Assembly: GCA_002269645.1 (NCBI GenBank)
Contig: NIVC01003149.1
Location: 52,431 to 116,430 of the forward strand
Direction of reading: 5' to 3'
From: Macrostomum lignano
Lineage: Eukaryota
DNA: 64,000 nucleotides
Part shown: positions 1 through 64,000 of the stretch, piece by piece
Position numbering within the stretch: position 1 is the first letter of the stretch
Layout of the letters: each line of letters begins with the position of its first letter
The notes under the pieces: model-generated
Told to the model about the DNA's origin: nothing
Database searches by the model: none
Seen by the model: the letters and a program-made list of their open reading frames with translations, nothing else
Program-made: the position numbers and the translations under genes

Positions 1-766
1 TCATCGACGCCTACACCCGATGGTTGGAGGCCATTCCGCTGATAGACATCTCTGCCGCATCTGTAGCTCAAGGATTCCTCAGCGCCTGGGTGTCACGCTT
101 TGGCCCACCCCTGACGCTCATTACGGACCAGGGTGCCCAATTCCGTGAAGAGCTCATGGAAGAGTTTACTAAGCTGTTCGGCATCCATCACATAAGAACC
201 TCAGCGTATAACCCCCGAGCCAATGGTCTAGTGGAGCGAGCACATCGCTCTCTGAAGGCTGCTCTTCGTGCGCGAGGTCGCTGTTGGTTACAACAACTGC
301 CGATTGTCCTACTCGGACTACGAATTCAACCTGATGATGCCGGCCACTGCCCATTCCCGGTGTAACAGGCGAGCAACCGATCGTACCACCGGTAGTCACA
401 GAGGATGCCAGCCTGAGCCAACTATCCAATCGTCTTCACAATCTGTTCTACCCCTACCGTCTGCCACGCACGCGCGCAACACCGGTGCACCTTCCGGACA
501 ACCTACAGAGCTGCAGCCACGTCTGGCTCCGGCTCGACCGTGTCCGTAAGCCGTTGGAAGCACCTTACCAAGGTCCATTTCCTGTTCTGCACCGTTCACC
601 GCTCACCTTTACACTCGACATCCGCGGGACACCTACGAGCGTTGCAATCGACCGCGTTAAACCAGCACGGTTGCCCACTCCCCAGCGCGATGAGCCTACC
701 AAGACCTCCGATACGGATGAGCCCATCCGAGCAAGGTTGAGACCCCGCCGTGTCACTTTTGCGTGA
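1..766 (+). mobile_element. Gypsy LTR retrotransposon remnant: integrase core and C-terminus, frameshifted near 355-362
   Basis: ITDQGAQF...YNPRANGLVERAHRSLK (D,D35E region); reading continues in another frame as VTGEQP...SCSHVWLRLDRVRKPLEAPYQGPF. Polypurine tract GGGAGGGGGGGG at 881-892. Confidence 0.9.
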
Positions 767-1069
767 ACTTTGTGTGGTTTGTGCCCCTATGGACACTAAG
801 AACATGTTCTTGTTTGTGCATGATGCTGTTTTCATGATGTTACTGTACCGAACCGATGCACATATAGTTATCTTCCTTTTGGGAGGGGGGGGTAGTTATA
901 GCACTATGTGTTTTAATATAACACTTCAACACTAAGTATGCTTCTATTGTCTATGGCAGTTGTTAATAATCAAATACAGTTCGACAGCGCGAAGCTAAGA
1001 AGCCAGAGCGGCATTTCCTATCGATAGCTTCACACTTTTGTTCCACTGCAATTATCTGCTTTTTCATAG

Positions 1070-4000
1070 TTGTAGCACCCGCTAAAAGGAATTGTCAGCG
1101 TCCTTTAACCCTATATACCCGACCTCACAACATCGCAGGTCTGTCAAGCGGTACACCCTCCCCAATCGAGCAGCCCTACAACATGCACGAGTCGTACGAT
1201 CAGCAGGCTAACATCACCATGATGGAGGGCGACGCGACACTGTTCTTTGCCACAGACAAAGGAAAATACGGGACTGGCCGATTGGCAAAGATTAACGACT
1301 TCTCGCGCGGTAAGATCTGCAGGATGAACTACGATTTTCTGTAGAAGAGCTTCCATAAGAATCTTTGCGCGGAATCTTTGTCGGAATGTCGCAAGAATGG
1401 GCCACTCGCTATCTGTGACTGTGTATTTCATTCACAGAGAGGTGAAACTAGCTCGTGGCGATAGACATTCAAGACGGTCAACAAGCGTTACTCATTCGTA
1501 GAATTAAAAAACTCAGATTGGTTTATTAGAAGCAGAAGGCTGTGTGCACCCTGGCGCACTTTAAGCGACATTGTCACACAACCGGCGAGAGGCATTACTG
1601 CCTATTCCGGCCGACTCCCCTGAGCAGGCACACAAGCGCGCGGATACGTACGCAGTCGTACGCACAGGCACAAACTCACACAGGAGTGTACAGCGGCCCT
1701 AACTTTATTTATCGTTTGGCATGTACACTTCACTGTGCCTTGGGGGGGGGGAGCAAATTAATGCAACTGCACTTGGAATCGAGCCTGGGTCGCTGGCACA
1801 CAAGAGCGCCGCACTAGACCAGTACTATGCTACGGCCCCCTCCAGAATGATTCAGTGATGTTGTAAAGGAAATGTTCTGTTTTACATTACTGTTAGGGTA
1901 TATTGATTGTGAATAACAGTAGAATTTTGCAAAGACACGCCAAGATATTTCGGTTTTGACCATAGACATAAACTCGGAACCAATGAAAGCCTATAGTTTG
2001 CTAGGCACTACACATTTTGACATGTACACGAGACTGTCTATCTGAGTGAAATTTAACAATATTACTCAATCCGCATCGCTACTTCAACCTTTCAGGCATA
2101 TCCTACATCAAGAATATGCACTATGGAAATTGTTCATTTGACAAGATCCCGGAGGACAGCTGGGATGCGACTATCACACCGGGTGGTGCCAGATTGAAAT
2201 CACCAGCGGAATTCTACTTTCCCAGTTTGAACGAATTGCAGTACAAAGGCAGCGTAAGTGTCTTTTAGTTGCCGTTGATACAACGGATTTTCCACGATCG
2301 AAAACCAAGCCATGCAAAAACCTTCAACACTACTTCTAAGGCTTCTGGTTTAAATGAAAAGCACAAATCTGTATTTAAGTTAGCTAGTAGATTTGAAGTA
2401 GAGAATAAATACAGTAGATTAGAAGTTCTATCACATTTATTAGAAGGTAGAAACATTAGATTAGATAGTGGAAACCTTTGATTAAATAGTGGAAAACTTA
2501 GATTATAGTGGAAACCTGAGATTATATAGTGAAAACCATAGATTAGATAGTGGACAACTTAGACTGGATAGTGGAAACCTGGGATTATATAGTGAAAACC
2601 ATAGAGTAGATAGGGAAAACAATGAGTAGATGGTGGAAACCATTGATTTGATCGTCGGTAACCAATAATTAGATTAGAGGATATAAACTTTAGTTTAGAA
2701 CCTATTTTAAAGTGAAGCTTATACATGTAGATTGTTAAATAGGAAAAAATAAAGGCCATAAAATAAATGCCGTCCAGGTCAATTATTATTAAAAAAGTTG
2801 CTAAAAATATTATTACAGGGTATTTATCGCGACACGGATGTTGATGTTTTCATTGGCTACAAGGATAACTACGTAGACATTGGCGACGGCAAGAAATACC
2901 CAGTGACTGTGGAATACTATCTTCAGATTGTAAGCTTAACCTTGGTTTTTGATGTTTTTATTTCGATATTATTACATACTACGAGTACTTACTAGCTCGA
3001 ATCAATGGAGTTTCTTCGTTACAGAAGACAACAAGCGACATGGACGGCAACCCGAAGTACGAAGCGGTTCCAAGAGGCATTTACTCAGCTGTAGCTCAAC
3101 CGGTAAACATTTTTAACTAAAAGATTAGGCTTACTTTACAGTACTTATAACAGTAGTAAAGCCACTACCAAACTCTTGGGGCAGAAAAGCTTTAGCACCC
3201 ACGAAGGGGGCTCAGGAGGCCAACCCCCAAGGCACAGACTTTATAAAGCCGGAAAATACTAACCACAACAGCAAAAGATCAGATGAAAATAGCAAATCAC
3301 TTTCTTAAAAAGTTTTATAATACGCTCGTAGCAAACAAGACTACGATGTCTAAGATGCTTCTTAGCCATGGTCAGTTCGCTCAAAATGTAACCGACATTC
3401 TTCTGTCGTTCGTTGGCATTGCGACCGAGACTGCCAGTGTACGTAACTCGTTGATGGCGTGCATAATTGTCACTTGTTTGCGCACTTTATAAACTGCACG
3501 AGGAATTGCCGTGCGTTTCACAGCCAGGAGGGCCAACTCCCAAGACACAGAGAGTGTACATGTCTGACGATTTGAAGTCAAAGCCGCTGTACACTGTGTG
3601 AGCGTTTGCACGAGTGCTTGTCAGAGAGTCCCCAGAGTTCGCCGAAGGCGTTCCCGCCATCTATTACTATTAGTATTATTATTAACCTCAAACTGCAGCT
3701 TCGCATCTACACAATGACGGACGTCTTTGACTACAACACTAAGCTGCCTCGAGTTTACGAGCACGACATCTCAGACTGTTTCAGCAGCACCGATGAGCAG
3801 CATTTTGAGCTGATTCTGACGACTTGTGAGTGAAAAGATGAATTGAAAATATGTTGAGCCCCTGACAGTCCAATAAATTTGCAATCATTTTTAGCCGGGA
3901 TCAGTGACGAATCGCACATGAAATATCTGAAGAGTCATCTCAACGAGTTTTTCTACTCACTCGTGGCCGGCATCTCCAAGGCGATTAATATCTCGCCGTT

Positions 4001-5779
4001 GAGAGTTCTGGAGCCTAAGGTTAGTTACAATTTTATTTGAAATCACTTAACTTGTATTCTATTCACTTAGAACCAGTCAAAGTCATACCTCATAGTTCAA
4101 AATAGAACCGAAGCAACGTCATCGGTAATTCAGTACCGCTACTCATATTGACAACAGTAGTGTAGCCAGGGTCTTTCACTTTGGTTTTCGGCTTTAGAAC
4201 CAGGGGCTTTAGCACCAGGGGCTTTAGCACCAGGGGCTTTAGCACCAGGGGCTTTAGCACCAGGGGCTTTAGCACCCGCGGCTTTAGCACCAGGGGCTTT
4301 AGCACCAGGGGCTTTAGCACCAGCGGCTTTAGCACCAGGGGCTTTAGCACCAGGGGCTTTAGCACCAGGAGCTTTAGCACCAGGGGCTTTAGCACCAGGG
4401 GCTTTAGCACCAGGAGCTTTAGCACCAGTGGCTTTAGCACCAGCGGCTTTAGCACCAGGGGCTTTGGCACCAGCGGCTTTAGCACCAGGGGCTTTAGCAC
4501 CAGGGGCGTTAGCACCAGGGGCGCAGTCACCAACCAGACATTGTTTAACCGGTGCCCTTAGCCATGACGTACATTGTTACATGTACTAATCATACAATTT
4601 CACCTCCCACACCTTAGCTAAGTCTGTTCGCTGAGCCGCTGATGCTTGTCGAAGTGACAATTAGCGAGCGCGCGAATGTGCCCGGCTACACGCCAAGCCA
4701 GCCGGAGTCAACTCTGGCCGAGGTTGCGCCCAAACTGACTGAGGCAATCAATAAGAAAACTCTATACGTTCAGATTCTTGATGGCGAGATTATGTTTGAC
4801 ATACCTGTTAATGACTTTGTTCAGATGGATGCGAGAAGGTATTTATTCGCATCGTTATGAATTTTAATTAAGTATTCGACCGTATGCACTTGTGCACGCT
4901 ATATAACTTGTTCAAAAATGCTAATTTCAGGACTGAAAAAACGGAATCGCAAGGAGGACTGTCTCCAGGTAAAATCAATGTCTTGTGTGTTTTTGGAAAG
5001 CAAGAAAGTCTTCATCTTTAATATGGGGCACTGAGACGTTAGAAAAGCGCCGAGACCGACACCTATGCATGACACCGGGATAGACACTTGGGCACCAGGA
5101 TATTCATATAGCACAATCTGGATAGACACTTAGACATCAGGATGGACATATAGAACAACCAAAGAGACACTTGGACATAAGGACAGACACCTTGGACACC
5201 AAGGATAGACATATAAAACAATATGGATAGACACTTGGACACCATGATTGCCATATAAAACAATCTGGATAGACGCTTGGACATCAAGATAGACACTTTG
5301 GACACCGGGATAAAGACTTGGACACCCGGATAGACACTTGGAAACCAGGATAGACATATAAAACAAACAAGATAAACACTTGGACACCAGGATAGACACT
5401 TTGGACACCAGGATAAAGACGTGGACACTAGGATAGATACTTGGACACCGGGATAAAGACGTGGACACTAGGATAGATATTTGAACACCGGGATAAAGAC
5501 GTGGACACTAGGATAGAGACTTGGAAACCAGGATAGCCATATAAAACAACCAGGATAGAGAGAAGATGATGGCATATCAAAGAATGCTTCCGAAGAAGGA
5601 TCTTTAAACCAGCATTCTCAAACCAAACTCACGAAATCTAAGGAGCCGCAGCAGGTCTCAGCATTGGCATGCTCATACTCGGTGCACTGATCGCCCTGCT
5701 GGTGATCTTCGGTCTGAGTTACTTCCGCAACAACTCTGTGTTCGGCTTCAAGCCGTTTGGAAACGGCGCCGAAGGCTGA
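1070..5779 (+). CDS. Spliced type I membrane protein, 5' partial; ectodomain resembles the metazoan LolA-like/ependymin-related fold. Exons 1070-1309, 2096-2253, 2819-2929, 3025-3102, 3699-3825, 3895-4019, 4618-4838, 4931-4968, 5643-5779
   Basis: All eight introns are GT-AG and phase-compatible, giving one open frame: ...NDFSRGISYIKNMHYGNCSFDKIP...YKGSGIYRDTDVDVF...HDISDCF...ISPLRV...GGLSPGAAAGLSIGMLILGALIALLVIFGLSYFR...stop. The C-terminal TM helix is clear; the domain name is from recalled motif similarity only. Confidence 0.85.
2455..2650. repeat. Degenerate ~20-bp tandem repeat (GATTAGATAGTGGAAACC) in intron
   Basis: Repeated GATAGTGGAAAC/TATAGTGAAAAC units. Confidence 0.75.
4195..4520. 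repeat. 15-bp minisatellite (GGCTTTAGCACCAGG)n in intron
   Basis: About 21 near-perfect units; source of the STRGF/LKPLV ORFs. Confidence 0.97.
5075..5545. repeat. Degenerate ~20-21-bp minisatellite (GGACACCAGGATAGACACTT) in intron
   Basis: Repeated GGATAGACA/GGACACCAGG units. Confidence 0.9.
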
Positions 5780-6292
5780 GAGAGAATGTGCTTCGCTGGT
5801 GATTATTCGTTTAAACAAACCCGTTATAGCTATTATTCGTGTGAGCTCAGATGTTAAAAAATTAACTTTGATAAACAAAATCAACATGAGCCAGTTTTCG
5901 AAAAGTAATAAACATTTTTCAAACCGATAACATTCGCTAGACTTAATATTTCAACAATATCAATAAATTGATAAATATACTAGTATACTCGTTTCTGGCG
6001 TTTCTAGTTAACATAGAAATGTTTTGACAATTTCAACGCTTCACTTTGTTTATTGACTTGTATGGATCACAATACTAAACGTTTCCGACGTGAATTGACT
6101 TCGCTAAAAATGTGGGTAATTTTACTTTTCCTTTGAATAGGTGTTACACTTCTTTATGATACTGACCAATATACGAGCTAGAGTATCGGGGAGTATTTTC
6201 ATAAGACTGAAATTTTCACAGCGTCGAAAAAAGTATTGCTGATCACTTCCGCCGTCTCATACTGAGCCGATTTCGACGATATGACGTTACAA

Positions 6293-6830
6293 GCTGTGAT
6301 GTTTCGAGTCTGTGATGTTTCGAGCTTGTGATGTTTCGAGCTTGTGATGTTTCGAGTATGTGATGTGATGTTTAGAATCTGTGATGTTTCGAGCTTGTGA
6401 TGTTTCGAGTATGTGATGTGATGTTTAGAATCTGTGATGTGATGTTTCGAGTATGTGATGTGATGTTTAGAATCTGTGATGTGATGTTTCGAGTATGTGA
6501 TGTGATGCTTCGAGTTTGTGATGTGATGTTTCGAGTTGTGATGTTTCGAGTATGTGATGTGATGTTTAGAATCTGTGATGTGATGTTTCGAGTATGTGAT
6601 GTGATGCTTCGAGTTTGTGATGTGATGTTTCGAGTTGTGATGTTTCGAGTATGTGATGTGATGTTTAGAATCTGTGATGTGATGTTTCGAGTATGTGATG
6701 TGATGCTTCGAGTTTGTGATGTGATGTTTCGAGTTGTGATGTTTCGAGTCTGTGATGTGATGTTTAGAGCCTGTGATGTTTTGAGTCGGCGATGTAGACG
6801 TTTCAAGTGACGTGATGCTTTGAGCTTGTA
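6293..6830. repeat. Compound minisatellite (TGTGATGTGATGTTTCGAG) with a 99-bp higher-order unit
   Basis: Translated periodicity MFRVCDV-MFRICDV-MFRVCDV-MLRVCDV-MFRVV (33 codons) recurs. Confidence 0.93.
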
Positions 6831-7464
6831 AATCGACCCCCTTCAAAAAAGAAGTTGTCTGTCCAATGCGACAATGAGACATTTTAAAGAATGGCCTTCA
6901 ATTTCTGTAGAAATCTTGCTGTCCAAAAACATATCATTATTTTAATCATACAGTACTATTAGTACAAGTACAATACAATACTAGGCAACAATTGATTAAA
7001 ATTAGTTTAATTCAGTTGAGTTCTATATTTAGCATTTTACGCGCTGCGTTAAAATATCTGCTGCACTTAAAGCAGCACTAATGAAATGCGCTGCCCCGCG
7101 GCACTGTGCTCGCAGTGACAGAAAATCTATGGTGTACAAAAGCTAATGTACACCAAACTAAACTGCGGGAGGGGGTCTGAGTGAGACAAGAAAGAGAGAA
7201 AAGAGAAATGGCTGGCAAAGCAACGGGTTAAAAGCACAATTATCGTCAGCAACGCGAGTGCATACATGAATAGGCTTACAAAAGTGGGTGGATTTCGAAC
7301 AAGCTAGAAGGATAGAACTGACAGAATTGAAAGCGCATTCTCCGCTTTGCCGACCCAGTAAGTGACCAAAGATTAATATTTAAAGACAATTCTCTCGACA
7401 AGGCAAGGTACAGAAATTTCATCTTAATTGTGTTGCTGAACGTCGCTACAGGTGACCGTGAACT

Positions 7465-8389
<925 letters not shown>

Positions 8390-8424
8390 AATTTTTTTAA
8401 TATTAAGTTTAGACTTGCGCATTG

Positions 8425-8975
<551 letters not shown>

Positions 8976-9264
8976 TATCTTTTATCTATAATATACTAAA
9001 GTATCTAGTAATTAGATTGAAGTACTACCATTACTATCTCGAAAAGCTTTTGAATAGCGCTAGGGCTTTCATTATTTTTTTGCTTAGTTAGATAGATAAG
9101 CCGTGAAACACTACAATAGACATTAAGCCAAGCTTCATTAAATTGCATGTAGATAAGCCCAAACGAAAATCAACCAGTGTACAGCACTCTTTAACCATCG
9201 AGGCATGGTTGAGGTCAAATTTCGTATTTTACTAGAATCTCACTGCAAATAAAATCAATCGCAG

Positions 9265-9652
9265 GTGTTCCACAGAAGTTTCATGCGCCGCCACATCATC
9301 GAACGCTGAGGAAAGTACATGTAGTGCGTCTCAATCAGACGTGGTTACAAATGCCGACAATCCCGCGGCAGGGGACAAAGTCGACGATGACGATAAATTC
9401 ACTTTTAAACCGCCGCGTCCGCCGAAATATCGACCTGCAAAGAATGGAGCTCAATTGGCCCTGAAGCACACGCGCAGCTTTCTGAAGGTGCTGACGGTCC
9501 AGGCTCTGGTTCGTCTGGCAGCCGTGCCGCTGCACAGGTGCGGCCTGCAGGCCGACAATTTACGACGCATTGGGCGCCAGTTGAAGGGCAAAAAGGAACG
9601 ACGCAACGAGGCGACCAAGACTAATGACAATGCTAATGTTGCCGCAGCTTAA
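9265..9652 (+). CDS. Possible terminal coding exon of an unknown gene
   Basis: GC-rich open frame after cgcag| acceptor: CSTEVSCAATSSNAEE...DDDDKFTFKPPRPPKYRPAK...stop. No upstream partner exon identified. Confidence 0.35.
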
Positions 9653-10249
9653 GCAGCGTCGCCGCTTAGTGCAGTGCTCTGACAGCAGAGACTCTGTAAT
9701 GAGTAATACCGAATGGAAAGACTAAAAACTTTTTTTATTGAAAAATACCAAAATATTGGAGCTTATTGTACGGAAAGGAATCATGTTTAAAACAAAATAA
9801 AAACTTTTTTTACTTTAAAAAAGGCTTGACTGTCTTTATCTACTACGATTTCGAAAGAAAAAATCATCGCTTACCATGCCTGCTTAGAGCCAACGGAAAC
9901 GTGATTTTTTGTTAGATAGCTTTACTTTAACGCTTGGAACTCGCTGCATAAACAAACAAATCGCATTGCTTGCTATCGATAGGACTTGGCAAAATGATCT
10001 AATATATGTCTATGCATATTTCTTTGGTGGTTTTTTGTTTGTTAAAAAGAGCTTCATTTGCGATTTTTATCTTCAAATGCGTGAAGTTTGGAGTTTGTTT
10101 CTTTATTTAACTGCCTGGCGTCTGTTCGATTTCGGATTCTCTCGGTGTAGCTAACTGGCATAGTTAAGATGAGGATCGTTAGTTTTGACTTTTTTACAAT
10201 CTACAAAGTCTCTACAGACCAGCACCTCGCTGAAAAATTGAACAAGATT

Positions 10250-10760
10250 GGAAGAACAGAATGTCAAGGACATTCCCTACTTAGTTGCCGCCCCTTGATG
10301 TTGATTCTGGCGCAATCACCGTAAGAGTCAAGAATAGCAGGATGGAATACCATTTCAATAGTTGTTTTGAAATTCAAAATACCATTTCAAAATGGTGCTC
10401 AAGGATTTCCAGATTCTTTCTGTCAGAAAAGGGGGCCCTACACAGAGGGGACACCTTCAAGGTATCTATAAATCTGTTATTGAGACAGACGTCTAAGCTG
10501 ACTATTGCATTGTTGGAATTGTCGTAATCTTAATTAGTATCAGAGATTTTTAGGGTATTTTATTAGACGACTGCATGTAGCCAGTCCTCTGCGACACTCG
10601 GGTACATCGTACCATGAACAAATGGTATTGTCAATATTATTAAGCCCAGTTTCTGAGAAGAGACCAATACTAATATTTGTATTGTACAACCACATTTTAC
10701 TGTCATTAATCTTTTTGTTCAGCTTGTTACAATTTAAATTCCCAATATTGAGGGTTCAAT
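10250..10760 (-). mobile_element. Highly degenerate APE-type endonuclease remnant of a non-LTR retrotransposon
   Basis: Minus strand reads TLNIGNLNCNKLNKKINDSKMWLYNTNISIGLFSETGL, like the APE N-terminal motifs (xNxxGL...xSETWL); stops and frameshifts follow. Confidence 0.55.
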
Positions 10761-11584
10761 TCTACGAGTATTGCTGTCAGTAGCCATATCGAAATTTAAT
10801 TTAGCTCGTATAACTCAGTTCAGGACTCGGTTCTGCTTCCGCACATCGAGGTGGCTTCAGCTTCACCTACCCTGACTGCGGGCTCTCTCGGGCAAAAGAA
10901 GGTCGCCAGGACTTCACTCGAAGGGCCCCGAATTGATCTCAAGAGCCCGTTGATTTCTTTATCTTTTGGTGCGGCAAGTATTAAGTTCAAATCTTGATGA
11001 CTATCTATCTGTGAATACATTATAGTCTGTGTTGTGAAACAGTTCTTATACAGACTTGATTCTTACGTTATGAAGGTTTTTAGGACAGCATCTAGTAGCG
11101 TTAGTAGCGTCAGTGGCAGCGTTACTTGTAGAAATGGAATTTAGGACTATTTAGGGACTATCTATTGCATTTTGTACAAAATTCGACTACTGAGAGTACA
11201 TGTAGTTTTAATAAGCAGTTTGTACAGTTATTTTTTGTCTTTTACTATTAATTTGGTAGTTTGAATTGCTTTCATTAGTTTTAAGTAACTGAGACCGCGA
11301 CTCTCCAAGTGAGTATATGGTGTAGCTAACCATTCTTTGTGACCCTAGATACTCCTTTTTTATAACTTATGCTAGAAGATCTACATGTATTCGTTAAGTT
11401 ACTCTTCTCTGCAGTAAAACAAATCTGCGATCATTTCTTATTTATCAGGCAAAACTAACAGAACTATTTTTTTATTAACTACGTTTCCTTTGTTACTAAA
11501 CGTCTAATAAATGACAGAAGCTATACAAAATTCATTTAACTTCTATAATTTACATTTCGAGTACATTGTTTTACTGTAATATTC

Positions 11585-11798
11585 TTAAAAATTTTGATCC
11601 CTTATAGAAACCAATAATTTTGCTTCAGGGCTATAAAACATGGCGCCTGCGGCACCAAAATGAGTGCCTGTGGTGCCAAAATGATCCCTGACAACACCGA
11701 TTCGGAAAGTAATGTACTTGTAAGAATTTAGCATGTGCATGTACATGTAGAATTCTTGACTTTGTCTCTCCACCATAAAATTCATGGCGACGCCCCTG
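11585..11798. mobile_element. Partial copy of the CAGGGGCGTCGCCA-ended MITE family, with 2 units of the 21-bp repeat
   Basis: GCCTGCGGCACCAAAATGAGT units, ACACCGATTC motif and terminal ATGGCGACGCCCCTG. Confidence 0.75.
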
Positions 11799-12250
11799 GG
11801 AACAGGTGACAGTCGGTAAGCAGCTTCAGAGCTCAAAGAGAGCCCTATGGCTGGAACTCTCACCAGATCGATTTTTTTTTCTAGAAGTAAACAGCCTAGA
11901 AGGGACAGCCTTGCGAGTGAGCCGAAGAAGACAGAAAGTGCAACCTATTCAAAGGATAATTGCACTAAAGCAGCAAGAGCGTCGCTGAAGGATGATTTTC
12001 TATAGGATTTTCTTGAGCCATTAACAGTTCAAGAAAAAAGCTGCAAACAAGCGACGACGTCGTGACGCAAAAGAACCCAAATCCAGTTTTGCTTCAATCA
12101 GCATTCCCAGAGGAAACTGCAATTGACTATGACGCCATGCATAAAAGCGTCATGCATCCGGGACAATTTGCTGAGAAACTGTTTACTATTGTCTCTGAAA
12201 ACCGAAAGACGAGAAAATGAAAGCATGCAGTCTATATTTATATTAGAATG

Positions 12251-14334
12251 TGATGTAACCGCCCTTGTCGCCTGTCCGCTCCGTTGAGAGACGAACGCGT
12301 GACCAGAGGGGGCAATGACCGTAGGCTGCCTATGACCGGGCAATGACCTGACGGACCTCCAGCACCAGACTGTCCCGCCCACATGATTGATAGCTTTGGT
12401 AGCGCTTCGTGACCAGAGGGCCAAGGACCCACATGGACCCCACCTGTAGCCAAGGTGCAATAGTTAGTCACTCGGTCATGGTATGACCGAGTGGCTGCCA
12501 CCACTCTATGTGACCTGGCGCATCTGGATCTTACTACCAGACCTCTCGAGGCTACAGCCCCGCCTGGGATGATTACCAGGGGATTTAGGCTAACAGGGGA
12601 GACACATGCAGCCGAGTACAGGGACTCTGCTTGAGGCATGATCGGGAACTCTGGGCTCAATCTGGAGGATTTCTCAGCAAGGGATTCTTTGTGGCTGTGA
12701 GCGAGGCTGACTTGCGACTTTGATTACTAAGAGTAGTGTGAGGCGAACATGTACTGTCTCTAGTTTAGATTGCTCAGGGCGAAGGGACACGTCAGCATGG
12801 GATTGCAACCTTCCTACTGCCATTCTGTGCCAAGACTCGCTAATTCCTTCTACTGCACGCACACACGGCCCCGCGGCACGCACTCACAGGCGAGCTTTGC
12901 ACGGGGAGAATCCATTAGTTTACCCAAACTTCCCTATGCTTTGCCTACCCGGGAGAAAGGCTTAGCAAGCCATGAGTGAAATGATGGTGAAAGAGTGAAT
13001 AATGATGAGGTTAGTTAATAGTTAATATTTAGGCCCTTAGGCAAATAATCAGGCAATTAGGCGGCTTCACTATTGAGTAAAAGTACAGCAAAAGATACGG
13101 TATCACAATTGGCTCAGCTCTCGAATCAAGCAATGGCGAAGTAGGCAAACCCCGGATAAGCAAAGGCAATTAGAGCACAAATTAGTAACAGGAACTTACC
13201 GGCAGCTGCACAGAGAGAGAGCGAGAGAGAGCGATGGAGTGACCGGGGGCGGCTGTAGGCTGCAGTCAGGCAGACAGTGAAGCGGCGATGCGCTGAGGTG
13301 ACGAGGCGCTGATGTAGATCAGGCGATGCTGATGATGCTGGGCGGTATCAGACCGCTGGCCGATAGGCGAGCTCACTTGGGGAGCTAAGATAACTTGGCG
13401 GTAACAGACCGCGGACCGGCAGAGGTTCGTCCTATAGACGAATGGGTCAGAGCTACGTCTGACAGCGAGTCCACAGTAGGACGAGAAGGAACGCGTAACC
13501 TCGCAGTTCTGAGGATTCTCATGCCGAAAACCGCTTCCTTATAAAGCTTTCCCAGCCACCGCTCCAAGGTCGTTTCCATGAATCCCTCTCTCTGATTGGC
13601 TGCCGGCAGAATGACGTCAGAATGAGTCATGATGAGAAGCATGAGAACGGCATAGTAATACGAGAAATGGGAGAATTGCGCAATCCGGAGGTGGGGTGGG
13701 GGGGATAATTGGCGCAGCGGGAGGTCGCGAAAGTGAAAAGGTGATAATTAGGTGCGAAAACGAGAACAAAAGAAAGAGAAAATCGGAGAAAATGTGATAA
13801 TTGGTGGGGATAAAGAGAACAAAAGAATCAAAAACGAGAACAATAGAAGCGGAGGTGGGGTGGGTGTCGCATGAGAAATTTGGGGTGGAGAACAATGGCA
13901 TGAGAAAATGTTGCGCAAGAGAGGGGGATGAGTCATCGATGAGTCATCGAGGGGAAGAAGGGGTCACACGACTTGCTTCACCGTTTGGTAGTTTGAGAAG
14001 GGATGGTGGCACAGTGAGCGCGCAAAATACTGTAAGTAGACGCAGGAAAAGGGGGGATAGCGCAGGAAAATAGTGCGAAAAAGGGCAAAAAGAAGGGAGA
14101 CAGGGGAGGTACAGAGAGAATAGGGTGGAGCGCAGAGTAGATAGGGTAGAGGGGGAGGTACAGAGAGGGGTAGGGAGCTCCGGAAAGGCAAGTGTGTCGG
14201 CAGGGGAGACGGAGCCAAGGCAGCAGGGGGTGCAGCAGAGCGGGAGTCTGCAGGTCTGGTCGAAGACCTGGCCCAGTCTCGACAGCTCCGTGCAGAAGGT
14301 ACACGGCGATGGGAGGCACTTTTGAAAGAAGTTC
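12251..14334 (-). mobile_element. Solo-LTR-like element, copy A; one end truncated; inverted relative to 51597-53808
   Basis: Starts TGATGTAACCGCCCTTGTCG and aligns by eye with the reverse complement of 51597-53808; homology stops at about GAAAGAAGTTC (14334). Confidence 0.85.
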
Positions 14335-15534
14335 TGTGAAATTGCATGAAGAATATCGAAAGTCAAAACAATTTAGCAAACTGATTCACTATGCAAAAGA
14401 CACCGTTTGGCAATGCGGATATTGTCATAGGTGAGGTTGATCACCTATGAAAATATAAATACTACTCATATATATAGTACTCTTATGTATATACTCAGCA
14501 ACATTGAAAAGTCGCCACTCTATGCGCCAGTGAGCAATTTCTCTTGGACTATTCTGAAATAAAAGATGCAAGAAAACTGTTCGGGGTAGCTTTAATCCGC
14601 CCAACCCTCGCACACCGCTCCCCCCACTTCATTCCTCAACTCAAGTCTGACCCGGCGTAGCTGAGTTGCGTCACTCGCAAAGAGTCACTCGGTTCTATTG
14701 TTCACTTTTTTAGACGTGACCGATGAGCAAAATTGAGCGAATGAATATTGGATGAAATAAAAATTTGCGTAGGAGAACGAGGAGGTAGCAAATATTGTAG
14801 AATCTTAAAACATAAAAGCAAAAAAACAAAACCTTTTCCCTATAGCCCAATGTCTTCAAACTTGTAGAGAAACTCCCAAACTTCTTGTCTATCTCTGGCC
14901 ACTACCATTTCAAAACCTTGACTCTAAAATCTGCACTAAGAAGAGTGAAATGATTTTATGCAGATTTTATGATATTATGATATTATGCAGAGAAGTCAAA
15001 CTTGCTAACGATAGAGAAGGTTTAAAAAGCAACCAAAGCAAGAAATGAAGACGAAAGTTTTTTTTTTCCGAAACTTCTAAACATTGCAGCTATCAGTTTG
15101 CTGTGCCTACATTAAAAAAAAGTTAGTTTCAGAAAAAACTTTTTGCTTGCAATTCCAGGGCAACAAAAGTCAATAATAATCCTTTTTCACCTTGCTAAAG
15201 GCTAAAAAGAACAGTATCAGTTTGAAGATTTACTTCAGTTTTCTTCAAAAAAGAATTGAGTCTTAAGGTGAGGATCTCAGCTAGGAGAGAAGTGTGATAA
15301 GTCTAGATAACTCCAATCGAGATGTCAGTATGAGCAGTTTGTCAAAGTCTTATTCACGAATGGTTAACAGCTGGTTAGCGATAAAACAGACACAGCCCCC
15401 TTCCAAACACCTCTCGCCAACTGTCAGAGTTGAAAATCTCCGGAGCATAAAATGCGAAGAATTCAAGATTAGTTTACCATTATTTTGACAGGAAGAAATC
15501 GTCCGAAATCTTAAAATAGCGAACAGATTCTAGC

Positions 15535-16697
15535 ATGGAATTAAAACTTAGAGTAATTGCAGCACTTCTGCTCGTGATCGGCTGTTGTGCAACTCTGATG
15601 ACGTGTAGCTGCCAGAATGACCCGCATTCTAGCTACTCTTTCAAGGAAATCGTTGGCACGACCACTATAAAAGGCTTGAAGCTGCGGGTATTCGAGTTGG
15701 GAAGAGGCGTTCAAGTGGCCGAACCGAGAGTCAAGCTCGGTGGGTCTTGCAGCACCCTCAGGTATAACCGTCTTTACCTGAAGTATCAGTTGTCTGTACC
15801 GTTTCAAGTGAAAACTCCTGTTCTAAAGAGTACCATGGGCCGCGGAAAAAAAATTGGTCGAGTCATCGTTTCTCAGGTTGACGTCAAGTTGAACGCGGCA
15901 CTCGCGAGTAAGAGTTCGAAGCTGACTGTGATTACAACCAGCAAGCGTGGCAGCTGGAAACTTTTGTTCCTTTGCGACACTTACCAGAGGTGCTCAGGAC
16001 TGCGAGATGAACTCGTGAGCAATCCGTGGTCTCTTCAGCAGGCAGTGCAATTTAACCTGATCGGAGAGGTAGCTAGCTCTGCGGTGATGTTCGAAGCGCA
16101 AGCAAGTTTGACTCCATTGAATCTCAAGGACTGCTACAGAGGCCGATGGTTTGTCATTCAGCGACAGGTTAATGGCGATTTGTCATTCAAGAAAAATTGG
16201 GACGACTACGTCAAGGGATTCGGACATCCAAAGTCCAATTTTTGGATCGGTGTGTACTCTTAGAATAATCTAAAACTATAACAGCTGCTTTATCAAGGCT
16301 AGCTGATTCTGCAAAGTTTTAAAATCGCTTACCATGCTTCCATACTGCAGGACTGGAGAGTCTTTTCGCCATCACTGCGACCAAAGAAACCGATGTTACT
16401 TGGCGCAATCCCGAGACTACACTTTGTCGACTGAGAATTGAAGCCGAAGGTTTGGACAAGAAGAAGTACTGGGGTGAATATGGCCGATTCCAGGTCTTGA
16501 GCGCCGACCAGAACTACCGACTTCGAGTGGGCGATAAGAAAGCGGGCTCAACTATTGACGGTTTCATCAGGGTGCACAATGAGCAGCAATTTAGCACCTA
16601 CGACAGGGATCACGATACAAATCCAAAAATGTCTTGCTCTCGAGTGTTTGGCTTTGGCGGATTTTGGTTTGGCAGCGGCTTAAGAGTGAACCCCAAC
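15535..16697 (+). CDS. Secreted fibrinogen C-terminal domain (FReD) protein, copy 1, 3' truncated; exons 15535-16249 and 16351-~16697
   Basis: Signal peptide MELKLRVIAALLLVIGCCA; WFVIQRQVNGDLSFKKNWDDYVKGFG...FWIG|LESL...YRLRVG...FSTYDRDHD...GGFWF. Similarity to copy 2 ends at NPN, and the FWFGSC Cys is Gly here. Confidence 0.88.
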
Positions 16698-16776
16698 CCC
16701 CAAAGAGAACTTTTTGGAGTGTTAGAATTTAGAAAGCTACGTATACATGTAATAATATATACCAGCTACTTAAGAT

Positions 16777-17520
16777 CAGGGGCGTCGCCACCGGGGGGAC
16801 AGGAGACATGTTCCCCTCCCCCATTACGAACTTAAAGCTATATTCTGGGACTTGCCAATGCTTTGTCCCCCCCCCTCCCTACCTTTTTTGACTTGCTATG
16901 GAAATCTAAATGTTTTGCTTATTATAACTAAAGATGGTGCCTGCGGCGCTAAAATGAGTGCCTGCGGCGCTAAAATGAGTGCCAGCGGCGCTAAAGTGAG
17001 TGCCTGCGGCGCTAAAATGAGTGCCTGCGGCGCTAAAGTGAGTGCCTGCGGCGCTAAAGTGAGTGCCTGCGGCGCTAAAGTGAGTGCCTGCGGCGCTAAA
17101 GTGAGTGCCTGCGGCGCTACAATGAGTGAATGTGGCACTAAAATGAGTGAATGTGGCGCTAAAATGAGTGCATGTGGCGCTAAAATGAGTGAATGTGGCG
17201 CTAAAATGAGTGAATGTGGCGCTAAAATGAGTGAATGTGGCGCTAAAATGAGTGCATGTGGCGCTAAAATGAGTGAATGTGGCGCTAAAATGAGTGAATG
17301 TCGCGCTAAAATGAGTGCCAGCGGCGCTAAAATGAGTGCCTGCGGCGCTAAAATGAGTGCCTGCGGCGCTAAAATGAGTACCTGCGGCGCCAAAATAATT
17401 AAATGATCGCGGACAACACCGATTCTGAAAATAATTTACTAGCAGAAATTGTCATGTACACATGTACATGCAACATTCTTGGCTTTGTTCCCCCTCCATA
17501 AAATCCATGGCGACGCCCTG
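16777..17520. mobile_element. MITE-like element with CAGGGGCGTCGCCA/TGGCGACGCCCTG termini and a long internal 21-bp array (~16935-17395)
   Basis: Terminal inverted repeats seen directly; about 22 units of GCCTGCGGCGCTAAAATGAGT and variants. Confidence 0.85.
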
Positions 17521-18785
17521 GGGCAGTGAATACAGTTGACCGAGTCTCTGAGTATTCTTTCTAGGAACTTAAACAGCTTCAAGCATAACTTGAGCCGCGA
17601 TGCAGTGTACAGATTTTTATGGGATTTCTGACCTACTACTTGACATTTAACAAAAGTAGTACCAGTAGAGCATGAGCAAATTGAAATATTAGGAAGTATC
17701 AATCCATCAGTCAGTGACAAAAAGCTAAAAGTAGTAGCCAATAATTTTTGGTGCAAAGTATAGTTCGGTAGCGGATCGACTGTCAATCATTCTTTCACAC
17801 CGTGACCAAGAGAAGTCATAAGCTGACAGCCGAATTTATTTATCATATAGAAATCACACGATCTAGGTAGCGCAATGCTCGGAGCACCCTCCTGCAGCTA
17901 AGTTGAAGGGATCACATGATTTTTAAATTTATACCCCTGTACCGAAGAATCGAAGGTGATTACATTTGTAGCTAACCTTAGTACGGTGGACGTTACAGCT
18001 GCCAATCTTAGTTTTTATGTCTCTTTTTGGACAGATCTTCCTTTTCTAGAGTTTTAGTCTAGAGAAAAAAAGAATTTATTTTCTAAGAAATATCAACCCT
18101 CAAATGCGTGTTTGGAAAATGCAAAGAAAAATGGATAGTTTCAATATCGATTATTAATACTTGGCATTTCCTCGTGTCATTGAGTATAATGTCGAGAGTT
18201 GTCAAGAGCTTTCTACAGTTGTTTAGCTCGTTTAGAGTCGGTTACATCGAATGATTGACAGATCTGTTAAAACAAACCGTATTATTTTATAACTGGCAGA
18301 AAGAAGTAGCTATTCGGTGTTAAAAGCAAACCATTTTTTCGGATAAAATGCTTAGCATCCACACTCAATATCAGGTCGGTTTTTTACAGTTTTAAGTTCC
18401 CCTCTTGTCTGCAAAGTGTTTCAATGTTTGTCAAAATACTCGTAGCTCGTAAGTGGACAGATTTGAAAGAACCATTATTGCTTCAACAGTAGGCTTATTG
18501 TTTCATTTCTCAACAATTGTTATGTAAACCAGCCGGAGTGGCTTGCCAAGCACTCTTTGTCGTCAATCAACTGAGCCAATGCGAAGAACCCTGCAGTTGT
18601 ACTGTACCTCACACAACTTACAAGGAAAACACGTTAACTCTTCTTAGTCAGTAGTAACGACATTTTGCCGAATTAATCATGAGAAAATTTTTCATAATCT
18701 CTCACTTCTACTGTTCTTAATTTAAAAAACTACAATCTTTTTTATATATAATTTGCTATAACGGACGTGGACCTGTTTCTTCCAG

Positions 18786-21015
18786 ATACGAGCCGCGGAC
18801 GTCTCGGCAACATCCAGGAGGCGCTGATCAGCCTGCCCGGTTGCTACCGCATCAAAAACGGCCGGGGCTCGAGGCGGCGGACATCCAAATACAGGGAAGA
18901 AAGGCGGCCGAGGTGCTTTTGCTGCTGGAAGCTTCATCCTAGCAGCTAGCATCCGGCTAAGCATTGTGATCGGACAGGCTGGCGGCGCGGCCAACAAGGG
19001 CAGGGCTGGCGGGGGGGGGGAGAGGCAGCTTTGTGTACCGGACGATCGACAACGGTAGCGACGTACTGCTGTTGGCCGCCGGTGGGGGCGGAGGAGCCGC
19101 CGACAGTAATCGCGGTGAGTTCTGCAGCTAGCCGCTGTGTATGGCTGCTCAACATTGGTATATTCCTGCACGGTCACGAGTGCAGGATGTCCTTCACGTA
19201 CGAGTGAACGTGAAGGAATTCCATTGTCGGATGATTCATCGTGCAGGAATGCACAAAACCGTGCAGGAATGCATTTCTGCGCCTAATGCTTTTCAGTGAG
19301 ATTTTACCATAGACATCCATTCCTGCACGCAAAAGAGTATTGAGGTGAGTAGAACTTTAGTTAGGACCATAGATCTTATATTCCCTAGATAGGCCACTTT
19401 GTATGGCGGTAATAGGGAAAGTGCGACCGCCGATTTTCGTCACTTATGCGAAAACGCCGACATGGGTTGCTTATAAATTTGAGTTCAGCAGCCGAGAAAC
19501 ATAGACGCTTTTTTGAGAATTTAATAGAACCAAGGAGTTCGAGACTTAGCAACCTGGAATGGAAGCGAGTTTTACCTCTTGAGGCCACGCCAATTGTAAA
19601 GATAAGGGGCCGTATGCAGAAAGCTCTGTCTAGGGTAGTCCGGTCTCGAAAAGCTAGTCTGGACTTGGATTTGGTATGCAGAAACACAAAAGTTAGACCG
19701 GTCTACTATAGACAGAACTAGGGTAGCTGGACCATAGACCATAGACTGAACTACTCAAGCCCGGACTAGCTAGTCTGGACTAAGCTTTCTGCATACGGCC
19801 CAAGGAGCCAGCACTGAATGTCTATGGCTCTGTCTGACTCTGTCTATTGCATTGAGTAGTTTTTCATTGAATAAAAAGCTACTCAATTAAACTAATGATG
19901 CATGCACTGCAGAGACTAACTGACGAAATTGAGTCCAGTAGTTGATTTTTGAGCTGTCGCGAGTTGCAATTCTTTTAACATTAGCTTCTATAGCCACATA
20001 GTGGCCCATCTTGTGTATATATGATCCTTGGTTAGGACCACCCAGAATTTTGGTAGGGACACCTAGTGCTTTGTTCGGGAGATTCAATGTTTCGATAGTG
20101 ACACCCAATGTATTTTATAGTCGCTCTTTATTGTCGTAGAAGAGTGGGGAACAAAACAGCAGTCGTTACACTAGATTAAGCTATTCTAGGCGAAACAGAA
20201 ACCTTAGAAACTACTCTCTTTTCAAAAAGGTTTCGAAGGGGGAGAGAGAGAGAGAGAGAGAGAGCAAACCAAGCCCGTTTTCCACCAATCAGTGCAGCCC
20301 AACCAAACCAGACATACAGATGGAGAGAAGGGAAACGATTAAGTCTAGCCCCCGTTACCAAAATGCATAATTTTGACATAATAAATACGAGCGTAGATGA
20401 ATTAAAAAAATGCCGACCGACTACGGTTTACGGGTGCTAGAAAGGTAGAGTGCCAGCTCGCAATTTACACAACTCTCTTCATACACAAATAAAAATGTAG
20501 CTTACTACGCTAGCCGGTACTCATCCTCAGGCAAGCCGGGCTCCGCGTCAACAAGTGGCAGCGATTCCTACGGCAGCACCAAAGGCGGCAAGGGTGGCAC
20601 CAACGGAGCAGCTGGCTTCAGCAGCTCTGGCGGGTTGCTCAACTCGATGTTGGCAAGCGGCGGCTGCGGAGCCGGCTGGCTGGGTAAGACCAAGTCGAAG
20701 AAGGAGACGAAGAATGACGTTGAAGGAGGCGGCAGCCGAGCCCAAGGCTGGATCGGCGGAAGGCCTGGCGACGGTGGCACAGGCAGAGGCGGCTTCGGCG
20801 GTGGAGGCGGCGGCGGCAAGTCGAGCCTCACTTTTGGAGCCGGTGGCGCCGGCGGCGGCTACAGCGGCGGTGGCGGCGCGGTGAGCGCCGGTCTGGGAGG
20901 CGGCGGCGGCGGCTCATTCTGCGGCGGCACCATTCGAGGCGGCAATCTGGACAGCGACCAAGGACGAGTAAAGCTTCAACTACTGGCCCTTTTGTTGACG
21001 CTTGCAACTGAGTAA
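18786..21015 (+). CDS. ALK/LTK-type glycine-rich domain protein (often auto-labelled PE-PGRS-like); exons 18786-19114 and 20531-21015; two +1 homopolymer frameshifts; 5' exons not found
   Basis: YRIKTAGARGG...GGRGAFAAGSF...LSIVIGQAG...SFVY...LLLAAGGGGGA G|gtgagt joins cag|GC to GCGAGW...GGFGGGGGGG...GGGYSGGG...GGGGGSF. Frameshifts at A5 (18854-18858) and G10 (19011-19020). Confidence 0.8.
19307..19827. mobile_element. Non-autonomous element with CCATAGACAT/ATGTCTATGG termini, in intron
   Basis: 10-bp terminal inverted repeat; internal CCATAGA motifs. Confidence 0.5.
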
Positions 21016-21950
21016 ACAGATTATAGCATCGATTGGAAAAGAGATAACTCCGTGTCGAAGATCTCAGACGACATTCTTTTTCTGTTTTATAATTAGCTGG
21101 ATTATACGTTGGGAAATGTTTACTCTCTTATCCAAACTTCAATAAATCAATGTACGAGAAGAAACTGGAGACCCTGTTTGTTGCTACTGATTGATTCAAA
21201 TTAACTAAGTGCTGTTATGAACTTTCGGGATCGAAGCATCTCCCAGACAATTTATTACTTCAACAGTACCGATTAAAATTTTAACGAGTTCGTTATTGTG
21301 ACGATGTCGTTATGCTATGTCGTTATAGCATATAGCATTGTGTCGTTATCTTATATCTTCTTATATACTAAAAATGAAAAAATTGTATATTTGTGCGCAA
21401 TCAATTATCTCCCGAACGGTTAAACCCCCTAACCCCATAAATATTACAAAAAATCAATTTAAGTTTAATAAAAAACGGATAGAAACTCAAAAATATTATA
21501 GCATAACGACACTGTCACATTATCTTCGTTAGGACAGCCAGTTGTTGAATCGACAGACACACCTAATTTGTATAGACTGGTGTATTTTTAATTATTCAAA
21601 AGAGAAAAAGAAGAGGGTACTCTGTAGTACTTTATCAGTATAGATAGCAGGTGCAAGTTTGAATAAGTTTAACGAGCGTACCAAGAGTGCAGTCAAGAAA
21701 TTACTAATCAGCAGCAAAAGTTTGTTAATATTATTGCAAGTCGAATAATATCAATATTCTGTAAAATAAAACCCAAAAAAAATCTGGTTGAAAATTTCAT
21801 TCGTATCTTATTCATTTCATTTCAGGCTGACTCGATAAATATAAAAAAAATTAAAATATGATACCATAAACTTATCGTGGCGTTTTTTGTTATCCGACTT
21901 TCCTGTTATAGAAATGATTGCACTTTGACAGACTCTGTGCCTCATCAGTT

Positions 21951-24339
21951 TCAGCTCCCATCGCCCACCAGACGCAGCACTACAAAGCCGTGCTGGCTGT
22001 CCGAGTTGCCTCCGGTCACGGCTGAGCAGGTGTCACCAGCTGAGCAGAAGGAGCCGCCGCCTCCGCCGGCCTGGCCTCCGCCGAGTCCAGCGCCGCCTCC
22101 GCTGAAACCACCGCCGGCACCGGCTGCGGGCAGCTCTTTGTCATGGCGGCCACCGCCTCCACCGCCACCAAAGCCGCCGTCACCGTTAGTTCCACCAGCT
22201 GCTCTGCCGCCAGTCCAATTTTCGGAGTTGCTCCCACCAGGCTTGCCATCGTGGTAGTTTTGCCGAAGAGCGACAGCCCTGCCCAGCCAGCCGGCGCCAC
22301 AGCCGCCGAAGCTCGTAGCATTGATGACGGCGCTGCTGTTCAAAGCGAGTCCCGGATTTCCTTCAGCGCCTCCGTAACCACGCAGAGCGGCGTCGTTGTC
22401 GGCGCCCGTGGAGTTGCCGCCGTCGGGTCCGGCCAGTCCTGGATTGCCTGGCGTAAAAGCAGTTTACAAGAGAGAATTGAGACACACTCGACACTTACCG
22501 CCTTTACAGATTTACCTTCGACCAAATTACTATTACTGTCGTGTCATATCTTAAAGGAGAACCTCAGTACAAAGAGATGTTTTGAGCTGTAAACGTCCCT
22601 AACTGTGCACTGAAATTACCCCGCACTGACTTTGTTGAGTCTACGCCCAGACGGGCAGGAGAAAAAAGCTGTCAGGGCAGGACGCCCATTATCCTTGGTA
22701 GTTCGACGAACGGAAAAACTGTTAATAATGTGTTTAAATGGACTCTCAATTTTTTATAAAACTCTATGGGATAATACTATACTTGCATGTGTGCTGCTGT
22801 CTAAACTTCATATTTACAGATAAAATAATATTAACATTAACTAATATTATCGTGTTGATAGACGTAGACAATTTTGGTCAATAATACTACTAGGAACATC
22901 GTAGGGATTTTTAGCCTAGTGGTTAGAGCGTCGGACATACGACTGAAGGGTCTGGAGTTCGAACTTCGACCCACTCCTGAGCAAGACACTTAACTCTGCA
23001 TTGCTTCTCAGTTCACCCAGCTGTAAAATGGGTGCTGTAAACTGAGGTAATTGAGGGTGTGTGGCGACCACCCAGTCCTTGGCAATAGCTGCGGCTATTG
23101 CATCTGGCCCAATATGGCAGGTGTAATTAATTAATTTAACTGGAAACAAATTATTACAGGAAAATGCAGCAAATATACAATTCGACGATGACTATAAGGT
23201 TCTCACCGTCATAGACAAGAGACGCGCCGCCGCCACCGCCAGCCGCAATCAGCAGCCTGGCAGAGCTCTCATTCACGAACACGAAGCTGCCGCCGCCTCC
23301 GCCAGGTGCTCCTATGCTACCTGTTGATCTACCAGCCTGTCCCACCGCGATGCTCAGCTGTAGGCCGACCGTCAAATTGAAGATTCCTGACACTTTTGCG
23401 CCGTGGCCTCCCAATTTCGAGCCGCCTCCACAATCGCCACCTTTGGCACCAGCGACTTCAAGGAAGTAAGAGCCTGTCACGTTGATGATGACGCGCTGGA
23501 TTGAGCCAGATCGGTTAGTGCCAACGTCTGCAGTGTTTTTGTCGATTTTTTACTCTGTGACTTGTGTGTTAAAGTTTTAGGTTTCAAGTTGAGTCAATCG
23601 AATCAAAACTGCTTGACAAGCGTGCTGAAACTCTAGCTAGTCAGTTATTTTATTAGTTTTCGGAAGGGTTTTCGAGCAGTGCCACTGCGAGGAGTCAAGC
23701 AGATATGCCCGTTTTGCTAGCCTCTTGGCACACTGACTGAGCACGCAAGCACACCTCACACAGGTAATACAGCAGTCCTGACTTCTCACCACCGAGAGTT
23801 ACGAGTGAGCTGCTGAGCCTATTAAAAAGTGAGCTATTGATTATCCAAAACCAAAATAAAAATGCATTCTCTCTTGTCTAGCAGGAAAATGTAATGAATA
23901 ATTTAAGGCTGGGTTGTTCTAAATGCACTGTGCAGGATTTATCATGGCTGCAGAACTTAAAGCGTAACATAAAAAATGGACTCACTTGAAAACTTAAGGA
24001 TAAAAAATTTGACCAAGAAGATGCTTCTATCTCGAGCATCTCGAAGCCACACTCTGACGGTCGAGTTGATCATCAACACGGATTTGCTGCTTTGGTCATT
24101 TGCCGACTCGGCCGATTCGTTGTTGCTGATAACCAGCCGACAAAATCCACGCCGGCTCGAGTTCGGCGCAAAGACGACGGCAGCGCAACCGCGGAGGCGG
24201 CAGCGCACAGCGCATTCGGCTTCCGTCAGCAGGCTCGACATGTTGATGACGGCAGCCGAGAGTCTGGCCTTCGATCGGAGATCAACGGGTCCGTCGTCAG
24301 CTTCAGTCAGACTCATGAGGTGGCAGTGAGAGAATGTCA
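21951..24339 (-). CDS. ALK/LTK-type glycine-rich domain protein with an N-terminal PAN/apple-like Cys module; exons 24339-23986, 23527-23207, 22447-21951; signal-peptide exon probably ends near 24721
   Basis: Phase-1 GT-AG joins give an open frame: ECAVRCRLRGCAAVVF...CRL; IQRVIINVTGSYFLEVAGAKGG...VGQAG...GGGGGSFV...LLIAAGGGGGA; GCGAGW...GGFGGGGGG...GGGFSGGG...GGGGGSF...stop. Confidence 0.88.
22913..23130 (+). mobile_element. tRNA-derived SINE in intron
   Basis: A-box TAGTGGTTAGAGCG, B-box-like GAGTTCGAAC, then TGAGCAAGACACTTAAC...CACCCAGCTGTAAAATGGG (conserved SINE core-type domain). Confidence 0.7.
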
Positions 24340-24921
24340 CTGAAACACAATTATTGTCAGATTTATCCAAATAAACTGTCAATTATTAACAATTTCCTCT
24401 TTCCTCTGTGTACTTTTTTGCCTGTAGTGTGGCCCCCAATAACATCTACACAATAGATAACTTAGGCCTCTCTATCCGTGTGGCGCACAAAGAGGTCCAG
24501 TTTATTACTTTTTTAAATATACAGCCTGGCCCTCGTTTCGGCTCAATCTCTCACTCTCTGTCTCTCTCTTATCTCTCTCCTCCAACTTCGACGACCGCTT
24601 ACTTGAAAGCTTTCAGTGTCCGCCAATTGCTACGCTCGTAAATTTTGTTTCATTCAATTTCTTTCTTCGCTATTTGTTCTACTACGAGGCTTGCCGTAGT
24701 TGAACAATTATTATATTTACAGACTACTATTATTGTTCCAAGTGGCCAGTCATGCTTACTGCGTCTCTGCCTGCTGTAATGTATACGTTACAGCATATCA
24801 AAACGCATTTTTTACTTTTTAAACAAAAGCATGAGGGAGTTTTCCTTAGATTAAAAACTTCCGTCAGAGTCAATTTAGCTGCGATTATATCAGCTTCATT
24901 ATGTAGTGAGCCGCTAGTTTA

Positions 24922-25922
24922 TGTTTAGGCGTCGCCCTTGTCAGCTGTTCCCTCGCCCTCGCCCTGGGTTGCTGTCTGCCGCTGGTCAGCTTCCCTCCCC
25001 CTTTTCCGCCTGTGTGTTGCTGCCCGTCCCCTTTTCCGCCCGGTTGCGTCTCTGTTCTCAGCCCTCAGCCTCTCGGCTGTGGGCTGTCTCTGTTTCGTTT
25101 CCGTCCCGTTTTCTCTGTCTTGTGAGCTAGTCACAGGACAGTCCTTGCGTTCTTCGAGTCTTAAAGTGCAGTAAACATGTTTACCGCACTCGCTGGCCCT
25201 GTTTACCGGGTGAGTCACATGCTTTCGGACTCCTCCCTTCTCTAAGGAGAGGAGTGACTCATGTTGCTAAAAATAGCAACAGAGCCACAGCCATGTGCAC
25301 TCTGCTGGGGGACCTTCAAGTGACATCAGTTCTAAAAATAGAACGAGTCACGAGGTCTTCCGCGCGCTAGTACCCTGCCCGAGACCCTCAAGTGATGTCT
25401 GCTCTAAAAATAGAACGAGTCACGAGGTCTTGTGCGTGGGTGTTTCCCGGCTATAAATATAACCCATCTCCCCCTTGTTTCCGTCAAGGAGTTCTTCCCG
25501 AGTTTCGAGGTTCCCGAGCTCTAAGTTTCCTGAGTTCCGACTGCCCAGTCCCGTGTGCGATAGTGTCTGAACTGAGCGCCCCTCTGCGTACATTGAATCT
25601 GTTCTTATTGGTCTGACTGAGACCCTACTAAAGCCCAGCTTCGAGACTACGAGAGGCTAACTCAGGCCTCCCTCTACCAACCAAGCCCGGCAGATACGGC
25701 TGACGAGACGCCTAGTACGTTGAGCTGCAAATCTGCACCCGGTGCCGTATTCGTTGACTTCGTTATTTCGTTCCGACGGGAAGTTCACCTCATCGAAGGC
25801 CGAGACCTGAAGGAACTGGTGGCAGCACTACCTACGCTATTAAGAGTTGAGAAGGCTTCCAAGTGAGAAGACGGAGAGCCCGAATCACTGTGCTAGACAG
25901 CAGGAGAAGCACAGGTACAACA
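24922..25922 (+). mobile_element. Putative solo LTR (TGTT...AACA, ~1 kb)
   Basis: TGTT/AACA ends, internal direct repeat (AGTGA...TCTAAAAATAGAACGAGTCACGAGGTCTT twice), TATAAATA near 25453; no TSD recognised. Confidence 0.45.
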
Positions 25923-27368
25923 ATTAGATATGTACGTAATAATAAGTACGTAACGTATATCTAGGTACGCTTGTACCAATGTGATCGATTATCGAAGAAT
26001 TTATTTCGAGTTGTATTGGCTCACCTGTTGCGTAAAGTAGAAAACATTGGACAGCGTGAAAAGCTTTCATTTTGGTCTTGATAGTTGTAATATATCCGGA
26101 AATATAGAACACACTTTCAGGGATACCCGGCGGACTCCGTGTTAAGACAGTTGAGTCTTTTATCGATGCGCCTTCACTTCTAAAAAATCGAATGCCTGAA
26201 GGGAGTCGCTATCTTTTTAATTGTAGCACCTGTTGTCACCACTCTACCTGAGCGGCGCAACTGTGTAAAAAATTCCGATAAAAAATGTGAAAATAGTGGC
26301 TTGAAAAGGGCCCACACCTGTTCGTGGGAGGACGCACTCGAAAGATTTTCTAAAGAGCTACTCCTCGCATAAAACTGCTGCGACTTATTCAAGTTTCATC
26401 GCTGCAGAAAAAATTGAAGCAATTCTTCAACTCTGCTTAAACACGCCAAATGGTCCAAGCTTATCCCAGTCCCACACCCTGAGCTCATTACCTACCTCAC
26501 TTTACACCGCCAAGCCAATCAAAAGACAATCCAAGTCTTTTTTAATCCGACATTCAGCGATGCGAATTTTGCGTTTTAAATATCGCATCATTTGAGAATA
26601 GCTTGCTATAATCAGTTGCACCACTTCTCATTAGGCCCATTGCTTTCTCTTTCTCCTACCACTAGCTGTGACTGCATATTCATCTTAAAACTACTATGAC
26701 AAGAAAATTAGAATGTCTCTAACGGTCTCAGGCAGCAGCCTAACCTGACATTTATTTGGCCCTCTGTGACTCTTAAAAGTTCGAAATTTCACTGAATATT
26801 AAATTTTCTTATGATCGGCTCACTGAAACAATGATACCACTTCTTAATTATGCCCTCTTTCTTTAGCATATTAAAGAAATTAGGATTCATCCAATCAACC
26901 CGAGGCATTTACTAAATTTTATGCGCTGTAAGAAACTGTACAATTCGTAGCGATTGAGACTTGAGTCATTCATCTGAATATTCAATTTTAAGAGATTTTA
27001 AATTTAAATATTCGAAATTTAAGTCGACCACACGATTCAGCGTTGCACAAAGATTTCACGTGCAACACTAATTGCACGCATTTCCTATCAACTCGAGCAC
27101 TGTGTTCATTTTGTCTCATTCTTTTAAAATTTACCTAATGTTATGTTTTCAGGTTACTTAAAGTCTTCAATATACTTAAGGCATTAATTATTAGTGCTGA
27201 TATCCTAGCAGACGTTTCCGCGGCTCCAAGGTTCTTAATCTTGCTCTTATTTCTCTTTATTTCACATTCTCACAGCGGGCTTTTAACCTAAGCCTGTTTT
27301 GCAGCTTCATTTAGTCCATAGATAAAACAAAACGCGTCAAACTGCATATGCAATTAAAATAATATCAA

Positions 27369-28079
27369 TATTCCTTTTTACGTTCTATTTGATAAAAACT
27401 GCAACCAATTTGGCCACGGCTCAGCCTGACGCAGCCGCAGCAATTTTCCATAGACAGCCACCGCTAGCGGCAACCAATTTGGTAAAAACTGCGAGCTATT
27501 TTGCCAGCTTGAAGATAGCAGCTCAATAGCATAACAATAACGATAAAGAATGTTAACAATACATGCACGAAGTCAGAACATTATGTCCTCAGCATTCAAG
27601 CACCGATTGAAGTACGTCTGGGAATGGTTGATCCAGCGCAGGCACTTGAGAGGCGTGAGAGGCAGTAGGTTGACCTTCGACGAATTGAACAATGGTGTCC
27701 ACCATAGCCTCCGTCAGCGCCATCCTCTTCACTCCTCCTTTTGGCAGAGTGCCAACTCTACCAGTTCGTTCATACGTGGTCACGATGTTCCTCACTGTCG
27801 GTTTCTTCATCCCCATCATTCTGCCAAGCTCTCCCCAGTCGTCGCCACTCCTGTACGCTCTCACGATTCGCTCTCGATCCAGCTGACTTATCTTTTGGTA
27901 CGGCCCACGATTCGCCATCAGAGCAGCTGCTATCTTCAAGCTGGCAAAATAGCTCGCAGTTTTTACCAAATTGGTTGCCGCTAGCGGTGGCTGTCTATGG
28001 AAAATTCTATGTCTATGGTCAGGCTAAGCCGTGGCCAAATTGGTTGCAGTTTTTATCAAATAGAACGTAAAAAGGTATA
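27369..28079 (-). mobile_element. Tc1/IS630-like non-autonomous element: ~155-bp inverted repeats around the transposase N-terminal HTH region only
   Basis: Long inverted repeats ~27369-27525 and ~27920-28079; internal MANRGPYQKISQLDRERIVRAYRSGDDWGELGRMMGMKKPTVRNIVTTYERTGRVGTLPKGG; no DDE domain. Confidence 0.85.
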
Positions 28080-28199
28080 TTATAGTCACGTCATATCACC
28101 TAATAAAACTTATTCTTGAACCAGATACGAAAAATTAGCTTGAATTGACTTAAAGTTGGCTCCCAAAACAAACAAAGAGACTGAAACCCAGAGCTGGCC

Positions 28200-28800
28200 T
28201 TCTTCCCTTTGCATCGAGAGGCTGCCCAGCGGCTCTGAAATCGGTAGGCTGAAGGCCGTTCTTCTCAGTGAAGAGATTCAAGTGCGACAAGATCAATCAT
28301 GCAGATGCAGAATGTCATCATCAGGACCAATCTGAAGTGGCTCACTCTGTGCAAGGTCGAAGTGTTCGGAGAGTACACCAAGCTAAGGAAGAGAGCCGGT
28401 CAGTCTCGAAGAAGCTCATGTCTCTGTTTTCTCTGTTGTTTACTCCCTAGATAGTTTGTCTTACCTGTACATGTAACGGTTGCAGATATGCTGCCTCGAA
28501 GCCAGTGCTCTTAGAGCTCTATTGGCTGGAAGGAGGGTGTCTGTAGAGCCATCGATAGAAACACCAACCAGTACTACTGGAGATACTTGTGTTCTCACAC
28601 AAAGCTGCCGAAATGCTGTTGGATGGCCTAGACTGAGAAACTGGCTCACATCAAGGAGATCAAGATCTTCAACAGACTTAATTTCTGTTAAAATCGACTC
28701 ACAAACTTTGTGTTCACGGAGGACGGTCACGCGTGCGTCTCGTACAACTCTCGCAGCGTCGACTGTCTGCTGGCTCACGCCGGCGCCCCGGACTCTGCCG
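28200..28800 (+). pseudogene. F-type lectin (fucolectin/FTP) pseudogene fragments followed by a PAN-like fragment
   Basis: 28320-28390 reads NVIIRTNLKWLTLCKVEVFG. 28500-28710 reads SQCS*...RAIDRNTNQYYWRYLCSHT...IKEIKIFNRLNFC*NRLTNF, then CVSYNSRSVDCLL. Multiple stops. Confidence 0.7.
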
Positions 28801-29684
28801 GCGGTGCGGCCTTTGTTCGCGCCCAAGCTTCGAAGCGCGCCATCTGACGCTGCTTTTGCGAACTAACAGCGTACTCAGTTGTTTTTGTTGTTGTTGTCAA
28901 AGTGAAGACGTTATACAATTGCAAATAAAGTCGGCAGTTTGTTTGCCTTAACAGTATTTTTTTAAAATTTACGAGCGTAACGTCCACCTGGAAAGAAAAA
29001 CGACCAATGTCCAGCTAAAGCACGCACAGAAGTTAGTTTCCAATGAAAAAGCAGTTTGCTCAACAAAACTCGGGGGCGGCAGCGGGCCTCTTGTCATTAT
29101 GAAGGATATAGAAGGCTTAGAAATCCGCAAGAATGAGGCGCATCAAGAAGCAAAGCCGAGGAGTTGTAAGCGAGGCGGGGCCAGAGTAGAGTATAAGCAT
29201 ATACAAAAATATGAAGCGAATAGGTAAGAAAAGTGCCCAAAATGGAAGGCAACAGAACGAGAGAAGACAATAGCAGCCACCGACCATTCCAGACAGAAGA
29301 CAGGAGCGAGGCGGCGAGTTGAGCGAACCAGTCGAGCTGACCGTCGAGACAAAAGGAGTAATGAACGCAGCGCGTGCACAATCCAGGATCTGAAGGAGGA
29401 GAGAAGCTGCGGGCGCATCTGAAAAAAAATACTCAATGACTGCACTCGCTTATTCTTAAAACTCAACGAAAGCAAAAACCCTAGCTAATCTACCCTCACC
29501 TCCGTAGAAGGATACAGGCGTAATGGATAAAACCCGGATAAACTGCCGCATTAAACTGTTTATATAAACTCCTGTCGTGGCAAGCCATGCGGAAGCCAAC
29601 TGTAAAAAGCTCAAAAAAGTAGTTTACCATTATTTTGACAGGAAGAAATCGTCCGAAATCTTAAAATAGCGAACAGATTCTAGC

Positions 29685-30960
29685 ATGGAATTAAAACTTA
29701 GAGTAATTGCAGCACTTCTGCTCGTGATCGGCTGTTGTGCAACTCTGATGACGTGTAGCTGCCAGAATGACCCGCATTCTAGCTACTCTTTCAAGGAAAT
29801 CGTTGGCACGACCACTATAAAAGGCTTGAAGCTGCGGGTATTCGAGTTGGGAAGAGGCGTTCAAGTGGCCGAACCGAGAGTCAAGCTCGGTGGGTCTTGC
29901 AGCACCCTCAGGTATAACCGTCTTTACCTGAAGTATCAGTTGTCTGTACCGTTTCAAGTGAAAACTCCTGTTCTAAAGAGTACCATGGGCCGCGGAAAAA
30001 AATTGGTCGAGTCATCGTTTCTCAGGTTGACGTCAAGTTGAACGCGGCACTCGCGAGTAAGAGTTCGAAGCTGACTGTGATTACAACCAGCAAGCGTGGC
30101 AGCTGGAAACTTTTGTTCCTATGCGACACTTACGAGAGGTGCTCAGGACTGCGAGATGAACTCGTGAGCAATCCGTGGTCTCTTCAGCAGGCAGTGCAAT
30201 TTAACCTGATCGGAGAGGTAGCTAGCTCTGCGGTGATGTTCGAAGCGCAAGCAAGTTTGACTCCATTGAATCTCAAGGACTGCTACAGAGGCCGATGGTT
30301 TGTCATTCAGCGACAGGTTAATGGCGATTTGTCATTCAAGAAAAATTGGGACGACTACGTCAAGGGATTCGAACATCCAAAGTCCAATTTTTGGATCGGT
30401 GTGTACTCTTAGAATAATCTAAGACTATAACAGCTGCTTTATCAAGGCTAGCTGATTCTGCACAGTTTTAAAATCGCTTACCATGCTTCCATACTGCAGG
30501 ACTGGAGAGTCTTTTCGCCATCACTGCGACCAAAGAAACCGATGTTACTTGGCGCAATCCCGAGACTACACTTTGTCGACTGAGAATTGAAGCCGAAGGT
30601 TTGGACAAGAAGAAGTACTGGGGTGAATATGGCCGATTCCAGGTCTTGAGCGCCGACCAGAACTACCGACTTCGAGTGGGCGATAAGAAAGCGGGCTCAA
30701 CTATTGACGGTTTCGTCAGGATGCACAATGAGCAGCAATTTAGCACCTACGACAGGGATCACGATACAAATCCAAAAATGTCTTGCTCTCGAGTGTTTGG
30801 CTTTGGCGGATTTTGGTTTGGCAGCTGCTTAAGAGTGAACCCCAACGGAGTGGTAACGAAGAGGAACACCAATGCGCCGTTCACATACCAATCCGTTTTT
30901 GTTACAGGCAATAAGTGGCCTCAGACTAAGGCGATTGTAATGAAGTTAAAGTGCGAATAA
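29685..30960 (+). CDS. Secreted FReD protein, copy 2; complete 3' end but a 1-bp deletion in an A-run; exons 29685-30398 and 30500-30960
   Basis: Near-identical to copy 1; A7 (29996-30002) versus A8 in copy 1; ends FWFGSCLRVNPNGVV...AIVMKLKCE stop. Confidence 0.88.
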
Positions 30961-31659
30961 CTGAATAACATAATGACTTGTATTTGTTTCGGCATTGACT
31001 TTTTCAATGATACTATTTATTGGTGGTGGCTCGTACAGCATTGAGCAAGGCTGTTGATTTTAAAAATATATGGCGATGGTGGTACTCATGCACTTGTCTG
31101 TATCTCTAGAGCAAATTAATAAACTAAGAGATTTCAATATGTAGCAACAGTTATGTATGATAGCACAGGCCAGAGATAAGTGCTCGTGAGCTGGAAGGAT
31201 AAGTTTTCAGTGCTCAGTATAGCATTTCTCAAGCCAATTGAGCCTAGAAGAAAGCTGTAAAGACTTCACTTAGTATGCGTGGCAGAAAGATGCTCATGCG
31301 ATAGCATGATAAAATCATTCATATATGTATTTGTCGAAATAGTCAATCGTTTGGGGACTGTAAAATAGACATATTAGTCACGTGCATGTACGCACAAAAG
31401 AACAAGCGAAGGAGAGAGTTAAAGAGCACGATGGTAAAGTGTACGCAGCACCCCCAGCACCCCACACAACACAAGCAATTCAAACTAATCCTTAGTGGGA
31501 AAATCAAGCTATTGAAGACTTGATTTTCATTGTCTATGGCCAAAAAGGGGGATCTGTGGAGCAAACAGTTTGAGAATTTCGACGCGCAATTCATCCTTTC
31601 CACAGTTGTGCAAGCCTTAGACCATAGAAAATAACAAATTGCATTAGACAAACATAGAT

Positions 31660-32785
31660 ATGGCAGACGAAGAATTTAGCGAGCAGAGCAGTGACGAAAG
31701 TTTTGCTACAGCCCAAAATGCAGTGGATGAGCAGAATCCTGCACGGTGAGAACCCTATCGCAAGATAGGCAATACAACCTGATCGCTGCCATCGAGAGAG
31801 GTGATAGTGCTGAGCACATTTCGCTATCGCTGGACGTAAAGAGAAAAACAGTCTATTTGATCAGGCGTCGCTATGAAATCACGAGACTCACGGGGTGGAG
31901 ATCTGGAAGAGCAATACATCCAACTGCTTCTTTCATCACTGGATAGCAATCCTCTAGTGACGCTGAAAAAGTAGCAACGCAAGCTGACTGACACCTATCC
32001 AGGCCTCAAAGTGAGCACTACAACTGTAAGCCGGACCTTGGACAAACAGCTGATTACATTGAAGTGCCTTGGTCGAGACGCCGATGTGCCAGTGGTCAGG
32101 AATAGTCCTGAAAACCGGGCACGCCGATGACAATTTGCTCACTGGCTCACTGGTGTTCCACCTGAACGTCACCTCATCTATGTTGATGAGACCGGTTTCA
32201 ACATTTGGACTCGCCGGTCCCAAGAACGCAGCAGACGTGGCCAGCGAGTCCGACGTGTTTTGCACACGCAGCGTGGGATTCAGGTCAATTTACTGCAGGC
32301 AGTGGCACCAAATCTCGGCTTGGTACACCACAAGATTGTCGGTCACACACTGACTGCAAACGTGTTTCGACCATTGTCGAGGAGCTGCTCCATGCTTTCT
32401 AAAATCGAGATGATGTAGACAATGCCGACAACTTCTTAGTCATCGTCGATGGAGCTCGCTTGCATAACGGGCTGAGGTCCCCCAGCAGCTTGAGCTGAAC
32501 TGGCAGGTTGCAGTACTGCCTCCATATTCTCCATTCTGAACCCGACCGAGTGTGCGCATTCCTGTTTGAAGGCGGCCATCAAGCGGCAACTTGCGCAGCC
32601 ACATGTGAAAATCGAATTGGACAATCTACCGCCAGAGACAACACTGCTCGAGTGGCGCGTACTCGTTCTTCATCGGATTGCGGAGGAGGCAACGTCTGAG
32701 ATCACAGTAGCCAAATGCGGCGGCTGGTTTCGGCAGATGCTTCGCTTTATCTCTCGCTGCTTAAACGAGGAAGAAATTCTCTTAA
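31660..32785 (+). mobile_element. Degenerate Tc1/IS630-superfamily transposase (pseudogene)
   Basis: HTH region, IYVDETGFNIW, VIVDGARLH and LPPYSPF(L)NPTE motifs; several stops and frameshifts. Confidence 0.88.
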
Positions 32786-33021
32786 CATTGATCGGCTTTG
32801 ATTTCAATCTGTCCAACAGTTTTGATCGAGAGACACGATTGTTCTCGGCATATACTGTATGCCATGGTTTTGCCTTTGCCTATTTTGATTGGTTTCTCTG
32901 AAACCAAGGTGTTAATGTCAAATCATTTTTTGATATGCCATCTATTTGCAGCCGTTATTTCATTGAAGTTATTCGTGAAGGATATACGAGCACTGTAAAA
33001 AGGATTGATTGCGCGCCCAAA

Positions 33022-33349
33022 TCATGGAGGAAAGAATAGAATGGAGTGCTAATCTGAGCCAGTTATTTTTATCTCGCTCGATTTTCGCTTTAAACATCCC
33101 TTCCCCCCCGTTCCTTCCTATTGGCTGAAAGCATATTTTGATACGAGCTCGTACTATGCTGGGACAGACCTTTCAGAGGGGAACGAAAACGAAAACGAGA
33201 CGAAAAATACTTTGTCTATGGCAGTCAGTCACGAGCCAATAGGAAGGAACGGGGGGGGGGGGAAGGGATGTTAAAAATTACGATCGAGCGAGATAAAAAT
33301 ACATATAACTGGCTGAGATTAGCACTCCATTCTATTCTTTCATCTATGG
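33022..33349. mobile_element. Foldback MITE with ~100-bp imperfect terminal inverted repeats
   Basis: GAAAGAATAGAATGGAGTGCTAATCT...GTTCCTTCCTATTGGCT mirrored at 33233-33349. Confidence 0.85.
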
Positions 33350-33382
33350 CCCAAATTCTCAAATTGGTTGCTCCATAGCCCC

Positions 33383-36300
33383 TGTTGTGTATAAGTGCAT
33401 GATATTCGAAAATGTTATTTTATGTCTATGGACATTAACACTGTTCAGTTCAGCTCTGAGCAAAGAAGAGCCAAGGTCCGCTCGTTCTGAAGCAGTACGT
33501 TCTGGTGACAAAAAGATAAATTGCACTGAGCTGACAAAAGGCACAGAGGCTGACGATTTTGCTCAAACGCTATCCATCGGAATTGCAGCTAGCAGCAGTC
33601 TTTTGTGGCACAAGGACTTTCAGATCGGCTATCTTAGAGCAAGAATGTGTATCGACACGGGCAGCCAAATCACAGCTTTACCAAAGGATCTAGCCATCAA
33701 AACCGGTTTCGAAATTCAGAAAGATTCCACATTAGCTTTGAAGGTTTACGGTGGCCTGAGTACAACCGCGTTAGGCGTACTGAGAAATGCGACCGTCACG
33801 GACAGCAGCGGTAACAGCGCCGTTGGCGATATCCTAGTCGGACAGCCCGGCACACAGTGCATTCTGGGAATGAACTTCATCAAAGCATTTTCTCTCATCC
33901 CGGAGATCGATCTGAAGTGCAGTCCAGTTACCTGCAACAATTCTGATGAGTTTACCGCTAGCTTTCGACTTAAAAACAACGCCTCATTCGAAGGAATGTG
34001 TTACCGTGCTCGTTCTCTGCCATTTTCCATGAAAGTTATGGTGGAGGCCGAATTGAGCAGACTGCTTTCTGCTGGTATAATCTACCCTGTGGAAAACCCT
34101 ACCGTTTCGTGTCCAATAGTACCCGTTCTCAAGCCCGAAGGGTCGGCCAGACCCATCCGAATCTGTGGAGATTACTCGGTGACGCTGAACAGGCTCATCG
34201 ATCCTGATCAGTACAAACTTCCTAAGCTTGAGGAGATTCTAGCAGCTATTCCAAATGCAAAGCACTATTCTGTGATCGATTTAGAAGACGCGTACTTGCA
34301 GATTGGATTATCGGAGGACAGCCAACGATTGACTTGTATTTCCACTCATGTGGGCCATTTTGCATTCCGAAAGATGCAGTTCGGAATATCCGCCGCTCCG
34401 TTAATATTTCAAGAGGTGATGGATAAACTGCTGAGAGGTATACCATACGTAGCTTCTTACCAAGATGACATCGTAATCGGGACTCCAAGCGCTAGTGAGC
34501 ATCACAGAGTTCTTTCACTGGTAAAGGGCAGACTTGCTCAACATGGGTTTAAAATTAATGTCCACAAGTCTCAGGAGTTCAAGGATCGCGTCAAGTTCTT
34601 GGGCTTCGTACTCACTAATGGTCAACTGCAACCAGATCCTGCAAGGGTCAAGGCACTAAATGAGTTGGCAGAACCAAGAGACAAAGATCAACTAAGGAGT
34701 GCGGTGTCTACCTTGCGTCACTACGGATTGTTCTGCCCGAATTTCTCACTCATCGCAAAACCACTTTACCATCTTCTAAAAAAGCATGTACCATGGAATT
34801 GGACCGACCTTCACACAGATGCTTATCAGAAGTTAAAGTCCAGTATACCTCAAGGCAAAATCGTATCTTATGACATCACCCAACCTCTGTTTTTGACGTG
34901 CGATGCCTCTAAAGACGGAATTGGTTATGTGCTTTCCCACGATGAAAATCAGCAGCAAGTCGTCTGGCTCGCAAGCCGAATACTAACATCCGCTGAGTCG
35001 AATTACTCGAATATCGAACGCGAAGCACTTGCCATTGTCGAAGGTGTTAAATATTATCACCAGTTCCTAGCAGGTCGACACTTTAAGATAATTTCCGATC
35101 ATCGCCCACTAATGTTTATTTTCAATCCTGGCAAGATCTCAGAGCGCGTATCAGCCAGATTGCAGCGCTGGGCATTGACTTTGAGCGCCTACAACTACCA
35201 AGTCATCTATTCAAAGGGGGAGACAATGTTTGCAGCTGATACCTTGTCGAGAATCCCAAGTACTGGAAAATGTCCTATCGTAAATTCAGTGAATCTACTG
35301 GAGATAAACAACCTCGAAGAATTCAGAAATTCCGAAGAACTTCTCAAACGTATTCCCCATTCAAAAGATTCTGAAATAGTTCTGCTGAAAAAGTTCATAA
35401 CACAAGGCTGGCCAGAATACCCTCCCAAACACATGCTTCCATACAGCAAGGATCGATCCGAGTACACAATACAGAACGGAATTGTCTTCAGAGGCATTCG
35501 GATTGTACCACCATCTCAACTGAGGCGCGAAATCCTGCACCTGCTTCATGAAGGACATCCAGGAATCGTGAGGATGATCCGAGTTGCGCGCCAATATTTC
35601 TGGTGGCCTTCAATCGACCTGAGCATCAACAGTTTTGTCCAGAGGTGCCCGATTTGCCAGCTAAACGCCAGGAAAAAGCCCAATGCAAATCTGGCTAGCT
35701 GGTCTGATGCTGAAGAGTTTTTCGAGCGCGTTCACCTGGACATCGCTTTCTACAAGGACTACAAGTTCCTGGTGCTGGTTGACGCTTTTTCGCGCTGGAT
35801 CGACATTCAGACACTTGGATCCATCACGTCTTCTTCGGTTATCAGTGTGTGTCGAAAGACTTTCAAATACGTTGGGTTGCCCAAGTTTCTGGTGACCGAC
35901 AACGGGACCAACTTTCGATCTGAGGAGTTTCAATCATTTCTGAAATCAAACAAAATTCAACAAATCCTCACGCCACCTGGGCACCACCAGTCCAACGGTC
36001 TCGTTGAGCGCATTATTCAAGTTTTTAAGATGGCTCTCAAGTGTTCATCTGGTGAAGTCGATGTGGAACACTCAGTTGCTTCTTTCTGCTTAAGACAAAA
36101 CACCACACCTTCTTCAATCGGTGCGATTCCTGCCAGTCAAGTTTTTATAAAAATTCCACGTACCCGTCTATCAGCTACGTGCACAGAACTGCATCAGCCA
36201 GCGGAAGACTCTTCCAAACCAGTCTACATCCGCATCGAGACTAAATCTAGCAAGGCTGGGGAGAAGATCACTTCCAAGTTCGGTTCAAATACATCTACTG

Positions 36301-36809
36301 ATAGCCGAAACAGAATGGTGCATCAATCTGACATCAATGCGAGGACGGCCACGGCGGATGAGGAACCACCGGTTCAAACTACCCCGGAGTCTGATGAGTC
36401 TCCTGTTCCTTCCTCCGGTGCGTCAGTACCAATCGTACCCGATTTGCCAAATTCTCATGCAACAGCCAATCCACGGGTTTTTCGACGGAGTACTCGTCTA
36501 CGCAAAACACCCGACAGACTGACTTACTACTGACTGCTACAAGCGTATCTTATGAACAGATTGACCCAGTAAAACTAACTTCATTGTTTGGAATCTTTGG
36601 TCGGGGTGTTGTGTATAAGTGCATGATATTCGAAAATGTTATTTTATGTCTATGGACATTAACACTGTTCAGTTCAGCTCTGAGCAAAGAAGAGCCAAGG
36701 TCCGCGCGTTATTATGGATCAAGAAAAATACACGCGCCTGCATGCCGCATCTTTTTAGCAGCTCCTGCGTTATTAAGTCTCGGTCACTCGAAATGCTAAA
36801 CTTATAACA
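33383..36809 (+). mobile_element. Gypsy (Mag/K02A2.6-like) LTR retrotransposon, gag-deleted; 5' LTR remnant 33383-33481, 3' LTR 36607-36809, TSD GCCCC
   Basis: TGTT...AACA ends; GCCCC at 33378-33382 and 36810-36814; first 99 bp of both LTRs identical; short purine-rich tract before the 3' LTR. Confidence 0.95.
33399..36533 (+). CDS. pol: Uninterrupted Pol polyprotein (protease, RT, RNase H, integrase) whose frame opens inside the 5' LTR
   Basis: IDTGS; RICGDY, DLEDAYLQI, QFGISAAP, YQDD; CDASKDGIG, EREALA, SDHRPL; HEGHPG...CPIC, HLD, TDNG, SNGLVER. First ATG is at 33399. Confidence 0.95.
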   Translation: MIFENVILCLWTLTLFSSALSKEEPRSARSEAVRSGDKKINCTELTKGTEADDFAQTLSIGIAASSSLLWHKDFQIGYLRARMCIDTGSQITALPKDLAIKTGFEIQKDSTLALKVYGGLSTTALGVLRNATVTDSSGNSAVGDILVGQPGTQCILGMNFIKAFSLIPEIDLKCSPVTCNNSDEFTASFRLKNNASFEGMCYRARSLPFSMKVMVEAELSRLLSAGIIYPVENPTVSCPIVPVLKPEGSARPIRICGDYSVTLNRLIDPDQYKLPKLEEILAAIPNAKHYSVIDLEDAYLQIGLSEDSQRLTCISTHVGHFAFRKMQFGISAAPLIFQEVMDKLLRGIPYVASYQDDIVIGTPSASEHHRVLSLVKGRLAQHGFKINVHKSQEFKDRVKFLGFVLTNGQLQPDPARVKALNELAEPRDKDQLRSAVSTLRHYGLFCPNFSLIAKPLYHLLKKHVPWNWTDLHTDAYQKLKSSIPQGKIVSYDITQPLFLTCDASKDGIGYVLSHDENQQQVVWLASRILTSAESNYSNIEREALAIVEGVKYYHQFLAGRHFKIISDHRPLMFIFNPGKISERVSARLQRWALTLSAYNYQVIYSKGETMFAADTLSRIPSTGKCPIVNSVNLLEINNLEEFRNSEELLKRIPHSKDSEIVLLKKFITQGWPEYPPKHMLPYSKDRSEYTIQNGIVFRGIRIVPPSQLRREILHLLHEGHPGIVRMIRVARQYFWWPSIDLSINSFVQRCPICQLNARKKPNANLASWSDAEEFFERVHLDIAFYKDYKFLVLVDAFSRWIDIQTLGSITSSSVISVCRKTFKYVGLPKFLVTDNGTNFRSEEFQSFLKSNKIQQILTPPGHHQSNGLVERIIQVFKMALKCSSGEVDVEHSVASFCLRQNTTPSSIGAIPASQVFIKIPRTRLSATCTELHQPAEDSSKPVYIRIETKSSKAGEKITSKFGSNTSTDSRNRMVHQSDINARTATADEEPPVQTTPESDESPVPSSGASVPIVPDLPNSHATANPRVFRRSTRLRKTPDRLTYY

Positions 36810-37899
36810 GCCCCTTTTTTGGGCCATGGACAATGAAAGGTAAGTCTTCAATAGCTTGATTCTCCCAATATGGATTAAATTGGCTTGGAAAATGTTTTAT
36901 CTGCGGTGGTGGGTTATTTCTTTAAAGAACTGCATAGGAAAAATTTTTAAGTTTGTTACTGCCGTTTTTAGTATATTGAATCATCAAAGGGGAACGTACA
37001 TGTAGATTTTTTTAGAATGGCGTAGTAAATGTGAATGTACATGTACGAACGTATAGATATGTAAGCATTATAACAGAAATTAAAGTCTTTAGAAGTATTC
37101 CGCAACTAACCATCACGTCGATACAAGTACTTGTACGAGTAAAGATTAGAATTATCTCTTTCCTATGCTCCGTGTGATTTACAAGTTAGAATTGATAACG
37201 CTCATTCTTTTACACAGTCTTCGGTACATGTATTTATTATACGATGCCTCTGGGACACAATTAGCAGAAAATTGTCATTTCTCGTTCATTTAATTCGGCC
37301 ATGGGCATTCCATTAGACGGCCACTTAGCTCAGTTTCCTGTGCAAGTTTCTATGCCAAAGATATGATCTGTCATCATTTGCGTTCCCGTGGTCTATTTAT
37401 CTTTTTTCCTATGTTACGATAATCCTGTTCCTTCATAGATTGACACAAAGATCAATTTTATTGCCAGCGTGAAACGCAATAACCGAAATCTTGTAATATG
37501 GGCACCATATTTGGTAAATCTTCTGGGTAAATCACTCGTATTAGGTAAAACAGTCGATCAAACATTTTATACATTGGGACTTCCTCATCGCATGATCCCG
37601 CACAGGGATGCAATCATAAAAATATTACCAAAGCAAAAATTTATTGCGCTATTGTTTTCAATGTCTACCCAAACTAGCTCTCGTAAAGCCAAATTAAGGC
37701 ACGTTTACAGTTACTAAATTACTATTCATTGCACATTCGTCAAACGAACATATGCGTAGGAATGGGGGAAAGTGAGACCATGCGTCCTCCCCACACTTTG
37801 CCAACAATGGTAACTGGCCCTTCCATAGTTTAAATGCAAAATGTTGACTTTTTTCTCATGTTTTACTCTTATTTCTGGTTTTTGCTGCTTTGCAGGAAT

Positions 37900-38160
37900 G
37901 CATTTTTCTGCAGGACGACAGAACATAGTGCCTGCGGCGCCAAAATGAGTGCCTGCGGCTCTAAAATGAGTGCCTGCGGCGCCAAAATGAGTACCTGTGG
38001 CGCTAAAATGAGTACCTGCGGCACCAAAATGAGGGCTGACACCGATTCTGAAAATAATCGGTACGTACATGATAATGTGCATTTCCTATATAAAAATAAA
38101 TAAATCTAACTCGACGGGGGTGTGCGCCCTGTGCGTCCCCCCTTCCTAAATCCGCCACTG
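37900..38160. mobile_element. MITE-family relative with ~6 units of the 21-bp repeat
   Basis: GCCTGCGGCGCCAAAATGAGT units, ACACCGATTCTGAAAATAAT motif, terminal AAATCCGCCACTG. Confidence 0.7.
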
Positions 38161-38802
38161 AACCTAGCCCTCAGTTTTTGAAACGTTCCTACGCATATGC
38201 AAACGAATAATGTACGGATCAACTACTAATATGTACTCGTTAAAATCGAACTGTCAAAAACAATGAACTGCAAGCAAGGAGTCAAGCGATTCAAGCAGAA
38301 ATACTTGCATAATTTATGGCGTAGTTAATAAGCAAAAAGTTGAACAGCTCATATAATATTATTTCGTATTTTGCATGAAAGGCATGTATGCGTTGCAGTT
38401 AATACATGTAACAGTAAACGCTTTCTGCTGAGCTAGGATCGAGTTTTAAACTGACCCTACCGGGATCTTTCACTGGTTGGATTCGATGGCCAAGAGATGT
38501 CTAATTAGAAACGATCAGTGGGAAATATTAGCGAAGCAAAACTATAGTACGATATTGCAGTCAAACGTGTTATCCTAGGATTGGTCACATCACAAGCTCC
38601 AAAATCGTTATCAGGTGAATCAGAAGACAGCTAGACAATCTTGTCCAATGAGTACAAGAGGTTCTGATTGGACTGCAGCAAAGTATAAAAAGAAAATGCT
38701 AGGTTAAAACAAAACGTTTTCTATGCTAATATAGAAGTGAGAAAAGCTAATTTTGTGAAATAACAAGCTAATTTCGTGTCTCTTCTGTGATTTTTCTCAA
38801 CA

Positions 38803-41346
38803 ATGTTCGTCTTCTTCCCTCTGGAATCGAAGCCCTACCGCTATAGCCGAATGCTGTCAATTTTAATCTGTTTCGGATTCGTCATCGGAATGGTGAACAA
38901 CGTTGAATCATTTCGTCTTTTCGATGATGCGCTGAACATCGCGGATAAGAGAATTGTCACTGGGGGTGAGGGTAAGTATATTTGATCAAAGTTTTTCATC
39001 GATTAAAAAACTACAAAGACCAGAAATATTGTAAATGTTTAAGTTGGAACACGAAAATATGCTTCAAAATTCGGCTGATTTCAATCAATTTTGCCAAAAA
39101 AGCGACCTAGTTTGCCCATAGCAAAGAAAACACCACAGACATACATAGCAAGATCAAAGAATGGCCCAGCGTGGACCTTATAACAGGATTTCAGCGAAGG
39201 ACCGGCAGCGATTGATTCAAAGCATATCAGGATGGAGAGGACTGGCAAGATTTCGGTAGGCTGTTGGGCATCTCACGAAGAACCGTGACTTACATATAGT
39301 TGGACAATTCAACGCAACCGGTCGTATAGAGTCTCTGCCTCGCGGAGGTGCCAAGCGGAGGTCCCTTAACAATGCTATGATTGAGAGCATTTGTGCCTAC
39401 GTCTCCATTATAAACTCGCTGTTTATTGTTCACTGTTACAGTTTATTTCGTCACACTTCCGAAATGATTCTCAATAAAAATTCTTCTTGGCTTGCTATGG
39501 GCAAACTAGGTCGCAGTTTTGGCAAAATTGATTGCAGTTTTCAAAGAGTTCTCTGTGGCTGAAACTCTGGTCATGACTGAGCAGACTTGGCCTAGACAGC
39601 AAAATTATAAGTGATATTTTTCCGCAGGCAAAATTGATTGCAGTTTTGGCACACTACGACTCGTATAGATCGCAAAAAGGTATAGTACAATAGCACATCT
39701 TATCTTATTTCGCATCTCTTGTCTCCCGACTCCTCTCGATCTCATCTGGCCAGGTAAAAAAGTTTTTATTACTGCACTGCGCCCTGCTTCCCGAACAAGA
39801 CGCAGACTCTTCGAAACCTACTTTTTTAAAAAGCATAGCTAATTGCAGTTGAACTAAGTACATGGACATTAAAGATTCCGTTTTCTTATAGAATGATAGA
39901 ACCCTATATAGGCATTTCCAGTAAACAGCACCACGCAAAAATTGCGAACTACTTGTTGTTGTTGTTAAAACTCTTTAAACCTCTTGACTCAGGGACTCCT
40001 TTAACGACGTCTGGGCAAACCAGTCTTGAAAAAACACTGAAAGACGTGTCTGAAAGGCAATAAAATTTTGCTGGATCTATCAATCAAGCAAGTATCGATA
40101 GTTTCAAGTTGATATCCTATATTATCTTGCTAGGCACGCTCAAAGAATCAAATCCTGCAGGCTTAAAAGCTGAGGTAATGCACGATAGCATGATACTCGG
40201 AATCGCCTTTTTGTGTTACACTTACACGACTTTTAATACTTCTGTCACGTGCTGGGAAGGACTTTCGTTTGCTTACACACCATATACCCTCTTTGAAGGA
40301 TATAATATTTCAATATTTCGACTGGAGCCATCAGATCATTGAAGCTCATGAGTTGCCTAAAAGAAACTGCTCGTAAATGTTGAGGTTGAAGCGCCACTTT
40401 TTCAGAGTCACACAAATTTTGAAATTATACTCGTGTTTGGAATAGCTACTTTTCATAATATTCAGTAGGCAATAGTAAGCATAAAAATTAAACTTTATTG
40501 AGACGAGCTGTAGCCAATCGGAGAATTTAATTTATTGAAGTATTTGCTATGGATCATGGGTTGGCAAACTCCGGCCCGATCCGGCCCTCGGGTCTTTTGA
40601 AACTTCAATATGATAGCAATCTGGCCCGATCAATGTTTATATCTCTTGTCAGCGCTCTTCTTTCTAATGTACTCTCTTCCTCTCTCCTCTCTTGTCTTCT
40701 CTATTATCTCTCTCATCTACTCTCTTCTCTTCTCTATTATCTCTTTCATCTCCTCTCTCCTCTCTTCTCTTTTCTTTTATCTCTCTCCTCTCTCCTCTCC
40801 TCTCGTCTCGTCTTCTGTCTCCCCTCTCCTCATCTCCTGTCTCCTCTTTTCTCTCTCATTTCTCTTATCCTCTCCTCTCTCTTATTCTCTCTACTCCTCT
40901 CTTCTCCTTTATTTTAATGCCTTTCCCGTCTCTTATCTCCCTTCTCTCTTTTTCATTCCCTCTCTTCTCTTCCCTCCTACGGCCCGCGGTCAATCTCTAT
41001 GTTCTCTATCAGGCCATTAAGGTAAAATAGTCTGCCGACCACTGCTACAGATGCATGATGGCCTACATGTATGTACGTGTAAATAGCATAAAAGTCTATC
41101 ATTAAATTAACTCTTAAATAATCATTATTGTCTCAACGTTTCTCAATGTTACACTGAAGTATCTCAAACAATTGCCTACTTATCCGTGTTCCACCCGCAG
41201 ATCCACTTCGATCGGCTCGTCTAAACGCAATTTGCTCAAACTTGTGCCGAAAAATATTCCGAACGGGTGGTGCATTCTGCAGCGGTCTGTTTACTGTTGC
41301 CTTGGGCTACCCGGACTGCGTTTGCAATCAAAGCTGTCAGGCTTAA
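38803..41346 (+). CDS. Candidate secreted 6-cysteine defensin-like (CS-alpha-beta-type) prepropeptide; exons 38803-38971 and 41201-41346
   Basis: Exon 1: (M...)MLSILICFGFVIGMVNNVESFRLFDDALNIADKRIVTGGE G|gtaagt. Exon 2: cccgcag|AT, PLRSARLNAICSNLCRKIFRTGGAFCSGLFTVALGYPDCVCNQSCQA stop. Phases match. Confidence 0.7.
39082..39684 (+). mobile_element. Second HTH-only Tc1/IS630-like derivative, related to 27369-28079
   Basis: From 39161: MAQRGPYNRISAKDRQRLI..AYQDGEDWQDFGRLLGISRRTV..GRIESLPRGGAKRRSLNNAMIESI (frameshifted). Inverted repeats 39082-39124 and 39492-39534; shared terminus AAAAAGGTATA. Confidence 0.8.
40650..40980. repeat. CT-rich low-complexity tract; related segment at ~60230-60400
   Basis: (CTCT/CTT)n; both tracts are preceded by CCGGCCCTCGGGTC. 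Confidence 0.8.
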
Positions 41347-42694
41347 AACCTGGGGGGACGCATATAAAAATTACCGTTTGATTAGCTGACGAGAGACAAA
41401 GGGGTTGTTGAGTAACTGTTTATCGCCATCATCGCGATCACCTAACTACGCCATGCCTCTCTAGATCTGGAAGGCCACTCTTGAAAATATACATGTTAAG
41501 AGTATATTTTCCCAAGTTAGATAACATCTATTGATATTTACACAAAAAGAAGAGCATTGCTCCAATTGGACGCGTACCTTCTGTTTCAGCTATCAGTGGT
41601 AGCAAATCAATTCAAGAAAAAATTACATCATGCAATATTGATGTAAAAGCAGTCTTTAAAGTAGCTGAAGCAATTACGCAACCGAAGAATTAAACTGATA
41701 GACAATAAAATCAACAGTACTTTCTTCGTTCTTTAAATACTTTATAAAAAAGATCACGAGCTGCATGCAGTGCAGACACACACTAAATTTATTACTGACA
41801 TATTCGAGCGTAACAGTGAAATGTAACAGAATTAGGAAGGTAAGCTACATGTCAGACTATACATGTAGAAAAAGCACTTAAAGAATGCATCAAATATTGT
41901 TTGTCCTTAAATGTATCTTAGGATGAAAACCAGCGTGGTTTATGCATTGGTGTATACAACTATTTCTCGCTACAATTACTACCATTGTAAATTAAGTTTA
42001 TACCCGATTTACTGCCAATTCTGAATTGTTTACTTCTACGAGCGAGCGTATAGTATTTTAGCATAGATAGAAACTATTTTATCAAGACGTTTAATTCACT
42101 GCAGCGCGCAATCACCAAGATGGGTTCCAGAAGCAACCGAAAATATCACTAAAATGCAGTAGACGCTACACAATCTCCCTCAGATTTAACTGCTTCTGTC
42201 TCTTCACCCCCTAAAGACGGCTTTGAGCACAACCGAAGAAGCTATAGGAAATGGTCATTATGGTCCTGGGTTCTTGGGTCTAGGTGCAGCTTTGTAGAAC
42301 TTAGTCAGTCTGGTCACACATTCCCTTGTGGGCCGTTTTAGACCTTTGCAGGAACTATTCTGCAATCGTCAAGAGTAATGGAGCCAAACTTGATGAATTT
42401 TGCGAGACCGTCAACCACTTTGCCTCTGCCTTCCTCCTTGCAAAGACAAAGGCCACGACTTGTTGAAGTTCATTTACACTGGATTGTTCGAGTTTCCCAT
42501 CCATCCTGTGGCAAATGTACTTGATTCAAACCATGAAGTAGCTTAGTGTTACTCGTAGCGTATTCCAGAAGTTTTATAATATGATGAGAACTACTTCAAT
42601 TCTAGAAATCGCACTCGAGTCTCATTTCTTCTGAATCTTATTCCAAGTAGGCTATTTTTGTGTCTTAATTTTTCTTTATTTAATAATTTACAAG

Positions 42695-42830
42695 GATTAC
42701 TGCACTTGATAAACCAAAGATTATTGCACTTGATAAACCAAGGATTATTGCACTTGATAAACCAAGGATTACTGTACCTGATAAACCAAGGATTACTGCA
42801 CTTGATAAGCTAAAGATTATTGCACTAGAT
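42695..42830. repeat. 24-bp tandem repeat (GGATTACTGCACTTGATAAACCAA)
   Basis: About 5 adjacent units, no spacers. Confidence 0.9.
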
Positions 42831-42959
42831 AATAAAATGATTTGTGTACTATCTAATAAGCGGATTATTGCGCTGGAATAAAAAGAGATTATTACGCTAG
42901 CTGAGACATGGATTATTGCACAACCTCAGAAAGCGATTATTGCATTAGCAGAGGAAATA

Positions 42960-43600
42960 TTTGCACTAGCTACTTCCTGTCTGGTGGATGCATGCTATCT
43001 GTGGGATACTTTGCTATTGTATCTGGGGGGGGGGGTGCTTACTATTGGGGGATGCTTGCTCTCGAGGGGGAAGGGGTACTGACTCTTTGGGAAAGGGGGG
43101 TACTAGCTATACATGTATCTACATGTATGGGATTCTTCGTATACAGGGATGCTTGTTATTTAGGGATTCTTGTTATCTGCAGGATTCTTGCTATCTGGAT
43201 GATGCTTGCTATCTGCAGCATGCTTGCTATCTGGGTGGATGCTTGCTATCTGCAGCATGCTTGCTATCTGGGTGGATGCTTGCTATCTGCAGGATGCTTG
43301 CTATTTGGGGGGATGCTTACTATCTTGGCGGATGCTTGCTATCTGCAGAATGCTTCCTATCTGCAGAATGCTTGCTATCTGGGGGAGGGGGGATGCTTAC
43401 TATCTTTGAGGATGCTTGCTATCTGGGTGGATTCTTGCTATCTGCAGGATGCTGCTATCTGGGGGATGCTTACTATCTTGGAGGATGATTGCTATCTGCG
43501 TGGAGGCTTGCTATCTGGGGGATGCTTGCTGTATTGGAGGATGATTGCTATCTGCGTGGAGGCTTGCTATCTGGGGGAATGCGTGCTGTCTTGGGGATGC
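42960..43600. repeat. Degenerate minisatellite (GATGCTTGCTATCTG...)
   Basis: Recurrent TGCTTGCTATCTG; source of the DACYL/CLLS ORFs. Confidence 0.9.
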
Positions 43601-44382
43601 TTTCTATTTAGGGGGAATGTCTGTGTGTTTGTGAAATTTAGGGGGAATTTAGGGGGAATCTTTGTGAAAATCATATTTTGTTGTCTTTCTGTTAATTTAA
43701 AAAAAGAGATTCATAGCAAGCATCTTTGTCCGTGACAATTTTACTCGAAAAAGGTGATTTATAAAACTGAAGAAGGAATTGGTTCTTAAGAAAATGTGCT
43801 TTTTTATTTGTTTTATATTGCTCCTTGCTTATTGCGCGGCCCCGAAGGGGGGCACTAGATTGCTAGTAATAATCTATAATCTATTTATATTTTCTAACAC
43901 ATACTGTACTTCGTTTTATTGGTACATTATTTTGTCAAGTTGTATACGCCTAGAGATAAAATTGCCTGGACTGATTTTCATTTACAATCATCTGCTTGCT
44001 ACTTTTATCACCAAGGAGTCCGGAAAATGATCTTCAGTCGGCTTTTTGGTTATGATTTATGCTCGTACGATCGTCTGGTTGTCACTTCTGGCGACGGATG
44101 TCTTGCGTAGGCAGTTTTGGCAAACATTTTTGCCTGTTTTACTAATTCGCTAGCACCAACCCGTGCAAACCGGCTCCACCAAACCAAACTCTCTCGAAGT
44201 CGGGTTCCCAACTATAGGTACACTGAACTAACCTGCCGACTACATGTAGTGTCGTTTAGCTGTCAACTTCGGATTTGGCATTTCCTTCAAGCTGAGTTGG
44301 AGCAAAAGGTAACCGTTCACTGTTGATTTTGAACTTTCAGCACATAAAGAAGAGAATTTACAAGCAGTCTCAGCGGCCGATT

Positions 44383-46350
44383 TGTCATACCAAGCGTCGG
44401 ATTTTCTGATTGGACAAGCATGGGATGACTAACTCGACTCTGATTGGTTAAGCTCAAGACCCCAAATCACTCTTCGGACGACCTCTCAAACCCAGGAAGT
44501 TTGACAGATGCGGTCAGAAATCATAAAAAAACAGGGGGAAGAAGCAGGCCAAAACTGCTTTTGCCAGACATCCTGGTGCAAAATGTGACAGCTAGACGAG
44601 CATAACCATAAGTGCGCGGGCACTGTTAGGGGGTTTGTTTGTTATTGCTATTGCGTGCATGTTGGGGGGTAGGCACCACCCCGTTCTACCTAAAAATATA
44701 TTGGCATGCGCAGTGAGGTGAGACTCACGCTATTTGGTTACTCATTCTCGAAACCACGCTCTGATGGCAGCCGTTTCATCATGGCCAAATCAGAGTTTAG
44801 CGGCGAATCCACTGTGAGAATGTGGCTCAGCACGTTTGAGGACTTCACGGATGACTGCGAATGGGACGATAAGAAGAAGGCGAGAAGCTGAAACTGCTGG
44901 TGACAGGCGAAGCGCCAAGCTTCGTCTGGGAGCAGCCGGTGGACGTGGCAGCCAGCTACGAGCAGGTGAAGTAAAAGTTGATCGGGAGCTTCGGCATCAG
45001 CCTGAGCTGCTACAAAGAGCGAAAGCGGCAGCCAAACGAATCACTGAGGGAGCTGGCCTACAACCTGAAGCTTCTCCACCTTCGCGCTCGCCCGGATGAC
45101 TCTGTAGCAGCCCGAGAAAAAGGATTTGGAGTTTCGCTTGATGCGCCTCCTCCCAGCGGTCGTGAGAGATGCGCTGCTGAAGGACAAGGACGCTGACTCG
45201 TGCTCGCTCGCAGATACCGTCGACCGAGCTGCGTGACTTGAGCAGGTGGGCCACTTGAGTTCGGCTTCAGCAGCTTCTGTAGCAGTTGGAGGACAAGATG
45301 ATAAGCTAGCTGGAGCAGCAAATGCAGCAGCGACAGCCAGCATCCGAGCGGGCTCATACGACAGGGACAGATGTCACAAGGTTGGCATCAAGTGATACTG
45401 CTGCGGCGAGCTGGGCCACATCGCCAGGCGGTGCCCGAAGATGATCGGCAGTCGTTGCAGCCGGTGCTCAGGCAAGGGCCACACCGCAGCGGTGTGCCGA
45501 CACCAGCTGACAAGCCGCAGGGAAACTTCTGAGGGTTGGCAGCCTTGGGCCAGCACCGACCCACTCTAAAGGGGCCCGCGTCGCGCCTTCCGTCTTCGGT
45601 GCGTCTCGGCAGTCTGACAGCGCCGTCTCTGCTCGACACTGGCGCCCAAGTTTCATTGATGGATAAGTCCTTCTTCGACAGACTGGCCTGTCAGATCGAC
45701 TCCACTAATTTTGATGCCTTGCTGACAGCGGTTTACGGCTTGAGGCTACGCTGCTTCAGCCAGTCGGCAGTGTATGTGTAACAATTGGCAAAACCATCCG
45801 AGTGCGTCATCGCTTCACGGTAGTGGACGGCATCCATCCGGCATGGACTCCATAGGCCAGGTGTCGCAGGCGATGGCCATTGAATTAAAAAGAGGGTATC
45901 GATTGTCAAGTTCGATGGCACCACGGTGCCCTTCAGCAGTAAGCCAATCCGGGCCGACTGTTGCCTTGTGCCGAGTGTTCCAATGGCTCAGGTGGCCTCG
46001 GACGAGTGTCGCATACCGGTTAAAATGTACAATCTGGTGGAGGAGCCCGTGCTACTGTACGCCAACAAGGCAGTCGACACTTTCGAAGGCGCAATGCCCG
46101 ACGGGGAGGGTCACAAGGAGACGGCTCACGAGACCCCCGTCGGGTGGAACATCAACGCAGAGCTACAGGTACCTGGACCGGATACGGCAGCTGCTAGAGC
46201 GCAACGAGGACTTGTTCGCTAAGCACGAGTACCACCTGGGCACGACGGAGCTGCTACAGCACCTAGATTAAACTGGGGGCAGGAACGTGGCCGCACCGGC
46301 AAAACCTGCGCCGCCTTCCTCTGTCTGTGCAGGACCAGGTGGATGTCCTT
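44383..46350 (+). mobile_element. Degenerate Gypsy 5' half: candidate LTR 44383-44570, PBS-like TGG at 44574, gag with two CCHC knuckles, protease, start of RT
   Basis: TGTC...GACA ends; MAKSEFSGESTVRMWLSTFEDF; CCGELGHIARRC and CSRCSGKGHTAAVC; LLDTGAQVSLM; LLERNEDLFAKHEYHLG. Many frameshifts. Confidence 0.88.
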
Positions 46351-47040
46351 TTAAATAGTAAAAAGAATACTGAATACTGAAAGCTAGCCTACTAAGAGTA
46401 AGAGAACAGAATGGAACTCAGCTGCGATTCTAAGATTGAAAGAATGTGCGTTCTGATCATACGCTTAGAGACTAGGAGTTATGATATGGGCTCACTATCA
46501 AGAAAATAAAGAAATGCCTTCAATTAAGTGCATCTTCACTAGTTCTGCGTTTTAATCTTCAGCATTTAATCTCTTAAGCGACTCTCACGTAACAGTTAAT
46601 CGATAATTATTTTCAAATCAGCAGACTGGAAGTTAATCGAAACAGTCATGATTGAGATGTTTAAAATGCTAGTGTCTGATAGTCTCTGGAGCTTCTAGTT
46701 GGCATGCCAACAGCACTAACTTTTTTAAAACACCAACTGCTGGTTGTTATAAAACACTGTACGAACCCAGGACGCCTGCTAGTGCTATTAATCACAGAAA
46801 TCAAATTCACGAGAGTGGAGAAGTTAAATCTTTGCGAATTCATTTTTACCCTTAATAACTAAAAAAAACACAAAAACGCAAAGCTACACCACCATTTGTA
46901 CTTTCTGTCTGACTATTAAAGCTAGTATCGAGTTGACGGATAAGCGTTTATCTGAAAGCTAATACGCTCGTATACTTGAGGGATCTACAGGAGCATCGTG
47001 CAGAGATTTAATTGGACACCCATGCAGTCCCAATCCCAAA

Positions 47041-47353
47041 CAGGCGCGTCGCCACCGAGGGACGTCCCCCCTGTAAAGCTCTGGGGGACATGCCAATGCT
47101 TTGTCCCCCCACCCCACCTTGTGAGTCGTGATGTAATCAGTAATTTTTCTTCAGGGCGCCAAAACAGCACCTTCGGCGCCAAAATGATTGCCTTCGGCGC
47201 CAAAATGAGTGCCTGTGGCGCTAAAAGGAATGTCTGCGGCGCCAAAAGGAGTGCCTGGGGCGCTAAAAGGAGTGCCAAAATTTAGTCATGTACATGTAAT
47301 ATTAAATTCTTAGCTTTGTCCCCCCCAACATAAAATTCATGGCGACGCCCCTG
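47041..47353. mobile_element. MITE-family copy with ~6 units of the 21-bp repeat
   Basis: CAGGCGCGTCGCCA...TGGCGACGCCCCTG termini. Confidence 0.85.
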
Positions 47354-50300
47354 GTCACAGAATTAAAAACACAAACAATTTCACAACTTCTTTGTTTGAT
47401 AAGCACAACGACTACTTATAAAGCTTGGATAGTTATATAAATCTCATATATTTGTGCAAAGGAATGCAAATAATAGAAACTGATGTAGAAAAAAAAACAA
47501 TTACTACAACAATCACCGATGCCACAGATGCAAATGAATTCTTAAATTGATGAAAATAAACTGCTTACCATGCACGTAGCATCCATATTTTGCCGCCATC
47601 GAATTGCGTATTGCTGTTAATAACAACAAACGGGGCTGTCATCAATGAATGTCACTCTTCCATCGAATTACCAAACTCATCGCGTGAAGCTAAACTTTTG
47701 GCAGAATAGACAGTCAAACTCGCGTGGCCTACATGCGGTCCGCGGCAATGAGTTAGGAGCTGGTGATGAACGAGCAGCAGTCAAGGAGTACGAACAAAAC
47801 CAAGCGAAATAGGTAACGCCGTTACTTCGACAAGCCAAACACCGTTTCCCCTGACAGTCCATAGATAGAGAGAGACAGACAGACAGAGACAGACAGACGT
47901 TAATAAATGCCGATAAAGACTGTCAGGGAAAATCGGCCTCTGATGACGCTAAATGAAAACTGCGCGCTCCATCTGATGAAACGGGCAAAAGGCGAATTCC
48001 ATGATGACATCAGGTTGCACATACTAGCGCGATGTTGTTCACTTGTGCGTCGGCATCAAGCGCACCTCAATCGAAAAGTGTTACAATAGGAAAAAATGTA
48101 ATTTCTATAACTTTGCCTAAAAAAGAATACAAAGTTACACTGTCAAATACAACTGTGGCATCGAATGAAAGTTACAAAGCACAGGTGAGGTGTATAGTAC
48201 AAAATTACGAAAATAGGAGGGTATTTTACATAAAGGGCATGTACAGCCTAAAAAAGTTAAACTATGAAAGAAAAAATAGAAATTAACAGCAATTAATCAC
48301 AGTTATAGCACTTTGTTGATATAATATAAAAAACAAAGTAATAAGAGATTAGTATTATAGTTGTGACAAAACATGCTTGTAGATAACCACAAATCTCTTC
48401 TAATTTGGACAATGAATATGCTGACTTCAGCTCATAGGCCAGACAGACTTCAGTCTTAAGGGCTTGAGCAGGTAGGTTTATTGAGCGACTAGGTGAGTCC
48501 ATCCCACGAGATTTTATATTATACTTGAGTAGTAAGGCAGCTTCAGCATTTTGGGCTTGCACCATAGTACTGAAAAGAAACAATATAGAATGAACATTTT
48601 ATATTTGAATTGATCTTTAAGATTTATTCGAAATCTAAGGACAGATAGCCACTAACTAGTAGAAAGGACAAAAAAGATAATACTAGAAATATACAAGAGT
48701 TGATACAAGTACTAAGGCTAGGCCAAATTCATTTTTTAATACTAAAATACACAATAGTTAACAAATGATAATTCTAAGTCATTTAATAAAAATAGAATAA
48801 AGGAAACAAAAGATAAAAGGAAAATAGGGAAAAGAAAGACCAAAATAAATAAGGATCTAATATAAATATTATTTTTGCAATAGGCCAAATTTTGTATATA
48901 AAATAGATTAAAGTTAGTTTCTCATTTAGTTTAAATCATGTTATGTTTGAAATAATTTATAAAACACTAACAAGCAAAACAATTGTTGATAAATTTGGAT
49001 ATATAGCTTAGACAACTAGTGGTTACTAAACACTTTGTCAATTTACACTTTAGTTATCTACTTTGAAAATATAACATGCTGTCAACTAGCCAATTGACAT
49101 GCTTTAAAGTTTGGTCAATTCATTATCCACTGTTAAAAATAATTATAGATTCAATTTATTTGGATAACAAAGTTTATAAGATAACAAGCGTCTAAAAATG
49201 CAACTAGTGTCATAAGAGCTAATTTTTACTTAGCAACCTAAACAAAGTAATATATATATTGTAAGCTATTTAAAGCTAAAGGAAGGTTAATTTTCACTTT
49301 AATATTATATATAAAATAGATATACTAGAACTAGAGTCTGGATACTATTTATTACTAAGCCTATAGATATATATATTTAGTTTGAATAAAATTTTAACTA
49401 AGGCCTAGTTTTTTTCATGCTGTAGATATCTGCTATTCTAGTTTATAGTCCAACTGCACATAAGACTAAACAAAATATAAAATTTGGTATAGTGCTAGTG
49501 CAGTGGCAAATGCAAGTACAACCATAGTCATAGGTCATGACCTAGTGACTAGCCTAACTAGTCTTATTTTGCTATAGGTACAGATGGCTAAGTCTTAGGC
49601 TTAGTTAGGCCTACTATAGAAGTAGGTTTATGTAGGGCCTATTAAGCAAGTTTTAATAGGGGGGCCTACTCTACTAGACTACCATACAAATATAGGCCTA
49701 GTCCTTGATATAACTCTAGCTGTGCTGATAGTGATAGGTTAAAAGAAGCATATCTAGATAATATCACATTTAAAACTGTTTCAGTAAGATGAAATGTTAA
49801 AAAAAATAAAAACATATAGATTCAACAAAAAATAGAATAGACTTAAGACATTTAAATTCAATACTAGGGGGGTGTATGTTCTTAGGCCTATTAATTTGCT
49901 AAAACCTATTCGCCATATTTATGTTTGTACGAGCGTATAATGGCGCCACTACTTAGCTAGTAGCTAGCGTAGCGTAGTTAACTTGTATGCATATGAGGTA
50001 GGGCCGGTTTGGAGATTTACTTGTTATTCGGTATGGTAGCTGAGCTGAGTCAGCTGGTCAACACACTGAAAACGAAAAAAATTGAAATTTGAAAATTTGA
50101 ACTGCCGCCTGCGTCAGTTCGCGCATTTCTCGCCGGAAAATCTCGCGCAGTGAAATTCGTTGCCTCCGAATTACTCCGTCTGCCGGGGTATTCAATTCCG
50201 GGGGAGGGTGGTAAAATCGTAGTCGAGCGGTCGCTAGCACGGGCTCGTTCAGTTCTTCAGACACCATTACAGATGTACGTCGATTTTTGCTACATACAAC

Positions 50301-50879
50301 TAAGCATTATACAAGTAGTGCTGCTACCAACCGTAATTATAGCGTACTATACAGACCGTCAGCTATTTCTCAGATCTTGCTTTGAGTTGAGAATTGAGAG
50401 TTTTACACCCCGTGGGCAAAATATTTAAGATAACGCTAGAGTTTTTTATCAATGATTAAACCCCAAAATAGAAACAGAGCAAAAACAAGACAAGGAGCCT
50501 ACAAGAACGGCACACCCGGTTCAGCTAGGGGGCGAACCCCAACACCAACTGAAAGCGGGAGGAAGGAAACCAGCAGTCCAAATAAACACAACAAACTGCA
50601 GAGAAATAAAAACAAGCCGGAACTATCAGGGTCACAGCGCCAGCCCTAAAGCTCGCACCTAATTATAGCGCAGCTAGGATCTGCTTCTGCCGTCGCAACT
50701 CGCTCCGCTCGAGAACCGCGCCAGAGACCGCGGGACTTAATGCGAGCGATGCCGGATCAAGTAACCGGCCGCCGGTTGACTCATTGAGGCAGGCCCTGCG
50801 CAGATCTTCTGGCTGTGCCTTGGCCCAGCCGAAGTAGCGCAGCAGAATTATACAGCAGCATGTGGTGGGGATGCGTCAG

Positions 50880-51590
50880 GCAGCGCAGCAGCGGGTCGCT
50901 CAGCAGCTGCCAGGACCCCGGCATATGGTGAGCCCTAAACTGAAAGTCGTGCCTCAACGCTGCCAGATGGAATGGCCGTTTTGAGCAGGATTATTACGAT
51001 CGGGTTGTTGGAGGACCACGGTTATGGTGCGACCGCCGCGCTGCTGTCGACGAAGCAGGCCACCTCGTGGCCGGCCAGCTGCTCCTAGAATAGAATGATG
51101 GCGAGCAGCAGCAATACTGTCTCCTTCCTTGGAGTTGATATGCTCGCTCAAAAGATGGCACCAGCATCACTGCAGAAGTTGACGAGGCAAAACTCGCGCA
51201 GGGGATCAGAGGTGCTCAGGATCATGTCACTCGCACTAACGCAGGCGTCTGTCTCGAACGCTGCCAGCACTCGAGCACGTCGGCACAGCTTGTCGGTCGG
51301 GAAAACTTGTCGTTTCCCGAGACGGACCGGCCGGCTTCGTCTCGCGCTCTATACGAGCGGGGAGACTCAGCACCTAGTCGTGCTGCTTACCGACCTGCTG
51401 TCGCACGAACGCGCAGGCAGTATAGGCAGGCAACCAGGGTCGCAGCGAACGCACAGGCCCTTGGTGATCACAAGATTCTAAGCACTAAACCCCAAAAGGA
51501 ACACGACAGGTGACACAGTTGCGCAGTTTCGGCACTCGGGCGCTCTAGACGTTCCGGTAGTAAGTACGTGTTATATTAGGCGTTGGGCCA
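50880..51590 (-). mobile_element. Degenerate DIRS/Ngaro-type RT-linker and RNase H fragment
   Basis: VFLLGF; QQVGK..ETKPA; AFETDAC; ETVLLLLAIILF*EQLAGHEVACFVDSSAAV; FRAHHMPG..LSDPLLR (compare HIPGxxNxxADxLSR). Confidence 0.72.
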
Positions 51591-51596
51591 AGGACT

Positions 51597-53808
51597 TGAT
51601 GTAACCACGCTCTGGTCGCGGGATAGGGCATGGGAACTTTTTCGAAAGTGCCTCCTATCCCGTGCACCCCCCTGCACAGAGCTGTCGAGACTCGGCCAGG
51701 TCCCCGACCAGACCTGGAGACTCCCGCTCTGCTGCACCCCTCTACTGCCTTGGTTCCGTCTCTCCTGCCGCCACACCTGCCTTTCCGGAGCTCCCTATCC
51801 CTCTCTGTACCTCCCCCTCTACCTTATCTCCCCTGCGCTCCACCCTAGTCTTCTTGTACTTTCCCTATCCGGCCCCCTCTTTTTGTCTCTCTCTGCACTA
51901 TTTTCCTGCGCTGTCCCCTCCTTCTCTGCGTCTACTTACAGTATTTTGTGTGCTCACCGACCTCCCATTCCTTCCCAAACTCCCAAACGGTGACGCAAGT
52001 CGTGTGACCCCTTCTTCCCCCCGATGAATCATCGATGACTCATCCCCCTCTCTTGCGCAACCTTTTCTCATGCTATTGTTCTCCTCCCCAAATTTCTCAC
52101 GCGACACCCACCCACCTCCGCTTCTATTGTTCTCGTTTTTGATTCTTTTGTTCTCTTTATCCCACCAATTATCACATTTTCTCCGATTTTCTCTTTATTT
52201 TGTTCTCGTTTTCGCACCTAATTAACACCTTTTCTCCAATGTTTACTTTTCTATTGTTCTCGATTCTCCCCAATTATCCCCGATTTCCAATTCCTTTGTT
52301 CTCGACCCCAGCCCAATTGTTCACAATGTTTGCTTGCGCAACACTTTTGCGATCACCCGCTGCGCCAATTATCCCCCACCCCACCTCCGGATTGTGCAAT
52401 TTCCCTATTTCTCATGTTGCTATGCCGGTCTCATGTTTCTCATCATGACTCATTCTGACGTCATTCTGCCGGCAGCCAATCAGAGAGAGGGAGCCATGTA
52501 AACGACCTTGGAGCGGCGGCTGGGAAGGCTATAAAAGGAGGCGGTTTTCGGCATGAGAATCCTCAACTTTTGCCCACCTTCGGGCTCCTAGTCTCTCTTT
52601 AGACTTGCCGTCAGACTGAGTTCTGACCCATTCGTCTATAAGACGAATCCCTGCCGGTCCGCGGTCTGTTACCGCCAAGTTATCTTCAGCTCCCCAAGTG
52701 AGCTCGCCTATCGGCCAGCGGTCTGACACCGCCCAGCATCATCAGCATCGCCTGATCTACACCAGCGCCTCGTCGCTTCAGCGCATCGCCGCTTCACGGT
52801 CCGCCTGACTGCAGCCTACAGCCGCCCTCGGTGCCTCTCTCTCTCTCTCTGTGCAGCTGCCGGTAAGTTCCTGTTACTGATTTGTGCTCCAATTGCCTTT
52901 GCTTATCCGGAGTTTGCCTATTTTTCCATTGTCTGATTAGAGAGCTGAGCCAATTGTGATACCGTACCTTTTGCTGTATTTTTACTCAATAGTGAAGCCG
53001 CCTAATTGCCTGATTATTTGCCTAAGGGCCAATTATTAACTATTAACTAACCTCATCATTATTCACTCTTTCACCATCATTTCACTCATGGCTTGCTAAG
53101 CCTTTCTCCCGGGTGGCAAAGCATAAGGAAGTTGGGTAAGCTAATGGCCTCTCCCCGTGCAAAGCCCGCCTGTGAGTGCGTGCTGCGGGGCCGCGTGTGC
53201 GTGCAGTAGAGGGATTAGCAAGTCTTGGCACAGAATGGCAGTAGGAAGATTGCAACCCCCATGCTGACGCGTCCCTTCGCCCTGAGCAATCTAAACTATA
53301 GACAGTACATGTTCGCCTCATACTACTCTTAGTAATCAAAGTCGCAAGTCAGCCTCGCTCACAGCCACAAAGGATCCCCTGCTGAGAAATCCTCCAGATT
53401 GAGCCCAGAGTTCCCGATCATGACCCAAGCAGAGTCCCTGTACTCGGCTGCATGTGTCTCCCCTGTTAGCCTAAATCTCCTGGTAACCATCCCAGGCGGG
53501 GCTCTAGCCTCGAGAGGTCTGGTAGAAAGATCCAGGTGCGCCAGGTCACATAGAGTGATGGCAGCCACTCGGTCATACTATGACCGAGTGACCAACTATT
53601 GCACCTTGGCTACAGGTAAGGTCCATGTGGGTCCTTGGCCCTCTGGTCACAAAGCGCTACCAAAGCTATCAATCATGTGGGCGGGACAGTCTGGTGCTGG
53701 AGGTCCGTCAGGTCATTGCCCGGTCATAGGCAGCCTACGGTCATTGCCCCTCTAGTCATGCGTTCGTCTCTCAATAGGAGCGGACCGGCGACAAGGGCGG
53801 TTACATCA
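51597..53808 (+). mobile_element. Complete 2212-bp solo-LTR-like element, copy B, with 4-bp TSD GACT
   Basis: TGATGTAACC...GGTTACATCA ends; GACT at 51593-51596 and 53809-53812; no recognisable coding domain. Confidence 0.85.
52446..52536 (+). promoter_or_regulatory. Pol II promoter module inside the solo-LTR-like element
   Basis: TGACTCA (AP-1) 52446, TGACGTCA (CRE) 52456, CCAAT 52476, TATAAAA 52530. AP-1, CRE and CCAAT are retained in copy A near 13595-13629. Confidence 0.7.
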
Positions 53809-53814
53809 GACTAC

Positions 53815-56150
53815 TCAAGTAACATATCTACCTAATTTGTCCTTGTATTGGGCTTGGATTCGCAGAGGCGAATCGCAAAGGGGGGAACAGCACACGCCAG
53901 TAAATAAAAGACAGCTCCAAATGTGGTGGGGTTAAAGCTGCAGGGTAATAAAAACAGCAGGTGGGGCAGAGAGAGCGAGAGGGGATTGGCTGCAGCCACA
54001 CAGAACGCAAATGGGGGTAGGAAACAAAGAATAACAGATGATAGAGACAGCCAATGAGAGGCGCGGGAGAGAGGGCTAACCATAATCAGGGGTCCGAAGT
54101 CACAGACAATGGCTGGGTAATAAATAAAAAACTTCAATAATAAATTTATCAATAATATAGGTCTAGGTAGTGGCACAAAATACAGTGAAGTACATTATAA
54201 AAAAAAGTTGCGAGCATGGAAGGGTTAGGCAGGGTTGGCAGAGGGAGAGAGAGAGCTACAGTATGGGCTAGTAGATTAAATAATAACACACTGGGATTGC
54301 ATGTTGCCAGAACTGCAACTTGACCAGCGCTCGCCGCGCACAGGTACTGATGATGCTGTTCGGGAATGGCGATTTTCATCTCCATGAGTGCGCGGAGCAG
54401 GGCCTTTGCTGGTTTGGTCTCTTTGCAGAACCAGTTCAGTTTGCCTACTAGGTGCTGAAGGCGACGTTTCTGCAGGCTCCTTGACTTGGCGCAGACCTGG
54501 AGCAGCTCTTTAAGCCTGCCCATCTTCTGGGTAGGTACTAGGCAGCGACAGCAGGCCAGCCAATGTGTTAATCTACACGCCCAGGAAAGTGATTGAAGTG
54601 GCTGGGCTCTGTGTTTTGATCCAGCTGAGGCGCTTCAGGGTGGCCATCAGATAGTTGTGCAGCTGCAGACAGACCTCGTAGTCCCGGGCAGCTATGCAGA
54701 AATTGTCTTGTCGGTAGGCGACGACGACGAATTTGGACAGATGCGAGAATTGTCTGTACATGTAGCGCTTGACAGCTTGCGTTAGGCGGTAGAATATGTT
54801 TACCGATGACGCCGTACCGAATAAGCGTCGCGTGTCAACCAGGTAGGCCAGGTAGTCCGTGCAGGTAAGTTGGCTGACTGTCCAGCTCAAAAGCCCACTG
54901 AGACCCGTCGCCAGGTAGCAGTCTGGGTGCACCTGAACGCTTCGGTAGGCGTGGCGAAGGTCGACCTTGCTGAGGAACCAGCCTGGTGTCAGCTGCCTGG
55001 TCGGATCCTTGAAACTGGCAAAATTCGGCTTCTGGGGAGGGGGATTGTACAGATCGCTGAGGCTGTGGCCCATTGGGCTGTGGCGCGGACGCGTCGTGAT
55101 CAATCAGGCGGATGGCGCCGTCTGCCTTCGGCCGTCTGCCTTCTGGATGGCGCCCAGTGGGCTGATGATGGTCGGTCTGACAATGCCCAAGTCATTTGCG
55201 CAGATGTACCGTTCTGCCACCACCTCCTCCCTGATCTGCAGTTCAACGGCAGATTTACCTCACAGACGGCGGATGCATGATTCTCGATTTGGGATTTTCT
55301 GATCGGGTCGCGTCAGTAATGCGAAAGCCATTGCGAATTCCCACACTCAGAAACTCTGCGTCTGAGTCGCCGAGTAAGACTGGTGTCCAAGCGACAGCTG
55401 ACAGCGGCCAACGGCTTCGGAGTGCAGCGACCAGGTCGGTGGCGAGGTTCGCAACAGGCCCGGCGGCAGGGCCAGCGGCAGGGCGAGAGGCAGGACGAGC
55501 AGCCATCTCGCATGGAATTAAAATATTGGAATGTCTAGCAAACGCCATCTGCTTAGGGCTAAAATTGGTGCCCCTGCGACCCGCCTCTCCACTTAGTGTT
55601 TAGATTCGGCAGCCACTGAGCCATGTTGCAGATTTAAGTGGCTCCCTTCACAGATGCGGTAGATATGGGTGTAATTGCAGGTGTGTCTGTGTCAGCCTTT
55701 GTCGCTATTGAACAGGCCTCAGATGACCCGTATAGCGGATGACAGCTGACCCTTGCTCCGGTGACCTTGGACTCCTTGACCGCCACATGGCCAGCAGCTT
55801 CCAGGTTTCTGGTGATTTGCCGTGATATGCTTGATGATGAGGTTCAGATAGGGGCTGTCCCATTCGCGCTGTTGCGAGTGATGTTGCAGCCTCATGTCCT
55901 GGTCGTACTGGAGCACCACCTTCCAGTGGTGGTGGTGGTTCCCGGACATAGCTAGTCCGGGGGCGCGTCTGCGCCCTTATCCTATGGAGATACTTGAGCA
56001 CGCGAGGCCGTCGTCTGCGGCGACGGCCAGCAACGGGTTTGGTCTGAGGACCTCTGCTCGGATGTCTTCGTGTGTGTCGGACATTGAATTATCGGGCGTT
56101 CGAGGTCCTCCTTGGCTTTGCTGCATGCTGAGCAGGTCGCGGATGGCTCC
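53815..56150 (-). mobile_element. Degenerate DIRS/Ngaro-type (tyrosine-recombinase class) retrotransposon: gag, RT, RT-linker, 3' non-coding region
   Basis: gag HHWKVVLQYDQDMR and FNSDKG*HRHTCNYTHIYRICEGSH; RT LSKVDLRHAYRSVQV, LFGTASSVNIF, ITFLGV; linker LQHLVGKLNWFC. Confidence 0.85.
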
Positions 56151-57870
56151 AGGCCGCATCGGTGGCGATATTTGTGCGGTGAGGAACTGGGCCAGAGTCA
56201 CTTGGGCTTTGCGCCCGAAGCCCGGCGGTAGGCCTCCCAGGTATGGCAGAGCGATGCGTCGCGCAGTGCTGTTCATTGGCGTAGGCCTGGTTGAGGTCCG
56301 AGGCTACCAGCATAGCGATGGCCGAACGGGTGCTGCGAAGGTTTAGTGGAGCGGGAGCCGAGCCGTGTCGCGCGCTGTGCTGTCCACCAGGTCGTCGAGC
56401 TGCAGGTCGCAGTGTCCGGAGACCCACTGTATGATTACGTCGTTACCCAGCGGGACTCTCCTGAGCAGAGCCCAGATTTCCCTGCAGCATGTCGAGAGGC
56501 GCGGTGGTGGGCCAGCGAGGAGGCTTCGGAGCAGTGACTGTGAGTCTGTCGCGGAGTGGAGCGCGCCGATGCCCGGCCATGGCAGGATGTCGAGGGCCGC
56601 TTGTAGGCCCAGCCGGAGGGCGCACTCCTTGGCTCTGAAGGACGAGTTGCAACTGCCAGCCGGGGCCTGTAGCCGTTGTAGTGGATGGCTGGGGACGATC
56701 AAGCTAGGGTTTCTAAGGTGGCGGCTCTACGGATGTGCGGCGGGTCCTCGCGGGACGTCGTGCGGCAGAGATCCGGGGCATGCCAGGGCGGGATCGGCGC
56801 GTTGTCCATCTCTCTAGGCGCATCCTCGACGCCGGCGCGTCGGATCAGCGTCCTGGCGCCGAAGTGCCAGTCCCGGCGGAACCCGCCGTTGGCGTCATGG
56901 GCGCGAAGTCTCGGAGCGATGTTAAGCTCGGCTAGCCGTCGGAGGGGAGTAAGCTGTCGTTGCCTCAGAGTCCTGTAAAGGAGGGTGACGCCAGCGGTCG
57001 CAGCACGCGAGGTATGAAGTTAATTAGAACCCGGCTTCTTGAAGGAGTGCCGCGATAGGTACGCACCGGCAGCAGCCGGTGATGACCCTGGTCGAGAGAA
57101 AAGTACACAACGACCGACTTGGTTCTTTCTGAGGTTCTGTTTCTTCCACCTTTCAGGTTTGGGACCACAACAAGAGCCGATCGGCCGCGCGCTGCAGAGT
57201 TTGCTCGCACTCATGGACAGTCGTTCCCTGAGCTTCAATGTGCCGTCGTCGGCGTATGCTATAGTCAGGACGTCCTCAGGCGCGCCATCTAGAAGGTCGT
57301 CGATATAGACGATCTTCAAGGTCGGGGCGAGGACCGAGACTTGCTGAAGGAAGGCCATCGGAGAAGATAAGGATCCGGCTTCTGGTTCCGTCCCACATGA
57401 CGCGGGCGCGTCCGTCCGAGAGGAACCTTCTGAGCCATCGGTTCATGCAGGTGGAGACTCTTTTGCGGTGAAGTTTGACGGTTTGGGCATTTCGCCACAC
57501 GCGGTTGTAGGCTCTCGAAAAATCACCGAGGAGAAGAGCTGAACGCTTTGCTGGCTTCTTCGCCTGCAGGCGGTCGAAGATATACTGCGTGACGGCAGTG
57601 ATTTGCTCCTCAGTGGAGCGGCACCCCAGCGGAAGCCGGCCTGAGCCGGGTTGATTAAGCAGCCGTCTTCAAGGAAGTGGGTGAGGCGTTCGTTGACCAT
57701 CTTTTCAGCGACCTTCGCAACGCAGGAGAGAAAGCAGATCGGGCGATAGTTGGCGGTGAGGTCCTGGTAGCTTCTGGTAACGAGACTCTGTCCAATCTGG
57801 AGGAGTTCAGTCTGTTTGAGGAGCCAGCCTCGAAGCTCAAGAAGTTCAGATTGGTATATGCGCATTCAGC
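56150..57870 (-). mobile_element. Degenerate non-LTR retrotransposon (LINE) with RT and RNase H
   Basis: NYRPICFLSCVAKVAEKMV, QAGFR, DFSRAYNRVW, YADD; RNase H ATDSQS, QWVSGHC; downstream RKAQVTLAQF. Confidence 0.9.
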
Positions 57871-58548
57871 CCAGCCTGAAATATAGCAATTAATTCTTTG
57901 ACGTTCAAAGCTGACAACTCAAAACTCAAAAGAGACTCGATCTGAACTCGCGACTCCTCACCGCATAATTTTGAAGTGTTAGCTCGTAATGGTGTAAAAG
58001 TTAATAAATATTATTACCAAGCATAACAGTACGAGCACCAGTGTAGGCCCCGCACCCAGCATAAATAAAAACTTCATCTTGCTAAACAGTTATAGCTCGT
58101 ATTTGTTCCAGTCGGCAATGATCCTAAAAAGGGATATTGCGAGGCAAACATTTAATTCAAAACCGCTGGAGTAAACTTATACTTGAGCTAGATAGTATTC
58201 AATACGTTTCTTGATACATACGAGCTATGTAAAGAAACAATCACTGTTTGATTAAAAAACAGTTTTTTGCACTTTTTAAAGTACTCTCCAGCTGCATGCA
58301 TGCCCTTCATCGTCCTCTCAAGCTATGTACGATAAAAGTTTTATCCCAGCCTCACTCGCCCATATTTGTCTCGTTGGGCTACGAAATATTATACTCCCAT
58401 AACGGATTACCATAGAAAGTTTCTAACATTTGATCTACAAAAAATGAAAGCTCAGACTTCTTATCTTATCTGCCCTTACTTTTTACCAGTATATATTGCC
58501 CCATGCATGTAGGTTGACCTTAATTGGTACGAAAATTAAACGCGAAGT

Positions 58549-60027
58549 ATGCTTCTCGCTGGACAAATTGTCTGCCTACTTGCTTTAATAAATCTTGTAA
58601 TAGGAATTATCTGCGTTGTATCCCATCTAGCGGACTTCGGCTCATGGACCCAGGTTATTGAGTATCTTCCAATCGTCACGGAGAATCCCAGACTATTAAC
58701 AATACTGAAAGTCGCTGCATATGTTTATTTAGCCACTGGACTGCTGCAACTTGTGGCCAGCTGCACTAACGATCGCATTCTTTGGAGCTGCAGCCTTATC
58801 TGCCAGTGTGCTTTGTTCGGCTTCTCAATTTTCATGACGGTTTTCATTTTTAAGAACAATATGCGGACAAAAGATTTTCTACAACATCAACTGGTAATGT
58901 TTTTGTTTGCTTTTGTTTTTCTTGTCCCTTTCTAAATGATGTTATTTCAAGTTTGCAGTGAACAAAAGCAAATTAAAGTTGACGAAATAAAGACAACTTT
59001 TTAGAGATTTCTGATACGAGTCTAAGGTAAGGGTCTATCATCATAATATCGTCCGTTTCAGCGAGGGTGCTGATATTTTGCTCAAGGGAACCTTGCAAAT
59101 TTCCGAGCTTCGAAATTTGAAGTAACAGCCCGTACATCAATTCGACGTCAGTCAACGTCGCTGACAAATATGTACTTTTACGTCGCACAGACGTTAAGCT
59201 GACGTATAACGTCGTTATTCGTCGATGTAATGTAAAAGTAAATGCTGTAAATTTGTTAGCGACGGCGATAAACGTAGGAAACGTCTGCTGACGTAGCCGA
59301 CATTGAATCGCTGTACGGCCAGGGCGTAAAAAGGAGCATACATGTCTTGATTAGTGAGAAACTTAATTAGTGATTGACATCCACTGGTCACGATGAAATG
59401 TTATGGCAAAATGCGGCCATTCCCCCCCCTCGTCTACGCATCGTAAAGAGCAGTACAATAATAGGAGAGAGTTGACCTTGAAGAAATCCCAAATATGACG
59501 TGATTCATACGTATGAATGGTAAAAATAGTTACTAACAAATTATAAAATATTAAAATCTTAACTGCAGATTTCCCTGTACGGCTCGTACAATAAATCCCA
59601 CGTGGTTGCGGAGTTTTTGGACAACTTGCACGTCGTTCACCACTGCTGCGGCTATCAAAGCGACCATGCGGAGTGGCGCGGGCTGATTGGCCCCAACCGA
59701 GTGCCGGACTCCTGCTGCCACACCTCTGGCAGCATACACTCGAACGAACATGACCACGTTAGCGAGGAACACGAACCGATGCGTTCTCAAGGCTGCGGAT
59801 ACAACAATCAGTCAGTTTGGCTGTCAAGGCTGCACAATGCCGCATGTCAGTCGGTGCTGTGGGGTCTCTACGAGCCAATGGATCCTCTGGCTCAGTCGCT
59901 ACTATTGCTGCTGGTTTATGTATCATGGCTGGGCGTGCTTTTCAATTTCTACAAGGTTTTTCTCGCTTTCTATCTGGCTATTGAAGTGGGCAAATATCTG
60001 AGGTCGATGGATGCCCTCGCCGACTGA
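58549..60027 (+). CDS. Tetraspanin, 267 aa; exons 58549-58893 and 59569-60027
   Basis: Three hydrophobic helices in exon 1; phase-0 join CTG|gtaatg...ctgcag|ATT; large loop with HHCCG, VPDSCC, QGCG; fourth helix before the stop. Confidence 0.92.
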
Positions 60028-61149
60028 CTGGCTGACTGGCTTGCTGGGAAACCAGACTTGCTATGGTCTCACATAGACATAGTGTAATCAGTTATGAAGT
60101 TTCCCGATATACGAACGTATGATCCCTGGTTCGTTAATACAATTTAAATCAGTTTTATAGACTATTTTGATACTCATCTCTTTATACCGATTTCTTTAAT
60201 AATACGCTCGTAACATAGATAAATCCTCTTTCCCGGCCCTCGGGTCCTTAAAACTTCACAATAGCAAGCCGGCACGCTCAAGGTTTGTGTCTCTTCTCAA
60301 CTCTTTTACCTACTCTCTCCCTTCTTCTCTGTTCTCTATTATCCTCTCCTCTCTTCTCTCATCTTTCCTCTCATCTTCTCTTTCCTCTCATCTCTCCTCT
60401 TGGCAACGATCTCGAGAAGCATCACGTGAGCGGCCTTTGGACTCTATTTAAACGGGGGATTTTTCACTCAGAAACACTCAGACTTCGATCTCGATCAGTG
60501 CTGTCTACCACGGACACAGAGCCTATCGCTCCCGACTCGATTCCTTCTGTAGAGTCCTGTCCTACTGGAGCATCAATTTGATCAAGTGTCAGCATCATCC
60601 ACGTGTCAGCTCTTCATCAACCGCCTCCAGGTTGTCGTAGTCTCTCTCTCTCTCCCTCTCCTCTCTCTTTACGGTAGGTTAAACTTTACAATATTGGCAA
60701 AATTTTTAACCTTAGTCCGATTGCAAACTTTGTGACCTTCGCTGTTGAACAAATTCAACAAAATTTCAACAAATTCCAACCAATTTCAACAAATTTGAAG
60801 AAGTCTAAAAAGCTAACGAACTGACAAACTAGCAGGTACAAGCATCCGGGTTGACAACAATTTTCTCCAACCTATCACACTGGTTCTTAACTTCTTACTT
60901 AACTTATTTTAGTTTCACCCATATTTGGTCTACAATTGGTAGCTAAGAACTTTAAAAAATCAGTTCATTTTGTTCATTGACATCTTGTTCATTTGACCTA
61001 CATTGTATTGCTTCACAATATCGACGCACTATGTCATTTGTTTAATTAACATTTCTTAATTGTACTTGAAAATATTGAACTTTATGCTCTCAACCCAACT
61101 CAATACCTGCATATCTCAATACGCTAGCTTTGACCTGTCGGAAGTATCG

Positions 61150-61720
61150 CAATCTATGGGTACGAGCTACAGGGGCTCTTCTTGAACTGAGTATCTGTAC
61201 ACCATAAAGTCTAGGTTCCCTCATACTACTCTTAGCAGTCTAGCACGCTGGTGTTTTCGTCAGTAATAGCCGCCAAAGACCCCCGGGTGTAAATTACTCT
61301 GGTTAGTGCAACAGACTCCCGATTAGCGTCCAAGCAGATCAGTCCCATATTCGGCTATAGGCTACTTTCCAGTCAGCTCAAACTCTCCCGATCATCAGAG
61401 CATGGCCCCTGTCTAGCTAGTTAGAGTGGGAAATGGCAGAGTGCCAGCAAAGGCACCTCAGCAACTGGAACGGTCTGTATAGAGCCTTACCATCAGACCG
61501 AGCGCTACGTTGAAAATGCCTTTAAATCGGGTGGGTATAATCAGTTACCAAAGGCCTGTGCCGGCGTCAGTTTTTGTTGGGCTCCCGCAGTCCATCTCCC
61601 ATTCGACACGAAGTCTCTGATTCCTGCCCTCCATATGCTACGGGATGGAAAGGCCGGATACTATAGCATTTGGGATACCTAGGTTTATCATGTTTTCGAT
61701 GTCCAATACTCTTCCCCATA
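61150..61720 (-). mobile_element. Possible very old non-LTR RT relic
   Basis: Only faint motif echoes (LDIE; GLW*LIIPTRFKGIFN; LYTD); many stops. Confidence 0.25.
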
Positions 61721-62257
61721 GCTAAACATTTTGCTTATCTTATTGCATTGACCGCATCATAAAGCTACGAATTTAATAAACCTCTTGCAAAAGTAGCTTT
61801 CTGGCCTAGTACGTACTCCCTTAGCAAAATTATAAAAATATTTGAGAAGACTTTTTTCCGCGCTTCTTTCTTATTATCGCGAAGTGGACAGACAAAAGAG
61901 TAGAGAGAGCGAAATAGAAAAAAAGTCGAGAAGGTGCAACCAAGTGCTGCTATTCTGTTCGGTACTGTGCATTTCCAACCAAGTTGGCTCTGGCACGCAA
62001 CCGGGGGGGGCTTCATCGCTTCCAAAGAGAATAAGCCACTGCCCTGAGTACGCTATTGTAGTCGTGCTTGAAGAAAACAGGCAAAGACTGAGGAGAGAGA
62101 GATAGAAACAACATAGATGTAGAGTTTAGAGAGGCGTCTCTGAATATTTAACTAAAAGCTAGATTGCTTCAGAGGGGTTAAACCCTAATTTTGAGATACG
62201 CGCTACGCAAAATTCTTTCTTAATCAAACAAGGATATTGAGTAGCTGTTTAGAAATA

Positions 62258-62927
62258 ATGAAGATCTCATTTCTGCTGTCCATCTTGGCGGTGGCTGGCT
62301 TGTTTGGTGGCACACGATGTGCGACAACCATTAATTTTGGTGAGTAATCTTAATCTAAGAATGCACAGCGAATCTCAGAAGTCTTGTTAAATTTTGCACT
62401 ACCAACTAATTTATGCGAGCCGTAACTCTGAAACGCCATTTAAAATACCAGAATAAAATATCTATCCACCACCACAGCTCTATTGTGGGACGAACCTGGT
62501 GTGGCCAGCACGGCATCAAATATGTTTAAACAAATATTCCTGCCTGATCTGCGCAACTCCTGCTTGTCATCGCCTGATGTTAACAACACGGTTTTCAAAT
62601 TCATTGACGCACCTCAGAAGGGCCTGTTTGATATTCTGCTGGCTAATTTGCGTAAGCGCAATGTTAATCGAATTGTTAGTGATTAACTGATAATCACAGT
62701 CAATAGGTTGACATTTTATTCTATTTTTGTTGTTTTACTGCCCAATTTTCTTAGAAATCGACCAGCTGACCAAATCTGGCTGTCTGTTTGCCGGCGCATT
62801 CGACCAGGCCGAGTTGGGGCTGTTCGCTCAGTCTGGGATTCCTTCAGGCGTGCCGGGCTACCCAAGTATGCAGATTCACGTGATGGCGCCACTGACGCTG
62901 ACCATGGCTGTGGAAGGCGTATACAAG
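62258..62927 (+). CDS. 5' exons of a secreted or membrane protein of unknown family; exons 62258-62339, 62478-62651, 62755-62927; continuation unclear
   Basis: Signal peptide MKISFLLSILAVAGLFGGTRCA; two phase-1 GT-AG introns give ...ALLWDEPG...LRNSCLSSPDVNNTVFKFID...LFAGAFDQAELGLFAQSGIP...VYK|gtgaaa. Confidence 0.7.
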
Positions 62928-63151
62928 GTGAAAATCATTTAATTTTGAAGTATATTCTGCGAGCCTTTTTTCAACGAAACTGCTGATCCCAATTTGCTGA
63001 GTTTGAGCATGTATGTAGCAGGAACTCAATATTCACTGAGACAGACATACCGGTATCTTTACGGAGCCTGATCTGGTTTCAAGGCAGACTCAATCAATTT
63101 GACGTTTAGCTGCCTATAATGTTTGTCTTTCCAGAGAGACCACAGATACTA

Positions 63152-63785
63152 CGAGGGTTGTCCCAGAAATAGCGGAAAAACCGGTATAGAAGCTGACTGT
63201 GATATTCGAATTTGATGCAACTTGCGTCACAAGTAGAAAAAAATCCAACAGTTGTTTTGCTTTTAAATGAGGTAAAAATGTAAATTCATTCAAAAGTTAT
63301 GCCTATAATTAGAACAAGGGGTAGGGGATAGAGTTACACCAAATCGAGCCTACTATGCTGGCCATAGACTAAACTTTTTGATGTTTAGTCAGAACCATCG
63401 ATTCGAAAACAAAAGCAAACGAAGAAGCTGAAGAGAAACAAAAGAGCAGCACATAAGCCCTCGAAAAAAAGCAGGAGCTAATCTGAAGCAGAAGCAGAAG
63501 CAGAACAACTGCAGGCTACAGGCTGAGGGGTGACTTCGTCAAAAGTCATCAGTCAAGGGTGATGGCAATGCTGCGTGACCGACTTTGCAGACCCCTCAAC
63601 TTAACTCTACCCGTACCCTTGTTCTAATTATAGGCATAACTTTTTAATGAATTGGCATTTTTACCCCATTTAAAAAGCAAAACAACCATTGGATTTTTTT
63701 CTACTTATGACGTAAGTAGCATCAAATTCGAATATTACAGGCAGCTTCTATACCGGTTTTTCGCGCTATTTCTGGACAACCCTCG
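63152..63785. mobile_element. Mariner-type MITE with ~190-bp imperfect inverted repeats and TA TSD
   Basis: TA|CGAGGGTTGTCC...GGACAACCCTCG|TA; inverted repeats ~63152-63340 and ~63600-63785. Confidence 0.88.
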
Positions 63786-64000
63786 TAAATTAACTAGAGT
63801 AGGCCGCTCAGACATATTTTTAGTAAAACAGCTGGCTTCTTTCAGTTCAGTAGCAAAGAAGAATACAGAAGCTATTTTATAAATATAAAGGCAGCTGAAA
63901 TGACTTTGATAAGTTTAGAAGTCTTGCAGGCGTAAACAACTTGCTAATTGGTTTAGCAATAATGTACATTGGCCAGTCCACTGAAATGTACATGGCAGCT

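Follow-up and report, generated by a model that had tools for sequence, protein, structure and literature searches.

We found, on the plus strand of a 64,000-nucleotide stretch of Macrostomum lignano DNA (the window), a two-exon gene that we read as a real gene for a secreted, six-cysteine peptide with a CS-alpha-beta-like fold, a joint reading to which we assign a probability of roughly 0.6. In M. lignano, paralogs of this kind form two or more diverged lineages, of which the gene represents one.

Gene structure and predicted precursor

Translation of the coding exons at 38803-38971 and 41201-41346, read directly from the window and joined, gave exactly the product reported in the initial annotation, and the proposed join of 38971 to 41201 in matching phase was borne out, with a GT..AG intron between the exons. 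The same two-exon product was found in UniProt as A0A1I8G4C8 (M. lignano, 92 aa) at 98% identity. Because that record already models both exons, the description of the gene as hidden was overstated. The 98% database match, together with a 38% identical paralog that keeps the cysteines, the dibasic site, and the intron, places the gene model beyond chance, and the two exons very probably form a real gene.

The coding part of exon 1 (38803..38971) runs from the first ATG to a GTAAGT donor. It is 169 nt long and therefore ends in phase 1, with the junction splitting an Asp codon (G|AT). This exon covers an N-terminal extension, the signal peptide, the propeptide, and the very start of the mature peptide, and it contains a second in-frame ATG at 38851 in addition to the one at 38803. 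The intron (38972..41200; 2229 nt, GTAAGT...CAG, phase 1) closes with a pyrimidine-rich tract and the acceptor ...tccacccgCAG (41180..41200), as read from the sequence. A CAG acceptor motif has been reported for M. lignano, and the acceptor before 41201 fits it (PMC8629364). The coding part of exon 2 (41201..41346) specifies (D)PLRSARLNAICSNLCRKIFRTGGAFCSGLFTVALGYPDCVCNQSCQA and the stop codon TAA at 41344-41346. A small middle exon, which had been left open initially, is disfavored because the intron of the paralog lies in the same Asp codon and in the same phase.

An alternative donor, GTGAGG (38966..38971, plus strand), is located 6 nt upstream of GTAAGT in the same phase and would end exon 1 at 38965. 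It is the donor used in the UniProt model A0A1I8G4C8, and it conforms to the M. lignano donor motif GT[G/A]AG (PMC8629364). The choice of donor changes the product, with GTGAGG yielding IVTG-DPL (without "GE") and GTAAGT yielding IVTGGE-DPL. The distance from KR to the first Cys is 18 residues with the GTAAGT donor, 16 with the GTGAGG donor, and 17 in the paralog when counted from its KR, and does not discriminate between the two donors.

The UniProt model begins exactly at codon P11 (38833), directly after an AG (38831..38832, plus strand) that follows a pyrimidine-rich stretch and may be a spliced-leader trans-splice acceptor. This candidate site departs from the usual [T/C]TNCAG motif. The M. 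lignano spliced leader ends in ATG (PMC8629364), and we infer that a leader-derived ATG joined at 38833 would be in frame, giving MPYRYSRMLSIL... at the N-terminus. Farther upstream, approximately 115 nt before the first ATG, a TATAAAA motif (38683..38690, plus strand) is a weak candidate for a core promoter. The paralog has the TATA-like GTATAAAAA approximately 125 nt upstream of its ATG, and when the upstream DNA of the two paralogs was aligned, no conservation was found except for this TATA-like motif.

From the second ATG, the predicted signal peptide MLSILICFGFVIGMVNNVES (38851..38910, plus strand) has a hydrophobic core and small residues at -3/-1 (V, S) on reading of the sequence, and it aligns with the signal peptide of the paralog. 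It is followed by an acidic propeptide, FRLFDDALNIADKR (38911..38952, plus strand), which ends in the dibasic KR at 38947-38952. The precursor would enter the secretory pathway, lose its signal peptide, and be cut after KR by a furin or prohormone-convertase-type enzyme, leaving a mature peptide of approximately 52-54 residues with six cysteines. These cysteines make up the domain at 41233..41337 (plus strand), for which a CxxxC helix is predicted, then a beta-hairpin with CxC on the second strand; their spacing, C-x3-C-x10-C-x12-C-x-C-x3-C, had been reported correctly, as a recount confirmed. The similarity of KR|IVTGGE to a serine-protease activation site also raised the candidate of a trypsin gene for exon 1, which was rejected when a six-frame scan revealed no downstream AAHC, GDSGG, or WPWQ exons.

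A paralog with the same cysteine pattern

An exhaustive phmmer search of 1.84 billion representatives identified one true relative, the M. lignano paralog A0A1I8HB23 / PAA48380.1 (E = 2e-7). The paralog is represented by accessions PAA48380.1, PAA79169.1, and PAA86856.1, with locus tags that include BOX15_Mlig008453g1 and Mlig002236g1. Its identity to the window peptide is 38-41%. All six cysteines are kept at the same spacing (3,10,12,1,3), meaning that the pattern proposed initially is conserved in a homolog. Likewise, the paralog has a signal peptide and a dibasic site (KRR), shares the motifs LN..C..LCR..F and G[HY]PDCVC with the window peptide, and, in assembly GCA_002269645.1, is encoded by two exons separated by a phase-1 intron that splits the same Asp codon. 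The two genes differ in intron length (225 nt in the paralog versus 2229 nt in the window gene), and the paralog differs further by its short propeptide, SQTTAKRR, and by a His-rich tail of 18 residues that terminates in PGR, whereas the window peptide ends in ...SCQA. Three genomic copies of the paralog show 11 differences over 1.1 kb, all of them outside exons; approximately 2.9 would be expected within exons, a deficit too weak to count as evidence of purifying selection.

No further paralogs were found inside the window by tblastn, and no relatives were found in bacterial or archaeal genomes, viral contigs, or JGI metagenomes. A profile search of a set of 5.8 billion proteins yielded nothing further. 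Two repeat proteins, one from Diploptera and one metagenomic, were considered as relatives and rejected; they match only "VTGDP..ARLN" in 6-7 repeats, have no Cys, and were treated as chance or repeat-inflated matches.

The paralog has been catalogued before. Irvine et al. listed it in 2023 (S5 File, as BOX15_Mlig008453g2) as an AMP-like candidate of group 118 (PMC10414684), flagged by 54.5% of AMP predictors (PMC10414684, S5 File). With one paralog in that supplement and the window protein itself in UniProt, the suggestion of a possibly undescribed family was too strong.

Predicted fold and comparison with CS-alpha-beta peptides

A helix plus beta-hairpin fold, which the initial annotation had anticipated, was predicted by AlphaFold2 for both paralogs, in runs whose input alignments each comprised two different sequences. 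The window peptide was modeled with a helix at residues 2-19 and strands at 27-33 and 36-42 (pLDDT 80), and the paralog with the same helix and hairpin core (pLDDT 79; helix 2-17). In both models CxxxC lies in the helix (CSNLC in 2-19 of the window peptide, CTRLC in 2-17 of the paralog) and CVC lies in the second hairpin strand (36-42 and 35-40, respectively). When the window model was compared to the PDB with Foldseek, the best match was the plant defensin AtD90 (probability 0.87, TM 0.62, rmsd 0.8 A over 34 columns, E = 0.89); the matches also included Rs-AFP1 and an ASABF-related allergen, Blo t 19. The paralog model, which includes its 18-residue tail, did not repeat this result and had no defensin among its top 50 Foldseek matches. 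A CS-alpha-beta-like fold of the peptide is moderately likely.

The CS-alpha-beta signature claimed for the peptide was upheld in part: every weak match of the window peptide, by sequence or by fold, with cysteines in register was to a CS-alpha-beta protein, but none was significant. Searches of PDB sequences returned only the CS-alpha-beta proteins eurocin and BjxtrIT, at non-significant E values of 0.25-0.98, and a Pfam scan returned nothing at E<=10, for PF01097, PF00304, and PF00537 as for all other models. The helix CxxxC and the next Cys were aligned with both eurocin and BjxtrIT, and the CxC was aligned with eurocin as well. The mature peptide of the paralog had no PDB sequence match. 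Comparison by hhalign with eurocin, micasin, MGD-1, and Cg-Def placed five Cys in register at a probability of 68% (P = 4.7e-5, which is optimistic given that the target was picked after the eurocin match). Against Rs-AFP1/2, all six Cys were in register at a probability of only 3.5%.

The ancient-invertebrate-type and fungal defensins (eurocin 2LT8, micasin, MGD-1, and Cg-Def) have the same order of CxxxC, approximately 10 residues, Cys, and a hairpin ending in CxC. Eurocin and the window peptide share CS..CR, GG.[FY]C.G, and LG[HY]P.C.C. In contrast to these defensins, the window peptide has neither the N-terminal GFGC loop nor the Cys within it that partners the first-strand Cys; its helix (approximately 18 residues) is much longer, its hairpin loop is longer, and it carries a C-terminal Cys three residues after CxC. 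The similarity is not significant. MGD-1 has four disulfides, the extra one being C21-C38.

The spacing had been called unusual, but it is not exotic: apart from a longer hairpin loop, it is that of the C-terminal six of the eight Cys in plant defensins such as Rs-AFP1 (1AYJ). In Rs-AFP1 these six are spaced 3,10,8,1,3, compared to 3,10,12,1,3 in the window family, and the terminal C-x-C-x3-C is common to both. Relative to the eight-Cys plant defensins and the drosomycin type (Rs-AFP1 1AYJ, AtD90 7JN6; Gamma-thionin PF00304), the window peptide is without the first beta-strand and the first two Cys, and its host is an animal. With six Cys only and the N-terminal strand absent, it does not follow the full eight-Cys plant defensin/drosomycin pattern. 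Neither paralog follows the six-Cys insect/invertebrate-type pattern (C2,C3,C4,C6,C8,C9), since both lack a Cys in the stretch from the KR site to the CxxxC of the helix. On Tarr's C1-C10 reference array, the window peptide keeps C3, C4, C6, C8, C9, and C10, and it looks like the plant-defensin/drosomycin-type pattern minus the N-terminal strand with C1 and C2.

Since the first two Cys are absent, C5 and C8, with which they pair in plant defensins, must find other partners. The CxxxC pair of the helix would bridge to the CxC of the last strand (Cys1-Cys4 and Cys2-Cys5), and Cys3 of the first strand and Cys6, three residues after CxC, may form a third, non-canonical bond. A precedent is the nematode peptide ASABF-6Cys-alpha, a CS-alpha-beta variant with six Cys; the cysteines that it lacks are not bonded to each other, and its bonding must accordingly be rearranged (PMC5116183). 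It keeps C3-C6, C8, and C9, as opposed to C3, C4, C6, C8, C9, and C10 in the window peptide, and the two have no detectable sequence similarity. The likeness to defensins could be convergent. At somewhat less than an even chance, the two paralogs would be the first genuine Platyhelminthes cis-defensins, with a new disulfide architecture: the N-terminal strand and its two Cys would be gone, and the Cys left without partners on the first strand and at the C-terminus would bond to each other.

Possible roles and alternative readings

By analogy, the most likely role of the peptide would be that of a secreted host-defense (antimicrobial) effector, a role that is nevertheless doubtful at the odds we give it. 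Antimicrobial or toxin activity is something that we infer purely from analogy. The net charge of the mature window peptide is +2 or +3 and that of the paralog is 0, and many cationic AMPs differ in this respect. A full-text literature search with the locus tags of the paralog found nothing on its expression, and no expression or localization entry was found in the supplements of M. lignano transcriptome papers.

The same precursor could belong to a peptide of signaling or reproduction (a neuropeptide- or hormone-like ligand, or a seminal-fluid or gland protein), with the prohormone-type processing as its key feature; we regard this as unlikely, but it is the best of the alternatives. Both paralogs keep the signal peptide and dibasic site, the peptide charge is near neutral, and the paralog ends in ...EPGR, a Gly-basic C-terminus of this kind being a typical amidation signal. 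However, the amidation-like C-terminus is not conserved in the window peptide, which ends in ...SCQA, and neither the Pfam nor the phmmer searches linked the peptide to a known family of neuropeptides or hormones. The family is also lineage-restricted and fast-diverging, with 38% identity between the paralogs and no relatives elsewhere in the databases searched; both properties are common for reproductive proteins in Macrostomum. Cis-defensin folds serve signaling peptides in other kingdoms as well, for example the plant LUREs and SCR/SP11. Rapid evolution of reproduction-related genes has been reported (PMC7336406). On the other side, no expression localization was found in the literature searched.

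It is improbable that the peptide is a toxin-like effector that, in the manner of scorpion CS-alpha-beta toxins, targets ion channels in prey, predators, or competitors. The CS-alpha-beta scaffold is common to defensins and channel toxins, and the best single PDB sequence match of the window peptide was the scorpion excitatory insect toxin BjxtrIT (E = 0.25), with which it shares LN..C.N[IL]C.K[IV][FY]....G.[FY]C. That match is not significant, though, its alignment ends before the CxC strand, and nothing else favors a toxin. M. lignano, a diatom feeder, is not known to have a venom apparatus or to envenomate other animals. In 2016, Tarr discussed trematode ESTs for toxin-like CS-alpha-beta peptides (PMC5116183).

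Less probable still is that the locus is an unexpressed or decaying copy whose ab initio prediction still looks intact. Its surroundings would suit such a copy. The locus lies in TE-rich DNA, with an LTR-retrotransposon pol ORF 2.3 kb upstream, and its intron has grown to 2.2 kb, compared to 225 nt in the paralog, by way of a transposon remnant and low-complexity DNA. The remnant (39082..39534) is that of a DNA transposon with 43-nt terminal inverted repeats, 95% complementary, and an ORF fragment, MAQRGPYNRISAKDRQRLIQSI..., that appears in frame translation as a helix-turn-helix and was assigned by eye as putatively Tc1/mariner-like. The low-complexity DNA (40640..40990) is CT-rich and includes degenerate tandem repeats of three families, D1-D3. 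The only database model, A0A1I8G4C8, is N-terminally partial and known from UniRef alone, no counterpart was found among Mlig_3_7 GenBank proteins (PAA..., BOX15_...) in the databases searched, and an exact-product look-up found no contig on record that encodes exactly its product. On the other hand, the ORF, both splice sites, the dibasic site, and the six Cys are all intact, and 38% identity to the paralog with structural residues fully kept argues for long-term constraint on both lineages. The start of A0A1I8G4C8 at an AG boundary is what would be expected of transcript evidence with a trimmed spliced leader.

Finally, a Kazal-type serine protease inhibitor domain, suggested by the automatic name "Kazal-like domain-containing protein" of A0A1I8G4C8, by the Kazal-like UniRef names of both A0A1I8G4C8 and A0A1I8HB23, and by a loose resemblance, judged by eye, of C-[SG]-G...G-[YH]-P-D-C-x-C to the Kazal core C-G-x-D-G-x-T-Y-x-N-x-C-x-x-C, is scarcely credible, because there was no Pfam Kazal_1 or Kazal_2 match at E<=10, the Cys spacing of the OMTKY3 Kazal domain is 7,7,10,2,17 as opposed to 3,10,12,1,3, hhalign against three ovomucoid domains gave a probability of 0.25% over 11 columns with no Cys register, the predicted order here is helix then hairpin whereas in Kazal domains the hairpin precedes the helix, and Kazal proteins were absent among the top 50 Foldseek matches of either model. 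The UniProt label thus appears to be wrong for both paralogs.

The reading that we prefer remains a real gene for a secreted CS-alpha-beta-like peptide. Should the predicted fold prove wrong, the peptide would be an ordinary small secreted protein specific to this lineage. Irvine et al. surveyed 33 flatworm species in 2023, including both M. lignano assemblies, concluded that CS-alpha-beta peptides are not encoded by flatworms, and called the absence surprising (PMC10414684). If the fold is as predicted, the peptides described here would be a counter-example missed by homology searches and would extend the defensin repertoire by a new arrangement of cysteines. If they are true defensins, either defensins were not lost at the base of the flatworms but diverged beyond the reach of homology searches, or the scaffold arose independently, and the gene would then be a candidate innate-immune effector in a genetically tractable flatworm model.

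Structure of the peptide gene and its paralog

The gene was read on the forward strand as two exons. The coding part of exon 1 (38803-38971, 169 nt) opens with an ATG at 38803, has a second in-frame ATG at 38851, and is followed directly by GTAAGT. The intron between 38971 and 41201 is 2229 nt long and ends in a pyrimidine-rich tract and CAG (41198-41200), and the coding part of exon 2 (41201-41346, 146 nt) ends in TAA. The 169-nt length of exon 1 puts the junction in phase 1, with an Asp codon split G|AT. The joined exons translate as MFVFFPLESKPYRYSRMLSILICFGFVIGMVNNVESFRLFDDALNIADKRIVTGGEDPLRSARLNAICSNLCRKIFRTGGAFCSGLFTVALGYPDCVCNQSCQA, and the spacing computed from this translation is C-x3-C-x10-C-x12-C-x-C-x3-C. 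When the sequence and frames were re-read, the coordinates and description of the two exons in the initial annotation, which had proposed a defensin-like prepropeptide, proved exact.

The product was 98% identical to UniRef100_A0A1I8G4C8, a 92-aa M. lignano entry that joins the same two exons with another donor. Judged from this match, the gene is a real one, already modelled in UniRef. In the databases searched, the GenBank Mlig_3_7 annotation had no protein that matched it, and the gene appears to be missing from that annotation. The donor of the UniProt model, G|GTGAGG at 38965/38966, is 6 nt upstream of the GTAAGT donor, and the model therefore has IVTG-DPL compared to IVTGGE-DPL. Either donor keeps the phase, and both conform to the M. 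lignano motif GT[G/A]AG (PMC8629364). GTAAGT is closer to the general donor consensus, and the KR-to-first-Cys distance in the paralog did not discriminate between the two. The model starts at codon P11 (38833), directly 3' of an AG (38831-38832) that is preceded by a pyrimidine-rich stretch. The M. lignano spliced leader is 35 nt long, and its 3' end is ATG (PMC8629364). Candidate trans-splicing at this AG, which does not fit the usual TTNCAG acceptor, would produce MPYRYSRMLSIL... in frame, a signal peptide of textbook form. The mature peptide is identical for every candidate start.

A HMMER search of all 1.84 billion representative proteins returned one true relative (E = 2e-7), a 94-aa M. 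lignano paralog (A0A1I8HB23, PAA48380.1, PAA79169.1, PAA86856.1). Two other matches were repeat proteins that matched a Cys-free stretch several times and were regarded as spurious. The paralog combines a signal peptide with a KRR site and identical cysteine spacing, and the motifs LN..C..LCR..F and G[HY]PDCVC occur in both peptides. Its gene is present on three contigs of GCA_002269645.1, with 225 nt between its two exons. The junction, GAAGCGG|gtatgt...caacag|AC, is phase 1 and falls in the Asp codon ahead of the Cys domain, as in the window gene. Since intron position and phase are shared and the UniProt model joins the same exons, the small middle exon that the initial annotation had allowed for is very unlikely. 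The paralog C-terminus carries an 18-residue His-rich tail (RHSVLHWLHLDGHQEPGR) of low AlphaFold2 confidence, which ends in Gly-Arg, an amidation-type signal; the window peptide lacks this tail. A GTATAAAAA motif approximately 115-125 nt upstream of the first ATG in both genes (5866-5880 in L002, one of the paralog loci, and 38680-38692 in the window) may be a shared TATA-type promoter; no other upstream DNA of the two aligned.

Cysteine pattern and predicted fold

The disulfides of plant defensins connect C1-C8, C2-C5, C3-C6 and C4-C7. The spacing in Rs-AFP1 is 10,5,3,10,8,1,3 (sequence verified against 1AYJ), so that its last six cysteines are spaced 3,10,8,1,3, compared to 3,10,12,1,3 in both flatworm peptides. 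These peptides keep C3, C4, C6, C8, C9 and C10 of the C1-C10 array of Tarr (PMC5116183), with C1 and C2 missing. Comparison with Rs-AFP1 and this array bears out the earlier reading, in which no Cys precedes the helix and the C-terminus has an extra one. With C1 and C2 lost and their two partners retained, the retained two would therefore pair mutually or otherwise; ASABF-6Cys-alpha is a precedent for losing cysteines that are not a bonded pair (Tarr, PMC5116183). The pattern is best described as a truncated plant-defensin/drosomycin-type array.

AlphaFold2 predicted a helix and beta-hairpin, as the initial annotation would have it, with the same core in both paralogs. In the window exon-2 peptide (mean pLDDT 80), helix 2-19 contains the CxxxC, and the CxC is on the second strand of hairpin 27-33/36-42; the paralog (mean pLDDT 79) has helix 2-17 and strands 27-32/35-40. 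The first Foldseek match of the window model in the PDB was the plant defensin AtD90 (probability 0.87, TM 0.62, rmsd 0.8 A, 34 columns). Its E-value was 0.89, a common level for folds this small. Also matched were Rs-AFP1 and Blo t 19, an ASABF-related allergen. The paralog model with its tail had no defensin among its top 50 PDB matches, and the fold match was therefore not replicated. PDB sequence matches of the window peptide were only CS-alpha-beta (cysteine-stabilised alpha-helix/beta-hairpin) proteins. A fungal defensin, eurocin, matched at E = 0.4-0.98 and a scorpion toxin, BjxtrIT, at E = 0.25; both aligned over the helix CxxxC and the next Cys, and eurocin over the CxC too. The paralog alone matched no PDB sequence. 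With hhalign, the two-paralog profile aligned to eurocin, micasin, MGD-1, Cg-Def and an arthropod defensin with 68% probability and five Cys in register; the P value of 4.7e-5 is optimistic because this target set was chosen after the eurocin match was seen. Against Rs-AFP1/2, all six Cys aligned at 3.5% probability.

The automatic UniProt name, 'Kazal-like domain-containing protein', is rejected because the window peptide matched no Pfam family at E<=10, Kazal included; its spacing does not match the 7,7,10,2,17 of OMTKY3; the two-paralog profile reached 0.25% against three ovomucoid domains (hhalign) with no Cys register; and the Kazal order of hairpin then helix is reversed in both predictions.

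Intron length and surrounding DNA

The window intron is ten times the length of the paralog intron because of a 453-bp transposon-like element (39082-39534) and approximately 350 nt of CT-rich low-complexity DNA. Its terminal inverted repeats are 43 nt long and 95% complementary, and the element retains a remnant of a Tc1/mariner-like helix-turn-helix ORF; the TIR-like motif GCAAAATTGATTGCAGTTTTGGCA has a further copy at 39627-39651.

The window consists of animal genomic DNA that contains LTR-retrotransposon ORFs and tandem arrays; by the protein match it belongs to the free-living flatworm Macrostomum lignano. An uninterrupted LTR-retrotransposon pol ORF of 1048 aa (33387-36533, forward strand), in which protease, RT, RNase H and integrase are all recognisable by their motifs, lies 2.3 kb upstream of the peptide gene. 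A short ORF shortly after it (36584-36799), probably lying in a repeat of the element, repeats approximately its first 35 residues. Two near-identical direct copies of a segment (15470-16697 and 29620-30846; 99.3% over 1228 bp), spaced 14.15 kb apart, contain ORFs that resemble fibrinogen-related domains, such as NWDDYVKGFEHPKSNFWIGV at 29685-30960. The pair may reflect a recent duplication, either segmental or of a gene in tandem, or may have been duplicated in the assembly of this polyploid genome. An inverted pair of approximately 2.1 kb (12251-14334 and 53808-51634, 90-92% identity) presumably represents two copies of a dispersed repeat. Short-unit tandem arrays at 37726-38103 and 46985-47285, 9 kb apart, translate as GAAGTHF/AKMSACG repeats; further arrays are at 4190-4522, 5078-5561, 6278-6824, 16928-17411 and 42908-43735.

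Possible function and place among flatworm peptides

Most likely, the precursor would be secreted, with one cleavage behind the signal peptide and another behind KR. The released peptide, approximately 52-54 residues long, would then fold as a cysteine-stabilised helix/hairpin held by disulfides 1-4, 2-5 and 3-6. By analogy, host defence is the default role, though weakly grounded; the window peptide has a net charge of only +2 or +3, and that of the paralog is 0. A signalling or reproductive peptide is a rival reading, consistent with the prohormone-like processing, the amidation-like PGR end of the paralog, and a family that is confined to one lineage and diverges fast. A channel toxin is a further rival, for which the BjxtrIT match is a hint. 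An unexpressed copy is another, which the TE-rich locus would suit.

Irvine et al. 2023 (PMC10414684) surveyed 33 flatworm species by BLAST and HMM, both M. lignano assemblies included, and concluded that flatworms encode no CS-alpha-beta peptides, which the authors found surprising. The paralog is AMP-like group 118 in S5 File of that survey, where 54.5% of the AMP predictors flagged it; it was dropped under the label 'Peptide >60AAs' before testing. The window gene is absent from the portion of this file examined. A full-text literature search for the paralog's locus tags returned no paper, and the supplements of three M. lignano transcriptome papers held no expression data for these tags. 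Of the initial annotation, the gene and its cysteine pattern hold and the proposed peptide family is partly supported; the fold evidence is all predictive and sub-significant. Taken together, this is a real flatworm peptide family that resembles the CS-alpha-beta/cis-defensin scaffold in what looks like a new cysteine variant. If the likeness is true, the scaffold would be present in a phylum reported to be without it.
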